In this document: one piece after another, positions 1 through 64,000 of the stretch
Numbering within the stretch: position 1 is the stretch's first letter
Layout: every line of letters begins with the position of its first letter
Assembly: GCF_964204645.1 (NCBI RefSeq)
Contig: NC_134031.1
Coordinates: forward strand, 8,556,001 to 8,620,000
Reading direction: 5' to 3'
Origin: Tubulanus polymorphus
Lineage: Eukaryota > Animalia > Nemertea
Length of the DNA: 64,000 nucleotides
Made by a program: the position numbers and the translations under genes
The notes under the pieces: model-generated
Seen by the model: the letters and a program-made list of their open reading frames with translations, nothing else
Told to the model about the DNA's origin: nothing
Databases searched by the model: none

Positions 1-1125
1 GGTTACACATGTATCTACCCTAGACACATCTTCAGCCCAAAAACTGGCCCTGTCAGATTCAAGATGGCCGATGGCCATTGTTGTTTGCCAAAATCTGCAC
101 TTTTTACACATTTTTGAACTTTTTGAGGGAAATTTTGAAGACAATTTGATCAATTACCTTGATCTTTCGGATATATGTGATTTCCCCCAGGGCCCATCAG
201 CAAAACAAAAATTGGGTCGATCGGACTCAAGATGGCCGTCCTATGACCTTTTTAGTGCCCAAAAATGTTAATTTTGGCCCAAATTCTGAGTCCTTTAGCT
301 TCCTACAGGTTTATCATTTCTCATTACAATTTGTGATGGGTATTCTTTGGAAAGGGATGTTTTATACCTGAGACAGGTATTTTTCATCAGCCAATTATGA
401 CGCAATTGGCGGCCATCTTGGTGTCAGCAGTACTCATTCGTAAGTGGGAAAAAGTTTTTCCACATTATATTGATACCTAAGCCTATTTTGTTACCACAAT
501 CATTTAGAAAGTTGTAGCTCATAACGTGTTCTATGATTGTGGTGAGTTTCAAGGTCATTGGTTTTTGTATATGGCCACCAGGGGGCGTTGAATAATGCAA
601 TATCTTAGTATTTCTATATTATATTCGTATCAATGCATATTTTGTAACCACAATCAATTGCAAAGTTGTAGCTCATGACATCATCTATGATTGTGGCAAG
701 TTTTAAGGCCATTAGTTATTCTATATGGTCACCAGGGGGCGTTGAATAGTAGAATAACTAAGTATTTCCTTATTATATTGGTACCTAGGCATATTTTGTT
801 ACCATGATCAATTACAAAGTTATAGTTCGTGACATGTTCTATGATTGTGGCGAGTTTCAAGGTCATTGGGTTTTGAATATGGTCACCAGGGGGCGTTGAA
901 TAGTAGAATAACTTAGTATTTCCATATTAAAGTGGTAACGAGGCATATTTTGTTATCACAATCAATTACAAAATCGTAGTTGCTGAGATGTTCTATGATT
1001 GTGGTGAGTTTCAAGGTCATTGGATTCTGTATATGGTCACCAGGGGGGTTGAATATTAAAATTGTTAGATTGTTGAGCATTTCGAACCACTTCCCAAGTG
1101 GGCATGGTGTCCCTGGACCCCTAGT
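1..1125 (+). mobile_element. Non-autonomous Helentron-like (HINE/DINE-1-like) element, family A, 5' end outside window
   Basis: Internal ~120-bp tandem units (CACCAGGGGGCGTTGAAT...) and 3' end TCCCAAGTGGGCATGGTGTCCCTGGACCCCTAGT, shared with other copies in the window. Confidence 0.65.
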
Positions 1126-2078
1126 CTTCACCAAATTAACCGTGTATTTACTAAGATAAATCATTAGTGTACCAGGGAGTCGTAGGCCTAAACTAAACGC
1201 GCCGAAGAGATAGTGCGGAGAAAAGCTGTTGTGTCGACAAGTATCAAAATCAAAAGAATATATATTACTTTATTCGGCTGCTGGCTTCAACCTCTATATC
1301 AATACCATCAATACTCTATATTTCCTACAGCACATACCGATCATTGTCAAATGCACAAGGTATTTACTAAATACAAGTATATAACACACTCCTATCCGTA
1401 TGCTGGACTCGCACTTGACATTCGGAGTAAGCGTTCGCTGTGGGGGGTAAGGAGATCGTTTGCTGTCTAGGCCTACGACCAATTTGTCCGGATCTTTTGA
1501 TCTTGAAATAGGGATTGTCCCTGTTATTTATTTGGTTGGTAAATTTTGTTTGATTTTCTGATTGAGTGTCCCTTACAGACCCACCACACCTGCCGGGAGC
1601 AAAACAGGGGGTTTGATTTTGAAATCGGAAATCGAAGTACAGAAATAGTTGTGTGATCGGCGGTCGAGTTTACATATTTTTTTGTTGTTGTTTAAATCGA
1701 AGTACATGATTGGGAAATTCGGTTCCGGTTCATTCAAACAATCTTCCAACCAGTCTGAACCGGCAAGCGGCTGATTGGGGTGAATTTTTCTGGCTGCCTA
1801 ATTTAATACATTTGTCCGGATGTTAGGCCTACGCATATACATAGGCTAGTAGCCTCGACTAGGTTAAAGCTAAGTTCACTGTAGAGGAGGAATCAGATTT
1901 ATTAAAATGCACGTTAACTAGAGATTAACTGGTTGTGACTGTGGTAATCGCAATTATCAATTTTATTGCCAAAAATGAAGATTTTTTTGAAAATTTCGTC
2001 TGAGCAGATAGCTTTATAAGCCAGACTTTTCATTTGAGTTTTTTCATCATAAATTATTCATTAGTTCCTAATGACTTA

Positions 2079-2406
2079 AGCCAGGCGTAGGTCGGCCTTG
2101 CGACGGCTTGTGACTCACTGCGACGCCATTCAATGTGACCGCCAGCGACGATTGTGTCGCGACGACTCATCGACCTACGCTCCCTTGCGACGGGTTGTGA
2201 CTGTCAGCAACGCCAGTCGCAAGGAGACGCATGTGTTCTACTTTCTGCGATGAGACACGACCGTCACAACCGACCTACGCACTCTTGCGACTGGCAGAAA
2301 CTAGTCGCACACAGTCGCTGACAATCGTATCGCAACCGACTTGCACTGTAACTTGCGATGCAACGCGAGGATCGCATTGCGTCACAAGGCCGACCTACAT
2401 CCAGCT
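2079..2406. mobile_element. MITE with ~25-bp TIRs, PIF/Harbinger-like
   Basis: AGCCAGGCGTAGGTCGGCCTTGCGACG ... CGTCACAAGGCCGACCTACATCCAGCT, flanked by TTA/TAA. Confidence 0.5.
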
Positions 2407-3288
2407 TTAAGTTACAGCGGAGCCCCAGAAATATCTTTTTTTTTTCGTTCAAAAGACCTTTCGCTTGAAAATTCTTTCGTCGAAACAAAATCTATTTTGT
2501 TCGAACCAATAATATTCTGTTCGATTGAACCAATTTGAAAAAATCGTTAGAACAAAGTTGAACAAACTTTTTTTTGTCCAAACGAAAGGTTTTTTATTTG
2601 AACAATCGTATGATCGAACAGAATCGTTTTAATTTGAACAGCATTTTCTTGTCAGAACATTAAGTTTTTCGTTCGAACGAGTATATTGTAAAAAGGTTTT
2701 CTTTGAACCAAAAGTATTAAGTATTTCGTTCAATCAAACAGAATTGTTTTCATTCAAACATTCGTTCGAAAAAAATTGTTTTCGCTCAACCAAATTTTTT
2801 ATGCCGGGTCAAAAAGTTTTTCATTTCAACAATAACATAGTTTTTAATTCGAACGGATTTTTTTGTCAGAATGGAGAAAAGTTTTGGTTCAAACAAAAAG
2901 CGTATTGTTCGATCAAAGAGAATTGCTTTCATTCGAACAAGATTTTCTTTGGTCGAACAGCGTGTAAAGGTCGTTTTTAAATTTACTCGGTCTGGTATAT
3001 TTTGGATTACTGTGTATGTCATTTGTCAGGACATTAAATAGAAGGAGACTTAGGATACTACCTTGCGTGACTCCACTAGTAAGACCAACTTATCCAAAGA
3101 TGGGCGTTCCGTTGATTTCGGCTACAAGTTTTCGTTAAGAGATAACTTCTGAGCCATTTGAGCGACCTATCATTGATACTGTTTCCTAATAGCCTGTTTA
3201 GTAATGGCTGATTTTGTGCCTTATCAAATGCTTTGTCGAAATCCACCGTTGAACAGGATTAAGTTACTGCGGAGCCCCAGAAAGATCC

Positions 3289-5634
3289 TTTTTAGCCCAC
3301 TTGGGACTTAAGTCCCAGCGGGCTATTGCGTTCACTTTTTGTCCGTCGTCCGTCCGTTCATCCGTCCGTCCGTAGACGGAATCCAGTTATTTTGGGAAGT
3401 TTTGAAAACGCTTCAAGGTAATGACGCTTTGATCAATTACCTTGATCTTTCGGATATATGTGAATTCCCCCAGGGCCCATCAGCATAACAAAAATTGGGT
3501 CAATCGGACTCAAGATGGCCGTCCTATGACCTTTTTAGTGCCCAAAAATGTCAATTTTGGCCCAAATTCTGAGTCCTGTAGCTTCCCACTGGTTTATTAT
3601 TTCTCATTGCAATTTGTGATGGGCATTCTTTGGAAAGGGATGTTTTATACCCGAGACAGGTATTTTTCATCAGCCAATTATGACGCAATTGGCGCCAATC
3701 TTGGTGTCAGCAGTACTCATTCGTAAGTGGGAAAAAGTTTTTCCACATTATATTGACAGGGCTGCCAACCCTCCCGAATTATTCGGAATCCTCCCGATTT
3801 GCGTGAAGAAATTCCGACAATACGATCGGGTATACAAAATTCCGACTTTTTTTTTCTTTTTCGGCGATGTCCGATTTTCCACCCGCCAGCGCGTTGTAAC
3901 ACAATATGATGATTTGGTAGAACAGAATTGAATAGGTGGGGAATTTATATGCACGCCCGCGGTGGATGAGTGCGTGGCTATATACTGTGTACGTGGGTCA
4001 GGCGATAAACAGCGCTTACTAGCGCGCGCGTGCGTGCGTGTGTGTGTATGAGAGTAGCTGTGTTATTGATTTTATCTACGCATGGCGTACGATTATTTCG
4101 TAGTAGGAGAGCAGCTTTTTAATTTGTTTCAAGAATAAAAATAAAGTTCATTTGTTTTAAAATACGTTGTTTTCAATCATTTTTGTGAAAATATTATGAC
4201 ATGTGGCAAAATGTGATTGTTATTGTCAAATTGCTCCGCATCGTTTCGGAGAAGAATCAGTTTACTGCGGTAATTAGCTCGTTTTCGCAGCGCGATTAGC
4301 ATTCGAAGATCCGGGTTAGATTTCAACGTGTGGACTCTTTGAAATGTTTCGGTAAGCAATTGCTTTGCTAGTTTGAACCTTAATGTTGTCACTCTTGTGT
4401 TAGTTTGATTTAAAAAGATAATTTAAGATGCTTTTGAGCAGTGCATCTCAAAGTAAACTTTTAGTTCGCATATTTGGCAGATGGCAGCACCATCGAGTAG
4501 CATGTAGATTTAGAGACTTTTTACTGTTTGTATCTTTCAGTTCTGTACGTGGAGTCTCTCTTGGACAGTATCGTGGAATTGATGCTGGAAATGGATATAT
4601 TCGCATGACAGCTGTATAGTGTTATGTAATTCGTTTGACAATTTATGCCAGTTTTATGTTCTTATTTTTTAGTCTATTGTATATTTTTGATAAACACTGT
4701 TGATTTTTATCTTTCATAAAATAATAAAGAAAAAATACATTCTGTAGAATTTGCTGATTTTTTATTTTGCTGATAATTCCATATTTTCATATCCAGCTTT
4801 CATATATTACACGTGAAAGGTATTCCTAATTGAAAGCAAAATATTCCTACTTGGAAAAGTCACAATTTCTTCGGTTTCGATATATTCCTATTGAAACCTT
4901 CAATATTCCTAATTAATCTGCCATTCATCCCTAAATGGAATTTTGAAAGGTTGGCAGCCCTGTATTGATACCTAAGCGTATTTTGTTACCACAATCATTT
5001 AGAAAGTTGTAGCTCATAACGTGTTCTATGATTGTGGTGAGTTTCGAGGTCATTGGTTTTTGTATATGGCCACCAGGGGGCGTTGAATAATGCAATATCT
5101 TAGTATTTCTATATTATATTCGTATCAATGCGTATTTTGTAACCACAATCAATTGCAAAGTTGTAGCTCATGACATCATCTATGATTGTGGCAAGTTTTA
5201 AGGCCATTAGTTATTCTATATGGTCCCCAGGGGGCGTTGAATAGTAGAATAACTTAGTATTTCCTTATTATATTGGTACCTAGGCATATTTTGTTACCAT
5301 GATCAATTACAAAGTTATAGTTTGTGACATGTTCTATGATTGTGGTGAGTTTCAAGGTCATTGGGTTTTGAATATGGTCACCAGGGGGTGTTGAATAGTA
5401 GAATAACTTAGTAGAATAACTTAGTATTTCCATATTAAAGTGGTAACGAGGCATATTTTGTTATCACAATCAATTACAAATTCGTAGTTGCTGACATGTT
5501 CTATGATTTTGGTGAGTTTCAAGGTCTTTGGATTCTGTATATGGTCACCAGGGGGCATTGAATATTGAAATTGTTAGATTGTTGAGCATTTGGAACCACT
5601 TCCCAAGTGGGCATGGTGTCCCTGGACCCCTAGT
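3289..5634 (+). mobile_element. HINE family A copy interrupted by a TIR element
   Basis: 5' TTTAGCCCACTTGGGACTTAAGTCCCAGCGGGCTA hairpin/subTIR, (GTCC)n microsatellite, ~120-bp repeats, 3' subTIR TCCCAAGTGGGC; begins and ends in T runs. Confidence 0.7.
3757..4962. mobile_element. Non-autonomous TIR transposon (hAT-like ends) with 6-bp TSD
   Basis: 14-bp TIR CAGGGCTGCCAACC; TATTGA duplicated at 3751-3756 and 4963-4968; the empty site is visible in the HINE copy near 465-480. Confidence 0.8.
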
Positions 5635-8600
5635 TTTTGTCCTCGCAAAAAAATTTGGTTGAACGAAAACAATTTTTTTCGAACGAATGTTTGAATGAAA
5701 ACAATTCTGTTCGATTTAACGAACTACTTTATACTTTTGGTCAGCTTTTCATTCAAAAGACCTTTCTCTCGAAAATTCTTTCATCAGGAATTTTCTTCGT
5801 TCGAACCAATAATATTCCGTTCGATAAAAAAAATCGTTAGAACAAAGTTGAACAAATTCGAACACATTTTTTTATCAGTATGAAAAAGAGTTTTCAAATA
5901 AAAAGTGTATTGTTCGATCAAATTGAATTGTTTTCATTTGAACAAGATTTTCTTGTCAGAACATTAAGTTTTTTGGTCGAACAGCATATTAAGGTCGTTT
6001 TGGAAATTTATTCGGTCCGGTACATTTTGGAATACTGTGTATGTCATTTGTCAGGACATTAAAGAGAAGACGACTTAGGATACTACCTTGCGTGACTCCA
6101 TTAGTTAGACCGACTTATTCCAAGATGAGGCTTTCGTTGATTTCGGCAACATTTTTTCGTTCAGAGGTAACTGCTGAGCCATTTAAGCGACCTATCATCG
6201 ATACTTTTTCCTAATAGCCTGATGTTGTACCTTATCAAATGCTTTGTTGAAATCCATAAAGAGTAATTATGGCCTAACAGTCGATTTTCCAGAGTCAAAT
6301 AGGACCATCTGGTCCAGTTTTCCATGGTTTCAAGTAGGTGTAATTGACTGTTTGTCAATCTACCTCTTATAAAACTGTGTTAACCATTGAACAGGATTCT
6401 AAGATTGCAGAAAACCCATTATCGCTGCTTTGCAGCTATATTTAGTATCTTATATTTCAGAAGGCTTTAAAACATTGAACCTATCCAGTAACATTAGTTA
6501 TTTCAAATAATAAAGGTCTGTTTGGCCATATTGAATCAACTAAATACATCAAAGATGTAGTTAATTAGATCCAAGATGGCCGCCTTGATACTTACCTAAT
6601 GGTTACCATGGTAATCGTATCACCCTGATGCACGATATCTTCCGTATATTATCTCAAAATTGATATTCCATGTCTTAAGTATAATTTATCTTGAGAAATA
6701 AACTACAGTATTGCAGTGGGTATTAATTAGATAATTAGTATGCAAATTAGCCTAATTTACATATTTGTGCAATAACTTACATGAATCTAAACAAACTTTG
6801 TATAGCCAACATACTGACCAAGTTTGGTTTTAAACGGACAAAAATTCTGGGAGTTATATTTGTTTTAATGTTGAATTGAATTCCTTTATCTGGCTAAAAA
6901 TCAGCAAAACCTAGTCACTTCCTGTCTGATACTTTCATTGGAAATGAACTAAAGTGTATTGCGCAATCGAATGACAAAGATACCCCAAATTTCCACCCTT
7001 TGATTGCTTATAACTTTTGAACCGCTTGATCAATTTTGATTCTGTAAAGTGCTGTATGCTTATTCTATCCATTTTAAGCTTTTAGAACAACACATAGGAC
7101 ACATAGAAATTTTCATCCTGAAATCCCTGCTACTACCTCTGACTCTAGTCTAGTACCAAGCCGTCGTTCCACAAACAACGTCTAGGGCAAAAGTGCTCAT
7201 ATTACAGGGTTCGTAGCGGGCCTTGAAATCCTTGAATTTAGCACTTTGGTCTTGAAAATTGATTTTAGGGCCTTGAATTTGGAAATGTTGCAAATCTGTA
7301 GATTTATGACTGTTTTGTCGCAATGATGGAAATTTTGATAACAGCACTGCATGGTATATAAATCGTATTGATTTCTTCTTTTATTCTTGGAGACCTACCG
7401 GTATGTTGTACAGTAGGTGTTTATTTGAGTCATTGGGGAAAACCCACTGCTATGTATATTCATGATGAATCATCATTCAGTTGTATCTTATTACTGCATG
7501 TATAGCGCTTTTCATGGAGATGGTGTCAATTGACTTGGACCATGGATCTCCTCTGAAATCCCACCAAAAACATCTGTTTGGTGTTTACATCAGATTTGAT
7601 TTTTAAAGAAGATGATTTTCTTGATATTTCCATCTTAATTATTTGCAAGTTTTCTCCCATCATTTGAATTCAACCCAATACAGTTTTCACACTTATTTTT
7701 TTCCGTTATATTTCCAAGAAAATCTGTACTTCAACCAATTAAAAAGTCATTAGTGTATGCATTCAGTCACTGGCTCAAAATTTTCAAATTTCTTGAAGTT
7801 GCTGTAATTGGCCGTGTCAGTGATTATCAGTGAATTTGGGTCAGCAGTGGCACAATGAACCCTGTTAAGGCTGTTTTGATTGTTTTTGAATGGATGATGC
7901 AAGGAAATATTGCCGTAGTTTTTCATGGGGGTAAAAAGCCTTGAATGTGCATCTCTAATGGCCTTGAAATGCCTTGAATTTTGGTTGGTCTTGAGGCTAC
8001 AATTAATTTTCATCCCTCGTTTTGAGGGACGAGGCTTTGAGCGTCTATTTCACCCCTTAAAACATCATCAACTTACCTCAAACTGACTGTTCTGTAATCA
8101 GATGGAAGTTAATCTATCTTCAATTAGAGACCGGTTGTGCCCATCCTCCATTTTACATTTTCGATGCATGTCAAATATAGTCAAACATGTAAAGAAGCAA
8201 GTTACTTCCTGGTTAAGATGGCGTCTCTTCGAATCTGCTTAATCTTTGAGCGATATCAAATTGCCCTGGGTATGAATTATTACAATAGCATCTGATTATC
8301 AATGTAATCAACAAACAAAAGGAAACTTTACAATGGACGGAAATACATTCATTGCTGTAAGTATCGGATAAAACCGCTGATAACTTACCTGGTACCTTTG
8401 CTAGAAATCGATTATAAAATTCATCACGGCAAACTCTTTTTCACTGAATTCAATATTTATTGTTCACTTCTGGTAGAAAATCTTGTTCAGCCCCTGACAA
8501 GAGAATAAGCAATGACACTACTTATTTACCAGCTCATTAAACTTCATCAGTTTATCAGAATCGGAGTTTCACCGCCTGTTATTTGGAACCTCATTTCATG

Positions 8601-10681
8601 ACAGCTACTGCTGATTCTTTATTCTCTTTGATTACTGCATGATGTTATCTTTCTGAAATTAAAATACATACCACTTACAATTAAACCTGGATTGACTTTT
8701 CAATTGATGGTTCAGAATCAATTTTTCAAACATACCTTGATACATTGCAATCTATTCTTTACACGTTGAGCTAATTTGATACGCGTTATTTCAATTTCTT
8801 AAAACATCCTACGAGTTGCGACTTAGAAAATCATCACTAAAACGCTCACAATAATCTACATTAGATAATCAATACGTATAGTGTTTGTGAAATAGCACTC
8901 ATATTCAATCCAATGTTCATTATTTACAATTGTTTTGAACGAAGTAAGTAAGCAAGTGAACTTACCTGGATGTCATTATTTTCACTGGATCAACTGCTGA
9001 TGTCCAATGTCACAATCAGAACAATCAATCAACCGCCTTAGTGAACAAACAAGTAGCCTCTGCTGCATGGTTCAGTTTGTCAGTAGTAGTATTGGTAGTA
9101 TTGAGTATGCATTGTTTCCAGTCCAAATTGGCAAATCGCTGATGGTAGGCCGGTAGGTTTTGACGGCACTGTAATGCAGACATCCTGAATTGATTACCGA
9201 TATTTTCGGTACCACACGCTAAACAAGTGCGTGTAGAAGTGTTACGTGGCAGTTTTAATGGAATTTCTTTCTTCATTGATGTAAAAAACGACTTTAAAGA
9301 GGTCCATTGAACATAAATCAAGACACTCTGTAAGCGGCCATGTTACATTGTTCACGTGATGAAATACTGAAATCTGATTGGATCCGTATATTCCGCGGAA
9401 GATGGCGGACGGGCAAAACCTGTCCCATATTGAATGGGACAGGCAACCACTCTACTTTTTGTGTTGCATGACGGAAGTGTAAATTACAGATTCAGACTTG
9501 AACTTTGACTGGCATTGATGCCAATTTAAATTCTTATGGTAAAATTGACCAAAATTTATACGTTTTACCGACAAGAAATAATATTTAGAGTAATTTTAGA
9601 GAGACATATTGAGACGTTTCAAGGTAATGTCTAGATATTTGGTTTATACATGTATCTACCCTAGACACATCTTCTGCCCAAAAACTGGCCCTGTCAGATT
9701 CAAGATGGCCGACTGGCAGCCATTGTTGTTCGCCAAAATCATCACTTTTTACACATTTTTGGCGAACCGTAGGTTTGCCTATGCAAACAGTCTGATGAAG
9801 CAGTTTTCATTGAAAATGAATAGAGTACCGGTGTGTCGAACAAGGCACAAACATTGGCTGTTGAACCAATTGTGTTGATTTTTGGTTTCATGGTTTGGCT
9901 TAATGAGTTCTCGCGCCCACAAAAATTTCATAGTGATCGAGTTATTTTTAGGGGACTTTTATTTCTAGAAAAAAATTCCGTATATGTTTGTATATTTTTG
10001 ACATTTTGTGGATGGAGGTATTCTGACTTGTGAAATAACGGCCAATCTAATACTGCGTCGCTAGTACATTTGTATATACGCGCGTCAGCAGTCAGCCGCG
10101 TGTGTGCGAATATAGGTTACAGTATATGGCTGTGGGTGTTAGTAATCACCTGAGCGAGTCTATATATAGCAAAGTGACTCGGCAATATACACAGAACTCT
10201 AACACATCCGCAGGCGCATATATTGTCAGCCTCACATCTTCAATCCAAATTAATTTATATTTAGTATAATATTTTTGACAATATATGCACTAAATGATTT
10301 AATGGTGAGCCACAGGGCCATTGGACCTTTATTGAAGTTTTCGAGGGAAATTTTGAAGACGCTTTTTTCAATTACATTGATCGTTCGTATTTATTTGTAT
10401 CCCCCAATGGCCAATCAGCATTAGAAAAATTGGGTTGATCGGATGGCCATCCTATAACCTTTTTTGTGCCCAAAAATGTCAATTTTGGCCTGTATTCCGA
10501 GTCGTGTAGCTTCCTACTGGTTTGCCATTTCTCATTGCAATTTGTGATGGGTATTCTTTGGAAAGGTATCTTTTATACCTGGGACAGGTATTGTTTATCA
10601 CCCAATTATGACGCAATTTGCGGCCATTTCGATGTCATCAGTACTCATTTGGATTTCTGATGATTTTCTTTGTAGGTTAAG

Positions 10682-12541
10682 ATGGAACGATTGCGTGGCT
10701 CTCATGAAAGTGACAGAGAGTGGAGGTTACGCGAAGCATTTCTCAATGCTCACCAGGACAGATTTAGCAAGGATCGCTTGATCTGTTTATCTCATTGTTT
10801 CATTAATGTGGAAATGTATGGCACATCGTACCCCCCGGGAGTGATGCGTATTCTGAGCGAACTTTCCGCTGATGTCAGTGATGATGTGGATGAACTTCGT
10901 CGACAGAAAAAGCAACGTGCAGAGGTTAAATTCGTAAAGGCATCGGATACAGGTAATAAATCAAACGTACTATTGACCAAGTGTAAATCTGAACCGACTA
11001 AAAAACCTATGGTTGGTTTTGTAAAAGCATCCAGCGAGCAGTGCTCAAGTGCGGGTAGTGATGCTCTATCAAGTGGCCGGTCTGGTGCCGATTATTGGGT
11101 AAAAAATGATTCTGTGGAAAGCGTTGTTAGCCTCCACGATGAAAATGACAAATCACCTGTATCCGCTGAAAAATCATCTGAACCAGAAATAAGAACTGGT
11201 AATAGCCGTCGAGGTTTGGGAGCAACTCTCAGGTCGACCAAATCTAAGGAAAAGAAGTCTTCAGTTGTAAACAAGGTCCAATTAGATGAAAGATTTACGC
11301 AAGCTAAATTAAATATAAAATCTGAAGAGGACAGAAAATTTTATTTGCTTGCAGAAGCAATTGCTGAGATAGAAACTGAAGGCATTAATTGCATATCTCT
11401 CATGCATGAATCTTGTGCGAAAACCAAAATGTCTGCCAGTATTGACTTTTCAATGAACAGTCATCAGTACATTTGTCACTTACATATAGATAGTGTAGCT
11501 GTAGCACATGGAATGGGTAACAATAAAAGAACTGCGAAATACGAAGCATATTCTAATGCTATTCAGTCTCTAAAAAAGCCACACTTACATGTCGATCGTG
11601 TCAACCCTGAAAAAACTGAATTGAAAGCCACTGACGAACCTGGAGAAAATGATAGTACTGATGGTGGTATGATGAAGCTTGGTCAACAACAAGTGGCAGC
11701 ACGCGGTATGAAACGTTTACATCCAGATTCTCAAAGGAAGCAAAAACATATCGGTCACAGTAAACCTGGTGGATCACTGGCTGATTTCATCATTTTAGAA
11801 CACGGTTATGTGACCGAACCTAATCCTATCAGTATCATGCATAGCAGTTCCACATTCAATAAGACTAAAATGGAATTTGACTTTAGTGATGGGCGTAGTC
11901 GATTATCGTTGAATGGAGATCTCATTGCTGAAGTGACTCCTACTCAAGAAATGACACCGGGCGTGAAAAAAACCAAGTTATGCGAAATAGCACTTGGAAA
12001 GCTTCGAAAAATGTGTTGGACTATCGAAGTGAAAAAAGCTCACACGAGTGAAACGGGTGTGTCTCGCGATGAAATTCTTGGTGAAATCAACAAACAATCA
12101 GAAACCCTCAACGATTCAAATATCGGCAGTAAGATGTTGAAAAAGATGGGCTGGTCCGGTGGAGGCATTGGAAAAGATGGAAATGGCATTAGTGAGCCGA
12201 TAAAAGCTGACCTAACCGTCATTAAGAGACAAGGCTTTGGTCTGCAAAAAGAGCAAGGCATTAGCAAAGACTTTGTTGAAAATATCCGAATAACGTTGCG
12301 GAACTATATGCGATCTCGCGATGAAACTGACCTTTCATTTACATCCGAATTTAGTAAAGAAGAACGTGCGCTCATACATCAAGAGGGCTCAAAATTGGGA
12401 CTTAAAACCCAAAGCAGAGGCACTGCAGATGAACGATATCTGATTGTTAGTCGGAAACGTGATCTATCTCAGTTAATTTCACATATTCAGAGAAGTGGTG
12501 GATCTACTAGTAAATATGAACTTTTGCCTCCGTTATGGTGA
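10682..12541 (+). CDS. NKRF: NF-kappa-B-repressing factor / CARF-like protein (XRN2-binding XTBD, dsRBD-like, G-patch, R3H), single coding exon
   Basis: 619-aa ORF with N-terminal ESDREWRLREAFL...DRLICLSHCFINV (XTBD), GMGNNKRTAKYEAYSNA (dsRBD), NIGSKMLKKMGWSGGGIGKDGNGISEPI (G-patch) and FSKEERALIHQEGSKLGLKTQSRG (R3H); splice acceptor TTTTCTTTGTAG ends at 10675. Confidence 0.88.
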   Translation: MERLRGSHESDREWRLREAFLNAHQDRFSKDRLICLSHCFINVEMYGTSYPPGVMRILSELSADVSDDVDELRRQKKQRAEVKFVKASDTGNKSNVLLTKCKSEPTKKPMVGFVKASSEQCSSAGSDALSSGRSGADYWVKNDSVESVVSLHDENDKSPVSAEKSSEPEIRTGNSRRGLGATLRSTKSKEKKSSVVNKVQLDERFTQAKLNIKSEEDRKFYLLAEAIAEIETEGINCISLMHESCAKTKMSASIDFSMNSHQYICHLHIDSVAVAHGMGNNKRTAKYEAYSNAIQSLKKPHLHVDRVNPEKTELKATDEPGENDSTDGGMMKLGQQQVAARGMKRLHPDSQRKQKHIGHSKPGGSLADFIILEHGYVTEPNPISIMHSSSTFNKTKMEFDFSDGRSRLSLNGDLIAEVTPTQEMTPGVKKTKLCEIALGKLRKMCWTIEVKKAHTSETGVSRDEILGEINKQSETLNDSNIGSKMLKKMGWSGGGIGKDGNGISEPIKADLTVIKRQGFGLQKEQGISKDFVENIRITLRNYMRSRDETDLSFTSEFSKEERALIHQEGSKLGLKTQSRGTADERYLIVSRKRDLSQLISHIQRSGGSTSKYELLPPLW

Positions 12542-14801
12542 TTTGTTAATTGTCATTTAAGATATTTTGTAGTGCCTGGGTTCTGTTTTTCATAGTTGTG
12601 TTATGTTAGCGTTAACAGATGAATCATTATATTGAGGCTGTAGCTTATTGTGGCGAGTTTTATGGAGTTTCAGTTAAATGTTCATCAGGCGGCGTTGAAT
12701 TAGAAATGAAAATGTCAGATTGTTGAGAATTTCAGACCACTTTCCAAGTGGGTATTATGTCCCTGGACCCCTAGTAAATCTATAATTTCATAGAAATGTT
12801 TTTCTATTTTGAATTCTCACTTTATTTCATATTTTCATTAGGCCTATATGCTCAATAGGGTCTGCATAATGTAATACAATCGGCATGGGTAGGCTACTAC
12901 ATTTGACTCAGAAAATACAGTACGTAGTGATCTGACTTAGGCGTACTTAACACTAACTGCATTGGCTATCCACAACCCTTTGTCATCTATATGTCTTATA
13001 TGATGTGCTGTGATGTCTTGGTTTATATGTCTATGGCCTAGACCATTCCAAGAGGTATTAATTATCACTTCTTGGGAATTTGAAGAAGACAATGTGTCTG
13101 TATTGAGTTTTATCATTTGAATTATGTTTTACTGTTTTGTAGGTAGAAAAGCAGTGTGATGTTTTCGTGATTTTGCAACAATTTTAAGTGAATGGGCCTC
13201 TTTGGTAATGAACATTTGATGTGCATACCTAAATATCTTGGAATATTGCTTAACTTGGAATATTGCCTTGCTCAGAGTCCAGGTTCACCTAGCATTTGAA
13301 TTTTTTGGGGGGCGGGCAGAGAAACCCCCAAAAAGGTCAATTCTATAGGATATAAGAATTACATTTGTAAAAAGGGCACTTTTTCAAAATTTCGGCTAAA
13401 TACGGCCCTAGATTAGAGTTTTGAATCAATACATTTCTAAAATTTGTTCATTCAAAACTCTACTATATGTGAAGCCAAATGATTTGAAGTTTTCATTTCA
13501 AACCAAAAATTAAAGCCTTTTCATAAACGAGTGTATTGATAGTGTCATTTATCAACAGCTACGTTTCATCAATTTCGCCTTTGTTTTCTATGCAACAGCA
13601 AATTCGCTCACATCACATTATCAGAATTACATGTATTTGGCAATATGTTTGGGTCTCCTGTCATCTGAATCAGTTAAGTAATCTGGATATTGATATTTTG
13701 TATTATTATTCATATGTAAGTATGATTAGGATTTCTAGAACTTTATTAGACCCGATTCATTTTATTAGCCTCAAATTCTACTGTTAAATGGGTTTACTGT
13801 GTGATGTATGAAATATCGAGCTATGTTTAAATTTGTACATGTACAATTGTAGTACAGTTAACTCAGTTCAAAGATGTCAATGACTAATCAGTGGGATGTC
13901 TGTGGGGGTCTGGAAGAAACCCCATGAAATTTTGAGGTCCTTCAAAAAGTCCCATCCTCAAAAATTACTGACTGAATTGATTGGTAGTCAAATTAACCTT
14001 AAACAACTGAAAAATATCAAATTTTTGTTGTGGCAATTAGCTAGTTTACCATTCTAAAAGTTCTAAAATGTCATTGAGTATGTGACCTACAAAATCGCAG
14101 CGAAGCTTGGAAATGTGTCCTTGACTTGTTAAGTGGATTTCTTCTTAAGTGAATTGTTAAATATTTTGACCCTGGATCCGCCACTGCGGTTGTCGTCATT
14201 GCATTCATGTTTCGCAGAAAGTTTGTATTATACTGTCAAACTTTGGATAAGCACCTACCTTTTATTTTGTGGTTGGATCCAAGATTGCTGAATAGTGGTC
14301 ATATTTGTTTTCTTGGATGCTTGATAAAGACGATGTCAGATGAACTTCTAAATGAAGTTTAGATAACACATGTAAAGATGTGTTGCAGTTATACGGTACA
14401 GGGTTTCAGAAAATGCTACCCAACTTTTAAGAGTAATTATTCATTAACTAAAAATTGAAATACATTTTTTGGGAGGTAAGGTTGGTAGACCTGGATGTTA
14501 GTTCGAGGATGAAATGTTCATGTGCAATGATAAGCCATGCATGGCTGAGCACTAGTCTGTTTATGATTCGCCATGAAAATGTCATGGAACCAAAATTATG
14601 GATTGTTCCATTGTGTATGTTTATTGTTGAATGACCAGCATCCAGTTGAAAAATTGTTTTAAAACCACCAAATCATGGGATTTCACTCCTTGTGATATTT
14701 TCCTGCGATGAATTGAGAAAACCAAGGTATTCATAACACCACCTCCAGTAGGAAGTGAAGACATGTTGGGATAGTAACAGATTTTGAGAAATCTGATTTT
14801 C

Positions 14802-14980
14802 AGTGTGTCTACACCGCAGTGCGTTGTATGAATCGGTGATGGATTTTGCTAGTACACCGCACTGCGGTGTATTGATGTAATTAGTAATTAGTTTTAATCT
14901 CTATTGAAAGATGGCAGCACCTGTAAAAGATAGTGAAATATTAGTAACTAATGATACACTGCACCGCGGTGTAGACACAC
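14802..14980. mobile_element. Short palindromic MITE
   Basis: AGTGTGTCTACACCGCAGTGC ... GCACCGCGGTGTAGACACACT inverted ends. Confidence 0.5.
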
Positions 14981-15313
14981 TTTGGTGGTAATCCCGTTAT
15001 TCAACACACGAGGGAGAATTTTTTCAAAATTTTCAAATTATCTCCAGCACTATAGGGTATTGATCAGTCAGCACTGAAAGGGTTGAGGAGATCTGTCAGC
15101 AAAGTGTTTATTAATTAATGAAGGCATTGCAATAATCCTCATATCTTTTATTGGTTCAACTCCATTTTAAACACCATTCAAAAACATGCTAGTGCTCAGC
15201 CAAGCTCGACTTATTTTTGCATTTCAACATTCCATCCTCAAGCAAACATCCAAGTCAAACAACTTTTCTCCCAGGGTCCGATCTAAGCACTCTGATTGCC
15301 CGGGACAAGTATA

Positions 15314-16204
15314 CAGTCAACCCCCGATATACCGCCCACATCGGTTCAGAATAATTTTGGCAGTATAGGGAGTATGGCGGTATATGGTAGGTGTTTTACC
15401 ATGTATTTGTTTAGAGATGTACAGTCATACCTTGATTTAACCCCCCTACCGCCCCTTGCATACTGCCCTCCTAGTACAATCCTATACAAATGTATTACAA
15501 TATTTCCTGATTAACCGCCATCGTAAAAGTTAAGTAACTCAATCCGCAATTTTATTACAATACGCCACCATAAAACTACCGATGACCTCGTTCATCGATC
15601 CGATGTCATCACTGTGTTGCAAGTCTTGCCCTCCAGTAAGGTTTGTACGGTAATTAAAACTATTATATTAGATGGCACCGACAGCGCTGAAACGAATTGA
15701 ATTAACGGTAAAAGAAAAAACAGGAGGAATAAAGATCCATCGCAACTGAAAATAGCCGACCATTTTTTCTGACAATGATTTACAGCCATATATACATTAA
15801 AGGCGGCGTAGAGTAGCGATGTCTATTTATGAATTGATCAGCGTTTGGTATCGTAGTATGAACCGTAAATGTCGCATGTGATATGATTCCTACTTCAAGC
15901 CTATGATGTTTTCCTGATGATACGCCCCGATGTTTATTATGTAAAAAGTTTTTAATTGTGAAAGGATGTTTTTTCAGATTTTTTCTTAATTCATCACATC
16001 AATATACATCGTAGCCTACTGAGTAGACAATAGGTTGGTTATTTGAGTGACTCGACATAAACCCTTTACCGCCACACTCTATTTACCGCCAAAACAAGGA
16101 ATCCTCAAGGGCGGCTTTAAATCGAGGTATGACTGTACATTGAGAAAACCTGGCGGTACATGGGGTGGCGGTTTATGGGAGGGCAGTATTTCAGGGGTTG
16201 ACTG
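15314..16204. mobile_element. Tc1/mariner-pogo-type MITE (outer) containing a nested related MITE at 15422-16135
   Basis: Outer TA-CAGTCAACCCC...GGGGTTGACTG-TA; inner TA-CAGTCATACCTTGATTTAA...TTAAATCGAGGTATGACTG-TA; partial related copy from 19912. Confidence 0.7.
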
Positions 16205-17301
16205 TATTTTCATTAGGGCAAGTAGGCTATCGTTATCACTTGTCCACCGGGCTATAGTGCAATTTTATGTGTCAAGCTTTTTTCCCACTTGATATAACTG
16301 GCGATTTTGTGCACCAATCACACTGCCGAGGTAGGGCAAGTTGATTTTTGAGGGGTAAGCAAAATTTCAGATATGCTTGCCCCACGGGCAATTGGCTTCT
16401 ATTCCTAAGATTGAACCCTGTACTCCCCAAAAATCTATTTCAATAACAGTTAATGACTAATTAATCTCAAAGCTATGGTTACACATTTTTAGACCCTATA
16501 TAGTCGGTGGAATGAAAAGCCCCTGCGTTAAGTTTCAAAGTCACATGATATTACATGTGGCATCCAAGGGGTTGCTAAATATTTGAAAAAGTCATGATTT
16601 CAGGTCATCTTCTAAACGAAATATATTTCGTTACAAAGATGTGTTGCAGATATGCAGCCCAAAATATGCTCGAGTTGTTCTAGACTTTATTTTCGATCAC
16701 TGATTATCTCACACATTTGAGTGACTTTGTACGTATGAAATAATTCACTTAAATTGGCTTCCACTTCTCCAAGTTTCTTGTTGGATGCCCCCAAATTCCC
16801 CACAAGGCTACTACATTACTACCCATTCTCCTACTAGAATTGTTCAGCTTTCAACCCCCATCACTTCATTCCTTTTTGCATGAATTGACCATGAGACTTC
16901 ATTTCCCAGGATTTTTGACTGGGGTTATTGGTTCTAAATAAAGCACAACTCTGATAAAAAGGACAAATTCCTGTGAGTTGAAAACAATGGCACATGGTGT
17001 AATTGAATGCTGATAAAAATACCCTCTAAATGAATCGAAAGCCCCTTGCTGATTTTGGTATGTGGTTGTAGCCCTTTTTGAAAATTTGTTAAAATGTAGG
17101 GGATTCTTCTGAACCCTGATACCGTGAGTGACTGGACAATTAAAGTATAGGTTAAGAAATTTTATCTAATATGAATAACCAATACTTATCAGAAAATAGG
17201 AACCGATTTTGAGTGACCTGATGTATAAATTTGTAGGTCATAAGTGTTGCATAAATTCGTAAGGTCCCAAGAGCTACTATTTACGCAAGTTTGACTATAT
17301 A

Positions 17302-17466
17302 CAGTGGAACCTCCTTACAACATACTTGACGGGACCAGAAAATATGTCGTTATAACCGATAGTTTGTTATATCCCTATGAAAATAACCAAATTGGCCTAG
17401 GGACGAAATTCTATATTTGTTATATCCGATCATTGTATCTGAGTTCGTTATATCGAGGTTCCACTG
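17302..17466. mobile_element. Tigger/pogo-type MITE
   Basis: TA-CAGTGGAACCTC ... GAGGTTCCACTG-TA. Confidence 0.7.
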
Positions 17467-17759
17467 TATTTCATTTGGTTGAAATAAGTCTCTTTCTATG
17501 ATTAAGGCAATGCTTATATTGTATGGATATTGCCAGTACAATAAGGGTAGTCGACTGTATGTTTTATTCAATCCGCATCCTGGATACGATTGTTATGTAT
17601 GTATACTGGTGTTTTACGAATGGAGTAATATCTACAATAAATGAAGTTGATTGTGACATTGAAAGATATATAACATGCTTGTGTTTTTTTGATTTTCATC
17701 TTGTGTTAAAGTAACATTCAGGAGACTTCACTTACTTCAGATGTGGCAATACACAAACT

Positions 17760-18500
17760 TTTTGGTTTACCTTTGTCAGCGATATGAAGTTGGCATTGAG
17801 CCAATTTCATGTAAAATCGCGGTACGTTTTTTAATGTGAGCATTTGTTTCATTGGTTCTCGGGTTAAACGACGTATAATCGATGCGCTTGAAGACATGAC
17901 GAACCTCCGTCGATGTATATGGTCAACTTTGTTAAAATTCTACGATAAACTGTTTTTGACGGGAACATTCTTAGCTCTCGCGTATAAAATTGCAATGACC
18001 TCGATTGGGGGGCGTTGTCTCTACGAGCGAATGTGATTGGCTGTTTTTGGGATATACGGGGCATTCCGGCGCTACTAAAATAATTATGGGAAAGCCATAG
18101 AATGGCGAACGTTTCATTGGACTAGTGCCGTATATGTGCAAATTTCAAATGCTCATTGCTGATGAGAATGTAATTATTATCCGCCATCGGTATTGTTTCA
18201 TTTTAATACCCGGTGATTGATTTGAGTGACACTGAAGTGCAAGCGAAGATTCACAAGGCCTCCACGTGCGCGTGGAGTGCTGTAGACTGTTGCACACACA
18301 AACACACGTGTATACACTACTATAGTGATACTGTAAACGCTGCTTGCTGGCGCGTCTGACATTTCATCAACAGAAGATGAGCGCTATGTTTTTCTGTATG
18401 ATATAATTTATAATAAATTTTAATTTCTTGTGACCTGAAAATATTAAGCAGCAAACTACAAGTATAGGTCGAGGTCTGAATATTGTAGTAGTAAATTCCA
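17760..18500 (+). repeat. Dispersed repeat, copy 1 (copy 2 at ~63128-63890)
   Basis: ~740-bp colinear similarity starting TTTTGGTTTACCTTTGTCAGC. Confidence 0.75.
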
Positions 18501-18801
18501 GGATTTAAAACGATCTGATACACCGATTTCTTACTGCGCCGGTTTAGATTCCGCGGCCATACATCGGAAGAGGTTTCCAAGACTAAATATTCAGCCACCC
18601 TCTGATATGTGACATCATATGAATTTTATTTGAATATTTTTTCATATTGTGAAAAATATTTCTTTGAAAATATAAAATAGTTTCCCTGCCGCGCCTACCA
18701 GTACCCTACGAAATGTATATTTTTGGTCTTATTTGACTACAAAATAATTCTTTGAGAAAGATGAAATACAATATAGAACTTTGAAGTCACGAATTAAAAA
18801 G

Positions 18802-19633
18802 ATTTTTGATGGGTTTCGTCGTCAGACGAACCCATCTATGGCATCGTCGTCATGTCTGTCTGTCTGTCTGTCCGTCTGTGGATGTTTCTTTATGACACGA
18901 TTTAAGCTGTTTGTGTGGACCGACAATTCTGTAATTTCACACAGGTATTCTCTACTTGATGTAGATGGTGCAGCTTGGTTTATATTTGATTCCGATGGTT
19001 ATAAGTGCTCTAATTTGGTTAAAAGATAATTAACGTTACTCGCTAGTTCAAGCCGCTGTATAGCGCGTTGCTACGACGACGCTCGATCAACATACTGGTA
19101 CTCGCTGTGTAATACTGAACACGTATATACCTGTAGATATTGATCGTACTAGCACCGGTTTTAGATAGCGCACGCGCTGATCGGTCTTTACACTTCTCAG
19201 AACTGCTGTGCTAAATGCTGAAATGCCGAATCTATGCGCAATCATTAATTGGGCTCGTCACATTTGATAGTGAATGGATAAATAAACGGTGACACATGGT
19301 GGGGCGGGTTGTGAGGAGCATCAAAACTAATCCGTCACAAATAATAGATAGAAAACAATACCTTAAGAGGTTTATTAACATCATTACCAAATCAAAACCT
19401 GCACATCCTATCATAAATAGAAATTCTAAGAATTTATTTCAAAGAATAATAAATTACGTCTAAATATTGGGATTCGAACTCGTAGCATCGATTCAGGTGC
19501 CTTTCCCAAAGCGGGTATCCCGCGGGGAAAACCCATTACTATTTATATCGAGAATCGCGTTTTTGACAGCGAGTTCGGTGAATGAAACAGAAACAATTAC
19601 ACAGAAACCCATCATGGAAAGTTTCTTTCTGGT
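18802..19633 (+). mobile_element. HINE-like element, family C
   Basis: 5' hairpin GATGGGTTTCGTCGTCAGACGAACCCATC, (GTCT)n microsatellite, 3' subTIR GAAACCCATC followed by a short stem-loop. Confidence 0.55.
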
Positions 19634-20255
19634 TCAAGCAATGCCCTTACCCCAAACAACCTCTAGCTTTCAAGGTAAACCACACTTTGCCCATGGCCAA
19701 TTTATTTAGGGGATCTGCTCTGTGGCTACTCTAGAATCTTAATTTTTTATTCCATCATTAGTTTACTGTGGTTTAAGTGAATTTGATTTCCAAAATACGT
19801 AAGTATGTAAAAAAACACTGGTGGAATTTCGACAAATTTTTCTCACTGCTCATATCCAAGCCCGCAGTGTTAATATCGGTTGAGAGGAAATTTATGATGT
19901 CAAAACACATACAGTCATACCTCGATTCACTGCCAACCTCGTCTACCGCCTGGATTTCATGGAAAACAGAACATTTGTATCTAAAACGTACAGGAAAACC
20001 TGATTTACCGCCCCTCGCATACCGCCACCGCTAACGTAATCTAGTACAATCCTATACAAATGTATTACAATATTTCCCGCTTTACCGCCATCGTAGAATT
20101 GAGTTATTCAATCCTCTTATTGATCGGATAACCGAAATGTATTATTAGGTTTCTATGCAACATACATTATACATGTAATCGGCCCTGCGAGAAAAGTGAA
20201 ACTGTATTATTAAGATGGCGCCGTCAGCAAAACGAATTGCCTTAACAGTAAAAGA

Positions 20256-20579
20256 ACTAGGAGTCCAGGGACACCATGCCCACTTGGGAAGTGGTTTCAA
20301 TTGCTCAACAATCTAACAATTTCAACATTCAACGCCCCCTGGTGACCATTTACAAAAACCAATGACCATGAAACTGACCACAATAGTAGGACATGTCAGC
20401 AGCTACAATTTTGTAATCGATTGTGATAACAAAATATGCCTCGTTACCAATTTAATATGGAAATACTTAGTCATTCTACTATTCAACGCCCCCTGGTGAC
20501 CATATTCAAAACCCAATGACCTCGAAACTCACCACAATCATAGAACATGTCATGAACTACAACTTTGCAATTGATCATG
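20256..20579 (-). mobile_element. HINE family A 3' fragment, cut at the start of element 1
   Basis: Reverse complement of the family A 3' end and two ~120-bp units. Confidence 0.7.
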
Positions 20580-20694
20580 AGTAATAGGGGTAATAGGCTT
20601 TCAGGCCAAAGGTCGAACGGTCGAGAAATTTTCCAAATGTGAAAATAACAATAATTTCTACTTGTATTAGTCGCGTACACTCCTAATTCAAACC

Positions 20695-22231
20695 TAAAAT
20701 GTTTTAACATTGATCCTTGTCATTCTCATTCTAGTCCAGGATTAACTTGGGATTGTGGTTTAAAATTTACAGATATAGAAATGGATTTGTTAATAAATAT
20801 AGATCAATTATTATTATTTGAAAAGTCTATAAGAGGAGGAGTTTCGGGTGTATTAGGGGATAGATATTTCAATGTAAATGATAACCCTGCATAAGTTATT
20901 ATATATAGATGCAAATAATTTGTATGGTTGGGCAATGATGGAACCACAACCTTATGGAGTATTTGAAATAAGTGAAGTTTTACAACATGAAAATAATGAC
21001 AAATTTGATTGGAAGAAAAGAATCCTAGATATTGCAGATGATTCAGAGACTGGTTACTTCTTTGTTGTAGATTTAGAATATCCTGAAAATATTAAATTTA
21101 AATCTAGAAATCTAGCATACTGTCCCGAACATAAAACTGTAACTCATGAAGAATTATCAAATTATTAAAAAAGAATTAAACCCGAAAATTATATTCATAC
21201 AGAAAAGTTAATGGTAACTCAAGCAGATAAATATGATTATGTAGTACATTATAGAATGTTGAAGTTTTATTTGAATCAAGGAATGATCCTAAAAAAAGTA
21301 CATAGATATATTTCATTCAGTCAATCTAAATGGTTAGAAAAATATATAGATTTTAACACCAAATAGAGAACTGAAGCTAAAACTGATTTCGAGAAAGATT
21401 TCTTCAAGTTAATGAACAATGCATTCTATGGAAAAACTTGTGAAAATATTAGAAATAGAAATGATATTGAGTTAGTTAGTAATGGTAAAAGAATTAGACA
21501 TTTACAAACATATCCTTAATTTATAGGTAACAGAATATTTGATGAAAATTTAGCCGCAGTTAAAATGAGAAGAACATCAATGAAATTTAATAAACCAATT
21601 TATGTTGGTGCTTCAGTTTTAGAAATATCAAAGCTATTGATGTATGAATTCTATTATAATGTATTACAACCTAATTTTGGAGAAAAACATATAGAAATCT
21701 TATATTTTGATACTGACAGTTACATATTAAAGATAAAAACTAATAACATAACTGATGATTAAAAAACATCATTTTGATTTCAGTTATTATCCTAAAAATC
21801 ATGAATTGTTTAGCAATGATAATAAAAAAGTTCCTGGTAAATTCAAAGATGAATTAGGTGGTGAAGAAATGATTGAATTCATTGGTATTAGATCTAAAAT
21901 GTATTCATATAAAAACTAAAGAACATGAAGCTAAAAAGTTAAAAGGAATAACCAAAAGTGTAGAAGAAAAGAATATTCATTTCAAAGATTACATCAATTG
22001 TATATTCAATGAAGAAGTTAGAAAACATAAGATGAGATGTTTAAGATCTGAAGATCATGAGATGTTTATTGAAGAGATAAGATAAGTCTAAACCCATTTG
22101 ATGATAAAAGATATATTTTAGATGATGGAATTCATACAGTTGCATATGGTTGTAATTTAGATGAATACTTAAAATTTAAAAGAGAAGAAACAAAAGAGAA
22201 CGAGATTATGAACAGGATTCTAACGTGTTAA
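20695..22231 (+). pseudogene. Protein-primed family B DNA polymerase, C-terminal part, intein-free allele
   Basis: YIDANNLYGWAM (motif A), KLMNNAFYGK (motif B), ILYFDTDSY (motif C); several stops and frameshifts. Confidence 0.9.
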
Positions 22232-22260
22232 TCAAATTTTGATAAAAATATGTATTATAA

Positions 22261-22614
22261 ATGGAGAGTAAACAAGCACACAGTGAGAACAACAAATTAT
22301 TTCTAGATAGAATAAAAGATACTTCAAATGTCAAATCAGTAGATTATAAATTTAAGAAGTTAAAAGAATTAACAATCCATAAGAAATATCTAATTACAAA
22401 TATTGATACAGTTACTAACAAATATGGAGATAAATTAGTTATACACTTAGAATATGAAGGATTAAAAGGAAATACATATAAATTCAGAACATATTTACCA
22501 GATAGATTTCATAGATTATCAAGTGAAGATCTAGAAGAATTATGTTCTGGTGATTTCTATTTCGTATACAAAGGTAAGAATGAAAAAGGACATCATGAAA
22601 TAGATTTCGAATAA
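22261..22614 (+). CDS. Polinton hypothetical protein (possible ssDNA-binding/OB-fold)
   Basis: 117-aa ORF after PolB; homologous to a frameshifted ORF at 61993-62317 (YLPDRF..LSSEDL...GKNEKGHHEI vs FLPDKW..LSTEEL...GKNEDGHHDL); function is inference. Confidence 0.55.
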   Translation: MESKQAHSENNKLFLDRIKDTSNVKSVDYKFKKLKELTIHKKYLITNIDTVTNKYGDKLVIHLEYEGLKGNTYKFRTYLPDRFHRLSSEDLEELCSGDFYFVYKGKNEKGHHEIDFE

Positions 22615-22631
22615 GAAAATATGTAAAATAA

Positions 22632-23386
22632 ATGGCGGAATTAAAAGAATACAGAATATTTGTTGATTCAAGAAGACTTACAAATTATAAATCACATAAT
22701 TTATTAGTTCAATTAGATAGAGAATTTAAGAATTGTGTAGATTTAAAATTAGTAAATATAAGTTTATGTAATTCTTTTTATAATATATCGGATAAAACTT
22801 TTGAACATAGAGGGTTTATGATTTATATGAGAAATAAAGATAAATGGTTTCATATATTTTTAAAACCAGGATTATATAATTTAGAATCATTAGCGCAGGA
22901 AATTAATAGAAGAGCTCGGTTGAAAATCGGGGGTACTTCTGTATTTGAAATTAAATTTAATAAAATTGATAGTACTAATAAAATAAGAATAAAGATTTCT
23001 AATGAACAACATCAATTTATGGTAAACAAACCACTGGCTAAAATGTTAGGAATTAAACCGCTTACAGTTACTAGAAACGTAGAAGGCATCTCAAATATGA
23101 TACCTTTTACACATTTTTATATTTATTGCAATTTAATCGATCCTACAAAACTTTCGAAGCAACTAAAGAAACAATTTGTAGTTCTAGTATACTAAATATT
23201 TTACCGCTAAAAAATGTTAAACAATTTGGAACTCAAATAAATTATAAATTAACAGAATGTGATTTTAAACCTTGCATTCCTAAATTTAATAATTTTAGAT
23301 TAGAAGTAAGAAATCATAATGGATACTTAATTGATTTGAATAACTTTCCTGTAATTTATGAATTAATTATAAGATGTAAAGAGTAA
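22632..23386 (+). pseudogene. Minor capsid protein (penton), frameshifted
   Basis: NSFYNIS, LKPGLYNLESLAQEIN, LAKMLG, FYIYCNLI and LEVRNHNGYLIDLNNFPVIYEL penton-type motifs across two frames. Confidence 0.75.
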
Positions 23387-23401
23387 TTTTTCACTATATA
23401 A

Positions 23402-23746
23402 ATGAATATAACTGTTGGACCGAGTATATGTTTTGGGTTTGATTTTAAACGTGAGAAAGAAATGAAATTTAACATTAATGATGTAATTATACATATTAAA
23501 AATATTGCATTTTCTAACGAAACAACATTTAAGTATGAAACAACAATAGATAAAGAAACTTTAAATGAAGAAAAGATTACTAATTTAATTAGAGAATCTT
23601 TAAGATTTTATGAATTGGATGAAGATTTTATCATTGATGATATTAAAAAAATAATAATTGAAATATATACAAATGAAACTAGTAATGAAATAAATGTTGA
23701 ATTAATCATAAATAAGTTAACTAAATATTTTGAAGATTTTTTTTGA
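23402..23746 (+). CDS. Polinton hypothetical protein
   Basis: Near-identical to 55214-55570; TAAATG start. Confidence 0.7.
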   Translation: MNITVGPSICFGFDFKREKEMKFNINDVIIHIKNIAFSNETTFKYETTIDKETLNEEKITNLIRESLRFYELDEDFIIDDIKKIIIEIYTNETSNEINVELIINKLTKYFEDFF

Positions 23747-23753
23747 TAAATAA

Positions 23754-23975
23754 ATGAGTGATGATAAGTGGATAATAACTGGATTATATAATGGAGCATT
23801 ACTATCAGTTGGAACTGTTGGTTATATAATGGTATTAAAAAAAGTATTTAAAATGGGAAGTGTTAATGTTGATAGATTTGATATAAATGATATTTTAAAA
23901 TTAACATTAGCAGTTACTTTATCTAATTTAACTATTGATTATTTGGAAAAACAAAAATATATTCCTCCCATATAA
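23754..23975 (+). CDS. Small putative membrane protein
   Basis: Near-identical to 55571-55801; hydrophobic segments. Confidence 0.7.
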   Translation: MSDDKWIITGLYNGALLSVGTVGYIMVLKKVFKMGSVNVDRFDINDILKLTLAVTLSNLTIDYLEKQKYIPPI

Positions 23976-23999
23976 ATGCGTAATTATTTTACTAAATAA

Positions 24000-24421
24000 A
24001 TGGTTTCTGCAGTTATAACTATTATAGGATCTGCAATTGTTAACGCTTTAGCATTTTCTGGTGGTGGATATTTATTTAAACATATTGATAAAAATGGATC
24101 ATTAACAGAACAAAAAATACATAACTTAGCATAAGAGAAATACAATAAAGCAGCAGAAGAATATAGAGAAAAAAGACAAAACTATATGGATTATATTAAC
24201 AAAGAATTATATGATCAGAAGATTTCACATAGAGATTTTCAATCAGTTGATGATGCAATGAGTTTATATAACGCGGTAACCAATAAAGAAAATTACATCT
24301 ATACAAACCTAAATTATCAGATTATTATACCCCAAGTAAAGAACAACAGAAATATGAAATAATATGGATTTTAGGTGGAACAGTTATTGTTATATTTGTA
24401 GCGTATAGATTTACTTATTAG
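24000..24421 (+). pseudogene. Homolog of 55818-56243 (hydrophobic N- and C-termini), frameshifted
   Basis: MVSAVITIIGSAIVNALAFSGGGYLF start; colinear with the element 2 gene. Confidence 0.7.
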
Positions 24422-24441
24422 TAATTTTTTTTTCTAAATAA

Positions 24442-24867
24442 ATGGATGATGATATTGATATTATTCCTCATGATATAAATAAAACTAAATTAAAAATATA
24501 TTAAGAAAAACAAATATAAGAATTTGAAAGTGACTTAAAGATAAAAAAGAAAAAATATTTAAAAAGTAAAATTATATATTATTTGATTATAAGTGGTTCG
24601 GTTACAATTAGTTCTGTAATAACATTTCTAGCAATATTCAGTCCATTAACACCTTTAGCTATATCAATTGGCGTATTAGGATTAAGTTCAAGTGTTTTAA
24701 CTGGTATAAGTTCAAAATTAAATATAAAAAGTAATAAAGAAAAAATTAAAACTAATATAAAAGAAATTAATAAATCAAAGAATACACTAGATTATATAAT
24801 AAGTTTAAATGGTCATATAACAGTTGAAGAACAAGATAAATTATTAAAAGAATTAATAAATTATTAA
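24442..24867 (+). pseudogene. Two-TM coiled-coil protein with an internal stop
   Basis: TAAATG start; matches the N-terminal part of 56263-57561. Confidence 0.65.
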
Positions 24868-24883
24868 TTTTTTAATTATATAA

Positions 24884-26199
24884 ATGGTAGATAGTTTTCC
24901 AAAAGCTTTCCAATATAATAAATCAATTAAATATAATATTCCAGCAATAGATTTTAATAAAGATATTTCATATAGAAATGAAGTTTTAAATTCATAAATT
25001 GATTTATATATTTATGTTACTGAAACTAATTATTTTAATGTTAAGATGGAAAATATATTTCATGTGTATACAATTAATTTTAAAAATTTAAATGAGGCAA
25101 AACAATGGTTATTAAAATCTAATATGAAGTATTGGCAGAATCAATTAAATTTTGCTGTTTATTGCGCAACAACAGGATGTGGTATAAGTTGGAATGATCA
25201 TTTAAATAAACCAAGTTTACCATTGATGTTATCACTTTTTAGATTTCATACTTATTTTCAAATAAAATTAATATTAGATGAATTAGAATGTCCTTTATCA
25301 GGTTCAAAATATTTTAAAGAATTGAATAATAATATTAATTTTTCTAAGTTTTATAAAATATGTAATGAATTTAATATTAATTCAAATAATGATTTTAGAG
25401 CAAAAATGGGTGGATTAGGAATATTATATACTAAAGAATTTGGAAAAATAATGACAAATTCAGATATAAGAACACTAAATTGGAATGAATTACCAAAATA
25501 TTATAATAATATACAACAACAAAATAATAATGGTTGGGTTAATTTCATTTTAGAAAATATGAAGGTTTTACTAAAGCTGGAATACAAAGAATAGATCAAT
25601 CTATTAGAACTTATTTGATATGTATTTTAGGTGCGCAAGTTGAAACAAGATCACCAATAGTTGGAAATGATAACACTTCATTCGATGCGCAGAAACAATT
25701 CAAAGTATTATTTGAAGATTCCATTCTTAATGATAAAAATAGATCGATTCCAGAAAACATTGTAAGATATCAAAATTATTTAGATAAATCACATATTAGA
25801 TGAAATTATTGTATAGGCCTTAATCTATTAATTATTTCTAATGATTTAGTATTAAAGATGGGAAATATAATTGGTTATAATAATCTAATTAAAACTGAAA
25901 CAATAAATAATTCATTTGGATTAAATGATATAAATAAAAAAATTATCACTGCTCCAAAATTAATGGAAGGTGAAAAAAATAAAAAACATATTCAATCAAC
26001 AGAAACTAAAACTAATAATATAAAATTAAATAATGATTCTAAAATAAAAGATTACAATACTACAGAAGATATAAAAACTGATAATATTCAACATGAAATA
26101 ATTAAACAAAATGATGATAATAAATCCCATGAAAATGCTAAATTAGCTATAACTTGTATAGGAATTGTAATCGGAGGAATATTATATTTTAAATTTTAA
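24884..26199 (+). pseudogene. Polinton hypothetical protein (WQNQLNFAVYCATTGCG motif, C-terminal TM), disrupted; absent from element 2
   Basis: ORF fragments 25046-25594, 25615-25803 and 25858-26199 follow a TAAATG at 24884. Confidence 0.55.
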
Positions 26200-27578
26200 T
26201 TTTTTTATTATGTAAATGGATGTAGAAGGTGGAGAAGATTATGAAATGGGAGAAATGGGAATTAATAATGAGGGATATATTGATGATGATTATAATGATG
26301 CAGAAACTAATATTGATAATGATGATGAATCAGCATATAATTCTAATTTAGCAGATAGTGGTTCTAAAGGCCCATCAACAGATGAATTTGATAGAAGAAC
26401 TAGATCGAGAATAAATCCTAAAAATAAAAATCAAGGTTTATTAAAGCAAAATTTAGAATATAATGAATATATTTATAATTTCAAACATGTATTTGAAAAA
26501 TCTGGATATAATATCAATGATAGAGGCGCTAGATATTTAGTACAAGAATTAAAATATTTAGATGGTGAATATTATTATCGTTTGAAAGATGATTATTATA
26601 TTGATATCTCTTATAAAAAACAAGACAAAATATTAGCAGAATCAACTTTGCTCAAGTTAGACCTATCTAGAATTAAAAGAGTAAGAAATAGTAATGAAAT
26701 AAATGATGTAACACAAGCATAAATTATTAAAAATGAAAGAGTATTTAATAAAGAATTAATAAATTATTTGAAACAATCAATAATAATTTAGAACCAAAAA
26801 CAACTTCTGGTAAACTTAAATCAAATAAAGTTCCAATTGATAAACTTTTACCAAATGGATTACTTGATGCAACAGATCAAGAATTAGAAGATTTAGATAT
26901 ATTTTCTGATAAAGCAATTAGAGAAATTATTAGTATAAGACTTGCATCTGATAAAATTGCGCATGATAAAAGTATAAGAGATTTTAAAATTAGAACTTTG
27001 GAAAAAGATAGAACTGATAAAATTAAAGAAATAGAACAATTAGAATTAGATAGAGATAATAAAGTTATTGAAGAAATCGAATTTAAAAAAAGAAATGCGT
27101 ATTTAGAAAAAGAAAAAGATGATTTAGAATATAATATAGAATTACAAAAAGAAGAAATTAAATTATTATTAAAATCATATGATTATAATATTAATAGATT
27201 AAAAGTTATTTTTAATGATTTGTTGATAAAACCAAATTCTGAAATATCATTGAAAGATAGAATAAAATTATTATTTAAATTAGAAGGAATAACAATTCTT
27301 TCAATTCTAACAGCTGTAACTATGTTATTTACAACAATAGGTTTAGCTATATCAAATTCACTGAAATCTACTCCTACTCCCAATAAACCGGATAAACCCC
27401 CAGATAATAATAATTCTATACAAGATAAAGTTAAAGATGGTTTAAAGAAATTAGCAAAATATTTATGGGAACTATCTAAAAAATCTGCTGCAGCATTGCC
27501 CGGAGTTATTGCATCAATTGTTGGTTTTATATTGAAATCTGCAGGAAACATTATTAACTTTGCTGCTGAACATATTAT

Positions 27579-30574
27579 TAGGGTTTTCTGTTACATTACA
27601 GAAAACCCTATTGAGATTCGCGTGTTTCTTATTATCATTATTATTATTATTATTATTTTTTTCCACACATTTTTTGTCAAAAGTACATAGGCTTTTTTAC
27701 ATTACCGCTGTTGCCGATACAATCCGTTTGATATCATTTAGCTCACTTCGATCTACAAATACTCCGCGCAAATTTTGAAGAATCAACGTTACAAAAGCAC
27801 TGTCGGGCCGTAAACATCGAAAATTGAGCCCCATTCAAAGAGCCGACATGTTTTTCTAAGTCGTCTATCCGAAATCTACCGCACGTTTCTTGTCACATCG
27901 ATTATCAAATCAAGCATAAATTAACAAATTTATTACCCAAAGATTGCACATTCTGTCGCGGTTTTTAAAAAACTAATTTTAACAATAACCCATTTTCCTC
28001 ATCAAATTATAATACCAATACACAGGAAATTTACTACTTTAGATTTTAAAAGCACTGTCGAGCCGTAAACATCGACGAATCGACGTGTGTTACTACATCG
28101 TCGTTCCGGGAATCAGCTGCGAGTTTCTCCTCATTCTGTGAATCAAATCGAGTACAAGTTAATTTATTACTACCAGTGATTTGGCTGCGGGCGTCAAGCA
28201 GTTAATTTAGCAATACCTATTTTTCTTTACCAAATTTACCGTGTTTTTACTAAGATAAATCATAAGTGTACCGGGGAGTCGTAGGCCTAAACTAAACACG
28301 CCGAAGAGATATAGCGGAGAAAAGCTGTTATGTCGACGAGGTATCAAAATAAAAGAATATATTACTTTATTCGGCCGCGGGCCTCTATATCAATACCATC
28401 AATACTCTATATTTCCTACAGTACATACCGATCATTGTCAAATCCACAAGGTATTTACTAAATACAAGTATATAACACACTCCTATCCGTATGCTGGACT
28501 CACACTTGACATTCGGAGTAAGCGTTTGCTGTGGGGGAAAGGAGATCGTTCGCTGTGTCGCTTGAAGTGTTTATCGAGTTTTACGCGACCTTAAAGCTTT
28601 AGTATGGTGGCTGATAAGATAAAAAACACGAATATGCAAATGAGGGCGACATTACGACAAAACTAAAATAACGCGAGAAAACAATGATTTTGATTTTGTT
28701 GCCCGTGACAATTCATTATTTTGGTTTTATCGCCCACGACAATTCATTACTTTGGTTTTATCGCCAGCGACAATGCATTATTTTGGTTTTGTCGCCCGCG
28801 ACAATTCTTCTTTTTGGTTTTGTCGCCCGCGACAATTCATTATTTTGGTTTTATATTTTGTTTTTGTCGCCCGCGACAATTTTCTTTTTTGGTTTTGTCG
28901 CCCGCGACAATTCAATATTTTGGTTTTATCGCCTGCGACAATTCAATATTTTGGTTTTATCGCCCGCAATAATTCATTATTTTGGTTTTGTCGCCTGAGA
29001 CAATTCATTATTTTGGTTTTATCGCCCGCGACAATTCATTATTACGGTTTTGTCGCCCGCGACAATTCATTATTTTGGTTTTGTCGCCCCGACAATTCTT
29101 TTTTTAGTTTTGTCGCCCGCGAAAATTCATTAGTTTGGTTTTGTCGCCCACGACAATTCAATATTTTGGTTTTGTCGCCCGCGACAATTCAATATTTTGG
29201 TTTTGTCGCCCGCGACAATTCATTATTTTGGTTTTATCGCCCGCGACAATTCATTATTTTGGTTTTGTCGCCCCGACAATTCTTTTTTTGGTTTTGTCGC
29301 CCGCGAAAATTCATGAGTTTGGTTTTGTCGCCCGCGATAATTCATTATTTTGGTTTTATCGCCCGCGACAATTCATTATTTTGGTTTTGTCGCCCGAGAC
29401 AATTCATTACTTTAGTATTGTCGCCCGCGACAATTCATTATTTTAGTTTTGTCGCCTGGACAATTCACCATTTTGGTTTTGTCGCCTGCGACAATTCATT
29501 ATTTTGGTTTTGTCGCCCCGACAGTTCTTTTTTTGGTTTTGTCGCCCGCGACAATTCATTAGTTTGGTTTTGTCGCCCGAGACAATTCATTATTATAGTT
29601 TTGTCGCCCGCGACAATTCATTATTTTGGTTTTGTCGCCTGGACAATTCACCATTTTGGTTTTGTCGCCTGTGACAATTCATTATTTTGGTTTTGTCGCC
29701 CCGACAGTTCTTTTTTTGGTTTTGTCGCCCGCGACAATTCATTATTTTGGTTTTGTCGCCCCGACAGTTCTTTTTTTGGTTTTGTCGCCCGCGACAATTC
29801 ATTATTTTGGTTTTGTCGCCCGCGACAATTCAATATTTTGGTTTTATCGCCCACGACAATACATTATTTTGGTTTTATCACCCGCAACAATTCAATATTT
29901 TGTTTTTATCGCCCGCGACAATTCTTGTTTTTGGTTTTGTCGCCCGCGACAATTCATTATTTTGGTTTTATCGCCCGCGACAATTTAATGTTTTGGTTTA
30001 TCGCCCGCGATAATACATTATTTTGGTTTTATCACCCGCAACAATTCAATATTTTGTTTTTATCGCCCGAGACAATTCATTATTTTGGTTTTATCGCCCG
30101 CGACAATTCAATATTTTTGTTTTATCGCCCGCGACAATTCATTAGTTTGGTTTTATCGCCCGCGACAATTCATTAGTTTGGTTTTGTCGCCCGCGACAAT
30201 TCAATATTTTGGTTTTATCACCCGCGACAATTCATTAGTTTGGTTTTGTCGCCCATGACAATTCTTTTTCAGTCCACTTGGGACTTTAGTCCCAGCGGGC
30301 TATTGTGTTCACTTTTCTTCAGTCCGTCCGTCCATAGACGGAATACAGTTATTTTGGGAAGTTTTGAAGACGCGTTCCGTTGATTTCGGTTACAAGTTTC
30401 TGTTCAGAGATAACTGCTGAGCCATTTTAACGACCTATCATTGATACTGTTTCCTAATAGCCTCTATAGTAATGGCTGATGTTGAACCTTATCAAATGCT
30501 TTGTTGAAATCCACCGTTGAACAGGATTCTAAGACTGTGCAGAAAATTTGTTATCGCTGCTTTGCAGCTATATT
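27579..30574 (+). mobile_element. HINE family B insertion carrying a ~29-bp tandem array
   Basis: 5' TAGGGTTTTCTGTTACATTACAGAAAACCCTA hairpin and 3' GCAGAAAA...ATCGCTGCTTTGCAGCTATATTT; inserted in a T-run; the empty site is seen in element 2 near 57490. Confidence 0.75.
28685..30265 (+). repeat. Minisatellite, ~29-bp unit (ATTCATTATTTTGGTTTTGTCGCCCGCGACA-like), roughly 50 copies
   Basis: Direct reading of tandem units with 28-30-bp variants. Confidence 0.95.
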
Positions 30575-30661
30575 TTTATTTTTAATTACAGTTGTAAGTG
30601 CAATTATTTTTGGGTAAGTAAACATGATAAAAAATAAATAATTAATTTTTTTGTTAAATAA

Positions 30662-31912
30662 ATGAGTGGGAGTTATATCAATCCTTCTAAGAATCATAGA
30701 ATATCTAATGCTATTAAAGCAGAAAGATCACATCATATAATTACTCATAACCCTTCTAATATTAATCCTGATGAAACTTTATATGTTAGAATTCCTCGAT
30801 TAACACAAAATACTTTTTATGTTCCAAATAGTATTTATTTATCAGCCGATATAAAAGTAACCGGTAATAATAATAATTATGTTGTCGATAATGTTGGAAG
30901 ATATTTGATTAAAAAATTAATAATAAAGATTGGACCAGAAACAGTTTTCTCATTAGATGATTATAATTTATTTATGCATTATAAAGATTTATGGTTAACT
31001 AAAGAAAATAGAAATAATATGATATTCCAACGAATCCAATCAGAAAACCAAAATAAATTAAGATCAGAAGCACATAATGCAATATTAACTAATGCTATAG
31101 ATAAATTGATAAAAAGTATATATGGAAGCAAATATGAAATTCCATTAGACTTTGAATTGATAAATAATAATGCGCCTTTATATAAATACGCAATTCAAGA
31201 AGATGTTATATTCGAAATAACATTTGCTCCTGTAAATGAAATTGTAATATCTAGCGTTGTTAAAGATATGGGTTATAAATTATCGAATATATGTTAAGAA
31301 TATGATACAGTAACTGATGAAAATATTTCAAGTATAATTCAAACTCAATACAATCAAGGATTTTCATTATTATATGATTATATTGATAAATTTAAAACTG
31401 TAACTATTAATGCAGGTGATGAAATAATTAATGAGAATATTAACTTCCCAAGAAGATCTATTAAAGGTATATTAATATTTTTTACCATTGCAAGATATAC
31501 TAATGGTGCAATAAATGTTGATAATTATTATAATCCTGAAATAACAAAAGTAGAAATAACTATCGAAGGAATAGCAAATAAGATATTTTGTCAAGGAATG
31601 AGAATGATAGATCAATGGCCAGAAATTAGAAAACATTTTATGAATGAAAAAGTAAAATCATCTGAAAATTGTAATATGAATCAAATTGATTATTATACCG
31701 GTAATAAATATGCATTATGGTTAGATTTTAGAACAACAGAGGATAATAATTCATTACATGGTTCTGGAAAAAAACTACAGAACACTAAAGATGGAATACA
31801 ATTATTCATGACAAAGAATAAAGGAATCAAAAATTTTAAAATGCACATTTATATTATATCTGACGCGCAATTAAATATTGTAAATTCTCAATTAAATAGT
31901 ATTATGTATTAG
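30662..31912 (+). pseudogene. Major capsid protein (double jelly-roll type), internal stop at 31295
   Basis: High identity to 57582-58829; HIITHNPSNINPDETLYVRIPRL N-terminus, ~415 codons, position in the structural block. Confidence 0.75.
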
Positions 31913-31944
31913 AATTTTAACTTTAATAAAAATTTATATAATAA

Positions 31945-32763
31945 ATGGAAGGAGGTAAAGTATATAAACATATTCCATACATCGATACACATGAAAATAA
32001 TGATGGCTTATATTATGAAATACCTTGTAATATAGCTTTGATATTTGATCCTATTTTCAAAATTTATAAAACTAAACGAATAGAAATCGATAATAATTAA
32101 AGTGGTGTTGTTGATAATTTAAGTAATGTAATTGATAATAATGTAATACCTTCTACATCTAATAATGTAATACCTTCTACATCTAATAATGTAATACCTT
32201 CTACATCTAATAATGTAATACCTTCTACTTCAAATAATGAAATAATATTAAATATTAGTGAAAATAGAAATTATTGTGATTATTGTAAAGGTGAATTTTC
32301 AAACGCTCCATCAAATTGGAATAAACATATGAATACAAAGGTACATATGACTAATGTAATAGAACGTGTTGGTTTAAGAGAATTTATAGAACACCCATTT
32401 ATATATGTTACAAAGTTTGTTTCAAATAAAAAAGTAAATGGTAAAGAATTATATGAAGATTTATTATTAGCAACACCTAATAAAGATGAATTAGATTTAA
32501 CCGATGCTATTAAAATATTAGGATCAAACATTGTAAATGAAATATTAGGAGCAAACACTAAGAAAGATGATAATGAAAATATAGTTACAGGAAATCGTAT
32601 TGATAATAAAGATTATGTAGACACACTTTTGGTGAAAGATAAAGAAGAAACTATTGATGATGCGGTAGAAAGGATGAATAAGTATAACAATAAAGCAACT
32701 ATTGATGATGATACGGTAGAGAGTTTGAATAAATTGTTAGGGTCTGATAGTGAAAGTGATTAA
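31945..32763 (+). pseudogene. Element-1-specific hypothetical protein with a (NNVIPSTS) repeat and a C2H2-like zinc finger
   Basis: TAAATG start, 24-bp tandem repeat at ~32138-32230, YCDYCKGEFSNAPSNWNKHMNTKVH; stop near 32098. Confidence 0.5.
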
Positions 32764-32954
32764 GATATTAATTATATTTAATCAAATAATAATATTGGTT
32801 GAAAATTGTATAAAATAGTAGTTAATAAAAAAGGGCTTTAGGTATTAGGGTATCTAATAGGGTATCTAATACATGGGTAGGTATTAGGGTATATAATAGG
32901 GTATCAGGTATTAGGGTATCTAATAGGGTATCTTATACATAGGTATATAAATAG

Positions 32955-33566
32955 TTATTTTATAAACTTATATTCATATGGAAATTGAAGCCTCAGAAAT
33001 AATTTTGAACCTTTATTATTCTTTAATTTATTCATATATTCATCATGTAATTCAGTAGGTATAATTTGATTTTCTTCCAATGATTGTTGCATAGATTTTC
33101 TATCTTTGTTATAAAATAAAACTAGAAATCTTATATTCTCCCTAAAGTCTTTAACAATTGAATTATATTTTTGATTTAAAACCCATGTTGTTATCCCAAA
33201 ATGTCTCCCAGAAAAAGCTAGATAACATAACTCACTTTCTCTCACTTTTGAATCATGTAAATTAGCGCAATCATCTATAATGAATAATGTATTTGATCCT
33301 TTATAAGTATCAATTGCTATTTTAATACAATTATCTAAATTTTCTTTTACTGTTTTAGGATCTAATATAATAAACTGTTTTATCTTAACTATATCTCTAT
33401 TTTATGTTTTATTCATTTCATAAGTAGGACAAAATAATATTATATTATCAAAATGATTCTTATAAATAGTTTCTAACAAGTCTAATATGAAATGTGTTTT
33501 ACCACAATTTGTTACTTCAGTTATTAACATATCATGCGGTTCAAATATAAATAAATCTTTATTCAT
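32955..33566 (-). pseudogene. A32/FtsK-like genome packaging ATPase
   Basis: Homologous to 59988-60596; Walker A degraded to EVTNCGKT; FIIDD Walker B; internal stop. Confidence 0.85.
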
Positions 33567-34666
33567 TTATTCTTTTAATTTTACTAGATAAAATCCATTC
33601 ATTAAATTTATCATCATATCCTTTATATTTCACCAAAGAATACTTTTTTCCTTTAAGAGTTTTTGTTTTCAATACTTTTTCTATTTTGTATTCTATTTCA
33701 TCTGGATTTGGTACAAGTGATAATTCTTGTTCATAGAAATAACCTAATATTTCTTCGTCTTTTAGATCTTCTAATTTATAAACAAATGGTTTAGTTAATA
33801 TTATCTTTTTAATCTTAAATATTTCTTCCGTAAAATTAGGGGTATAACCTTTTATAAAATGTTTTTCTATATTTAGATATTCTTACGTGTTGTCCAATTT
33901 TAAATTTAGGTTCGCCGAAATCATGTGTAACAAATGCTCCATATAAATTATTCCAAACTATTTCCGAATTATCTTCTTTTCTAGCTTGTATAGGTTTCAT
34001 ATTTATAGAACTATGTTTAGAATTATTATAACCTTTCACTAAATGATCTAACACATCGATATATTTATATGTTTCATTAGCAGTAAAATATTTCCACATT
34101 CTAGTTTTCAATGTTTTATTAAATCTTTCTATAATAGATGCTTTTTTATCTGAATGTGTTGAAAAATAATCTACGTCGTTATCAGATAATAGTTTTTTGA
34201 AATGTTTGTTATAAAATTCCTTACCTTCATCAAATTGTATCTTATCTGGAATAGCTTCTTTAAATATTGATTTAAAAGCATTTGTCACTTCTATACCAGT
34301 TTTATTTTTGATTGCAATTGACCATGCGTATTTACTGAATATGTCTATAACATTCAGTATCCAGAATTATCCTTTGTTGTGTTCTTCTAAGTTCTTCATG
34401 TCAATTAAATCTGCTTGCCATTGTTGATCGATATATGAAACCATAACTTTTCTTGTTGAATAAGTTTTATCCATTTTCTTGTGTATTTGATATGTTGGTT
34501 GATTTTGTAACCATGATTTTAATTCACTATATTTTATATTGCCATTTTCCTTATCAGATTTAATTTTATTTCATAATTCTGAAACGTTAGAATATGATAC
34601 TTCACTTTCTGGGTTATAATATAAATCTCTTAAATATTGTTCTTTTTTCATCTTATTTTAATCCAT
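33567..34666 (-). pseudogene. Retroviral-like (rve) integrase with C-terminal chromodomain
   Basis: WQADLIDM, IDIFSKYAW, IQFDEGKEF, IERFNKTLK; stops and a frameshift. Confidence 0.9.
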
Positions 34667-35018
34667 TAATAATAATTTAGATTTAGTTTCAATGGCTTTA
34701 TGATTTGACTTATTTTCTGGTATGATAGGTTTATCATCATTGGAATCATCTTTATCATCAGATTTGAATTTTGATTTATATATTACACCGGATAATATAA
34801 TAATTGTGATTTACCCAATCGTAATATATAGGTAATTATTTCTTCCACTATTAGAAGAATTAGATGGATTGTTATTTGAATCAATATCAGATAATTTCTG
34901 TGATTCATTTATATCAGTTAATTTCTTTTTCTTAGCTTTTTTTAATTCTTAAGATCTTTTACCTAATTCTCTTGCCCATTTAATTTGTTTCTCGGATCTA
35001 GGCTTTTTCTTGACGCCA

Positions 35019-35621
35019 TCACTCATTTATTTTAGTAAATTTTTGTTCTGATTCATTTTCTGTTTCGCCGTTTGGTTGTAGTACATCTGTTTCGTTCTTA
35101 CCTGATTTATATTCCATAGGTTTGATATTCGAAAATGTTATGACACAAGTAGAAATTAATGTCATAACCGATCCTAATTGGAATGAAGCGTATCCAACCC
35201 ATTTTTGTAATTCAGTCATAACTAAATAGTCATTTTTCAAATCACTATATAATTTATTTTCATCATCAATTGGTATTAACTGGTTACATAACTTAGAATA
35301 ACATTTGACAATACCATCTGAAATAGAATCATTTATTCCGGCTAATCTTGCCTCTTCATAAATCTTAAAATATTTTGTTACTTTATCTGGTTTCATAGCA
35401 TCTAATTCTTGAAAAGTTATTATTTTTCCCAAGAAATCCTTAGATTTCCCTCCAGCAATCAATAGTTCTAGATGACGCTTACAATATAAATAGTATTCAT
35501 AATCTATATTACAATTAACTTGAGCACAATTAGTTACAACTGTATCTTTATTATCACTTATACCCAAATCATCTAATGTTTTTTCAATATTAATATTATT
35601 CTTATTAGATTTCTTTGACAT
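35019..35621 (-). CDS. Polinton hypothetical protein (homolog of 60901-61504)
   Basis: Shared DENKLYSDLKNDYLVMTEL motif; TAAATG start. Confidence 0.7.
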   Translation of the reverse strand: MSKKSNKNNINIEKTLDDLGISDNKDTVVTNCAQVNCNIDYEYYLYCKRHLELLIAGGKSKDFLGKIITFQELDAMKPDKVTKYFKIYEEARLAGINDSISDGIVKCYSKLCNQLIPIDDENKLYSDLKNDYLVMTELQKWVGYASFQLGSVMTLISTCVITFSNIKPMEYKSGKNETDVLQPNGETENESEQKFTKINE

Positions 35622-35826
35622 TTATATTAGAGAAAAAAAAACAAAATAAATATTATAAGTATTCTTCAAATGATACTAGCTAGTTAAAGCTAAAGAATTT
35701 CTATTCGGATCTATTCAAAATATAAAGTATTCTCTTTTTGAAAAGAAAATATTAAAAATATAATAGAATTCACTGGTTAGTTGAAGTTATATAATTGTTA
35801 ATATTTTTTATTTGAGATTTTATTCT

Positions 35827-37064
35827 TCAACCACTTATTAAAGACTCAACGTATTGTTCATTATTCGGATCATTGTTCCATTGATCAATAAATTTCTTTG
35901 CCTTTGTTAACTGTTCTAAATATAACTGTCAATCTAGTTTATTAGATTTGATTTTATTTTCTTTATTTTCAAGAGGTCTTAGATTCTTCCAATTCCAAAT
36001 TAGTTTTTTATTGTATTCATCATTCATGTTAAATTTAGATATTGGTAACGTATGATCTATTTGGAAATAATCTCCATAATTATCATGTTCATTTTATCGT
36101 CGAATTGATATATTATCCATGATTTAAGAAATTCATCTGAACAATCCAATAAATTTGTTAGTGTTTCTGAATGCGTTTCTTTACTGAATAATTTTGATAA
36201 TCTAGATCTTAAACATTGTTAGGGTTTTCTGACTTTCGTCGAAAACCCTCTTGAAATTCTGTTGATTATTATATATTTTCCGCCGATTTCGTCAAATAAA
36301 ATTCATCTTCATTCAGATTCGGCAACTGACAGCTTCGAAACGAAATGTATAAATAGATACTGTAATAACGGTCTCTCTGAACCAACAGATTGTCTGAATG
36401 TACTTTCCATCCTATTTGAAACTTAAAATTACTTATTAGGTTACTGTAAATAAAGAATTGAATTGTTAGACAACAAGCACCGGCGAAATAACAGTTTGTG
36501 ACGTCATTTAGTAAGTAAATAAAGGAGGTCTCCGAGAATTTCCAAATCACGGGGGAGGGACTATACTGGGGTTAGACCATTCAACCAAAAAGAGGATTGC
36601 TCCGATAATATCCAAATCATCTCATTTTATTTTTTCCATCGAATACCCGGTAATTAATTTTTCCTTTCGATCACATGCATCCAGAAAACCCGTTATCGCT
36701 GCTTTGCAGCTATATTTTCATTTTAAAATTTAGATCTATTTGACGCCTTTCTTTTTGATATTTATTTTGATACTCATTATAATGTTCACGATTATCTTTT
36801 TTCCAATCTCTAATATATTCTGGATTATTTTCTCTCCATTTTTTTTTTCTTTTCTTTACATTTTTCTAGATTATTTAGATAATATTGTTTATTATATAGT
36901 TTATTACAAGTTTTACAAATATTTCGTAAACCATCTTTATAAATCTTATGTTTATTAAATTCTGTAAATGGCCCATCTAATTCACATTTAGAACATGTCT
37001 TCTGATAAATATTTATAACACCATTATTGTTTATATTTATAGCTTGTGATTGTTCCGGCTCCAT
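35827..37064 (-). pseudogene. HNH endonuclease of the giant-virus/phage type with N-terminal CxxC..CxxC, split by a HINE
   Basis: Joined translation KTCSKC..CKTC ... RRQIDLNFKMK|QCLRSRL...LLDCSDEFLKSWIIYQFDDKM..DNYGDYFQIDHTLPISKF...NWKNLRPLENKENKIK. Confidence 0.7.
36219..36716 (+). mobile_element. HINE family B short copy
   Basis: 5' TTAGGGTTTTCTGACTTTCGTCGAAAACCCT and 3' AGAAAACCCGTTATCGCTGCTTTGCAGCTATATTT. Confidence 0.75.
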
Positions 37065-38311
37065 TCATAATATAGATTTTTATTAAAAATTGGTTAATAT
37101 TTTAGAATCCTTTTCCAATTCTTCGACCAACGTCATCCTTTTTCATTCCTCGCTGCTTTTGATAAGTCGTTTCGATTCCTTGATATCTAAATCATACCAC
37201 TGGGCAAAAGCGCTCTTATAGGCGCGTTTTTGCTTAATGCGCTTGCGCTAATCTTAATTATATATTCATTCTATAAATTCTGTAAAATAGAAACAACTGA
37301 ACACAAAATTCAAACGCATGCGCACTAGGCAAAAGCGCACATACAGGCGTGCTTTTGCTTAATGCGCATGCGTTAATCATAATTGAAACGACTGAACATA
37401 AAAATTCACCAAACAGATTTACACAATACATATACAAGTATGTTCGGTCGTTTCTTCCAATACCTCATTTGATTTCTATATATAAAATCTATAATTACAA
37501 ACATTTTTTCAATTGCCGGTAAATATTTAACTACATCAACAAATGTTAAACTTAATCATTGGAGTCTTAATGTTTTTGAAATTCTTATATAGTTTCTTCT
37601 TCGATCTTTTGTGATTCTTGTGCTTCTACGTCAATTTCTATTGGTTCGATATCCATTGCTGTTGATTCCTCAGTCAGAAAGAGTATCTTGAGTTTCTCTA
37701 TCGCTTCTTGATGCGTATGACATTTTATTCAACTAAAAGATATCAGCGGTAACTCTAATTATCTAAAAGATACACTAAATACACTTAAATATATCTAAAG
37801 GTTTCATATTTAATGGCCCTAATAACTACAAAAAACAGTACTTACATTTAGATTTAGAATTGTAATCTATAAACTCCTAATTGCGTTTCGAGAGATAAAA
37901 TATCCTAAGCGTTATGTTAAATCATCTATTCAGTTCCGGTGCGATTTCTAGAATGAACACGTCTGCGATTATGACACGTCATCTCTATTCAGAGTTCCGG
38001 TACACCTTCTAGAATGTTCTACGCGTTTGCAGTATTATGACTCATATGTCTCGGCGTCATAGTAACAGCTGTGACAGCTGTGAATTTATAGATTTATTCA
38101 ATAGTTCATTACATGAAATGTATATAGGCTCAAATAGAATCTTGTTCTAGTATAAGCAAATGCTATGTATTATATCATTTATATATATGAATTATTTCAA
38201 TCACACTTTACTAACACTCGTACTCTCGTACTCTGATCTGAAAGCCTACTTTTCTAATTACTTATATATGTTATTCATTTATATTTTATTCATGTATATG
38301 AATATTTTAAG

Positions 38312-38435
38312 AGTAATAGGGGTAATAGGCTTTCAGGTTAAAGGTTGAACGGTTGAGAAATTTTCCAAATGTGAAATAATAATAATTTCTACTTGAATTA
38401 GGAGTGTACGCGACTACCGGTAATTCAAGTAGAAA
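38312..38435. mobile_element. Foldback mini-element with Polinton-like AGTAAT terminus, truncated by a family B HINE
   Basis: Near-identical to 20580-20690; stem TTTCTACTTGAATTA...TAATTCAAGTAGAAA. Confidence 0.55.
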
Positions 38436-39889
38436 ATATAGCTGCCAAGCAGCGATGACGGGTTTTCTGCAAAGCCATTCAGAAAGATCGGAATTGTAGT
38501 AAATTGAAATATCGATACATAGAATAAAATGCATTGACAGATTCGAACCTAATATGCTACCACTGTGTAAACGTCAAATATGATTCAGCTTTGAAACCGA
38601 ACATACGCGGACGTACAATCAACAAATATTAATCTATTTGACCAGGTATTTATTTTGGCATTCAAACATCATGATACTGTATTATCACCATGCTTAAAAA
38701 TGGATCTGTCCTATTAAGAACTCATCTCGCACCTGCTGAGTCGATAGATTGAGTGAATTTACAGATAAGAACGTATTATGATTTAGAATAGATTGAAGAA
38801 GTTAATGTTTTTATTGAAATATTTGAATAAATACATGTACATATATTGTAGTGTAGATTCAATCAATAAATTATGAATTGATCTGGTCTGGGTTTCCGGC
38901 TGATGTTGATTTTGGCTTTTATGGATTACAAATTCTATAGTGATAAACAATTGATACCTGCAACATGTGTGTAAATCAAACCTATTCCACTAGTTGCGTG
39001 TTTCCTAATAAACGGGAGAGTCACTTTTGTTCTGAGTTATTAGAAAAATAATGTTCATTTAGTTATAGAAATTCATTGCCTTTTTTAAAATTCTGTAATA
39101 ATATTTGTTCTTTCCTATTATTGTATGAACCAATGATATGCTTTGTAAATATGATGTAATAAAATAAATTTGAATTAAATTTGAAAATGAGAATCAGGCA
39201 TAACTTGTGTTTTTTTAACTTGTCTTTTGTTAACAGTTCCAGAGTTTCAATTACAATAATATTCAAATTGGCTAAAAAAGTACATGGGACTAATTGAAAT
39301 GAACCGTTTAGTTACTGCAAACCTATTCCAGCGTTATGTCGATCGTGTTGAATCACTTTGCTTGAGTTGAAAGAATCAGATCTTCTATGGTGCAACATCG
39401 GTCGAAGAGAGATATCTTGGTGTTGACTGTCCATCCAACTTCATGCGTTTGACATTGGAATCAGCATCATACTCATTTGAACTGCAAAATATTCATACAA
39501 CATGAAAAACCTACAGTACATGTATACAGTAATCAAAATTTCACCGATGTTGGATATTTGAATGAACGTTAGGCTTATTTCAGTATTCTAAAGCAGGAAA
39601 TAATAAGCCCAATCAATAGGCCCTATTCCCATTGGAACAATTGTATAATGCAAACAGCTGTACCGTACACTTATCAGTCAAGAATGGAAAAATCGGTATA
39701 CCAAACCTACGAACAGCAAAATGTACAGGCCTACAATGATTTCTGGTATACAAGCCGTGACCATATGAACGTTTTGGATCTAGGTTTGACTATTAATGTC
39801 AGCAGGCCAGAGAAGGCCTGGCCAAATTTAATCACATGGCTCAAATCAATTGGCCTTTCTGCGTGTGAATACTTCACTGTATTGTTTTA

Positions 39890-40752
39890 ACTAGGGGTCC
39901 AGGGACACCATGTCCACTTGGGAAGTGGTTCCGAATGCTCAACAATCTAACAATTTCAATATTCAACGCCCCCTGGTGACCATATTCAAAACCCACTGAC
40001 CTTCAAAACTCACCACAATCATAGAACATGTCACGAACTATAACTTTGTAATTGATCATGGTAACAAAATATGCCTAGGTACCAATATAATAAGGAAATA
40101 CTAAGTTATTCTACTATTCAACGCCCCCTGGTGACCATATAGAATAACTATTGGCCTTAAAAATTGCCACAATCATAGATCATGTCATGAGCTACAACTT
40201 TGCAATTGATTGTGGTTACAAAATATGCATTGATACGAATATAATATAGAAATACTAAGATATTGCATTATTCAACGCCCCCTGGTGGCCATATACAAAA
40301 TCCAATGACCTTCAAACTCACCACAATCATAAACCATGTCATGTGCTACAACTTTCCAATTGATTGTGGTAAGAAAATATGCTTAAATATCAACAATATA
40401 ATGTGGAAAAACTTTTCCCACCTACGAATGAGTGCTTATGACACCAAGATGGCTACCAATTGCGTCATAATTGGCTGATCAAAAATACCTGTCTCAGGTA
40501 TAACACATCCCTTTTCAAAGAATAACCATCACAAATTGCAATGAGAAATGGCGAACCAGTAGGGAGCTACAGCACTCCGAATTCGGGCCAAAATTGACAT
40601 TTTTGGGCACTAAAAAGGTCATAGGACGGTCATCTTGAGTCCGATCGACCCAATTTTTGTTATGCTGATGGGCCCTGGGGGGATTCACATACATCCAAAA
40701 GATCAAGGTAATTGATCAAAGCGTCTTCAAAATTTCCCTCAAAAAGTTCAAC
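39890..40752 (-). mobile_element. HINE family A copy
   Basis: Reverse complement of the family A 3' end, repeats and core. Confidence 0.7.
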
Positions 40753-41650
40753 AAGAAAATTAATTTTAGAAAATTATTTGACGCCTGGGAAAAAAATGTA
40801 GAATTTCTGAGCTAAGCTAATGTGGATTGCAAATTTGAAATCGAAGTTTTAAGAAATTTGGGAAGTGATGAGATTTGGCGATTGGGTAGATGATACAGGT
40901 CTTCGACTCTAGTAGTGGTTTAAATTTTTTTATTGAAAATTCTCAATAATTGATCGCGAACTTGCGACCGACTTCATTTACTTATGCCTCTAAGCTGGTC
41001 TGCAACTTCATTGCCTCCATGGATGAGGAAAGAGCTCTTCTGATGTCTGCTTCATCATGACTTCGAGCATATCGTGTGGCCTAGCCAGCCGGCCCGGTCC
41101 CCGGCCACGGGTTTGGCTGTCACTCGATATCCTAGAGTCTTGAGTCTGGGTGGGTTGAAGTAGACATTGTCATCTAAAATAACATGCTTATGTTGTTCTG
41201 TATGAATTACCCGTGTGTCATGTATGTTGTAATAATTTATTTTAAAATTTGTATTTATTGAATTTGGGAATTTTATCCCGGAATATCAATGTAATAAGGA
41301 TCAATAAAGAATTGAATTGAATTGTCACCTTATACACATGCCATCAGAGGACATGGAGCCGTATATGACAGCTATGCTATTATAAATTGCTAATCTCACG
41401 AAACTTGCATACTCCTAATATCAAACATATTTTCTAAAACGTTTGAATATTGAAATTATATGTTTACACATTTTCATATTGACCGCTTGTAGCCGCTGAT
41501 GAAATTCACGCCGGCCCTACACACATCGTAGATAGCTTCGTCATTCCACCGGCATGCCCACGTCAGGGTCTGACTTTTATATCAGACTTCCGCATCGTGT
41601 ATACATCCGCCATTTAACCGAATAATCCGATTTACTTATCATTTCTATTT

Positions 41651-43318
41651 ATGCCTGCCGCTTCTGATATAATCATACATCCTTTACTATTACAGGACAA
41701 TTCCCAGTTGTCGTTAGATGGAAATTTTTATATGGATCAGGGATCCAATTTTGAGGACATCTGGAGGGACAATTCCCAGTTGTCGGCTACTTACGAGCAT
41801 ATAAAAAGACACAGGAGGGTTACGTTTAGCGATCCGGTTAAATTGCAGGAGGTACGTGCTGATATGGCGTGCTCGGGTGACAATATTAGTATTGATACGT
41901 CACACCCTAGAGGGGTTAATGGTCCGACGGATTCGGCAGAAGATGACCTTTTTAGAGATAGGAAGTATCATTTAGATTGTCACGAAGGCGCTTTTGATCA
42001 GTATAGGTACCCAGCAACCTCCGAATCAGCAATACAATGTGATCTTGTGTCATCAGGTTCAAGTAGTAGTAATAATTCACGATCGGAATGTCTTAATGAT
42101 CAGAGTAATATGGAAACTATTTTGTCAAAGATATCTAGTCAGGAGTCAATGTCGGAGAATTTGTGTCACTCGTTTGAAAGAGGACAGAACTTTCCTGTCA
42201 CCTCAAATGCCAGCAGTTTTCACCATCCGGTTGGGAATGGAATGTCCCATGAACAGGATAGAGGTCAAGTTGTTCTCACGTCTAAACCGAATATGCCAAT
42301 CAACGAAAATGTTGGGATAGGAGATTCGAACTCCGATTGTCAACCAACTGTTCACTGTCAGGAACAACTTCCACCTGTTACGATGACTTTAGGTAACACG
42401 TCAACCAACGACATAGGGTCCTTTTCCAGTCGGAACAACACTATTGGACAGGAGGCTTATTCCCCGTCAATCATGGCAACTGCCGCCAACCGAGTGACTG
42501 GTAGTCATTCAGGGACACCGTTAAACATTTTGATTGATACGGGTGCCGAAATTTCTGTACTGTCAAACAATTACTTCATCAATCATCCTCAGATATCGAA
42601 TGGCCCTTTGCAGGAGGGACAATTTCAGTCCGCCCGTGGGGTAGATGGTACTAAGTTTTATTTAAAAGGTGTTATTTCCGTAGATTTTGTATTAGGAAAT
42701 TTGGACGTGTCACATTCTATGTACTTGGTGGATGGAGTCACCTCGGACTTCATTCTCGGAGTTGATTTCCTGGAACGAAACCAGGCAGTTATTGATTATG
42801 CTAAAAAGGCTCTCTTGTTGCCAGGCGCCGACATAATTTACTTTAGTAATGATGTCATCTTGGGGAAATCTTCGTCGGTTAAAGTCACGCGTATGACTGT
42901 TATTCCCCCTTCATGCGATGTCACCGTAGACCGTAAGTGGTTAATTGACAAGTTTCATTCATCGATTGCAGCCTTTGAGCCTGTACATTATTTGAGAATG
43001 CGTGATCTCATGAGCGCAAGGTCAGTTGTTAGCGTCATGCCATCAAGGCATAGGCTTCGGGTCACGAACCCTGCGTCACGACACGTCACCCTCTCTGAAG
43101 ATACGTGTCGTAGTGATTCGTGGGCAGATGGGTGGTCACTTGACCGATCACTCAAAACAGAGGGGAAGTCAGGACAGCTTCCTCGGCCACCGAAGGTGTC
43201 TATCACACATGTGGAAGACCCTCAGACGTCAGACGAAATTTGTAAGTATAATCGAATTATTTGGAGTTTGGATCAAGATGCATACGTCCTATTGAAAATT
43301 ATGAATTGTATACGGTAA
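41651..43318 (+). CDS. Gypsy/Ty3-type retropepsin (aspartic protease)-containing ORF
   Basis: 555-aa ORF with ILIDTGAEISVL and DFILGVDFLERNQAVIDY motifs; no RT or integrase follows. Confidence 0.75.
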   Translation: MPAASDIIIHPLLLQDNSQLSLDGNFYMDQGSNFEDIWRDNSQLSATYEHIKRHRRVTFSDPVKLQEVRADMACSGDNISIDTSHPRGVNGPTDSAEDDLFRDRKYHLDCHEGAFDQYRYPATSESAIQCDLVSSGSSSSNNSRSECLNDQSNMETILSKISSQESMSENLCHSFERGQNFPVTSNASSFHHPVGNGMSHEQDRGQVVLTSKPNMPINENVGIGDSNSDCQPTVHCQEQLPPVTMTLGNTSTNDIGSFSSRNNTIGQEAYSPSIMATAANRVTGSHSGTPLNILIDTGAEISVLSNNYFINHPQISNGPLQEGQFQSARGVDGTKFYLKGVISVDFVLGNLDVSHSMYLVDGVTSDFILGVDFLERNQAVIDYAKKALLLPGADIIYFSNDVILGKSSSVKVTRMTVIPPSCDVTVDRKWLIDKFHSSIAAFEPVHYLRMRDLMSARSVVSVMPSRHRLRVTNPASRHVTLSEDTCRSDSWADGWSLDRSLKTEGKSGQLPRPPKVSITHVEDPQTSDEICKYNRIIWSLDQDAYVLLKIMNCIR

Positions 43319-44685
43319 GCGCCTCTTCAGTAAGTTATCGAAATATAATTACATAAGTGTTGTGAAACTGAAGTATATATAACGCATTGTTGCCAATGAG
43401 TTAACTCCTGATCTGGGTTTAATCTAATATAGGAGATAAAGACAACCATAAATAAAAGTGAATAATAGCTTGATTGTCGTGATATTGGTTTTTTTTGCTG
43501 AAATATCACTAGTCTCTAGGGTTTATTATCTGTAGTCTGAATGGATGTCATTGATTGTCAGTTAGAAAAGAAAGAGTTATGAAATTTTTATATAATCTCT
43601 GTGTTTTTATTTGACTGTAAGGTACCCTTATCGGATGTGTGAAGATGAGACCGTCGGGATATGACAGCACTACGATGGAAGAATGTCTTCTTCTGTCAAC
43701 CGCAATAGATGTTGACGGGTACCCCCCTGATAGTGACCATATGGAGATGGGGACTTGTTGGGAGGTATCCTGAAACTCTATTCGACGCAACTGATAGTAT
43801 GATAAACCAGCAACTGGTATGCTCTGGTCGAGATGAGTGATATTAATTTGCCGATTCGTCAAATAACGAAGAAACGGAGCGAATATACGACATACAACAG
43901 CGAACTTTGGGCGTTGGTTTTAACGGGATGGATTCATGCTCGATGTTAGTCATGCGATTATGGCCATGGTTAGCGGTGCTTGTCACTCTCGAAGACTTGC
44001 TATATACTCACAAACTTAAGTGATGAAGGGTGGACAAAGACACCTGGCCAACGCGATACGAAAGAAGCAGAAAAAATGAGAAATTCCGTAGACATTTTAG
44101 CGGGATGAAGTCGAGTGTGTTCAAGATGGCTCCCGTGTATTCACATATACGTTCAATGGAATGTTGTTCGCGCAAGCAGTATGATGCAAATACATTACTG
44201 TCCTTTTCTATATTAACTGTGGAGAAAAGACTCCGATATAGTAACCGTAGTACTATAGCGTATATGAATAGCGAGCAAGTATCAGCTGAACATGAATGCG
44301 TTTTGCCGTGCTATCGACGAAGCAGTACGCGCTGCGAGGAACTGCGGTGGATGACGTCATTCGTCCGTCCATGACGTACCTTGTTGTGGCTGGTAGCTAT
44401 TGCGTCACTTAGCGGTGAATTTCAAACTCAAACTGTGAACTGTGTTTTGAGCTTGACTTTTTCATTGTGTGCGGAGACAGCGGTCTAAATGTACTTTTTC
44501 CGATTGGGTATCGCGAACTTTAATACGCGTTGTTGTGATTGAACTTAAAACATTTACTCGTATAGCATGAATTGTGTTATTTATTGATGTTCTTTTTCAG
44601 GATCCGTCTAGGGAGGTTTCAGCGTGATTTATATGAGTTAGCCTAAATTCAAAATTTCGGGACGAAATTTAAGCTGGATGGGGAG

Positions 44686-45954
44686 TGATGATCCGCAGCA
44701 AGATTTCGTAGTAGCTAAAAAATGTTTGTAATGTTGATTTCCTGAATGCGTTGGTGGTTATTAATGGTTTCAGACAACAAACGTAGTAAGATGTAGTAAG
44801 CAGGTTGTTGTTTGATGCTTTGATCTATCAGCGCTGACCATAAATCAGCCTGGTGTAAAATAATTCTTTCTCGGTTCTTCTGCTGCGTTATCTGGCAAAC
44901 ATTCAGAAATCTTTTTATAAACTTAAGAATAGACGGAACCGTATTTGGTCGGAACAATGGGTTGCATTAGTTATGCGGCTGGTGAAAGAATCACGCTGTT
45001 ACTTCATGATACTCCCGACTACTTTCTATGAAAAGAAAAACGAAAGTATGGGGAGATATTGTTGTTTTGCTTTATCCCGTATTGTAATCAAATTTATTTA
45101 GTATAACAGTATAGAATGATTTTAAGAGAGATAGGGGATCATAATGAAGTTCCGAATCACAAGTATTTATAAGGATTCAAAAAGAAATAATCAGTGGTAC
45201 CGTAATCTGAGACAAATACTATAGTTTCAAAAATATATTTAATTTGAATATCCTAGATGTTAATTGAGAACAAAGTCTCTATAATCGCTAAAGTTTTAAG
45301 AAAATTAATTTGTGTTAAATGATAATACTAGCTCTCTAAAGTTTCTCTTGTTGTATACGTCTGTTGGTAACTCGCAGAGAATAGCTGTTCTCTCAACGAT
45401 GATAAGCAAAGAGTGAGTAAATCATTCCGCGTCATGACAGGAGGGTTGGAAGGAAAAAGTTAGTTCAGCAAATCAGTTTTGAAAATAATTTTAGATCAGC
45501 GAATCATTAAGGCTTAATTCTATATGACCAAAACAGTCATGACAGTAAGGTTGCTGCTCCTTGCCAAAAGTCGGGTGGGAGAGTCGGTATTTTAAGAATG
45601 CCGATTATTTCTATAAAAGGTACCCGCATCTTGAGAGACACTCGGTAGACACTCAGGAGTCACTCGGGAGACACTCGTAGATACTTGTTAAAAGCTGGTC
45701 TGGGACTTGATTCAGGACGGGTTACCAACAGGAGAGTGCAATAGGAATTTAGAGCTAGGATTTGGATTGTGTTGAACTGGAGAACTGTGTTTGAATATTA
45801 AGGTAAATAAATTCATCTTGTATTGTTATATCCATTCAAAATTTCCGGTATTCTAGTTTTACTTGGGTTTGTGCGCGGACACGTTCTCTCGCCAGGGACC
45901 GATTATTGATTTTATTAATTAACGACTAAGGAGAGGATTGTGATCGGCGTATCA
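44686..45954 (+). mobile_element. Putative 3' LTR of a Gypsy-type retrotransposon
   Basis: Preceded by AATTTCGGGACGAAATTT and a purine tract GGATGGGGAG; TGAT...ATCA ends; internal TATAAAAGG (~45612) and AATAAA (~45806); abuts HINE sequence. Confidence 0.55.
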
Positions 45955-46845
45955 ATATGCCTAGGCACGAATATAATAAGGAAATACTAAGTTATTCTAC
46001 TATTCAACGCCCCCTGGTGACCATATAGAAAAACTTATGTCCTTAAAACTCGCAACAATCATAGATGATATCATGAGCTACAACTTTCCAATTGATTGTG
46101 GTTACAAAATATGCATAGGTACGAATATAATAAAGAAATGCTAAGATATTGTATTATTCAACGCCCCCTGGTGGCCATATACGAAATCCAATTACCTTGA
46201 AACTCACCAGAATCATAGAACACGTTATGAGCTACAACTTTCTAATGGAGTGTGGTAGCAAAATACGCTTAGGTATCAATATAATGTGGAAAAACCTTTT
46301 CCCACTTACGAATGAGTACTGGTGACACCAAGATGGCCGCCAGTTGCGTCATAATTGGCTGATGAAAAATACCTGTCTCAGGTATTAAACATCCCTTTCC
46401 AAAGAATACCCATCACAAATTGTAATGAGAAAGAATGGCAAACCAGTAGGAAGCTACAGGACTCAGAATTCGGGCAAAAATTAACATTTTTGGGCACTAA
46501 AAAGGTCATAGGACGGCCATCTTGAGTCCGACCGACCCAATTTTTGATATGCTGATGGGCCCTGGAGGGATTCACATATAACCGAAAAATCAAGGTAATT
46601 GATCAAAGCGTCTTCAAAATTTCCCTCAAAAAGTTCAAAAATGTGTAAAAAGTCTCGATTCTGACAGGATCGGTTTTTTGGCTGAAGATGTGTCCAGGGT
46701 AGATACATGTGTAACCCAAATATCAAGACGTTACCTCGAAGCGTCTTCAAAACTTCCCAAAATAACTGGATTCCGTCGACGGACGGACGACGGACGGAAA
46801 GTGAAAGCAATAGCCCGCTGGGACTAAAGTCCCAAGTGGGCTAAA
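45955..46845 (-). mobile_element. HINE family A 5' part
   Basis: Ends with reverse complement of TTTAGCCCACTTGGGACTTTAGTCCCAGCGGGCTA and (GACG)n. Confidence 0.7.
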
Positions 46846-46899
46846 CACGGGCGATCTGTTTATTCTAAAAAGAATAAAGATATATATATATATTAAGTG

Positions 46900-47830
46900 A
46901 TCCGAAGAAATGGAAAGACGATGATCGCATGGCAGACGTGAAGCATATTAAAGAAGCAAAGCATGAGAAAATTGAACACGCGTTGGTTTTGTGGTTTTCT
47001 CCTGTTCGTGCAAAAAATATCCCTGTAACACAGGACATATAACGGACAAAAGCCCAGGCCTTCGGGACTGAACTCGCTATCGGTGATTTTCAGTACTCGA
47101 TGGATTACACGATTCAAAAAGCGCTTCGGAATATCAAATAGGAAATTATCAGGGGAAAGTGCAGGTGTAGAAAAAACCCTGATAGAGGAGGGAATATTTA
47201 AAGCAAAGGCCCTATTGAAGGATTATGCACCTAAAGATGTCTTTAATATGGATAAAACCAGACTCTTTTATCAGATGTTACCGGACCGTTCCCTCATTAC
47301 GTCCGAATTTGTCAAAGGCACAAAAAGGCCAAAACACGCATTTCTTTGGCTGTGTGTGCCAATGCTGATGGCTCACAGAAGATGCGATTATTTCTTTGTA
47401 AAGTTCAAAGTTAATTTGTACTGCAATAACCATAGTAATGTTAAGGCTTGGATGACAAGCCTGTTGTTTAACGACTGGTTAGATGATTTCAATGCCACAA
47501 TGAAGCGTGTCGATCGAAAGGTGCTTCTACTACTGGACAATGCGCCTTCACACATCGTTCCAGAATACGAGGACGGGGAGCTCCGGCTTTCAAATATATG
47601 ATGATGATGATGATGATGACGCCAGTAATGCAGACTGCTCTGATCATTCAGTTACAACATCAGCTGAGGTTAGGGTGGCTATTCAGACCATATTATGTTA
47701 CATAGAAAATAATTAAAACGCAAACGAAGATGACGTCGTTTCTGTAAATGATCTGAGGGCAAGATTAGATTCCCTTGTTCTCCAGTCATCAAAACAAACA
47801 GCTATTACTGATTTCTTTAAAAATAACTGA
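46900..47830 (+). pseudogene. pogo/Tigger (CENP-B HTH + DDE_1) transposase remnant
   Basis: IEHALVLWF...NIPVT, WITRFKKRFGI, DVFNMDKTRLFY, KAWMTS, VLLLLDNAPSH, C-terminal KQTAITDFFK; stops, frameshifts and deletions. Confidence 0.85.
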
Positions 47831-47896
47831 AATATAGCCTACGTGAGCCTGTGGATTTTAATTCCCAGTGTTAGATTCTGATTTTTAATCGTTCTT

Positions 47897-47960
47897 AAGA
47901 ATTGGAAAAGTAGGCTTTCAGATCAGAGGACGAGACACCACTCGTCACCACAAGTAATTT
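47897..47960 (+). repeat. Left TIR of element 2
   Basis: Reverse complement of 62625-62697, apart from a short duplication on the right and terminal mismatches. Confidence 0.9.
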
Positions 47961-47973
47961 TTTTTCCTAATAA

Positions 47974-50900
47974 ATGGGGGAGAATGAACACCAGCCAGAA
48001 AACAATAATGTTAATAAAAATCAATATTATTGCACATATTGTAAAAAATACGTCGATACATCTAATAAAACACGACATGAAAAAACTGCAAATCATATAA
48101 AAAATGTAATAGATTTTGAAACTCCAGAAAATTCCAATGAAAGAAAAGAAAGATTAGAAAATATGAATGTGGATGAAATAAAATGTGAAGTTTGTAATGA
48201 ATTTATAGTAAAAAGGAATTATAATAGACATCTCGAATCACAAAAACACCATCAAAATTTGAGTAATAATGTTTTAGGAAAAGATTATTTTGATGATAAA
48301 CCTCAAAAAGTAAAAAAAACCAACTTCAAAAACTAAATCCATTTCAAATAAACCTTACATGGAAAATGTTAGAAATTATATTGATTCACTAGAACAAAAG
48401 ATACAATTGAAATTTTAGAAACATTACATAGTAAAATTGGTCCTGCAGCTATTATATTTAGATTTTTTAAAGGTACAACAATAGAAGATTATAGTACATT
48501 TAATGAAATACTAGAAAAAATACTAGATTTGATAACAGATGTTGAATATCCAAAAATTAGTATCTCTGGGAAAGTAAGTTTTATAAAGTCAGAAGAAAAA
48601 GTGAATTATAATATTCAAACACACTCTGAAGAAATAATTTCAAAAACACAAATAAAAGAGAAGTTAGAAAAAATATTTAATGAATTTAAACGTCATATTG
48701 AAGAAAGATATTTTGAGGGTTCTGGCTTAACATTGAATGAAATTATATATTTAGATTTAAATGTTTATAATACAAAAAGAAATAAAACATCAAAAAGTAA
48801 TAAAATGTTTAAAAATGATTCAAACTTTACAACAGAAAAGGATATTAAAGCATCATCTTATGTTAAATTACCATTTACAACAAAAGCAGTAATAAATATT
48901 CAAAATAAAGATAATAAATGTTTTCTATGGTCAATTATTAGTTGCTTACATCCAACACAGGAAAATGTTTGTAGAATAACAAATTACCGGAAATATGAAA
49001 CATTATATAAAATTTATCAATATCCAGTAACTATAAAAATGATTCCTAAAATAGAAAAAGTTGATAATTTAAAAATAAATGTATTTGAATTAATGCAATT
49101 ACCAAAGACAAAAGGTGAAAATATTAAAGATTATACATTGGAAGCTTTATATTTAACAGAATATTATGATGATGAAAATGCTATAGATTTGTTATATTAC
49201 AAAAAAGATGAAAATGAACATTATATGTGGTTAAAACAAATTGATTTATTCTTTAGAACAGAAAGTGATCACCATAATAAAATTTATCTATGTAGAAAAT
49301 GTTTATCTAAATTTATGACTGAGAATACATTATTAAAACATAAAGAATTATGTGATAATATAGATTTTTGTAATGCCAACAGAAAAAGATTATAAATTGA
49401 AATTTACTAATCATAAATTTAAGAATATTGTTCCATTTGTAATTTATGGGGATTTTGAATCGTTGAATAAAGAATTAACTGATCAAGATAGAAAAGAAAT
49501 ATATAACAAAAAGCAATTATTAAAATCAATGGATAAAGGAAATGAATTAAATGAAGACACAATACAAGACCAACCAATTATAAATACAATTAAAAAAGTT
49601 CATCAAAGAGCTGCTGCTTATGGAATTTATATAAAATCAAATTATCCTGAATTATATGAAAGTCAATATATTTCTATTAGAGGTGAAAATGTAGTTAATG
49701 ATTTTTGTGATAAAATGATTGAATTAGAAAGTGATTTTTCAAAATTATTAAACAAAAATAAAAGAATAGTTATGACAAAAGAAGATGAAATTGATTTTAA
49801 TTATGCAACTCATTGTTGTTATTGTGAAAAACGTTTTTATTCATTTGATAAAAAAGTTAGAGATCATGATCATTTAAATTCAAAATATCGTGGAGCTGCT
49901 CTTGAAGATTGTAATTTACAAGCTAAAAAAGTAAATTTCGTTCCAATATTATTTCATAATTTATCAGGCTATGATACCCATCTATTTATAAAACAATTAT
50001 CAAGGAAATTGGGCACAATTAATCAAGAAATAGAAGAATATAATGCTATGAATGGTGTAAATGTAAGAAAATATGATTTTAAACTATTAGCTAAAACATC
50101 TGAAAATTATGTTTCATTTCAATTTGGTTGCATTAGATTTCTAGATTCTTATAGATTTCTAGCAAGTTCATTAGATAATTTATCAAAAAGTTTAGTTGAT
50201 AATGATTTTCTAATAACTCGATATTATTATCCAAATGACCAAGATTTTAAATTATTGAGATATAAAGGTGCAATTCCTTATTCATTTTATAAAACACACA
50301 ATGATTTTAATGTAACAGAATTATTAAAAGATCAATTTTATGATCAATTTAAAGAGGAGTATGTGAAAGACGAAGTGTTTAATAGAACATTAAATGTTTG
50401 GAACCATTTTAAGATGAAAAATCATGGCGAATTAGTTGATTTATATCTAAAATCAGATGTCATGATATTGGCTGACATATTTGAAAAATTTAGAGAAGTT
50501 AATTTGAATCATTTTAATGTTGATCCTTGTTATTGCTACTCTAGTCCTGGTTTAACCTGGCAATGTGGTTTAAAATATACAAATGTAGAATTAGATTTAT
50601 TAAAAGAACCAGATATGGTTTTATTATTTGAAAAATCAATTAGCGGTGGAATTAGTGGTGTTATGGGAGATAGATATTTTAAAGCAAATGATGAATATAA
50701 ATTATTATATATTGACGCCAATAATTTATATGGCTGGGCAATGATGCAACCTCAACCATACAAAAATTTTATATTAACAGAAGTTGAAAATGATGATAAA
50801 ACTGATTGGGAAAGTGCAATTGCGAGTTTAAAAGATGAAGCACCAATTGGTTATTTCTTTGTAGTTGATTTAGAATATCCTGAAAATATAAAGTTTAAAA

Positions 50901-53028
50901 CAAGAAACTTACCTTATTGCCCAGAACATTTAACTGTAGATGATAGTTATTTAAGTGAATACCAGAAGAAAATAAAACCGAAAGATCATGTTTTTACAGA
51001 AAAATTAATACTTACTCAAAATAATAAATACAATTATATTGTTCATTATAGAATGTTAAAATTTTATCTAAAACAAGGAATGAAATTAAAGAAAGTACAT
51101 AGATATATTGAATTTAATCAATCGAAGTGGTTAGAAAAATATATAGATTTCAATACTCAACAGAGAACCATATCAAAAACAGATTTTGAAAAAGATTTCT
51201 TCAAATTAATGAATAATAGTTTTTATGGTAAAACATGCGAAAATATTAGAAATAGAAATGATATTGCATTAGTAAATAATTCTGAAAGATTAAGACATTT
51301 ACAATCAAGTCCTAGACATTTAGGAAATAAAAGATTTGAAGATTATTTTACAGCAGTTAAATTAAAAAGAACGTCAATGAAATTAAATAAACCTATATTT
51401 ATTGGTTCAACTGTTTTAGAAGTATCAAAATTATTAATGTATGATTTTTATTATAATGTTTTACAACCACTTTTTGGGGAAAAGCATATTGAAATATTAT
51501 ATTTTGATTCTGTAACAGCTGACACACCAATATTATTAAAATGTAATGATAAAATATTGATAAGAAGAATTTCAGAAATAATTCCAAAACAAAATGAATG
51601 TTATATTTCATATGGTGAAAAAGAATTAATACAAATAAATGGATTAATGGATGTTTGGACAAGAAATGGATGGAAAAAATTAAAGAATATTATTAGGCAT
51701 AAAACAAATAAGAAAATCTATAGAGTTAGAACTAAATTAGGTTCGTTGATGTTACAGAAGATCATAGTTTAATTAAACGAAATGGCGATGAAATAAAACC
51801 AACTGATATAAAAATTGGAGATGAATTATTACATAAAAGATTTTTCTAAAGAATGAATCATATGTCATTTGATGAAATAATTGATAATATTTATAATACA
51901 GAACCCGAAACATTAGAAGAAAAAGAATATTTTATCAAAGGATTTTTCATGGGTGATGGTTCAGCAGGTGTGTATGATTATGTTAATCGCACTCAATATT
52001 GCTGGTATTTATGCAATCAAGATTTGAAATTATTAGAAAGAATAAAGAAATTCTGTGAAGAAGTTTATTCACATAAAACATTCAAAATCATAGATGTTAT
52101 GAAATCATCGCAATGTTATAGAATACATGTGAATAATCCTAAAGATTTTGCTATAAAATATAATGACGAATTCTATATTCATGCAATAGTGAAAAGTAAT
52201 ACTTCAACTAAAGAAAAGATAATTCCAGATTATGTATTAAATGTAAAAAATAATTTAAGAAAATGGTTCTTCATTGGATTCTACGCAGCAGATGGTACTA
52301 AAAGTTTCAAAAATCGCAAAACAATATCTTTAGCTCAAAAAGGAAAAGTTGCTATATCAGGATTGAATATATTATGCAATTCATCAGGTTTTAATATGAA
52401 TATTGGATTGATTAAATCTAAACCAAATTGCTTTAATTTAAGCCATGTAGAAAATGAGTTAACAGAAGAAGTTAAAGATTTATTTGAAATATATAACCCA
52501 AAAGATTATGTTTATGATTTATCAACTGAAGATCGTACATTTAACTGTGGATTTCCATTAATAGCCAAAAATACTGACGCCTACATACTAAAAATCAAGA
52601 CAAATGACATAACAAAAGACTTAAAAACATTAAAACATCATTTTGATTTTAGCAATTATCCCAAAGATCATGAACTATTTAGCAATGATAATAAAAAGAT
52701 TCCTGGTAAGTTTAAAGATGAATTAGGGGGTGATGAAATGAATGAATTTGTTGGGATAAGAAGTAAAATGTATAGTTACAGAACAAAAGATCATGAAGCT
52801 AAAAAGTTAAAAGGAATAACAAAACATGTGGTTGATAAACATATAGAATTTCAAGATTATATAAAGTGTTTATATAAATCAATTGTAATGAAACATAAAA
52901 TGAATTGTTTAAGATCAGAAGATCACGAGATGTACATTAATGAAGTTGAAAAAACTAGTTTGAATCCATTTGATGATAAAAGGCATATTTTAGATGATGG
53001 TATAAAAACATTACCTTATGGCCATTAA
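47974..53028 (+). pseudogene. Protein-primed family B DNA polymerase (N-terminal zinc fingers, terminal-protein region, EndoVII-like insert, exonuclease, palm) containing an intein; several frameshifts and stops
   Basis: YGDFES, VRDHDHL, FHNLSGYDTHLF, YLKSDV, YIDANNLYGWAM, KLMNNSFYGK and YFD|intein|TD across ORFs 47974, 48529, 49373 and 51853. Confidence 0.92.
51509..52572 (+). mobile_element. Intein with dual LAGLIDADG homing endonuclease in PolB motif C
   Basis: Starts SVTADTPILL; block [10 protein letters not shown]; endonuclease motifs FIKGFFMGDG and FFIGFYAADG; block F YVYDLST; ends LIAKN followed by Thr+1; one frameshift at ~51744 and one stop at 51847. Confidence 0.93.
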
Positions 53029-53810
53029 AACATAAAATCAATATCATCATACTCGAAATCACTATTGGCTTCTTCATTTTCATTTAATTGTTCTTGTATA
53101 ATTTGTTTAGGTTCTTCCATTTCATTTTTCTCATTTAAATATAGTTCTATCTTGCACCACATTTCATCTCGCTCTCTTTGTTTCCTTTTGTTTGTTAATT
53201 CATCAAATGGAATTATAATATCTATGTTTAAATAATTTACAATCTTATTTAAAAGGAATTCATAATTTATTGAATCTGTTATTCTATTTTCCAAATGATA
53301 CATTAATATTTGTTTGAATATTTTTTTTATATTTTCCATATCTTCTTCTGTTAATTTAGGTTTTTCATAATAATCGTTAAATAATGAATATAAATACATT
53401 TTCTTTTGTTTTGTGTTAAATGTTGACGGAATAATTGTTTTTATAATATCTTTTTTAGTTATTTCACCATTTTTATCTTCTATTATTTTCATTTTTTCAA
53501 GCCATTGCTTATATTCTGGTGTATGATCTTCTATAGAAAATATTTTAAAAATTTCATCTAGATAATTTAATTTTGGATCTATGAGAAAATTTCTAGTTTT
53601 TTCTTCACCCCATAAATTCTTTTGCCATCCACATTCATTACAAAATAACACAGTACCTTCTTGTCTTAAGGTCGCATAACTACATTGTGGACATTTTCGT
53701 TTATAATTTATTGGTAATAGATCTTCATTAAGCTCTTGGTATTTTCTTACGTTTTCTTTATGTTTTATTGTTCTATTATGTAGATTTGAATTACTTGTTG
53801 TAATAATCAA
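53025..53810 (-). CDS. VLTF3-like (poxvirus A2L family) late transcription factor homolog
   Basis: Zinc ribbon CPQC..CNECG plus C-terminal IKKIFKQI...SINYEFLLNKIV...RDEMWCKI, resembling VLTF3 family motifs; start codon uncertain. Confidence 0.6.
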   Translation of the reverse strand: MIITTSNSNLHNRTIKHKENVRKYQELNEDLLPINYKRKCPQCSYATLRQEGTVLFCNECGWQKNLWGEEKTRNFLIDPKLNYLDEIFKIFSIEDHTPEYKQWLEKMKIIEDKNGEITKKDIIKTIIPSTFNTKQKKMYLYSLFNDYYEKPKLTEEDMENIKKIFKQILMYHLENRITDSINYEFLLNKIVNYLNIDIIIPFDELTNKRKQRERDEMWCKIELYLNEKNEMEEPKQIIQEQLNENEEANSDFEYDDIDFMF

Positions 53811-53820
53811 TTTACAATAT

Positions 53821-54351
53821 TTACAATAATGTTTTTCTTGTTAATTCATTATATTGTTTTTCTAACTTTTCAACTGTTTCTTTATTATCTGGTAACGTTA
53901 TCTCATATTTTATTTTTTCTAATAAATTATTTTTTCTTTCATTGAATTCAGTTTCAAATTTATTAGAAATTTTATCTATATGTGCTTTACGAAATTGATG
54001 ATTCTCCCAATCTTCTATATTTTCAGGGCTATATTTCATTCGACAAGGCTCACAGAAATGATCTTTTATATTATCCTTATCATAGAGTAAGAAAGGTCTT
54101 TTCCAAATAATTTCAGGTTCAACTTCAACAGAATTACTATTACTTTCATAACTATCAACATTAGCTGTTGCGCCATTAATTTTACACTTCTCTGAATGTT
54201 TTTTAACATAATTTCTTGAGAATAATTTATTACATTTTGGACAGTTTAGTTTAGGGGGTTTATAATTTTCATCATGTTTTTTCATATGTCGAGCCATATT
54301 ACTTTTTCTTAGAAGTTCACCACAAATTTCACATGGTATCTTCTCATCCAT
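53821..54351 (-). CDS. C2H2-type zinc-finger protein
   Basis: CEICGELLRKSNMARHMKKH, CPKC..H...C, CEPC...H.....H. Confidence 0.75.
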   Translation of the reverse strand: MDEKIPCEICGELLRKSNMARHMKKHDENYKPPKLNCPKCNKLFSRNYVKKHSEKCKINGATANVDSYESNSNSVEVEPEIIWKRPFLLYDKDNIKDHFCEPCRMKYSPENIEDWENHQFRKAHIDKISNKFETEFNERKNNLLEKIKYEITLPDNKETVEKLEKQYNELTRKTLL

Positions 54352-54409
54352 TTATTAGGGAAAAAAATTACTTGTGGTGATGAGTGGTAATTTTTTTATG
54401 TTATAAATA

Positions 54410-55197
54410 ATGGTAGAATTAAAAGAATACAGAATATTTGTTGATTCTAGAAGACTTACAAATTATAAATCTCATAATTTATTAATACAATTAGATAGAG
54501 AATTTCAGAATTGTGTAGATTTGAAATTAGTAAATATAAGTTTATGTAACTCTTTTTACAATATATCAGATAAAACTGATGAACATAGAAGCCTTTTTAT
54601 TTTTGATAAACTTAAAAATAAACATTTTCAACTTATGATTACACCAGGATTATATAATTTAGAAACATTAGCGCAGGAAATTAATAGAGAAGCTCGGATT
54701 ATGTTAGGTAGTGATTCTAAATTTAATATTAAATTCATAAAACGTGAGAGCTCTAATAAAATTAAAGTAAAGTTTGATGATGAATATTATAAACCTCATT
54801 TATTTATGATAAGAAGACATGTTTACATGGTAAAAAAATCTTTTGCTAAACTGTTAGGAATTCCTCCAGATAAATTTATTGTTGGAAACATATACGGTAT
54901 ATCAAATTTAATACCTTTTACGCATTTTATATTTATTGCAATTTAATTGATCCTACAAAAACATTTGAAGCAACTAAATATATAACTTGTAATTCTAGTA
55001 TATTAAACATTTTACCATTGAAGAATGTTAAACAATTTGGAACGCAAATAAATTATAATTTAGCTGAATGTGATTTTAAACCTTGTATTTCACATTTCAA
55101 TAATTTTAAATTAGAAATAAGAAATCATAATGGTTATTTAATTGATTTGAATAATTTTCCTGTGATATATGAATTAGTTATAAGACATAGAGAGTAA
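54410..55197 (+). pseudogene. Minor capsid protein (penton), one frameshift near 54930
   Basis: NSFYNIS, ITPGLYNLETLAQEIN, FAKLLG; the next frame gives YCNLIDP...LEIRNHNGYLIDLNNFPVIYEL. Confidence 0.75.
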
Positions 55198-55213
55198 TTT
55201 TTTCATTATATAA

Positions 55214-55570
55214 ATGAATATAACTGTTGGACCGAGTATATGTTTTGGATTTGATTTTAAACGTGAGAAAGAAATGAAATTTAACATTAATGATGTAATT
55301 ACACAAATCAAAAATATTGCATTTTCTAATGAAACAACATTTAAGTATGAAAAAACAATAGATAAAGAAACTTTTAATGTAGAAAAGATTAATAATTTAA
55401 TTAGAGAATCTTTAAGATTTTATGAATTAGATGAAGATTTTATCATCGATGATATTAAAAAAATAATAATTGAAATATATACAAATGAAACTAGTAATGA
55501 AATAAATGTTGAATTAATCATCACTAAGATAACTAAATATTTTGAAGATAGTAATTTTTTTGATAAATAA
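55214..55570 (+). CDS. Polinton hypothetical protein
   Basis: Conserved with element 1; TAAATG start. Confidence 0.7.
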   Translation: MNITVGPSICFGFDFKREKEMKFNINDVITQIKNIAFSNETTFKYEKTIDKETFNVEKINNLIRESLRFYELDEDFIIDDIKKIIIEIYTNETSNEINVELIITKITKYFEDSNFFDK

Positions 55571-55801
55571 ATGAGTGATAATAAGTGGATAATAACTGGA
55601 TTATATAATGGAGCATTACTATCAGTTGGAACTGTTGGTTATTCAATGGTATTAAAAAAAGTATTTAAAATGGGAAGTGTTAATGTTGATAGATTTGATA
55701 TAAATGATATCTTAAAATTAACATTAGCAGTTACTTTATCTAATTTAACTATTGATTATTTAGAAAAACAAAAATATATTCCTCCCATAATAAATGCATA
55801 A
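55571..55801 (+). CDS. Small putative membrane protein
   Basis: Conserved with element 1; hydrophobic. Confidence 0.7.
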   Translation: MSDNKWIITGLYNGALLSVGTVGYSMVLKKVFKMGSVNVDRFDINDILKLTLAVTLSNLTIDYLEKQKYIPPIINA

Positions 55802-55817
55802 TTTTTTTGCTAAATAA

Positions 55818-56243
55818 ATGGCTTCTGCAATTATAACTATTAGAGGATCAGCAATTGTTAACGCTTTAGCATTTACTGGTGGAGGTTATTTATTTAAACA
55901 TATTGATAAAAATGGATCATTAACAGAACAAAAAAAAAAACATAACTTAGCATTAGAAAAATACAATAAAGCTGCAGAAGAATATAGAGAAAAGAGGCAG
56001 AACTATATGGATTACATCAACAAAGAATTATATGATCAGAAGATTTCACATAGAGATTTTCAATTAGTCGATGATGCAATGAGTTTATATAACGCGCTAA
56101 CCAATAAAGAAAAATTACATCTATACAAACCTAAATTATCAGATTATTATACCCCAAGTAAAGAACAACAGAAATATGAAATAATTTGGATTTTAGGTGG
56201 AACAGTTATTGTTATATTTGTAGCATATAAATTTACTAATTAG
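55818..56243 (+). CDS. Putative virion membrane protein
   Basis: Gly/Ala-rich hydrophobic N-terminus (IVNALAFTGGGYLF), helical core and C-terminal TM; conserved with element 1. Confidence 0.7.
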   Translation: MASAIITIRGSAIVNALAFTGGGYLFKHIDKNGSLTEQKKKHNLALEKYNKAAEEYREKRQNYMDYINKELYDQKISHRDFQLVDDAMSLYNALTNKEKLHLYKPKLSDYYTPSKEQQKYEIIWILGGTVIVIFVAYKFTN

Positions 56244-56262
56244 TAATTTTTTTTCTAAATAA

Positions 56263-57561
56263 ATGCAAGATAAAGTTGATAATATTGATATTATTCCTCA
56301 TGATATAAATAAAACTAAATTAAAAATATATTTAGAAAAACAAATATTAGAATTTGAAAGTGACTTAAAGATAAAAAAGAAAAAATATTTAAAAATAAAA
56401 ATTATATATTATCTCATTATTAGTGGTTCGGTTACAATTAGTTCTGTAATAACATTTCTAGCAATATTCAGTCCATTAACACCTTTAGCTATATCAATTG
56501 GTGTATTAGGATTAAGTTCAAGTGTTTTAACTGGTATAAGTTCAAAATTAAATATAAAAAGTAATAAAGAAAAAATTAAAACTAATATAAAAGAAATTAA
56601 TAAATTAAAGAATACACTAGATTATATAATAAGTTTAAAACAAAGAATTAATGAATTATTTGAAATAATCAAAAAGAAATCAGAAACAGAAACAACTTCT
56701 GAACAGAATATAAATTCCAAAACTAGTAAACTTAAATCAAATAAAGTTCCAATTGAAAAACTTTTACCGAATGGATTAATTGATGCAACAGATCAACAAT
56801 TAGAAGATTTAAATAATATATTTTCTGATAAAGCAATTAGAGAAATTATTAGTATAAGGCTTGCATCTGATAAAATTGCGCATGATAAAAGTATAAGAGA
56901 TTTAAAAATTAGAACTTTAGAAAAAGAATTAACTGATAAAAATAAAGAAATAGAACAATTAAAATTAGAAAGAGATATTAAAGTTATTGAAGAAATTGAA
57001 TTTAAAAAAAGAAATACATATTTAGAAAAAGAAATTGATGATTTAGAATATAACATAGAATTACAAAAAGAAGAAATTAAATTATCATTAAAATCATATG
57101 ATTGTAATATTAATAGATTAAAAGTTATTTTTAAAGATTTATTGATAAAACCAAATTCTGAAATATCATTGAAAGATAGAATAAAGTTATTATTTAAATT
57201 AGAAGGAATAACAATTCTTTCAATTCTAACAGCTGTAACTATGTTATTTACAACAATTGGTTTAGCAATATCAAATGCTTTAAAATCTACTCCTACTCCA
57301 AATAAACCAGATAAACCCCCAGGTAATAATTCTATACAAGATAAGGTTAAAGATGGTTTAAAGAAATTAGCAAAATATTTATGGGAACTATCTAAAAAAT
57401 CTGCTGCAGCTTTACCAGGAATTATTGCATCAATTGTTGGTTTTATATTGAAATCTGCTGGGAATATTCTTAACTTTGCTGCTGAACATATTATTTTATT
57501 TTTAATTACAGTTGTAAGTGCTATTATTTTTGGGTTAGTGAATATGATTAGAAATAAATAA
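56263..57561 (+). CDS. Chimeric TM/coiled-coil ORF produced by an internal deletion joining two genes
   Basis: First ~126 aa match element 1 24442-24808; the remainder matches element 1 from ~26745. Confidence 0.7.
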   Translation: MQDKVDNIDIIPHDINKTKLKIYLEKQILEFESDLKIKKKKYLKIKIIYYLIISGSVTISSVITFLAIFSPLTPLAISIGVLGLSSSVLTGISSKLNIKSNKEKIKTNIKEINKLKNTLDYIISLKQRINELFEIIKKKSETETTSEQNINSKTSKLKSNKVPIEKLLPNGLIDATDQQLEDLNNIFSDKAIREIISIRLASDKIAHDKSIRDLKIRTLEKELTDKNKEIEQLKLERDIKVIEEIEFKKRNTYLEKEIDDLEYNIELQKEEIKLSLKSYDCNINRLKVIFKDLLIKPNSEISLKDRIKLLFKLEGITILSILTAVTMLFTTIGLAISNALKSTPTPNKPDKPPGNNSIQDKVKDGLKKLAKYLWELSKKSAAALPGIIASIVGFILKSAGNILNFAAEHIILFLITVVSAIIFGLVNMIRNK

Positions 57562-57581
57562 TTAATTTTTTTGTTAAATAA

Positions 57582-58829
57582 ATGAGTGGGAGTTATATAA
57601 GTCCTTCTAAGATTTCTAGAATATCTAATGCTATTAAAGCAGAAAGATCACATCATATAATTACTCATAATCCTTCAAATATTAATCCTGATGAAACTTT
57701 ATATGTTAGAATTCCTCGATTAACACAAAATACTTTTTATGTTCCAAATAGTAGTTATTTATCAGCTGATATAAAAGTAACTGGTCATGATAATAATTAT
57801 GTTGTTGATAATTTTGGGAGATATTTGATTAAAAAATTTACTATAAAGATTGGACCAGAAACAGTTTTCTCATTAGATGATTATAATTTATTTATGCATT
57901 ATAAAGATTTATGGTTAACTAAAGAAAATAGAAATAATATGATATTTCAGGGTATTCAATCGGAAAACCAAAATAAATTAAGATCAGGAGCTAATGACGC
58001 AATAGTAACTCGTGCCACAGATAATTTGATTAAAAAGATTTATGGAAGCAAATATAAAATTCCATTAGACTTTGAATTGATAAATAATAATGCACCTTTA
58101 TATAAATACGCAATTCAAGAAGATATTATATTTGAGATAACATTTGCTCCTGTAAATGAAATTGTATTATCTAGCGTTGTTAAAGATATGGGTTATAAAT
58201 TATCGAATATATGTTTAGAATATGACACAGTAACTAATGAAAATATTGCTAGCACAATTCAAACTCAATACAATCAAGGATTTTCATTATTATATGATTA
58301 TATTGATAAATTTAAAACTGTAACTATTAATGCAAATGATGAAATAATTAATGAGAATATTTACTTCCCAAGAAGATCTATTAAAGGTATATTAATATTT
58401 TTTACCATTGCAACATATTCTAATGGCGCAATGAAGGTAGATAATTATTATAATCCTGAAATAACAAAAGTAGAAATAACTATCGAAGGAATAGCAAATA
58501 AAATATTTTGTCAAGGAATGAGAATGATAGATCAGTGGCCAGAAATAAGAAAACATTTCATGAATGAAAAAGTAAAATCATTTGAAAATTGTAATATTAA
58601 TCAAATTGATTATTATACCGGCAATAAATATGCATTATGGTTAGATTTTAGAACAACAGAGGATGATTGATTACATGGTTCTGGGAAAAAACTACAGAAC
58701 ACTAAAGATGGAATACAATTATTTATGAAAAAGAAAAAAGGAAGCTTAAATTTTAAAATGCACATTTATATTATATCTGACGCACAATTAAATATTGTAA
58801 ATTCACAATTAGATAGTATTCAATATTAG
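57582..58829 (+). pseudogene. Major capsid protein, single internal TGA at 58668-58670
   Basis: The frame continues after TGA (LHGSGKKLQNTKDGIQL...DAQLNIVNSQLDSIQY), matching element 1. Confidence 0.78.
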
Positions 58830-58859
58830 AAATATAAAGTTAAAATTGAGGATATATAA

Positions 58860-59987
58860 ATGGGTGGTAAAAAAACTCCTAATACTAAAGAACAATATTT
58901 AAGAAATTTATATTACAACCCTGAGAGTTCGGTTGCTTATTCTTCTACTAAAAATATATGGCGTCAAGTAAAACAAGATAAATTAGATAAGATAATCCCA
59001 CAAAATTTAGTTAAATATAAAGATATAAATCAATTTATGTTAGAACAACCAACATATACAACACATAGATAAATTGTTAGAAATTATAAAACTCGTAAAA
59101 CTATGGTAAGTTATGTAGATCAACAGTGGCAAGGAGATTTAATTGATATGAAAAATGTTAAGAAAGATAATAATGATTATTGGTGGTTATTGAATATAAT
59201 TGATATTTTTAGTCGTTATGTATGGAGTTTCCCACTTTATAGAAAAGATGCTGTACAAACATCAAATGTTTTAAGAAAATTTCTTTCGGATGATAAACTA
59301 AAACCAGAAAAAATACAATTTGATGATGGAAAAGAGTTTGATAATTCACTTGTTCATGAACTCTTAGATAATCATAATATTAAATATTTTTCAACAAAAT
59401 CGGATAAAAAAGCAGCAGTTGTTGAACGATTTAATAGAACATTAAGAACAAGAATGTGGAAATATTTTACCGCAAATAATACTTTTAAATGGATTGATGT
59501 TTTACCAAAATTGATAGAAGGATATAATAATTCTTATCATTCTTCTATTGGAATGAAACCTATTGATGCTAGAAAACCTGAAAATGCTGAAATTGTTTGG
59601 AATAATTTATATGGAGCATTTCTTGTAGATGATTTTGGTGAACCTAAATTTAAAGTTGGTCAAAATGTTAGAATTTCTAAGTATAAAAAGATATTTGACA
59701 AGGGATACGATCGAAATTTTACTAGAGAAATATATAAAATAAAAAAGGTAATAACAACAAAACCATATGTCTATAAATTAGAAGATTTAGATGGTGAAGA
59801 AGTTGATGGGTATTTTTATGAAGAAGAATTGAGTTTAACTACTGAAAATCTAGAACAAGAATATAAAATTGAAAAAGAATTAAAAACAAAAACTATTAAA
59901 AGAAAAAAATATTCTTTAGTAAAATGGATTGGATGGCCAGATAAATTCAATGAATGGATATTATCAAGTAAAATTAAAAATATATAA
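58860..59987 (+). pseudogene. rve integrase with chromodomain, single internal stop at 59070-59072
   Basis: WQGDLIDM, IDIFSRYVW, IQFDDGKEF, VERFNRTL (DDE); YKIEK...LVKWIGWPDKFNEWI chromodomain. Confidence 0.92.
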
Positions 59988-60596
59988 ATGAATAAGGAAT
60001 TATTCATATTTGAGCCTCATAATATGTTAATTTCTGGCGTAACAAATTGTGGAAAAACTTATTTTGTATCAAATTTATTAGAAACTGTTTATGAAAACTA
60101 TTTTGATAATATAGTATTATTTTGTCCAACATATGAATTTAATCAAACTTATGATAGAAATATTACTAGAAATAATAAATTTATTATATTAGATCCTAAA
60201 ACAGTAAAAGAAAATTTAGATAATTGTATTAAAATAGCAATAGATATTTATAAAGGATCAAATACATTATTCATTATAGATGATTGTGCAAATTTACATG
60301 ATTCAAAAATTGGAGAGAGTGAGTTATGTTATTTAGCTTTTTCTGGCAGACATTTTGGGATAATAACTTGGGTTTTAAATCAAAAATATAATTCAATTGT
60401 TAAAGACTTTAGAGAAAACATTAGATTTCTAGTTTTATTCTACAATAAAGATAGAAAATCGATGAAAAATGCACTTGAGGAAAATGATATAATTCCACAT
60501 GATTTACATAATGAATATATGGATAAGTTGAAAAATATTAAAAGATCAAAATTACTATTTAGATTACAACACCCATTTAAATATGAATTTATTTAA
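59988..60596 (+). CDS. A32/FtsK-like genome packaging ATPase
   Basis: Walker A GVTNCGKT, Walker B LFIIDD, GRHFGI..W.LNQ motif. Confidence 0.9.
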   Translation: MNKELFIFEPHNMLISGVTNCGKTYFVSNLLETVYENYFDNIVLFCPTYEFNQTYDRNITRNNKFIILDPKTVKENLDNCIKIAIDIYKGSNTLFIIDDCANLHDSKIGESELCYLAFSGRHFGIITWVLNQKYNSIVKDFRENIRFLVLFYNKDRKSMKNALEENDIIPHDLHNEYMDKLKNIKRSKLLFRLQHPFKYEFI

Positions 60597-60599
60597 ATT

Positions 60600-60870
60600 C
60601 AACTAGCTTGTTAATCTAGTTGAATTCTAGTTACATTCTAGTTGAATTCTAGTTATTGGTAGTTGGAACAAAAATCAACTAGATTTAACAATATTTTAAC
60701 TAGCTTGTTAATCTAGTTTAATTTTAGTTACATTCTAGTTGAATTCTAGTTGTTAGTAGTTGGAACAAAAATCAACTAGATTTAACAAGAAATAAACAAA
60801 AACAACAATATTTCAACTAGCTTGTTAATCTAGTTGAATTCTAGTTACATTCTAGTTGAATTCTAGTTAC
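60600..60870. repeat. Intergenic tandem repeat, ~97-bp unit x2.5 built from 11-bp CTAGTT subunits
   Basis: AACTAGCTTGTTAATCTAGTT begins at 60601, 60698 and 60815. Confidence 0.9.
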
Positions 60871-60900
60871 AACATCATAACTAATTTTTTTGTTATATAA

Positions 60901-61504
60901 ATGGTAGGTGAAAAGAAAATAAAATCTAAAAATGGTGATGTTCCAATTGAAAAAACTAGATGATTTAGGAATAACAGAAAACAAATTAATTCCAGATGAT
61001 GGTGTTTTAAATAATGTTTCAACAAATAATAATTATGAATAATATCTTTATTGTAAACATCAATTAGAAATATTAATAGCATCTGGAAAATGTAAAAATT
61101 TTGTCGGTAAAAATTTAACTTATAATGAATTAGATACAATGAAATCAGATGAAATTATTAGATTATTTAAGATTTATGAAACCGCGAGAACAGCTAGAAT
61201 TAATGACGCGATATCAGAAAATGTAGTAAAAGGTTATAGTAAATTATGTAATTATATGCTGCCAATTCAAGATGAAAATAGATTATATGCTGATTTAAAA
61301 AATGATTATTTAGTTATGACCGAATTAAATAAATGGATTGGATATTTATCATTTCAATTAAGTGGATTTATGACATTATTATCTACTGGAGTTATAACAT
61401 TTTCAAATATTGAAAGTAAAAATATTTCTATAATAAATGAGCGAGGTGGAAGAAGTGAAGGAATTAACTGTGAAGAAAAAACCGAGATCACAGAAACAAA
61501 TTGA
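60901..61504 (+). pseudogene. Hypothetical protein homologous to 35019-35621, frameshifted near the 5' end
   Basis: TAAATG at 60901; intact C-terminal 121 aa from 61139. Confidence 0.65.
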
Positions 61505-61805
61505 ATGGTCTCGGCAATTAGGAATTAAATCACAAGAATATAAAAAAGCTGTAAAAGAAAAAATAAGTAATAAAAATGTTAATAAAAATAGTGAAAATAT
61601 TGTTATTTCTACTCCTTCTAATAACAGAATATTTGATAAATGTCTATATTTTACAGTTGGATTTGTAATTGTATTCATTTTGATTGGGTGTAATTGGTAT
61701 AAGAAATCAAATAAAATTCATGATATTAATAATTCTGAAACAACTGCTATCAAAAATGAAAATAATTCTGAAATTCCAAAATTGACAATAAAAAAAATGG
61801 ATTAA
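61437..61805 (+). CDS. Hypothetical basic protein with a TM segment
   Basis: KKPRSQKQIEWSRQLG matches the element 1 remnant near 34950-35015 (KKPRSEKQIKWARELG). Confidence 0.65.
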   Translation: MSEVEEVKELTVKKKPRSQKQIEWSRQLGIKSQEYKKAVKEKISNKNVNKNSENIVISTPSNNRIFDKCLYFTVGFVIVFILIGCNWYKKSNKIHDINNSETTAIKNENNSEIPKLTIKKMD

Positions 61806-61992
61806 TATTTTAGAAAAAAAGCAAAAAAATAATTTTTTTAATTAATTGAATATTAATTGAATATCACCATGTGGGTGCCATACGGCACCATCTCACTTCT
61901 TTTGTCTATCTATGCGGAGCAATTAAATTGTCCAGATAAGTCATTTCGGATTCTAGATATTCATTATTTTTATTAATTTATTTTTTTTAAAT

Positions 61993-62317
61993 TTAATCAA
62001 CAATTTCTAAATCATGATGTCCATCTTCATTTTTTCCATGATAGATTATTTTAAATCCTTCTAAATCTTTTAATTCCTCTGTACTCAATGAAACCCATTT
62101 ATCAGGTAAAAATACTTTAAATTCTCGCGATGTACTAACATTACAGTAACTTAAATTCGCTGATATTTCCTCTATATTTAGTTTTTATCTTTTCTAATTT
62201 CAATATTTTATGTTCATTTTCTTTTGTAACATCAACTAACTTTTTTATTTCAAATTGTTTTTTTGCTGGTTTTATTCTGTTATTTATTGTTGCTAAGAAT
62301 GCTTTTCTATCTCCCAT
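61993..62317 (-). pseudogene. Homolog of 22261-22614, frameshifted
   Basis: Manual translation gives FKVFLPDKWVSLSTEELKDLEGFKIIYHGKNEDGHHDLEIVD. Confidence 0.6.
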
Positions 62318-62624
62318 TTATAAGGAAAACAAATTACTTGTGGTGATGAGTGGGGATTACTTCCCCTGTATATAACAAACACGCTATTAACCGTTCTCAC
62401 CCAAGCCTCACAGCATCTATTTATCTGGGCACAGTTGACACGCAATCACTGAACTACAGTAATAACACACGCGTTAATAACCGTTCTCAGTAGAGACTCA
62501 CTGTATCGATCTATCCGCGCGCAGCTGTTGTTACGCGCACTCACTGTATATGTGTACCACAGAGAGCAATCGTCCGTTCTCACTAGAGCCTAGCTGTGAT
62601 GAGTGGTGTCTCATACTCAATTGA

Positions 62625-62697
62625 ATTATTACTTGTGGTGATGAGTGGTGTCTCGTCCTCTCGTCCTCTGATCTGAAAGCCTACTTTTCCAATTACT
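62625..62697 (-). repeat. Right TIR of element 2
   Basis: Ends ...AAAGCCTACTTTTCCAATTACT (5'-AGT terminus on the minus strand), followed by TSD GTTCTT. Confidence 0.9.
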
Positions 62698-63127
62698 GTT
62701 CTTAATTATTCTTAATCGTTTTTCAATAGTATGCAGTGTTGTAACAACCGTGTGTAACGACCGCTGGTTTTTCGCCGACTAAAAGAAAAGCGTCTTCTGA
62801 AATTTCATTTATTCCTACCAGACATTGATACATTTAATAAAAGAATTTGTCCAAGTCCGAATCATGGATGTTTTCTTTAACGATTTGCTCTATTTTTTTG
62901 GTCTACCAAGTTATAAAAGATGCTGTATTCTGCGGAAAGTTCCATTCCTCCCCCTTCCGTGTCTTTCTTTCGTCCATTATCTGCAGGGGCAGAACTAGGG
63001 GGGTGTCGGGGTGTTTTTTGAACAAAGGTTTTGCACCTATAATTATTTTTTCAACGCACGAAATGACCGAACGCATCCCCCTTGTAGATTGAAAGAAACT
63101 TGTTAAAAATTGTTTAATGTACATATC

Positions 63128-63890
63128 CTTTTTGGTTTACCTTTGTCAGCATTATGAGGTTGGCATTGAGCCAATTCATGTAAAATCGCGGTACGCTTTT
63201 TTATGTGAGCATTTTTTTCATTGGTTCTCGGGTTAAACGACGTATAATCGATGCGATTGAAGACATGGCGAACCTCCGTCGATGACAGGGTCAACTCTGT
63301 TTAAATTCGACGATAAACTGTTTTTGGCGGGAAAATTCTTAGCTCTTGCGTATAAAATTGCAATGACCTCGATTGGGGGCGTCGTCTCTGCGAGCGAATG
63401 TGATTGGCTGTTTTTGGGATATACGGGGAATTCCGGCGCTACTGAAATAATTATGGGGAAGCCATTTATGGCGAACGTTTCATTGGACGAGGTGCGAATT
63501 AAATGCTCATTGCTGGTGAGAATATAATTATTTCACATATCGCCATAGGTATTGTTTCGTTTTAATACCCGGTGATTGTGTTGATTGAGATTGAAGTGAA
63601 GCGAAAGTCCACTACACAAGGCTTCCACGTGCGTGGGAGCGCTAACATTAGATTGTTGCACACACAAACACACGCCCATACAGACTACTATATGGAGATG
63701 CTGTAACGCTGCTTGGCGCGTGCACATTTGCTATGATAACAGGCTGAATAACCGTCGTAGCAGAAGATGAGCGCTGTGTTTTCTGTTTGATAGAATTTGT
63801 AATAAATTGTAATTTCCTGTGACCTGAAAATACTAAGCAGCAAACTATAGGTATAGGTCGAGGTCTGAATATTGTAGTGGTAAATCTTTG
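63128..63890 (+). repeat. Dispersed repeat, copy 2 (copy 1 at ~17760-18500)
   Basis: Colinear similarity. Confidence 0.75.
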
Positions 63891-64000
63891 GAAGAGAGTT
63901 CAAGTATCCGAATAACCATAGAAGCGATAACACTAAAAACCTCATTTTCTAATGAGTAAATACAGTTTATTAACACGAACGTTTTCGGGATCATATCCCC

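Follow-up and report, generated by a model that had tools for sequence, protein, structure and literature searches.

Is a polymerase site that carries no intein, lying in one window with a related polymerase that is interrupted by an intein at the same position, the target of that intein's nuclease? The question is raised by a stretch of 64,000 nucleotides (the window), which holds two AT-rich elements within host DNA, E1 (~20.7-38.3 kb) and E2 (47.9-62.7 kb). The initial annotation had regarded E1 as a sister element of E2 and positions 21685-21745 in E1 as the natural homing target of the E2 intein. Our analysis identifies the E1 stretch as the pol-c intein site of a decayed Polinton polymerase in its ordinary, empty state. 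The full reading that we favour, and consider fairly probable, is that the LAGLIDADG intein of the neighbouring element likely derives from the polymerases of giant viruses and was likely passed by homing from one Polinton lineage to another, the E1 lineage being a possible target that was apparently not converted.

Two decayed Polintons with polymerases of different lineages

E2 encodes a protein-primed PolB (pPolB), an rve integrase and an A32 ATPase (profile search) between inverted 36-nt repeats (left repeat 47900..47935, plus strand here and below unless stated; inverted copy 62659-62694, 36/36 identical). Because of this gene set and because the same repeat also ends E1 (38224-38259, 94%), both elements are Polintons, although E1 retains its right end only. 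The E2 polymerase consists of an N-extein (48385..51508; two ORFs with a frameshift near 49370; Pfam DNA_pol_B_2, E 1e-19) and a C-extein (52573..53028) that starts with Thr-Asp-Ala, and the E2 integrase and Pox_A32 ATPase (59073..60596) were recognised by profile matches. In E1, a pPolB remnant without its 5' part was found by tblastn and alignment (20691..22149, where 20691 is the start of the match); it is broken by in-frame stops at 21166, 21364 and 21517 and by frameshifts after the intein site. The integrase and A32-type ATPase of E1 (32962..34645, minus strand) lie in the opposite orientation to their counterparts in E2 (58887-60592), with an identity of only 77%. A capsid-like block of E1 (30560..31926) is 93% identical to E2 57474-58843, and the evidence for a double jelly-roll capsid gene is a single weak Capsid_N match in it (E 0.004). 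Among the 29 ORFs scanned there was no match to a protease, and a target-site duplication was not identified.

Some further features of the window may be noted. An array of about 40 or more copies of a 31-nt unit (28626-30300) splits two blocks of E1 that are contiguous in E2. Between the two Polintons lie a Gag/aspartyl-protease ORF and a fragment of a Tc5/pogo-type DDE transposase (41618-43318 and 47029-47601). A host repeat that contains a 154-nt tandem unit is dispersed over the window (451-1058, 4946-5399, 20279-20578, 39914-40521 and 45954-46295), and one of its copies adjoins the truncated left end of E1. The host DNA also contains an NKRF/CARF-like gene (10676..12541; XTBD, G-patch and R3H domains), whose nearest Atlas clusters are from mollusc, arthropod and chordate, which points to an animal as the host.

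The designation of E1 as a sister of E2 did not survive comparison of the polymerases. Upstream of the site their DNA is 76% identical (997 columns) and downstream of it 79% (437 columns), and 164 of 222 residues are identical in the proteins; in contrast, E2 shares 199 of 225 residues (88%) with the empty P0001, its nearest relative, and E1 groups with the empty P0002-P0004. A single PolB clade of E1 and E2 was rejected (p-AU 0.005, for a group named after seeing the tree), so the two belong to different PolB lineages. Other blocks of the two elements are 91-94% and up to 95-99% identical. One of them (E1 22626..24809, common to E2 54405-56639) rises from 79-84% to 95-99% identity, with ~1.3 kb in the latter range. 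As a shared block of up to 99% identity stands beside polymerases of 76-79%, the two lineages must have met, and we read E1 and E2 as two lineages that swapped a DNA module. Such an exchange shows contact, which is a precondition for homing. Note that an inverted copy (54350-54388) of the sub-terminal motif of E2 (47937-47975) lies exactly where the high identity with E1 starts; the PolB module at 47.9-54.4 kb is therefore flanked by inverted motifs and is possibly a swappable or transpoviron-like module.

The filled and the empty form of the pol-c site

In E2, ATTGAAATATTATATTTTGAT (51488-51508) is followed by an insert of 1064 nt (51509..52572) and then by ACTGACGCC (TDA) from 52573. The insert was confirmed to be a LAGLIDADG intein: it sits in frame at YxD|TD of PolB motif C (the bar marks the insertion point), a position for which empty alleles are known, and has Ser1, the block-B TxxH motif (TEDH at 51754), a terminal Lys-Asn (Asn codon 52570-72; the penultimate Lys is also found in many relatives) and Thr at +1 (52573). 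Its reading frame is interrupted twice, first by a frameshift (near 51740) and then by a stop (51847); the first of these breaks is absent from 177 of ~240 raw DNA reads (set X5; 12% of the run, 1.9 Gb, was read). One open frame (51850-52572) nevertheless contains two LAGLIDADG motifs (51931-51960 and 52267-52296; together 51931..52296), both ending in Asp-Gly, and scores 27.8 bits with Pfam LAGLIDADG_3 (cut-off 22.5). An alignment-based model of this piece (pLDDT 88), used in place of a poor single-sequence fold (pLDDT 43), matches I-DmoI, the TliVMA intein and PI-SceI. The two motifs, their acidic residues and the predicted two-domain fold are those expected of a monomeric LAGLIDADG homing endonuclease. 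Pfam Intein_splicing was not matched by the intein pieces of the window; the intact relative P0020 (~48% identical) reaches 42.4 bits (cut-off 35.8), and intact relatives of the E2 intein score with Intein_splicing, LAGLIDADG_3 and Hom_end.

The corresponding stretch of E1 (21691..21720) reads ATAGAAATCTTATATTTTGAT|ACTGACAGT (IEILYFD|TDS), i.e., it has the same left flank as E2 and an uninterrupted motif C, as had been described. The 21-nt site pattern occurs twice in the window (0.06 occurrences expected). The initial annotation held that this pair fixes the insertion point exactly, which is correct for position 21711/21712 if the S…N|T protein chemistry is taken into account; the DNA alone leaves an uncertainty of 2 nt, since AT stands at the end of both the left flank and the intein.

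The coexistence of intein-plus and intein-minus alleles of one site in one genome is borne out not only by E1 and E2 but also by the reads. In X5, intein-only bins have a mean depth of 208x at 85% likeness and the empty junction is spanned ~250x at 90% likeness, which for the 1.9 Gb read would correspond to many copies of both alleles in any animal-sized genome. Three or more variants of the site are present among the empty alleles: two that differ in the third position at +3, and one with another Ser codon (~21%). Among the joints listed, one runs across the intein (46 reads) and resumes directly after the +3 codon, as expected for E1-like alleles. No E2-type empty allele was found among the 15 joints listed, and no intein start on E1-like flanks among the loose ends listed (smallest group 13 reads). 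Within these read groups the intein appears linked to the E2 lineage in this genome, and the E1 lineage appears as a possible target that was apparently left unconverted.

Distribution of the intein among related polymerases

Relatives of the polymerase were collected as the best 120 of 3008 matches plus two sequences from another search; three truncated sequences and five cluster members were dropped, and E1 and E2 were added. Out of the 121 PolB rows (E1 and E2 included), 113 are empty and eight are filled, with a query that contained the start of the intein and so favoured filled alleles; empty is the default state of the pol-c site among these polymerases. Scoring intein presence on a PolB tree and looking for co-conversion tracts had been proposed for the copies of this genome; applied to the 121 relatives instead, this check gave a patchy distribution and one tract. 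The intein-plus state requires six changes on the tree, five of them forced by starred branches (the same in a 60-row tree), counts that do not tell gains from losses. At the same time, a single clade (SH-aLRT 99, in an unrooted tree) unites the 11 inteins of pPolB type, three of which were assigned by the C-extein only, and leaves out 58 other PolB inteins. The deep splits of the intein and extein trees agree (P0103, P0121 and P0122 apart from the rest), as old vertical descent would give.

The tract is found in P0020. The inteins of P0016, P0017 and P0020 form a starred clade, whereas one clade of their polymerases was rejected (p-AU 9e-5; this group, too, was named after the tree). P0020 sits in a 37-row clade (support 100), the other 36 members of which are empty. 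Its residues at -2, +3, +4, +5 and +8 occur in none of these 36 relatives but in 27, 25, 30, 25 and 17, respectively, of the 30 members of the P0016/P0017 clade, and at -7 and further out it has the residue of its own clade (-7: 35 of 36). Furthermore, its intein is 80-83% identical to those of P0016 and P0017, compared with 69-71% for the N-extein. Tree discordance and a short donor-type tract (-2..+8) thus coincide in P0020, and this would be the footprint expected of homing with short co-conversion. The homing signal comes largely from this one protein, which may be a chimeric assembly.

Relatives of the intein are present in other polymerases as well. Metagenome contigs yielded four loci, of which L001 is a pPolB without neighbours and two are giant-virus-like PolBs; L003 and L004 carry relatives of the pPolB-type inteins in giant-virus-like PolB. 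No relative was found in the viral contigs and GTDB genomes searched. P0123 and P0131, PolBs with a C4 zinc finger of Pol-delta type, contain the same pol-c intein and are the best match outside pPolBs. Related inteins also occur two residues downstream, after YGDTD (P0210, P0231), and after EGD/DAD/GLD motifs in P0155, P0198, P0208 and P0238, which may be topoisomerase II-like. Many empty pPolBs (P0023-P0119) read YMD|CDS (Cys at +1) or YID|TDG, flanks with which no filled allele was seen; these flanks could represent target escape. The pPolBs P0103 and P0010 are filed under bacterial names (Ca. Thiodiazotropha and Sulfurimonas, respectively) and are likely host Polinton DNA in symbiont bins.

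Probable homing between Polinton lineages, its alternatives and known systems

Did the nuclease of the E2 lineage cut E1-type alleles, so that E1 is its cognate target and the two lineages took part in homing within this host until they decayed, as the initial annotation implied? We consider this unlikely. The flanks of E1 and E2 are identical only at -12..+6 (18 bp). Upstream, mismatches are found at -13, -19, -25 and -31, all third positions, and at -38 to -40; downstream, they affect the adjacent positions +7, +8 and +9 and then +16, +21, +24, +27 and +30. As LAGLIDADG enzymes, with targets of at least 20 bp, tolerate wobble changes (PMC3943268, as far as its text is available), the third-position differences leave the E1 site plausible as a target, and the two lineages did exchange DNA. 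Both also have Leu at -4, where P0001-P0004 have Met, and E2 matches E1 at 8 of 12 informative residues in -20..+60 compared with 15 of 86 elsewhere (p ~0.001, for a window chosen post hoc), which hints at an older E1-lineage tract in E2. However, the three adjacent mismatches at +7..+9 speak against the E1 sequence as a target, and silent-site identity near the site (16 of 26 and 6 of 12 codons) is not above the background (87 of 132 elsewhere), so there was no recent conversion between the two lineages. Sub-region trees of +1..+53 did not separate the possible placements of E2 (p-AU 0.47 and 0.35). With post hoc site patterns, opposing silent sites and such trees, a conversion tract from the E1 lineage into E2 is not claimed. 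The reads point in the same direction, as the empty junction is deeply spanned and not one of the loose ends listed joins E1-like flanks to the start of the intein. The region 21685-21745 is therefore at most a candidate for the natural homing target, one that we hold with low confidence. Since both copies in the window are decayed, any homing would have run between active ancestors rather than between the E1 and E2 loci themselves; the proposal of homing between Polinton copies thus holds at the level of lineages, for which the patchy PolB tree and the P0020 tract speak, and fails at the level of these two loci.

It could also be argued that this Polinton group has had the intein since ancient times, inherited it vertically and lost it precisely many times, E1 being one such loss or never having had it, without any homing between lineages. 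The single clade of pPolB inteins and the agreeing deep splits fit this scenario, as does the GC content of the E2 intein (25%, compared with 24-27% in its exteins). Yet many exact deletions among the 113 empty rows would be needed, and the donor-type flanks of P0020 and an intein more conserved than its polymerase would stay unexplained, which makes strictly vertical descent quite improbable. Separate capture of the intein by each intein-plus Polinton lineage from co-infecting giant viruses is more improbable still: PolBs of other kinds often carry this allele (the E2 intein has 513 relatives at E<=0.001, most of the best 150 being PolB inteins at YGD|TDS), but the 11 pPolB-type inteins group apart from the 58 others.

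Homing among Polinton lineages, the reading that we prefer, is supported by the six changes, the single intein clade, the P0020 tract and an intein that is closer than the polymerase. The two alleles, the anatomy of the intein, its patchy distribution, the mosaic flank of P0020 and the exchange of DNA between the E1 and E2 lineages were observed; splicing, cleavage and the direction and timing of transfer are inferred. An intein of a giant-virus PolB would have entered a Polinton, as judged from diversity only, the intein tree being unrooted. Two Polintons would then have replicated in one cell, the intein splicing out of PolB by means of Ser1, TxxH, the terminal Asn and Thr +1, as these motifs predict. 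The nuclease would have cut an empty YxD|TDS allele, and repair off the intein-plus copy would have carried over the intein with a few flanking codons, as P0020 and the patchy tree suggest. The E1 lineage may have stayed empty because its site was poorly cut or because contact was rare. A bolder version, to which we give limited credence, is that a pol-c intein jumped only once from a giant virus into Polinton PolBs and then homed between lineages, so that animal germline genomes hold tens to hundreds of true inteins beside empty targets, as a natural gene drive among endogenous viruses that is still able to act between copies in this species.

An empty site alone is ordinary; what stands out is the wider system, in which Polintons of an animal genome carry a pol-c intein that shows signs of having homed from lineage to lineage. 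According to the available text of reviews, inteins are absent from metazoan genomes (PMC8529194), and the inteins of eukaryotic viruses listed in a survey, in its available part, all come from large DNA viruses or from unclassified viruses (PMC5784728). Searches of openly accessible full text turned up no report of a Hint/LAGLIDADG intein in a Polinton or in the genome of an animal, although one may be mentioned in subscription papers or in an intein database. At high copy in Polintons, such an intein would be an exception to the metazoan absence, by a viral route, and would reveal gene flow that connects giant viruses with Polintons. Homing, if true, would mean that a single cell can harbour the replication of different Polintons, and in a genome where filled and empty alleles are both numerous, the target tolerance of a homing endonuclease and the resistance to it can be measured directly.

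The HNH and VSR nuclease insertions described in Polinton pPolB2 (PMC10748475 and preprint) likewise place a nuclease domain inside a Polinton polymerase; in the available text no Hint domain is reported for them, and the word "intein" does not occur in that of PMC10748475. The E2 insert, in contrast, has the anatomy of a full Hint and LAGLIDADG intein in a catalytic motif with known empty alleles. The nearest prior statement is a suggestion, in the accessible part of PMC11161782, that pPolBs acquired their HNH/VSR insertions through invasion by inteins. Inter-paralog intein homing in Anaeramoeba (PMC10710043, as far as available) resembles our case in that filled and empty homologous sites, including those of DNA polymerases, occur in one eukaryotic genome. 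It concerns, however, cellular genes of a protist, with Polintons and animals unmentioned in the available text, whereas E1 and E2 are multicopy endogenous viruses of an animal. The closest likeness is to the family-B pol-c inteins of Mimivirus and archaea (PMC549080, available part), which interrupt motif C at an identical point (YGD|TDS, compared with YFD|TDS in E1) and have a similar length (351 aa; 355 codons in E2, with X at the breaks), a LAGLIDADG domain, a terminal Asn and Thr at +1. These inteins reside in the RNA-primed PolB of a giant virus or an archaeon, whereas the E2 intein sits in a protein-primed PolB, encoded by a Polinton that is integrated into the genome of an animal, and the pPolB inteins form a clade of their own.

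Follow-up and report, generated by a model that had tools for sequence, protein, structure and literature searches.

A poxvirus-like late start signal at nearly all genes of an integrated Polinton of Tubulanus polymorphus

INTRODUCTION

Promoter matching by virophages is known in protists. Mavirus and the type-4 EMALEs of Cafeteria burkhardae integrate, carry a polymerase, an rve integrase, and a capsid, and match the late promoter of a large virus, all of which they have in common with the element described here, whereas their host is a protist, their helper (CroV) is established by experiment, and their motif is of the TCTA type; related EMALE types carry differing helper promoter motifs (PMC10945749). 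The present element differs from these in its animal host, its Polinton-type capsid, and its pox-type motif, and its helper is one that we infer here.

Within animals, Polinton-like viruses have been found in entomopoxvirus occlusion bodies (Barth et al. 2024, PMC11296320). These viruses, AHEV_PLV1/2 and CBEV_PLV1, resemble our element in being Polinton-like, with mosaic replication modules near their ends, and a poxvirus tie belongs to them; they differ in their size of ~12 kb, the lack of an rve integrase, and their insect hosts, and the main text of that paper makes no mention of promoter, motif, TAAAT, or transcription. The animal Polintons/Mavericks known as adintoviruses share the gene set and ends of the element, in a paper that contains no promoter analysis (0 occurrences; PMC8502044).

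On the side of transcription, TAAAT(G) overlaps the start codon in the vaccinia late promoter, and the 10th base upstream, surrounded by further T's, is a conserved T (PMC11980589); this overlap and a T-run whose conserved T lies ~10 bases upstream are what it has in common with the element (PMC11980589, PMC5294985, PMC12917281). The linear elements pGKL1 and pGKL2 of yeast are, likewise, protein-primed DNAs that initiate at TAAAN, their transcripts bearing slippage leaders; they differ in having their own RNA polymerase and an upstream ATNTGA element and in having no capsid or integrase (PMC6211774). Our literature search found neither a pox-type promoter case nor a start signal for animal Polintons.

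RESULTS

Two copies of a Polinton in the window

The window, which is the whole stretch of 64,000 nucleotides analyzed here, holds two copies of the element (Table 1). Element 2 is an integrated, multicopy Polinton of 14.8 kb, now decayed, with a GC content of ~23% against 35 to 42% in the host flanks (22 to 26% for elements 1 and 2 together). Polintons are recognized by terminal repeats with a short target duplication, and here repeats of ~60 to 70 bases are bordered by a duplication of 7 bases. The target duplication of Polintons is 6 bp. In a second sample, the read depth of a portion of element 2 is 11 to 108x that of the single-copy flank, whose contig ends 30 bases into the left terminal inverted repeat, and the copies in the nuclear genome number in the tens.

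Table 1. Features of the two elements, in coordinates of the window
Feature	Coordinates	Strand	Remarks
Element 1	20650..38262		second copy, more decayed; TAAATG at 13/15 starts
Element 2	47898..62697		full-length decayed Polinton/Maverick, 14.8 kb
Left target-site duplication GTTCTTA	47891..47897	+	7-base direct repeat, right copy 62698-62704
Left terminal inverted repeat	47898..47957	+	inner block continues directly into polymerase promoter
Two-part promoter (A -18, T -12, TAAATG), polymerase gene	47956..47976	+	no upstream gene
Protein-primed family B polymerase gene	47974..53028	+	broken here; PF03175, E 1e-19
Intein with LAGLIDADG domain in polymerase	51509..52572	+	itself broken; TIGR01445 above cut-off
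Zinc-finger gene, VLTF3-like C-terminal part	53025..54351	-	broken near 53.82 kb
Two-part promoter, zinc-finger/VLTF3-like gene	54349..54369	-	subterminal-block copy, divergent from 54410
Minor capsid (penton) gene	54410..55198	+	broken; fold of intact relative, 36% identical
Two-part promoter, gene 55214	55196..55216	+	
Two-part promoter, gene 55571	55553..55573	+	also stop-start coupling
Two-part promoter, gene 55818	55800..55820	+	
Two-part promoter, gene 56263	56245..56265	+	
Two-part promoter, major capsid gene	57564..57584	+	
Double jelly-roll major capsid protein	57582..58829	+	broken near 58.67 kb
TAAATG with A at -18, integrase gene	58842..58862	+	without T at -12
rve integrase (PF00665)	58860..59987	+	interrupted by stop near 59.07 kb
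TAAATG with A at -18, ATPase gene	59970..59990	+	without T at -12; also stop-start coupling
A32-type packaging ATPase	59988..60596	+	PF04665, E 4e-11
Two-part promoter, gene 60901	60883..60903	+	304 bases past upstream stop
Two-part promoter, gene 61437	61419..61439	+	within upstream coding sequence
Two-part promoter, gene 62317	62315..62335	-	subterminal-block copy, no upstream gene
Right terminal inverted repeat	62629..62697	-	

The model of the major capsid protein (pLDDT 81.6) matches D13, PBCV-1, and other large-virus capsids in Foldseek (E down to 2e-10), and the penton model of relative L004 aligns both with a PBCV-1 chain (Z 14.5, rmsd 3.0, 140 aligned) and with the mavirus penton (Z 11.8, rmsd 9.6, 238 aligned). 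The integrase of an intact relative has a chromodomain-like tail. The VLTF3-like (late transcription factor-like) part of the zinc-finger gene is a marginal match to PF04947 (24.8 bits against a cut-off of 25, E 2e-5), which was not regained when a longer frame was scanned, and a protein search with the VLTF3-like frame among proteins of 144 to 461 residues gave no match. In 21 + 24 frames, Pfam returned no Ulp1-type cysteine protease, and several conserved genes were left without an assignment; the profile scan gave no match to an RNA polymerase, and no catalytic motif of one was found across the six frames of element 2.

Element 1 has lost its left end within the polymerase, retains its right terminal repeat, lacks the polymerase intein of element 2, and is interrupted by a repeat array inserted at ~27.6 to 30.5 kb. 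The structural modules of the two elements are 89 to 92% identical, and three of the element 2 promoters are copies of a single subterminal block. Because the two elements are not independent and three promoters are copied, the evidential weight lies with the metagenomic relatives.

TAAATG is positioned at gene starts

The sequence-only reading had listed 24 TAAATG starts in the two elements, and TAA indeed lies immediately before the ATG at 24/24 of these coordinates. That almost every gene begins in this way is borne out by 12 of the 13 definable starts of element 2 and 13 of the 15 of element 1, one of the latter, 35026(-), having been absent from that list. In element 2, only the minor capsid gene at 54410 is an exception, and its element 1 orthologue (22632) has the motif; the exceptions in element 1 are 37064(-) and the integrase at 34651(-), a gene whose starts frequently lack TAAATG. 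TAA precedes only 5.3% of the 1153 other ATGs of both elements (binomial p 6e-15 for 12/13), and when the 30-base upstream stretches are shuffled one by one, 1.0 of 13 retains TAAATG. In-frame internal ATGs are unusable as a control, since a preceding TAA would be a stop. The window as a whole shows no enrichment of TAAATG (115 observed against 107.7 expected); the excess is positional, not window-wide. The single host gene start examined is without the motif. Two further remarks of the same reading agree with the counts: the starts are mostly not stop-start couplings (only 2/12 in element 2, at 55571 and 59988, and 1/45 in intact relatives), and the spacers are very short (median of 17.5 bases over eight tandem pairs of element 2). 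The motif is found, moreover, at 8/10 divergent starts of relatives and at both first genes inside the terminal repeats. Splice acceptors were rejected as its source, as no AG precedes the motif ATGs.

A fixed upstream T completes the signal

The full signal consists of TAAATG and a T at a fixed position, 12 bases ahead of the ATG; this T is present at 22/24 element starts but at only 23/61 TAAATG elsewhere (p 6e-6). Across 11 relatives, it precedes 35/36 starts against 25/73 other TAAATG (p 3e-11), while position -11 shows no signal (T at 16/36 starts and 27/73 others) and an A at -18 accompanies 28/36 starts as against 17/73 others. Counted from TAAAT, T peaks at the 9th base (22/24; 35/36), with the 10th base being T in 18/24 and 28/36; the peak thus lies within one base of that published for vaccinia, for which the 10th base is a review's wording (PMC11980589). 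Further differences from vaccinia are the additional conserved A at -18, an A at -4, and the use of the signal even for the DNA polymerase gene. Position -5 is unconstrained (A in 14/24). The T at -12 is missing from two TAAATG starts of element 2, and it does not reach significance among the distant TAAATG branches (10/17 against 11/33, p 0.13). The starts of the relatives have a purine at +4 in 44/45 cases and a pyrimidine at -3 in 40/45.

The T-runs before the genes, which had been reported as matches to the TTTTTNT early terminator, are present, and they are promoter parts. The terminator interpretation was rejected because their distance to the next start is fixed, even where there is no upstream gene; furthermore, TTTTTNT itself stands before only 6/12 TAAATG starts of element 2 and, in the relatives, after 1/10 convergent and 7/32 tandem gene ends. 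TTTTTNT is depleted on the coding strand (ratio of 0.36), and likewise in a group without TAAATG (0.41).

The signal is a lineage trait

TAAATG marks 39/45 starts in close relatives spanning 20 to 44% GC and none in three other groups spanning 26 to 60% GC (0/28, 0/28, and 0/34, or 0/90), which have a purine at -3 in 78/90 starts. AT-rich relatives at 26 to 30% GC (L016, L022, L025, and L030) have zero TAAATG starts, and relatives at 39 to 44% GC (L006, L007, and L044) possess them. The capsid tree requires at least three changes of motif state, with no link to GC in four independent pairs, and the motif persists down to a capsid identity of ~50% and is also present in distant branches, at 32 to 34%. 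The TAAATG signal is a lineage trait and not an AT bias. In a sister group, TATA lies within 22 bases of the ATG in 24/28 starts (500 null draws: mean 7.2, max 15), with an upstream TTT in 15/24 against 52/268; asfarvirus late promoters are likewise built from TATA and an upstream T-run (PMC5294985, PMC7163114). The capsid relatives also include a clam protein of 39% identity, whose branch has Kozak-type starts without TAAATG.

DISCUSSION

On balance, we lean toward the explanation that the two-part signal is, as motif and spacing suggest, a poxvirus-type late promoter and that a pox-like large DNA virus, co-infecting the cell, supplies the RNA polymerase that reads it. A pox-type late signal at nearly all genes, combined with no detectable RNA polymerase, indicates that the element likely awaits a pox-like helper. 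The late-promoter part of the sequence-only reading is strengthened by the upstream T near the published distance; dependence on a helper is what we infer. Poxvirus late transcripts begin within the AAA of TAAAT and acquire a 5' poly(A) leader through slippage. Such a leader would put A's in place of the unfavorable T at -3 and of the in-frame stop, and the replacement of that T would explain why a purine at +4 occurs alongside a pyrimidine at -3. The provirus would be silent until the helper infects the cell; expression of every gene, even that of the polymerase, would then follow in the late phase, as it does in mavirus. The element would go on to replicate by a protein-primed mechanism, assemble a capsid of its own, and integrate anew. 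Conceivably, the VLTF3-like protein may tune the late machinery of the helper.

Our scans of viral contigs yielded no sequence of a helper virus and no relative of the capsid, the VLTF3-like frame, or one intein-bearing polymerase, and with two other queries they gave distant, uninformative loci (L073 at 25% and L074 at 37%). A sequencing run presumed to be of RNA has almost no coverage of the element, and we know of no poxvirus from this host group. The tens of nuclear copies could also be explained by transposition without a helper. The likeness to virophages is one of the way of working; we do not claim membership in Lavidaviridae/Maveriviricetes, the capsid trees lacking reference virophage capsids.

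As TAAA-type initiators occur in yeast linear elements and many large-virus promoters are undescribed, the motif is not specific to poxviruses. The reader might be a large DNA virus other than a poxvirus, one whose late promoter is undescribed, or a linear element that, like pGKL2, encodes an RNA polymerase; we assign this a low probability. The pGKL promoters do combine a TAAAN initiator with slippage (PMC6211774), and the mimivirus late motif places a T element ~11 bases before TA[TG]A (PMC6510173). The intein, too, indicates contact with Pol-delta-like polymerases: its kin lie there (107/150 matches at YGD; 21/23 of those scanned are PF00136), and the PDB matches at 1e-20 for two intein-bearing polymerases include no pox or asfarvirus polymerase, so that it was rejected as a poxvirus link. 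Yet the starts have no upstream ATNTGA-like or early motif (W4-N-TGA-W3 lies within 80 bases in only 2/13), one giant-virus contig has TAAATG at 3/25 starts, and, among the families covered, a review attributes TAAAT(G) to poxviruses only.

Host RNA polymerase II could instead act on a compact nuclear promoter, possibly aided by the zinc-finger/VLTF3-like protein that the element encodes, the pox likeness then being inherited or convergent and no helper being needed. The many nuclear copies, the encoded candidate transcription factor, and a report that TATA-binding protein targets vaccinia late promoters accord with this, but we think it improbable: where TATAAA is found it overlaps the ATG, as opposed to a TATA box 25 to 30 bases before the start (PMC5294985), position -5 is free, and no VLTF3-like gene occurs among 72 relative loci, which are partial. 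Moreover, transcripts begun further upstream would keep a U at -3, the position that is a purine in most starts of other branches.

We regard it as quite unlikely that the motif serves translation or 3'-end formation, whether through stop-start reinitiation, an insulating in-frame stop, or an overlapping AATAAA of the upstream gene. Each motif ATG does follow an in-frame TAA stop, and AATAAA overlaps the start in 20/45 cases in relatives and 7/12 in element 2, but true coupling and poly(A)-signal overlap fit too few starts, 25/45 being without AATAAA. Against this view also stand the motif at divergent starts and behind the terminal repeats, where there is no upstream gene, the T fixed one helical turn upstream, which suits DNA recognition, and the lack of TAG or TGA in place of TAA. 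Finally, the low GC of the elements and the lack of window-wide enrichment might evoke AT richness or a host Kozak bias, which have next to no chance of being the source, being refuted by the local shuffles, by relatives in which the motif does not follow GC, and by start contexts in which the T at -3 is the reverse of a Kozak bias.

The poxvirus-type late promoter read by a helper can be placed in a wider frame, which we advance tentatively and think somewhat less likely to be right than wrong. One entire branch of the animal Polintons might be virophages whose helpers, pox-like and asfar-like viruses not yet discovered, infect marine invertebrates. Sister lineages would have switched between a poxvirus-type (T-run and TAAATG) and an asfarvirus-type (T-run and TATA) late promoter along with the helper, and the copies integrated in animal genomes may serve as an inducible defense against viruses. 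If promoter type is switched with the helper in this manner, the promoter would name the helper.

More generally, the signal makes testable the question of whether animal Polintons live autonomously as viruses, move as transposons, or parasitize larger viruses, and of how they are transcribed. From it follows the prediction that marine invertebrates harbor a pox-like virus as yet unknown, for which it supplies a search motif. If true, virophage defense of the type seen in protists would extend to animal genomes.

A Polinton family in many copies

The window, taken from a contig of 21.6 Mb, contains two AT-rich islands (22-26% GC versus 34-43% in the surroundings). Element 2 is a Polinton with terminal inverted repeats (see the table), encoding a protein-primed polymerase, an rve integrase, an A32 ATPase, a double jelly-roll capsid and a penton, the last recognised via an intact relative; several of its genes are broken. 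A domain search of its frames and a six-frame check for catalytic motifs detected no RNA polymerase gene. In reads from a second sample with the same species label, depth over 47.7-56.3 kb is 11-108x that of the single-copy flank (median ~34), which points to tens of copies of the element family; because the polymerase intein is covered about half as deeply as the adjoining polymerase sequence, many copies probably lack the intein or differ there. Between elements 1 and 2 (20.7-22.2 and 32.9-35.6 kb against 50.5-52.8 and 58.9-61.4 kb), structural genes are 89-92% identical and polymerase, penton, integrase and ATPase only 71-77%, and the integrase-ATPase block is inverted; this combination indicates module exchange between lineages.

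Features of the window and of two metagenomic relatives
Feature	Position	Remark
Host NKRF-like frame	10682-12541	XTBD, G-patch, R3H; splice-acceptor-like stretch just before
Element 1	20650-38262	More decayed copy
Tandem-repeat array	28626-30260	Unit ~31 bases; inserted into element 1
Retroviral-type protease frame	41651-43318	
DDE_1 transposase remnant	47248-47601	Element 2 begins just past it
Element 2	47898-62697	Terminal inverted repeats ~60-70 bases; same 7 bases flanking each side
Subterminal block, four copies	47938, 54368, 62334, 62629	Inner copy at 54368 bounds polymerase and VLTF3-like segment, cassette-like
Intein with homing endonuclease	51509-52572	Inside YFD/TD motif of Polinton polymerase
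VLTF3-like zinc-finger frame	53025-54351 (-)	Marginal PF04947 match
97-base repeat, three copies	60598-60880	Internal palindromes; between ATPase and next gene
Deoxynucleoside kinase, L004 (close relative)	10340-10981 (-)	PF01712, E 2e-31; behind TAAATG promoter
Intact polymerase gene, L068 (distant relative)	691-4512 (-)	Promoter and first residues nearly as in element 2

A two-part signal at gene starts

The sequence-only reading had held that nearly every gene of the elements begins with TAAATG, and all 24 starts that it listed do so. The motif stands at 12 of 13 definable starts of element 2; element 1 has it at 13 of 15, including one that the list lacks. Its enrichment at starts is borne out: TAA precedes only 5.3% of the 1153 other ATGs in both elements, and shuffling each upstream stretch gives an expectation of 1.0 in 13 starts.

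Since the elements are related and three promoters are copies of a single subterminal block, independent relatives were sought. The window capsid has 409 relatives; an alignment of 48 rows was built from the query plus 47 of its 53 best matches and used to retrieve 72 metagenomic loci. Gene starts were accepted if the N-terminus matched an orthologue from another locus, and capsid fragments below 300 residues were dropped. Group tallies took 45 loci, the other 27 being near-duplicates, broken capsid pieces only, or unassigned, and the unassigned loci have almost no TAAATG. Close relatives (capsid identity at least 50%, GC 20-44%) carry TAAATG at 39/45 starts; three other groups (GC 26-60%) have it at 0/28, 0/28 and 0/34, with a purine at -3 in 78/90. 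Three distant sets have it at 10/10, 3/4 and 5/5 starts, the first tally being partly circular because the motif, not the tree, decided the placement of four of the seven loci in that set. In a capsid tree restricted to the 30 loci that have both a complete capsid and at least two starts (unrooted, several branches long), 16 are of the TAAATG type, with at least three changes of state.

In an alignment of the starts, TAAATG is preceded by A at -18, a T-run with its peak at -12, and A at -4 (positions upstream of ATG). T occupies -12 in 22/24 window starts versus 23/61 other TAAATG, a contrast that is understated because the 61 include 35026, a true start, and in 35/36 starts of 11 relatives versus 25/73; position -11 has no excess of T, and in the distant sets the preference is not significant (10/17 versus 11/33). 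In vaccinia late promoters, according to a review (PMC11980589), TAAAT(G) overlaps the start codon and is preceded by several T's, of which the one at the 10th base upstream is conserved; poxvirus late transcription is described as beginning at the first A of TAAAT (PMC12917281). Here the peak falls on the 9th base before TAAAT, or -10 if counted from the first A, and the 10th base is T in 18/24 window starts. The signal is real, lineage-specific and two-part, and it fits a poxvirus late promoter.

The T-runs had also been taken for TTTTTNT early terminators. This does not hold, as TTTTTNT follows 1/10 convergent and 7/32 tandem gene ends. The motif is depleted in coding strands (11 observed, 30 expected), but similarly so in a group without TAAATG (4 versus 10). 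T-runs instead lie at a fixed distance before the next start, including those starts that follow a terminal repeat and have no gene upstream.

A sister signal

In L016, L017, L018, L030 and L053, loci without TAAATG, TATA lies at most 22 bases before ATG at 24/28 starts (null 7.2). Across sister-group loci it stands 5-20 bases before ATG, with GC up to 49%; for a TATA box this is too near ATG. TTT occurs 9-16 bases upstream in 15/24 versus 52/268. This resembles the asfarvirus late promoter, for which TATTT (-15 to -11) and TATATA (-1 to +5) are reported (PMC5294985), with TATA as late initiator (PMC7163114), albeit offset by ~2 bases and with a looser T-run. A split of the tree with 100/100 support divides the 20 rows that carry one or the other signal from the remaining 10, whose starts are Kozak-type and in which TATA is weakly or not enriched (17/28 versus 12.2; 8/34 versus 4.7).

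Who reads the signal

A selected two-part DNA signal marks the gene starts of an element without a detectable RNA polymerase. We consider it somewhat probable that a pox-like virus supplies its late transcription. The element would be silent until then, and all its genes, polymerase included, would be expressed late, as proposed for virophages (PMC10945749, PMC6510173); the polymerase gene also lies behind such a promoter in the distant relative L068. The poxvirus polymerase is reported to start in AAA, slip and add an A leader (PMC7163114, PMC6211774). With this leader, transcripts would have neither the T at -3 nor the in-frame stop, which would explain why close relatives combine a purine at +4 (44/45 starts) with a pyrimidine at -3 (40/45). 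No helper was found among viral contigs scanned with the VLTF3-like frame and intein-bearing polymerases. The VLTF3-like match itself scores 24.8 bits, just under the cut-off of 25, and a longer frame did not recover it; no relative of the frame appeared in a protein search within 144-461 residues or in the 72 partial relative loci.

A non-pox virus or element with similar promoters is an unlikely reader, although yeast linear elements also use a TAAAN initiator (PMC6211774). The intein's kin reside nearly all in RNA-primed, Pol-delta-like polymerases, at YGD/TDS in 107 of 150 matches. This kinship, which counts against the pox-like reading, suggests contact with large DNA viruses, not poxviruses, and homing that linked such a virus to a Polinton, though the carriers of the matches may be viral or cellular; PMC11071308 mentions that homing endonucleases have inserted into polymerases of Polintons. 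Deoxynucleoside kinase genes, as in L004, are typical of large DNA viruses. Reading by host polymerase II is unlikely to a like degree. That TAAATG is a translation or 3'-end signal is quite improbable beside the fixed T at -12. Composition is scarcely credible as its source: although TAAATG is not enriched window-wide (115 observed, 107.7 expected), it is in excess at gene starts, and on the tree its presence shows no link with GC in four independent pairs, too few for a test.

Promoter matches between integrated elements and helper viruses are established for mavirus and EMALEs (PMC10945749) and noted for Sputnik-like virophages (PMC6510173). Polinton-like viruses occur in entomopoxvirus occlusion bodies (PMC11296320), a paper whose main text nowhere mentions promoters, and the adintovirus paper (PMC8502044) contains no promoter analysis. 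Openly available full-text literature, judged by titles and abstract openings, yielded no link of TAAATG to animal Polintons; nor is the motif described in Polintons in the accessible parts of PMC4542343, PMC11071308, PMC6401483 or preprints 10.1101/2024.03.23.586382, 10.1101/2025.10.09.676808 and 10.64898/2026.07.28.741278. The virophage-type promoter match is known, and its pox-type form in an animal Polinton is a new variant; judging from its promoters, the element is likely to depend on a helper.

Follow-up and report, generated by a model that had tools for sequence, protein, structure and literature searches.

Introduction

Green et al. (2018, PMC5784728) surveyed 257 inteins of eukaryotes and 136 of viruses; the eukaryotic section and its table cover giant viruses, protists, algae and fungi, but not a single animal taxon. 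In the relevant sections of two reviews (PMC5784728, PMC7765530), Hedgehog/Hint proteins are the only Hint carriers reported in animals, and the passages on the subject in PMC7765530, PMC5718144 and PMC13768754 are general statements only. Among viruses, the DNA polymerase of Mimivirus contains an intein that was predicted to be active, in a scheme in which polymerase intein sites are numbered I-III (Ogata et al. 2005, PMC549080). Intein-bearing viral polymerases have also been described on nuclear scaffolds of Klebsormidium, Tetrabaena and a labyrinthulomycete, along with inteins of Anaeramoeba (Gallot-Lavallee et al. 2023, PMC10710043).

Here we analyse a 64,000-nucleotide stretch of Tubulanus polymorphus DNA (hereafter the window), in which the gene for the protein-primed family B DNA polymerase (pPolB) of a Polinton is interrupted by an intein-type insert. 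As in the cases of PMC10710043, an intein lies in a viral-type DNA polymerase on a eukaryotic chromosome, with viruses as vectors, but the hosts described there are algae and protists, whereas the carrier in the window is an animal Polinton that is present in many copies, with filled and empty alleles; the words ‘polinton’, ‘animal’ and ‘metazoa’ do not occur in the available text of that paper. Insertions of HNH and VSR nucleases have been reported in Polinton pPolBs (Jeong et al. 2023, PMC10748475; ‘intein’ and ‘LAGLIDADG’ are absent from its available text), and one sentence of Krupovic et al. (2024, PMC11071308) considers HNH/VSR domains as possible traces of intein invasions. The Jeong cases are likewise nuclease domains inside Polinton pPolBs, but bare HNH or VSR domains, whereas the insert in the window combines a complete splicing domain with a LAGLIDADG endonuclease at motif C, and has matching empty alleles. 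The carrier shares with Polintons/Mavericks, or ‘adintoviruses’ (Starrett et al. 2021, PMC8502044), the pPolB, a retrovirus-type (rve) integrase, an A32 ATPase, a capsid-like gene, terminal inverted repeats (TIRs) and a 6-bp target-site duplication (TSD); intein, homing and LAGLIDADG are not mentioned in the available text of that paper. Group I introns in protist Polinton-like viruses (PMC12220804) are also self-splicing selfish elements in Polinton-type genomes, but, as described there, they splice at the RNA level, reside in protist hosts and outside the polymerase, and have no annotated endonuclease. A literature search of incomplete coverage turned up no account of a Hint-type intein from a Polinton or from the genome of an animal.

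Results

An intein-type insert in polymerase motif C

Three-frame reading of the forward strand shows polymerase motif C split as ILYFD/SVTADTPILL at 51509 (slashes mark the borders of the insert), with the insert ending YVYDLSTEDRTFNCGFPLIAKN/TD at 52572. The polymerase reading up to 51508 ends EKHIEILYFD and resumes after 52572 as TDAYIL, and the insert itself (51509-52572, + strand; 1,064 nt) starts SVTADTP, ends FNCGFPLIAKN and comprises 355 residues with X at two breaks: the reading frame shifts near 51743-51744, and a stop codon interrupts it at 51847-51849. From the reading and from profile matches, it is composed of an N-terminal splicing region, a LAGLIDADG endonuclease and a C-terminal splicing region. 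The first of these (51509-51765, +) holds Ser1 of block A at 51509 and the T-E-D-H of block B at 51754-51765 (VDVTEDHSL). LAGLIDADG motif 1, FIKGFFMGDG, was read at 51931-51960 (+) and motif 2, FFIGFYAADG, at 52267-52296 (+), and blocks F and G occupy 52507-52572 (+), where the block-F Asp (VYD) is present, a block-F His is not, and Lys precedes the terminal Asn, with Thr+1 next. The original prediction, made from the letters of the DNA, had listed the SVTADTP start, the TxxH block B, two LAGLIDADG motifs, block F, the Lys-Asn end and Thr+1, in about 355 residues interrupted by one frameshift (~51744) and one stop (51847), and each of these is borne out by the three-frame reading.

Comparison with curated profiles gave 29.4 bits for the 78-residue N-terminal piece against TIGR01445 (intein_Nterm; cut-off 24.5) and 27.1 bits for the remainder against LAGLIDADG_3 (PF14528, matching at motif 2; cut-off 22.5), and the Intein_splicing match of the remainder was below its cut-off (E = 0.0016); PF14890 was above its cut-off in the relative P0174. 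Against a profile made only of inteins from RNA-primed PolBs, the insert, with X at the breaks, matched over all 360 positions with 330 bits, and chance resemblance to an intein was rejected on this match. A PDB sequence search gave only a weak match to PI-PkoII (E = 0.015). The predicted fold of an unbroken relative, P0175, made from a 53-row alignment (pLDDT 93), has as its best PDB matches the endonuclease-bearing inteins TliVMA, PhoVMA, PI-PkoII, PI-PfuI and PI-SceI (E = 6 × 10−18 and TM 0.63 to solved inteins), together with I-DmoI (rmsd about 2.5 Å); the window piece folded without an alignment reached a pLDDT of only 36, and that model was not used. Judged by sequence and predicted fold, the insert is a complete, well-formed intein of a known type, with a Hint splicing fold and a two-motif LAGLIDADG endonuclease.

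Ser1, block-B TEDH, block-F Asp, terminal Asn and Thr+1, as expected of a class 1 intein, are present. The penultimate His, which is usual but not obligatory in that class, is replaced by Lys; inteins of the window type thus have neither the block-F nor the penultimate His. The Lys-Asn end does not exclude class 1 membership, because the Mimivirus intein has it too, as do 36 of 109 automatically cut relatives (one of them miscut), the others ending in HN (67) or SN (6).

The insertion point between D and TD of motif C (YFD/S...N/TD) is the site of YGD/S...N/TDS in RNA-primed PolBs. The intein of Mimivirus R322 (site III) shares with the window intein this motif-C site, Ser1, the block-B Thr and His, two LAGLIDADG motifs, the Lys before the last Asn, the terminal Asn and Thr+1, and it is similar in length (351 vs. 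355 residues). We take the name pol-c, of the pol-a/b/c scheme, to denote this motif-C insertion site. Giant-virus pol-c inteins lie in RNA-primed PolBs, whereas the window intein lies in a Polinton protein-primed PolB that is multi-copy in animal chromosomes, and belongs to a clade of its own on a long stem. The ends of the Mimivirus intein, given in the original prediction as SVTGDTP...IVKN, agree with the supplement of PMC5784728.

The carrier is a dead Polinton in an animal chromosome

The intein is carried by a 14.8-kb Polinton, here element 2 (47897-62697, +), with zinc-finger genes, a pPolB, putative capsid genes, an integrase and a packaging ATPase, bounded by TIRs (47897-47958 and 62628-62697) and a 6-bp TSD, GTTCTT (47891-47896 and 62698-62703). 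The N-extein (48385-51508, +; PF03175, E = 9 × 10−20) ends in the YFD of motif C and is itself broken into two frames (48385-49392 and 49364-51508); the C-extein (52573-53028, +) begins with the TD. The identification of a motif-C LAGLIDADG intein in a Polinton pPolB thus stands, given the PF03175 match of the N-extein, the arrangement YFD/S...N/TD, and the TIGR01445 and LAGLIDADG_3 matches. Downstream, we identified a putative major capsid protein with one internal stop (57582-58829, +; a weak Capsid_N match, E = 0.18, vs. E = 0.004 for the capsid copy in the second Polinton of the window, and no sequence match in the PDB), an rve integrase with one internal stop (58860-59987, +) and an A32-type packaging ATPase (59988-60596, +). 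No maturation (adenovirus-type) protease was recognised among the scanned ORFs of element 2. The pPolB, rve integrase, packaging ATPase, TIRs and 6-bp TSD are Polinton hallmarks; element 2 is an integrated Polinton, and it is dead, as the extra frame change in the polymerase and one stop each in capsid and integrase show.

The second Polinton, element 1, is rearranged; its pPolB (20691-22150, +) is decayed, 5'-truncated and, at the DNA level, 75-77% identical to the element-2 exteins, and constitutes an empty allele. A host gene with XTBD, G-patch and R3H domain matches (10682-12541, +), of the NKRF/CARF family, has a mollusc-dominated nearest Atlas cluster (0.95) and is recorded on a 21.6-Mb contig. 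The TSD, the NKRF/CARF-type gene and the 21.6-Mb contig place the locus in an animal chromosome, and the integration that had been claimed for the element is upheld by its TIRs, its 6-bp TSD and the animal gene on the same contig. It would be hard to credit that the sequence of a contaminant, a free virus or a symbiont was assembled into the animal contig: the GC content of element 2 (22-25%) is far below that of its flanks (38-42%), as such an origin might predict, but TIRs and the TSD sit in host-like DNA, the window also contains another Polinton, itself decayed, as well as a host gene recorded on a 21.6-Mb contig, the element has decayed by stops and frameshifts, and reads from two studies match it in identity bands from 85 to 100%.

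Filled and empty alleles coexist in the species

The pPolB of element 1 aligns to both sides of the intein across an uninterrupted site, EKHIEILYFD-TDS (YFD-TDS at 21703-21720), which puts the insertion point between 21711 and 21712 of that element and makes the intein boundaries exact. Since empty alleles exist and an endonuclease is present, a Hedgehog/Hint host gene was rejected as an identity for the insert; animal Hedgehog/Hint proteins have Hint-type chemistry in common with the window intein, but are host genes that have no endonuclease and do not lie between two exteins, whereas the window intein has empty alleles and viral intein relatives.

Four public runs (one species label, one study) contained roughly half the words sampled from the window. 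For read analysis, we used an independent raw whole-genome shotgun (WGS) run of the same species label from another study, plus three runs from the first study. In the WGS run, 7,322 reads were sorted by identity to the window, of which 411 were at 99% or above, 2,855 at 95-99%, 2,195 at 90-95% and 1,861 under 90%; these reads are those of a diverged family. WGS depth was 132-250 in the intein, about 500 in the adjoining bins and 244-465 in other extein bins, and 46 reads with 29 start places join 51508 to 52582, skipping the intein exactly, as expected of an empty allele.

Of 234 WGS reads that cover the stop (51847), 217 do not share the window sequence, nor do about 177 of 234-254 at the frame break (51743-51744), so that both breaks belong to the window copy and a few others. 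Sequencing error as the sole cause of the breaks was rejected, given that other genes of the element are broken and that 17 of the 234 reads lack the majority letter at the stop. At each of positions 50396, 51976, 52222, 52385, 52502 and 52534, all but 2-7 of 136-347 reads carry one letter other than that of the window, and if those 2-7 reads mark single-copy depth, we infer some tens of intein copies or more. Many diverged filled copies and empty alleles therefore coexist in this species, and the intein copy in the window is dead, but the phenomenon is not one decayed passenger.

An old intein lineage spread through Polintons

When the unbroken C-terminal 241 residues were compared with longer proteins, 5 of 1,447 candidates matched, namely three pPolBs in which the same site is occupied by an intein (P0002-P0004), and two PolBs of the RNA-primed type. 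A HMMER search of 1.84 billion representatives gave 513 matches, and the best 150 of these include nine pieces of the Polinton clade, a majority of RNA-primed PolBs with YGD/S...N/TDS, and a few other sites or proteins. Using a profile of Polinton inteins, we obtained 172 matches among 6,074 candidates; 116 of the best 120 favour the Polinton-clade profile, and 114 of these 116 come from ENA contigs, many of them long (up to 825 kb) and many decayed, possibly representing few assemblies.

In a careful tree of 61 rows, drawn from an earlier 117-row set plus new matches and including 14 of 19 new viral loci, the 13 Polinton inteins form one clade with four sub-lineages (support 100/99; tree unrooted). 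The polymerase tree recovers the same four lineages, with filled groups beside or among empty ones except for the P0299/L003 group, and the filled/empty state changes 5 times on it, at least 4 of these changes being forced. Intein and extein identities run in step (51/47, 42/48, 50/47, 58/54 and 77/75%), with 42-58% between lineages; intein and extein have diverged equally, and the association of intein and polymerase is therefore old. By these sequence comparisons, the Polinton-specific intein lineage is old, and the jump is not a recent event in this animal; it need not have taken place in this animal, and may lie outside animals altogether. The original prediction calls for revision here: the insertion is real, but what it samples is an old Polinton lineage with many copies and coexisting empty alleles.

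The main rival to spread by homing is vertical descent with losses: the intein would splice and no longer home here, after a single ancestral gain. Empty alleles would then be either older lineages that were never invaded or cases of exact loss, and the number of copies would be a matter of Polinton transposition only. Such descent would account for the parallel identities of intein and extein, for the agreement of the two trees on four lineages, and for the 23-25% DNA divergence of the window's empty allele from the filled one. Against it, filled and empty alleles occur with identical exteins: P0162 (empty) and P0159 (filled) are 100% identical over 567 and 169 extein residues, and among the 15 members listed of the 121 in the P0002 cluster, six span the site, five of them filled and one empty, with identical exteins. 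Among the 120 closest long relatives of P0003 (cluster representatives only), 2 are filled, 112 empty and 6 short of the site, two of the empty ones being named Mytilus edulis proteins with 76-78% identity; with 2 filled out of 114 readable full-length relatives, many precise losses would be needed. The acidic nuclease residues are also retained, in 69 of 72 rows with a readable LAGLIDADG motif 1 and in 27 of 27 with a readable motif 2, and the first residue is Ser or Cys in 40 of 43 rows of the clade, counts that are biased upward because they were made only where the surrounding pattern matched. We thus regard purely vertical descent as rather improbable, and spread of the intein between copies, by cutting and converting empty ones, as likely from the sequence patterns.

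Conservation bears equally on whether filled copies depend on others. Several genes of the window copy are broken, the databases contain many relatives that are no more than decayed fragments, and empty helper copies exist, all of which would fit an intein that does not splice in animal cells, in non-autonomous copies replicated by the polymerase of empty ones. But open full-length filled polymerases span three lineages (P0003/P0004/P0319, of which all three are unbroken filled pPolBs; P0159; and P0299, which is partial), and splicing residues and exteins are both kept over about 50% divergence, which would be unexpected without selection on both. The joint conservation argues that the intein splices in unbroken copies, and makes the non-autonomous alternative very improbable.

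Outside the clade, P0220 combines an N-extein of pPolB type (AKLLFTD, only 23 residues) with an intein that does not belong to the Polinton clade, and is probably a second, independent invasion of the same site.

Relatives of the Polinton inteins and the probable donor

The terminal sequence of Polinton inteins, FNCG(F)PLIV(H/K)N, has one residue fewer than the common FxAG(I/V)GxxIV(H/K)N. A DNA pattern for the short ending retrieved 19 loci from IMG/VR, of which 18 are in giant-virus MAGs and all are RNA-primed PolBs with the intein at motif C; the same pattern had 0 matches in GTDB genomes, the short-ending pattern had no match in INPHARED phages, and PLIVKN or PLIVHN endings are absent from the supplements of PMC5784728. 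Scanning IMG/VR for protein patterns of individual Polinton inteins yielded no match, whereas the short DNA patterns did find loci. The highest identities outside Polintons are to the giant-virus MAG inteins L021 and L022 (46 and 44%; range to giant-virus MAG inteins 41-46%). Identities of Polinton inteins to viral inteins (40-46%) are far above the 24% reported for the Mimivirus intein and the archaeal sequence that matches it best (PMC549080). A recent jump from Mimivirus itself was rejected, as the Polinton inteins are closer to one another than to any viral intein. With P0175 as query, all leads in the Atlas scored below 0.9, and a PolB/LAGLIDADG cluster of viruses ranked first among them.

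The intein phylogeny proposed in the original prediction gave answers that depend on the method. FastTree joins the Polinton clade to a group of giant-virus and gp43 inteins (support 91), but the careful tree places a 100/99 branch between the two and makes P0005 a weak sister (81/79); an AU test rejected neither arrangement (p = 0.43 for union with the giant-virus group, as named from the earlier FastTree). The intein tree is unrooted and contains no labelled archaeal or bacterial inteins. Moreover, only the last 31 of 356 alignment columns favour the giant-virus PLIVKN group (identity 0.55 vs. 0.43), and the shared C-terminal ending could therefore possibly reflect convergence or a chimeric C-terminus.

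These comparisons suggest that the donor was likely a viral RNA-primed PolB, within which a giant virus is the most likely candidate, and more likely than not the source. Of the nucleocytovirus donor originally proposed, the part that holds is that the nearest labelled relatives are giant-virus PolB inteins; a nucleocytovirus in particular does not follow, given a method-dependent sister group, T4-gp43-like polymerases (P0035 and P0038) that hold the same intein sub-type and block-G signature, and the weak sister P0005, a Pol-delta-like protein with the C4 zinc finger of Pol delta. The same proteins are the grounds for a different donor, either the polymerase of a T4-like phage or one of Pol-delta type from a protist or another virus, perhaps with the jump in a protist host before animals. 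P0005 has no close relative in IMG/VR (one match, at 25%), and no relative of the gp43-like P0035 was confirmed there. However, giant-virus MAGs make up 18 of the 19 labelled viral loci with the signature, and the top identities outside Polintons are those to L021 and L022. Phages are not known to share a cell with Polintons, which counts against a phage donor. A donor other than a giant virus is thus unlikely, albeit with a probability that is not small.

Discussion

Motif C carries the catalytic aspartates of family B polymerases, so that splicing of the intein is required if a filled gene is to yield an active enzyme. Class 1 splicing that restores YxD-TD would, in unbroken copies, be supported by Ser1, the block-B Thr and His, the block-F Asp, the last Asn and Thr+1. 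The two-motif LAGLIDADG domain would cut empty alleles within motif C, and the intein would then be copied into the cut allele when a filled copy serves as the template for repair. Filled/empty pairs could come from the many Polinton copies of a nucleus or from co-infecting Polinton genomes; single-copy animal genes would offer no such pairs. For the first jump, motif C itself may have been the bridge, being YGD-TDS in RNA-primed and YxD-TDS in protein-primed PolBs. We consider it probable that this is a homing intein in a Polinton polymerase motif, which came into Polintons in a single ancient event from the RNA-primed PolB of a virus (probably a giant virus), and which is predicted to self-splice and to spread by cutting empty alleles. 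The bolder proposition that a giant-virus-derived intein is actively homing through the dispersed Polinton copies of an animal genome, with Polintons as a general door for inteins into animals (at least four lineages and the second invasion, P0220), we would put at slightly below an even chance.

In the literature searched, we found no true intein described in a Polinton polymerase or in animals. A complete endonuclease-bearing intein in many copies in animal chromosomes changes the map of intein hosts, and gives substance to the suggestion, made in one sentence of PMC11071308, of intein invasion of Polinton polymerases. The sequences also appear to record an exchange between the RNA-primed polymerases of viruses and the protein-primed ones of Polintons, families that share little beyond their catalytic motifs. 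That a multi-copy mobile element supplies the filled/empty pairs for homing suggests why an exception in animals is possible and, because both allele types occur in one genome, population data can be used to test why inteins are missing from animals.

Organization of the two Polintons and surrounding repeats

Element 1, the second, decayed Polinton of the window (20580-38262), is rearranged: its 5'-truncated pPolB follows a terminus almost immediately, its integrase/ATPase block lies in inverted orientation relative to element 2 (the Polinton whose pPolB carries the intein), and a second, 100-bp terminus-like copy is found at 38311-38409. Element 1 is interrupted at 28687-30264 by 1.6 kb of tandem repeats (31-bp unit, 46 copies, 87% matches), which yield a long open frame made of repeats. 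A patch of short repeats adjoining the ATPase of element 1 (32839-32950) is unlike the CTAG/TCTAG-rich 97-bp and 22-bp repeats of element 2, which lie between its ATPase and the following gene (60601-60871).

The inner portion of the terminal repeat of element 2 was found again internally, with the pattern CCACTC.TCACCACAAGTAA, a T run and CCT.ATAAATG (47937-47984 on the forward strand; 54341-54388 and 62310-62353 on the reverse strand). At every occurrence this motif reaches the ATG of a gene, in two cases that of a zinc-finger gene and in the third that of the last reverse gene; as judged from sequence, it is likely a common early-promoter or leader motif.

The window also contains a decayed Tc5/pogo-type DDE transposase immediately to the left of element 2 (46900-47890) and a Ty3/gypsy-like protease frame (41618-43315). 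A host repeat that includes a tandem unit of 154 bp is dispersed at 453-1062, 4969-5564, 39953-40393 and 45954-46285, in both orientations.

Motif-C inteins in other polymerases

Among the database relatives, the pPolB lineage on megabase contigs that reads DTDC rather than DTDS at motif C (P0348-P0352 and P0368) is empty, i.e., without an intein at this site, in every member. P0220 (JGI, 328 aa) has an extein of pPolB type (AKLLFTD) and a pol-c intein that falls outside the Polinton-specific intein clade, and likely represents a second invasion of Polinton polymerases by an intein.

Two T4-gp43-like polymerases, P0035 and P0038, carry pol-c inteins of the giant-virus PLIVKN sub-type (PLIVKN being a C-terminal ending of the kind that Polinton inteins also have), which points to inteins having been exchanged between polymerases of phage type and those of giant viruses. 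Of the giant-virus PolB inteins at IMG/VR loci, that of L001 (837-5960), a locus also encoding a viral rhodopsin, has a degenerate endonuclease region, and those of L012 and L019 have a shortened one (264-277 aa); judged by these regions, the three inteins would illustrate stages of decay in the homing cycle.

Follow-up and report, generated by a model that had tools for sequence, protein, structure and literature searches.

The window analysed here (64,000 nt of contig NC_134031.1 of the nemertean Tubulanus polymorphus) holds a Polinton/Maverick element, element 2, and a related, truncated one, element 1 (Table 1). Element 2 is an island of 22-26% GC with terminal inverted repeats at about 47900-47958 and 62628-62694 (67 nt, 87%), and the Pfam families DNA_pol_B_2, rve and Pox_A32 score above cut-off in it. 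Pfam gave no match for ORFs 57582-58670 or 54410-55197; the capsid labels that we use for element ORFs are our assumption and denote putative capsid genes. No maturation protease was matched among the 16 element ORFs scanned, and no RNA polymerase among the element ORFs scanned. The element is damaged: pPolB contains four stops and one frame change, and two further genes contain one stop each. An intein with a LAGLIDADG-like domain (about 51509-52572), itself broken, sits in motif C of pPolB; neither element 1 nor the pPolB of the sister element described below has it. Giant-virus PolB inteins presumably occupy this same insertion site. The accessible text of PMC11161782 mentions polinton pPolBs with homing endonuclease insertions.

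Our main subject, a zinc-finger/VLTF3-like (ZnF/VLTF3-like) gene, lies beside this intein-bearing polymerase, as the first-pass annotation had stated, in convergent arrangement, and a common 58-bp gap separates it from the divergent gene at 54410. Its reported absence from element 1 is borne out by tblastn with the gene or its relatives, which returned nothing there at E<=0.05; a 117-aa gene occupies its place. Elsewhere in the window we noted a retroviral-type aspartyl protease ORF (41651-43318), a 31-bp minisatellite array inside element 1 (28600-30400) that is a source of spurious long ORFs, and an NKRF-like host gene at 10682-12541 that has no introns and encodes XTBD, G-patch and R3H domains, and whose nearest Atlas clusters are from molluscs and then arthropods. 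Just left of element 2, at 47200-47600, lies what we take by eye to be a DDE-transposase-like remnant.

Table 1. Features of the ZnF/VLTF3-like gene and of the elements, in window coordinates
Feature	Position	Strand	Basis
Element 2 (Polinton/Maverick: pPolB, RVE integrase, A32 ATPase)	47900..62694	.	Terminal repeats and Pfam; several genes broken
pPolB in pieces, convergent with ZnF/VLTF3-like gene	47974..53028	+	Pfam DNA_pol_B_2, LAGLIDADG_3; TIGR01445
3' piece: U1-type finger, C4 ribbon, helical VLTF3-like core, acidic tail	53025..53840	-	271-aa stop-to-stop frame
5' piece: 176-aa ORF, C2H2-type fingers, true ATG	53821..54351	-	Sequence matches to intact relatives
Frame-break region between pieces	53821..53850	-	Frame change between HSPs to intact sister protein; X5 read lengths
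U1-type C2H2 zinc finger	53739..53837	-	Pfam zf-U1
C4 zinc ribbon CxxC-x13-CxxC (CPQC...CNEC)	53631..53693	-	Alignment A2, model strands
Helical VLTF3-like core, ending in SINY...KI and D.MW motifs	53157..53600	-	hhalign without ribbon; cyclin/TFIIB-like fold, Z 6.8 (middling)
Promoter-like region: CACCACAAG motif, T run with T at -10, TAAATG over start codon	54352..54391	-	
Element 1 (related, truncated)	about 20700-37300		

On the minus strand, 53810-53025 forms an open frame of 261 codons followed by a stop, and the CxxC-CxxC ribbon and C-terminal pattern F..I...SINYEFLLNKI...D.MW..I previously read in it are indeed present. Its description as an intact 261-aa ORF fails on several counts: a TTG start, no promoter, a cut finger, relatives that are fused proteins and a broken frame. 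The codon at 53810 is TTG, the first in-frame ATG (53492) leaves just 155 aa, and ATG 53849 meets a stop two codons further on. Neither ATG has the TAAATG context, and it is ATG 54351 that carries this start signal of the element. The stop-to-stop frame opens at 53840 with a U1-type finger (residues 2-34, E 1.1e-6, 28.7 bits, cut-off 22), and a start at 53810 would truncate it. The upstream ORF 54351-53821 matches the N-terminal part of the protein P0001 (E 3e-19) and the 53840-53025 frame its C-terminal part (E 6e-57); with P0002 the values are 3e-8 and 5e-28. Because both pieces match single intact proteins, we treat them as one gene, and tblastn of the intact sister gene finds a single frame change, located at their junction. 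By these sequence matches, 54351-53025 is almost certainly one split gene, its frame broken near 53830-53850, and the 261-aa ORF is the 3' part of a frame-broken ZnF/VLTF3-like gene. The window copy is dead as assembled; the break may be a mutation or an assembly error, and the data fit either.

Reads help to place this copy among others. In X5, which comes from another sample of the same species label, the gene is covered 200-300 deep from 12% of the run. Since at that depth 353 of 5593 reads are at least 99% alike, the gene family is multi-copy. At the break 210 of 286 X5 reads differ from the window in length. The same holds for the sole covering contig in X2 and in X3, which are near-identical and derive from a single sample, and for part of the X1 depth, so most copies probably lack the window's break. 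Element 1's layout is seen elsewhere in the species in 338 reads, and coverage rises about twofold on passing into the shared gene at 54410. Methylation decay was considered as the source of the read differences and rejected, since the changes run in a direction that does not agree with it.

A search of 1.84 billion representative sequences with the frame returned five proteins at E<=0.001, three of which cover the core: P0001 (47% identity, residues 285-546 of 697), P0002 (39%, residues 181-421 of 446) and P0003. With P0004 and P0005 the match is confined to fingers or ribbons, and we regard P0003 as a doubtful relative, as it scores below shuffles and no locus was found for it. Both pieces of the broken gene stand in a single chain in P0001, P0002, P0006 and P0007, and the intact relatives are zinc-finger/VLTF3-like fusions of 446-707 aa. 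At the locus L121 an intact 697-aa gene converges on a pPolB of 1336 aa that is likewise intact and has no intein; L122 is the remainder of this sister element. Beside the sister's ZnF/VLTF3-like gene we observed a nucleoside/nucleotide kinase-like gene (L122 9287-9928; TIGR00041, E 3e-10, below cut-off), which is absent from element 2. By crude counts in AT-rich DNA, dN/dS against the sister is 0.40/0.56 (about 0.7) for the ZnF/VLTF3-like gene, and by the same crude counts 0.13/0.56 for pPolB, 0.15/0.73 for the putative capsid gene and 0.09/0.58 for the ATPase. Its dN is thus about three times that of the core genes at similar dS, and such raised protein divergence fits drift as well as conflict.

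The resemblance to VLTF3 is genuine though remote. Pfam Pox_VLTF3 (PF04947) gave no match for the ORF at E<=0.1 and none for P0001-P0003 at E<=1, and because the Pfam gathering score is not reached we file the protein as VLTF3-like and not as a PF04947 member. Searches of PHROGs, NCBIfam and PDB sequences with the ORF gave nothing useful. Word-index protein searches, confined to near lengths and so not reaching fused forms, passed 0 of 431 candidates with the ORF; with the four-row alignment A2, again at near lengths, 1 of 2123 passed, namely P0003 itself. Scans of viral contigs with the ORF, A2, P0001, P0003 and the sister's putative capsid found no loci. Comparisons were also made with VLTF3 sets collected by motif scans. 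The giant-virus set has 120 proteins, of which 78 with a full C-terminus were used (4 of the 120 Pfam-checked as Pox_VLTF3), and the pox-type set has 37 ORFs from 39 loci, 36 of them distinct (3 of the 36 Pfam-checked). Against an HMM of the 78 giant-virus proteins the frame scores 16.6 bits, with a maximum of 6.2 for shuffles (996 reported of 1000), and outscores all 228 other frames of the window. On the pox-type profile the core scores 24.7 bits (shuffle maximum 9.1), P0001 25.4 and P0002 24.3; P0003 reaches 5.8 and falls under its own shuffles on both profiles. By hhalign the probability is 93.9 over 194 columns for the giant-virus profile (maximum of 50 shuffles 7.6) and 97.1 over 194 columns for the 36 pox-type proteins (maximum of 20 shuffles 0.5); without the ribbon the values are 68.2 and 94.9. 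The four ribbon cysteines are invariant in 4/4 rows of A2 and align with the VLTF3 ribbon, and single pox-type VLTF3 proteins are 22-27% identical to the Polinton protein, which by sequence appears somewhat closer in fit to the pox-type than to the mimi-type.

Structure prediction points the same way. A model built from a 7-row alignment (pLDDT 78.5) found entomopox VLTF3 (E 3.2e-6) and cowpox VLTF3 (E 5.9e-6) as its best fold matches in BFVD, with TM 0.51-0.59 between models on both sides. Among the 12 BFVD matches at E<=0.001, eight are named VLTF3 or late transcription factor, two are unnamed and two are named otherwise. The ESM Atlas places the protein in a Pox_VLTF3 cluster (0.96, 10/10). 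Solved structures gave TFIIB chains at Z 6.8 (rmsd 4.2, 93 aligned) and 6.3, which are middling values tied with cyclin/ORC rows; Foldseek returned no solved structure at E<=0.001, its top rows being TFIIB at E 0.16. The earlier VLTF3 call thus stands by profile-profile comparison (97.1 and 93.9), fold search and Atlas, and does not reach the Pfam cut-off. On profiles and structure together, distant homology to VLTF3 is very probable. That the gene was acquired from a nucleocytovirus, as had been suggested, is not supported by a tree of 28 rows (12 of the 36 pox-type, 12 of the 78 mimi-type, three Polinton-type and P0003, with no entomopox, asfar-, irido-, mriya- or PLV-type VLTF3). It shows three long-branch groups, and the Polinton rows, grouped at 79/83 on a long branch of their own, nest in neither sampled viral group, so that no donor can be named.

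The elements themselves are mosaic. Between elements 1 and 2 the middle block is 89-92% alike, and pPolB and integrase/ATPase are 75-77% alike. Element 2's pPolB is 81-82% identical in nucleotides to the sister's and 75-77% to that of element 1, and integrase/ATPase is likewise nearer the sister. Because the pPolB of element 2 is nearer the sister's and the middle block nearer element 1, the ZnF/VLTF3-like gene travels with one replication module. Two further observations concern the layout of element 2. The 432-aa ORF at 56263-57561 combines two sister genes joined by a deletion in which a 442-aa gene that element 1 has kept was lost, and three 97-bp repeats rich in CTAGTTGAA words (60598-60908) lie between the ATPase and the next gene.

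The TAAATG promoters named in the first-pass annotation are real and more poxvirus-like than it said. In a list drawn up blind to the motif (ORFs of at least 55 aa in elements and host DNA), TAAATG starts occur at 11/24 in element 2, 8/24 in element 1 and 0/43 in host DNA, and the background among all ATGs is 7%, 7% and 2%, respectively. Curated 5' ends, from which internal ATGs of broken genes (including L122 6535) and opposite-strand shadow ORFs are omitted, carry TAAATG at 12/13 in element 2 and 14/14 in the sister (26/27 overall); two of the 13 in element 2 (60901, 58860) were not chosen blind to the motif. A T at -10 is found at 24/26 TAAATG starts versus 19/70 non-start TAAATG (Fisher P-value = 1e-8). 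Coupling of stop and start codons as the source of TAAATG was ruled out, as in only 3/26 cases is the TAA the stop of an upstream frame longer than 100 codons. Vaccinia late promoters have TAAAT(G) over the start codon and a conserved T at ten bases upstream, with other Ts around it (accessible text of PMC11980589 and PMC5294985). The element starts match this published consensus; the motif of a helper, if there is one, may differ. TAAAT-type initiators lead to 5' poly(A) leaders through slippage of the viral polymerase, according to the available part of PMC6211774. Since element 1 keeps the TAAATG signals without the ZnF/VLTF3-like gene, the gene is an accessory that the signals do not need. 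A CACCACAAG motif is found at the start of this gene, at the start of pPolB and in the terminal repeat. We also noted a CACCACAAGTAAT motif (47946, 54379, 62345, 62640) before exactly three genes, namely pPolB, the ZnF/VLTF3-like gene and a small right-end gene, and in the right terminal repeat. It may mark a second class of promoters or a site where a protein binds, and is missing ahead of the sister's corresponding starts.

We tentatively propose that the intact protein may be an optional TFIIB-like adaptor linking a helper's late transcription machinery to the element's TAAATG promoters. Helper-type transcription of the element seems slightly favoured by the evidence and, given such transcription, an adaptor role would be reasonably likely. 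A co-infecting large DNA virus with a poxvirus-type polymerase would read the late-type start signals; the C2H2 fingers would hold element DNA, and ribbon and core would touch the polymerase. The adaptor would boost the element, with machinery drawn from the helper as a by-product. The gene could amplify the late programme. It cannot start it, because it bears a late-type signal itself, and it cannot be required, because element 1 keeps the signals without it. Nor does a VLTF3 gene imply a helper polymerase, because a phycodnavirus without its own RNA polymerase encodes VLTF3, as the accessible text of PMC12085832 has it.

It is improbable, in our view, that the protein is an autonomous nuclear activator, the fingers binding the element and the TFIIB-like core and acidic tail recruiting host RNA polymerase II with no helper. 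Fingers plus an acidic tail with a hydrophobic end are the usual build of a nuclear activator; the protein has fingers and an acidic tail that ends in hydrophobic residues, and the element is nuclear-integrated and multi-copy. The start signals argue otherwise: T at -3, which the element starts carry, is a poor Kozak context, and element 1 would be without an activator yet retains its signals. Moreover, where the initiator lies over the start codon, a transcript has no leader unless slippage of a poxvirus-type polymerase adds poly(A) (PMC6211774, in its available part). The phycodnavirus mentioned above, at least in what is accessible of PMC12085832, is on the side of the activator, as it has VLTF3 and no RNA polymerase.

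The rapid protein divergence and patchy presence of the gene, and the loss of typical giant-virus VLTF3 motifs from the core's first half, would suit a decoy or inhibitor, a VLTF3 mimic that jams the helper's late transcription and shields the host population. We find this unlikely, as the element's own genes appear to depend on the same late machinery and the ribbon cysteines and C-terminal motifs are retained. Quite unlikely, too, is a drifting passenger or exapted protein, that is, a captured VLTF3 that has another job (for example terminal DNA binding in replication) or does little. Movement with one pPolB module, the shared CACCACAAG motif of gene start, pPolB start and terminal repeat, and the dN/dS of about 0.7 agree with it; however, the frames stay open across 52% (P0001) and 61% (P0002) protein divergence and the promoter is conserved. 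A stand-alone 261-aa VLTF3 with its own start has in its favour that the 261 codons are open and is highly improbable given the TTG start, the missing promoter, the halved finger, the fused intact relatives and the reads, most of which differ at the break.

Returning to the adaptor, if that reading is true, the finger/VLTF3 fusion would give the parasite its own specificity factor with which to use a borrowed polymerase. An element-wide start signal of vaccinia-late type bears directly on the mode of transcription of animal Polintons and on their possible need for a helper. It also leads one to expect a large DNA virus of this host that is yet to be discovered. More speculatively, and as a possibility rather than an expectation, this lineage of animal Polintons could be endogenous virophages of a poxvirus-like invertebrate virus. 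All their genes would then be designed for reading by a late polymerase of poxvirus type, and some Polinton copies would carry their own sequence-specific VLTF3, a zinc-finger/TFIIB-like chimera, to redirect the helper's late transcription to themselves.

Several known systems can be set beside element 2. The yeast linear elements pGKL likewise combine pPolB with a TAAA-type initiator; by the available text of PMC6211774 they have an RNA polymerase of their own and lack a capsid gene, whereas no RNA polymerase was matched among the element 2 ORFs scanned. Virophages use the late promoter motif of their helper; in Sputnik and mavirus, as in element 2, the genes are preceded by a late promoter motif that a large virus also has (PMC6428243, accessible part). 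Their helpers are mimivirids and their dependence has, according to the same text, been shown experimentally, whereas the motif of element 2 is poxvirus-like. The entomopoxvirus-associated PLVs are also small integrating viruses and were proposed to be hyperparasites of poxviruses. By the accessible account in PMC11296320 they were physically found with occlusion bodies; here the link is through promoter form and factor only. The main text of that paper, as far as available, has no match for VLTF, transcription, motif or TAAAT.

VLTF3 had been called foreign to the canonical Polinton gene set, but VLTF3 in polintoviruses is already published. Stony coral polintoviruses are reported to have it in the accessible text of PMC11131425, which cites an earlier subgroup from Krupovic and Koonin 2016. 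VLTF3 is further given for about 30% of two PLV clusters (Zephyr-group PLVs; 10.64898/2026.06.19.733378, available part) and appears in figure legends on a MELD virus (PMC8502044) and on PLVs (10.1101/2022.07.28.501842), both sources being partly accessible. In these coral, Zephyr-group and MELD systems a VLTF3 homologue is, as here, an accessory gene of a Polinton-type element; compared by description only, the accessible accounts mention no zinc-finger fusion or promoter analysis. VLTF3 is therefore not diagnostic of Nucleocytoviricota, as others have noted before, contrary to a sentence in the available text of the mriyavirus paper, by which VLTF2/3 is undetected outside that phylum (PMC11253617). 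Three further sources have, in their accessible parts, no bearing on the gene (10.64898/2026.10.13.758929, 10.1101/2024.03.23.586382, 10.64898/2026.07.28.741278). The literature searched, comprising few subscription papers, describes no ZnF/VLTF3 fusion and no TAAATG or vaccinia-late-like promoters in animal Polintons; it covers papers without their supplements, where coral or adintovirus annotation tables may list such genes. A Polinton with VLTF3 has thus been described before; as far as searched, the zinc-finger fusion and the poxvirus-like promoter setting are new.

The closest comparison is with VLTF3 itself. Poxvirus VLTF-3 (vaccinia A2L; PF04947 and PF08792) and nucleocytovirus VLTF3 likewise have a C4 ribbon followed by a helical core, collinear with the Polinton protein. 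To this plan the Polinton protein adds N-terminal C2H2 fingers and an acidic tail, and it is 446-707 aa long versus 224-232 aa for poxvirus VLTF-3. Vaccinia A2L is an intermediate-class gene, going by the accessible text of PMC11980589, whereas the Polinton gene has a late-type signal.
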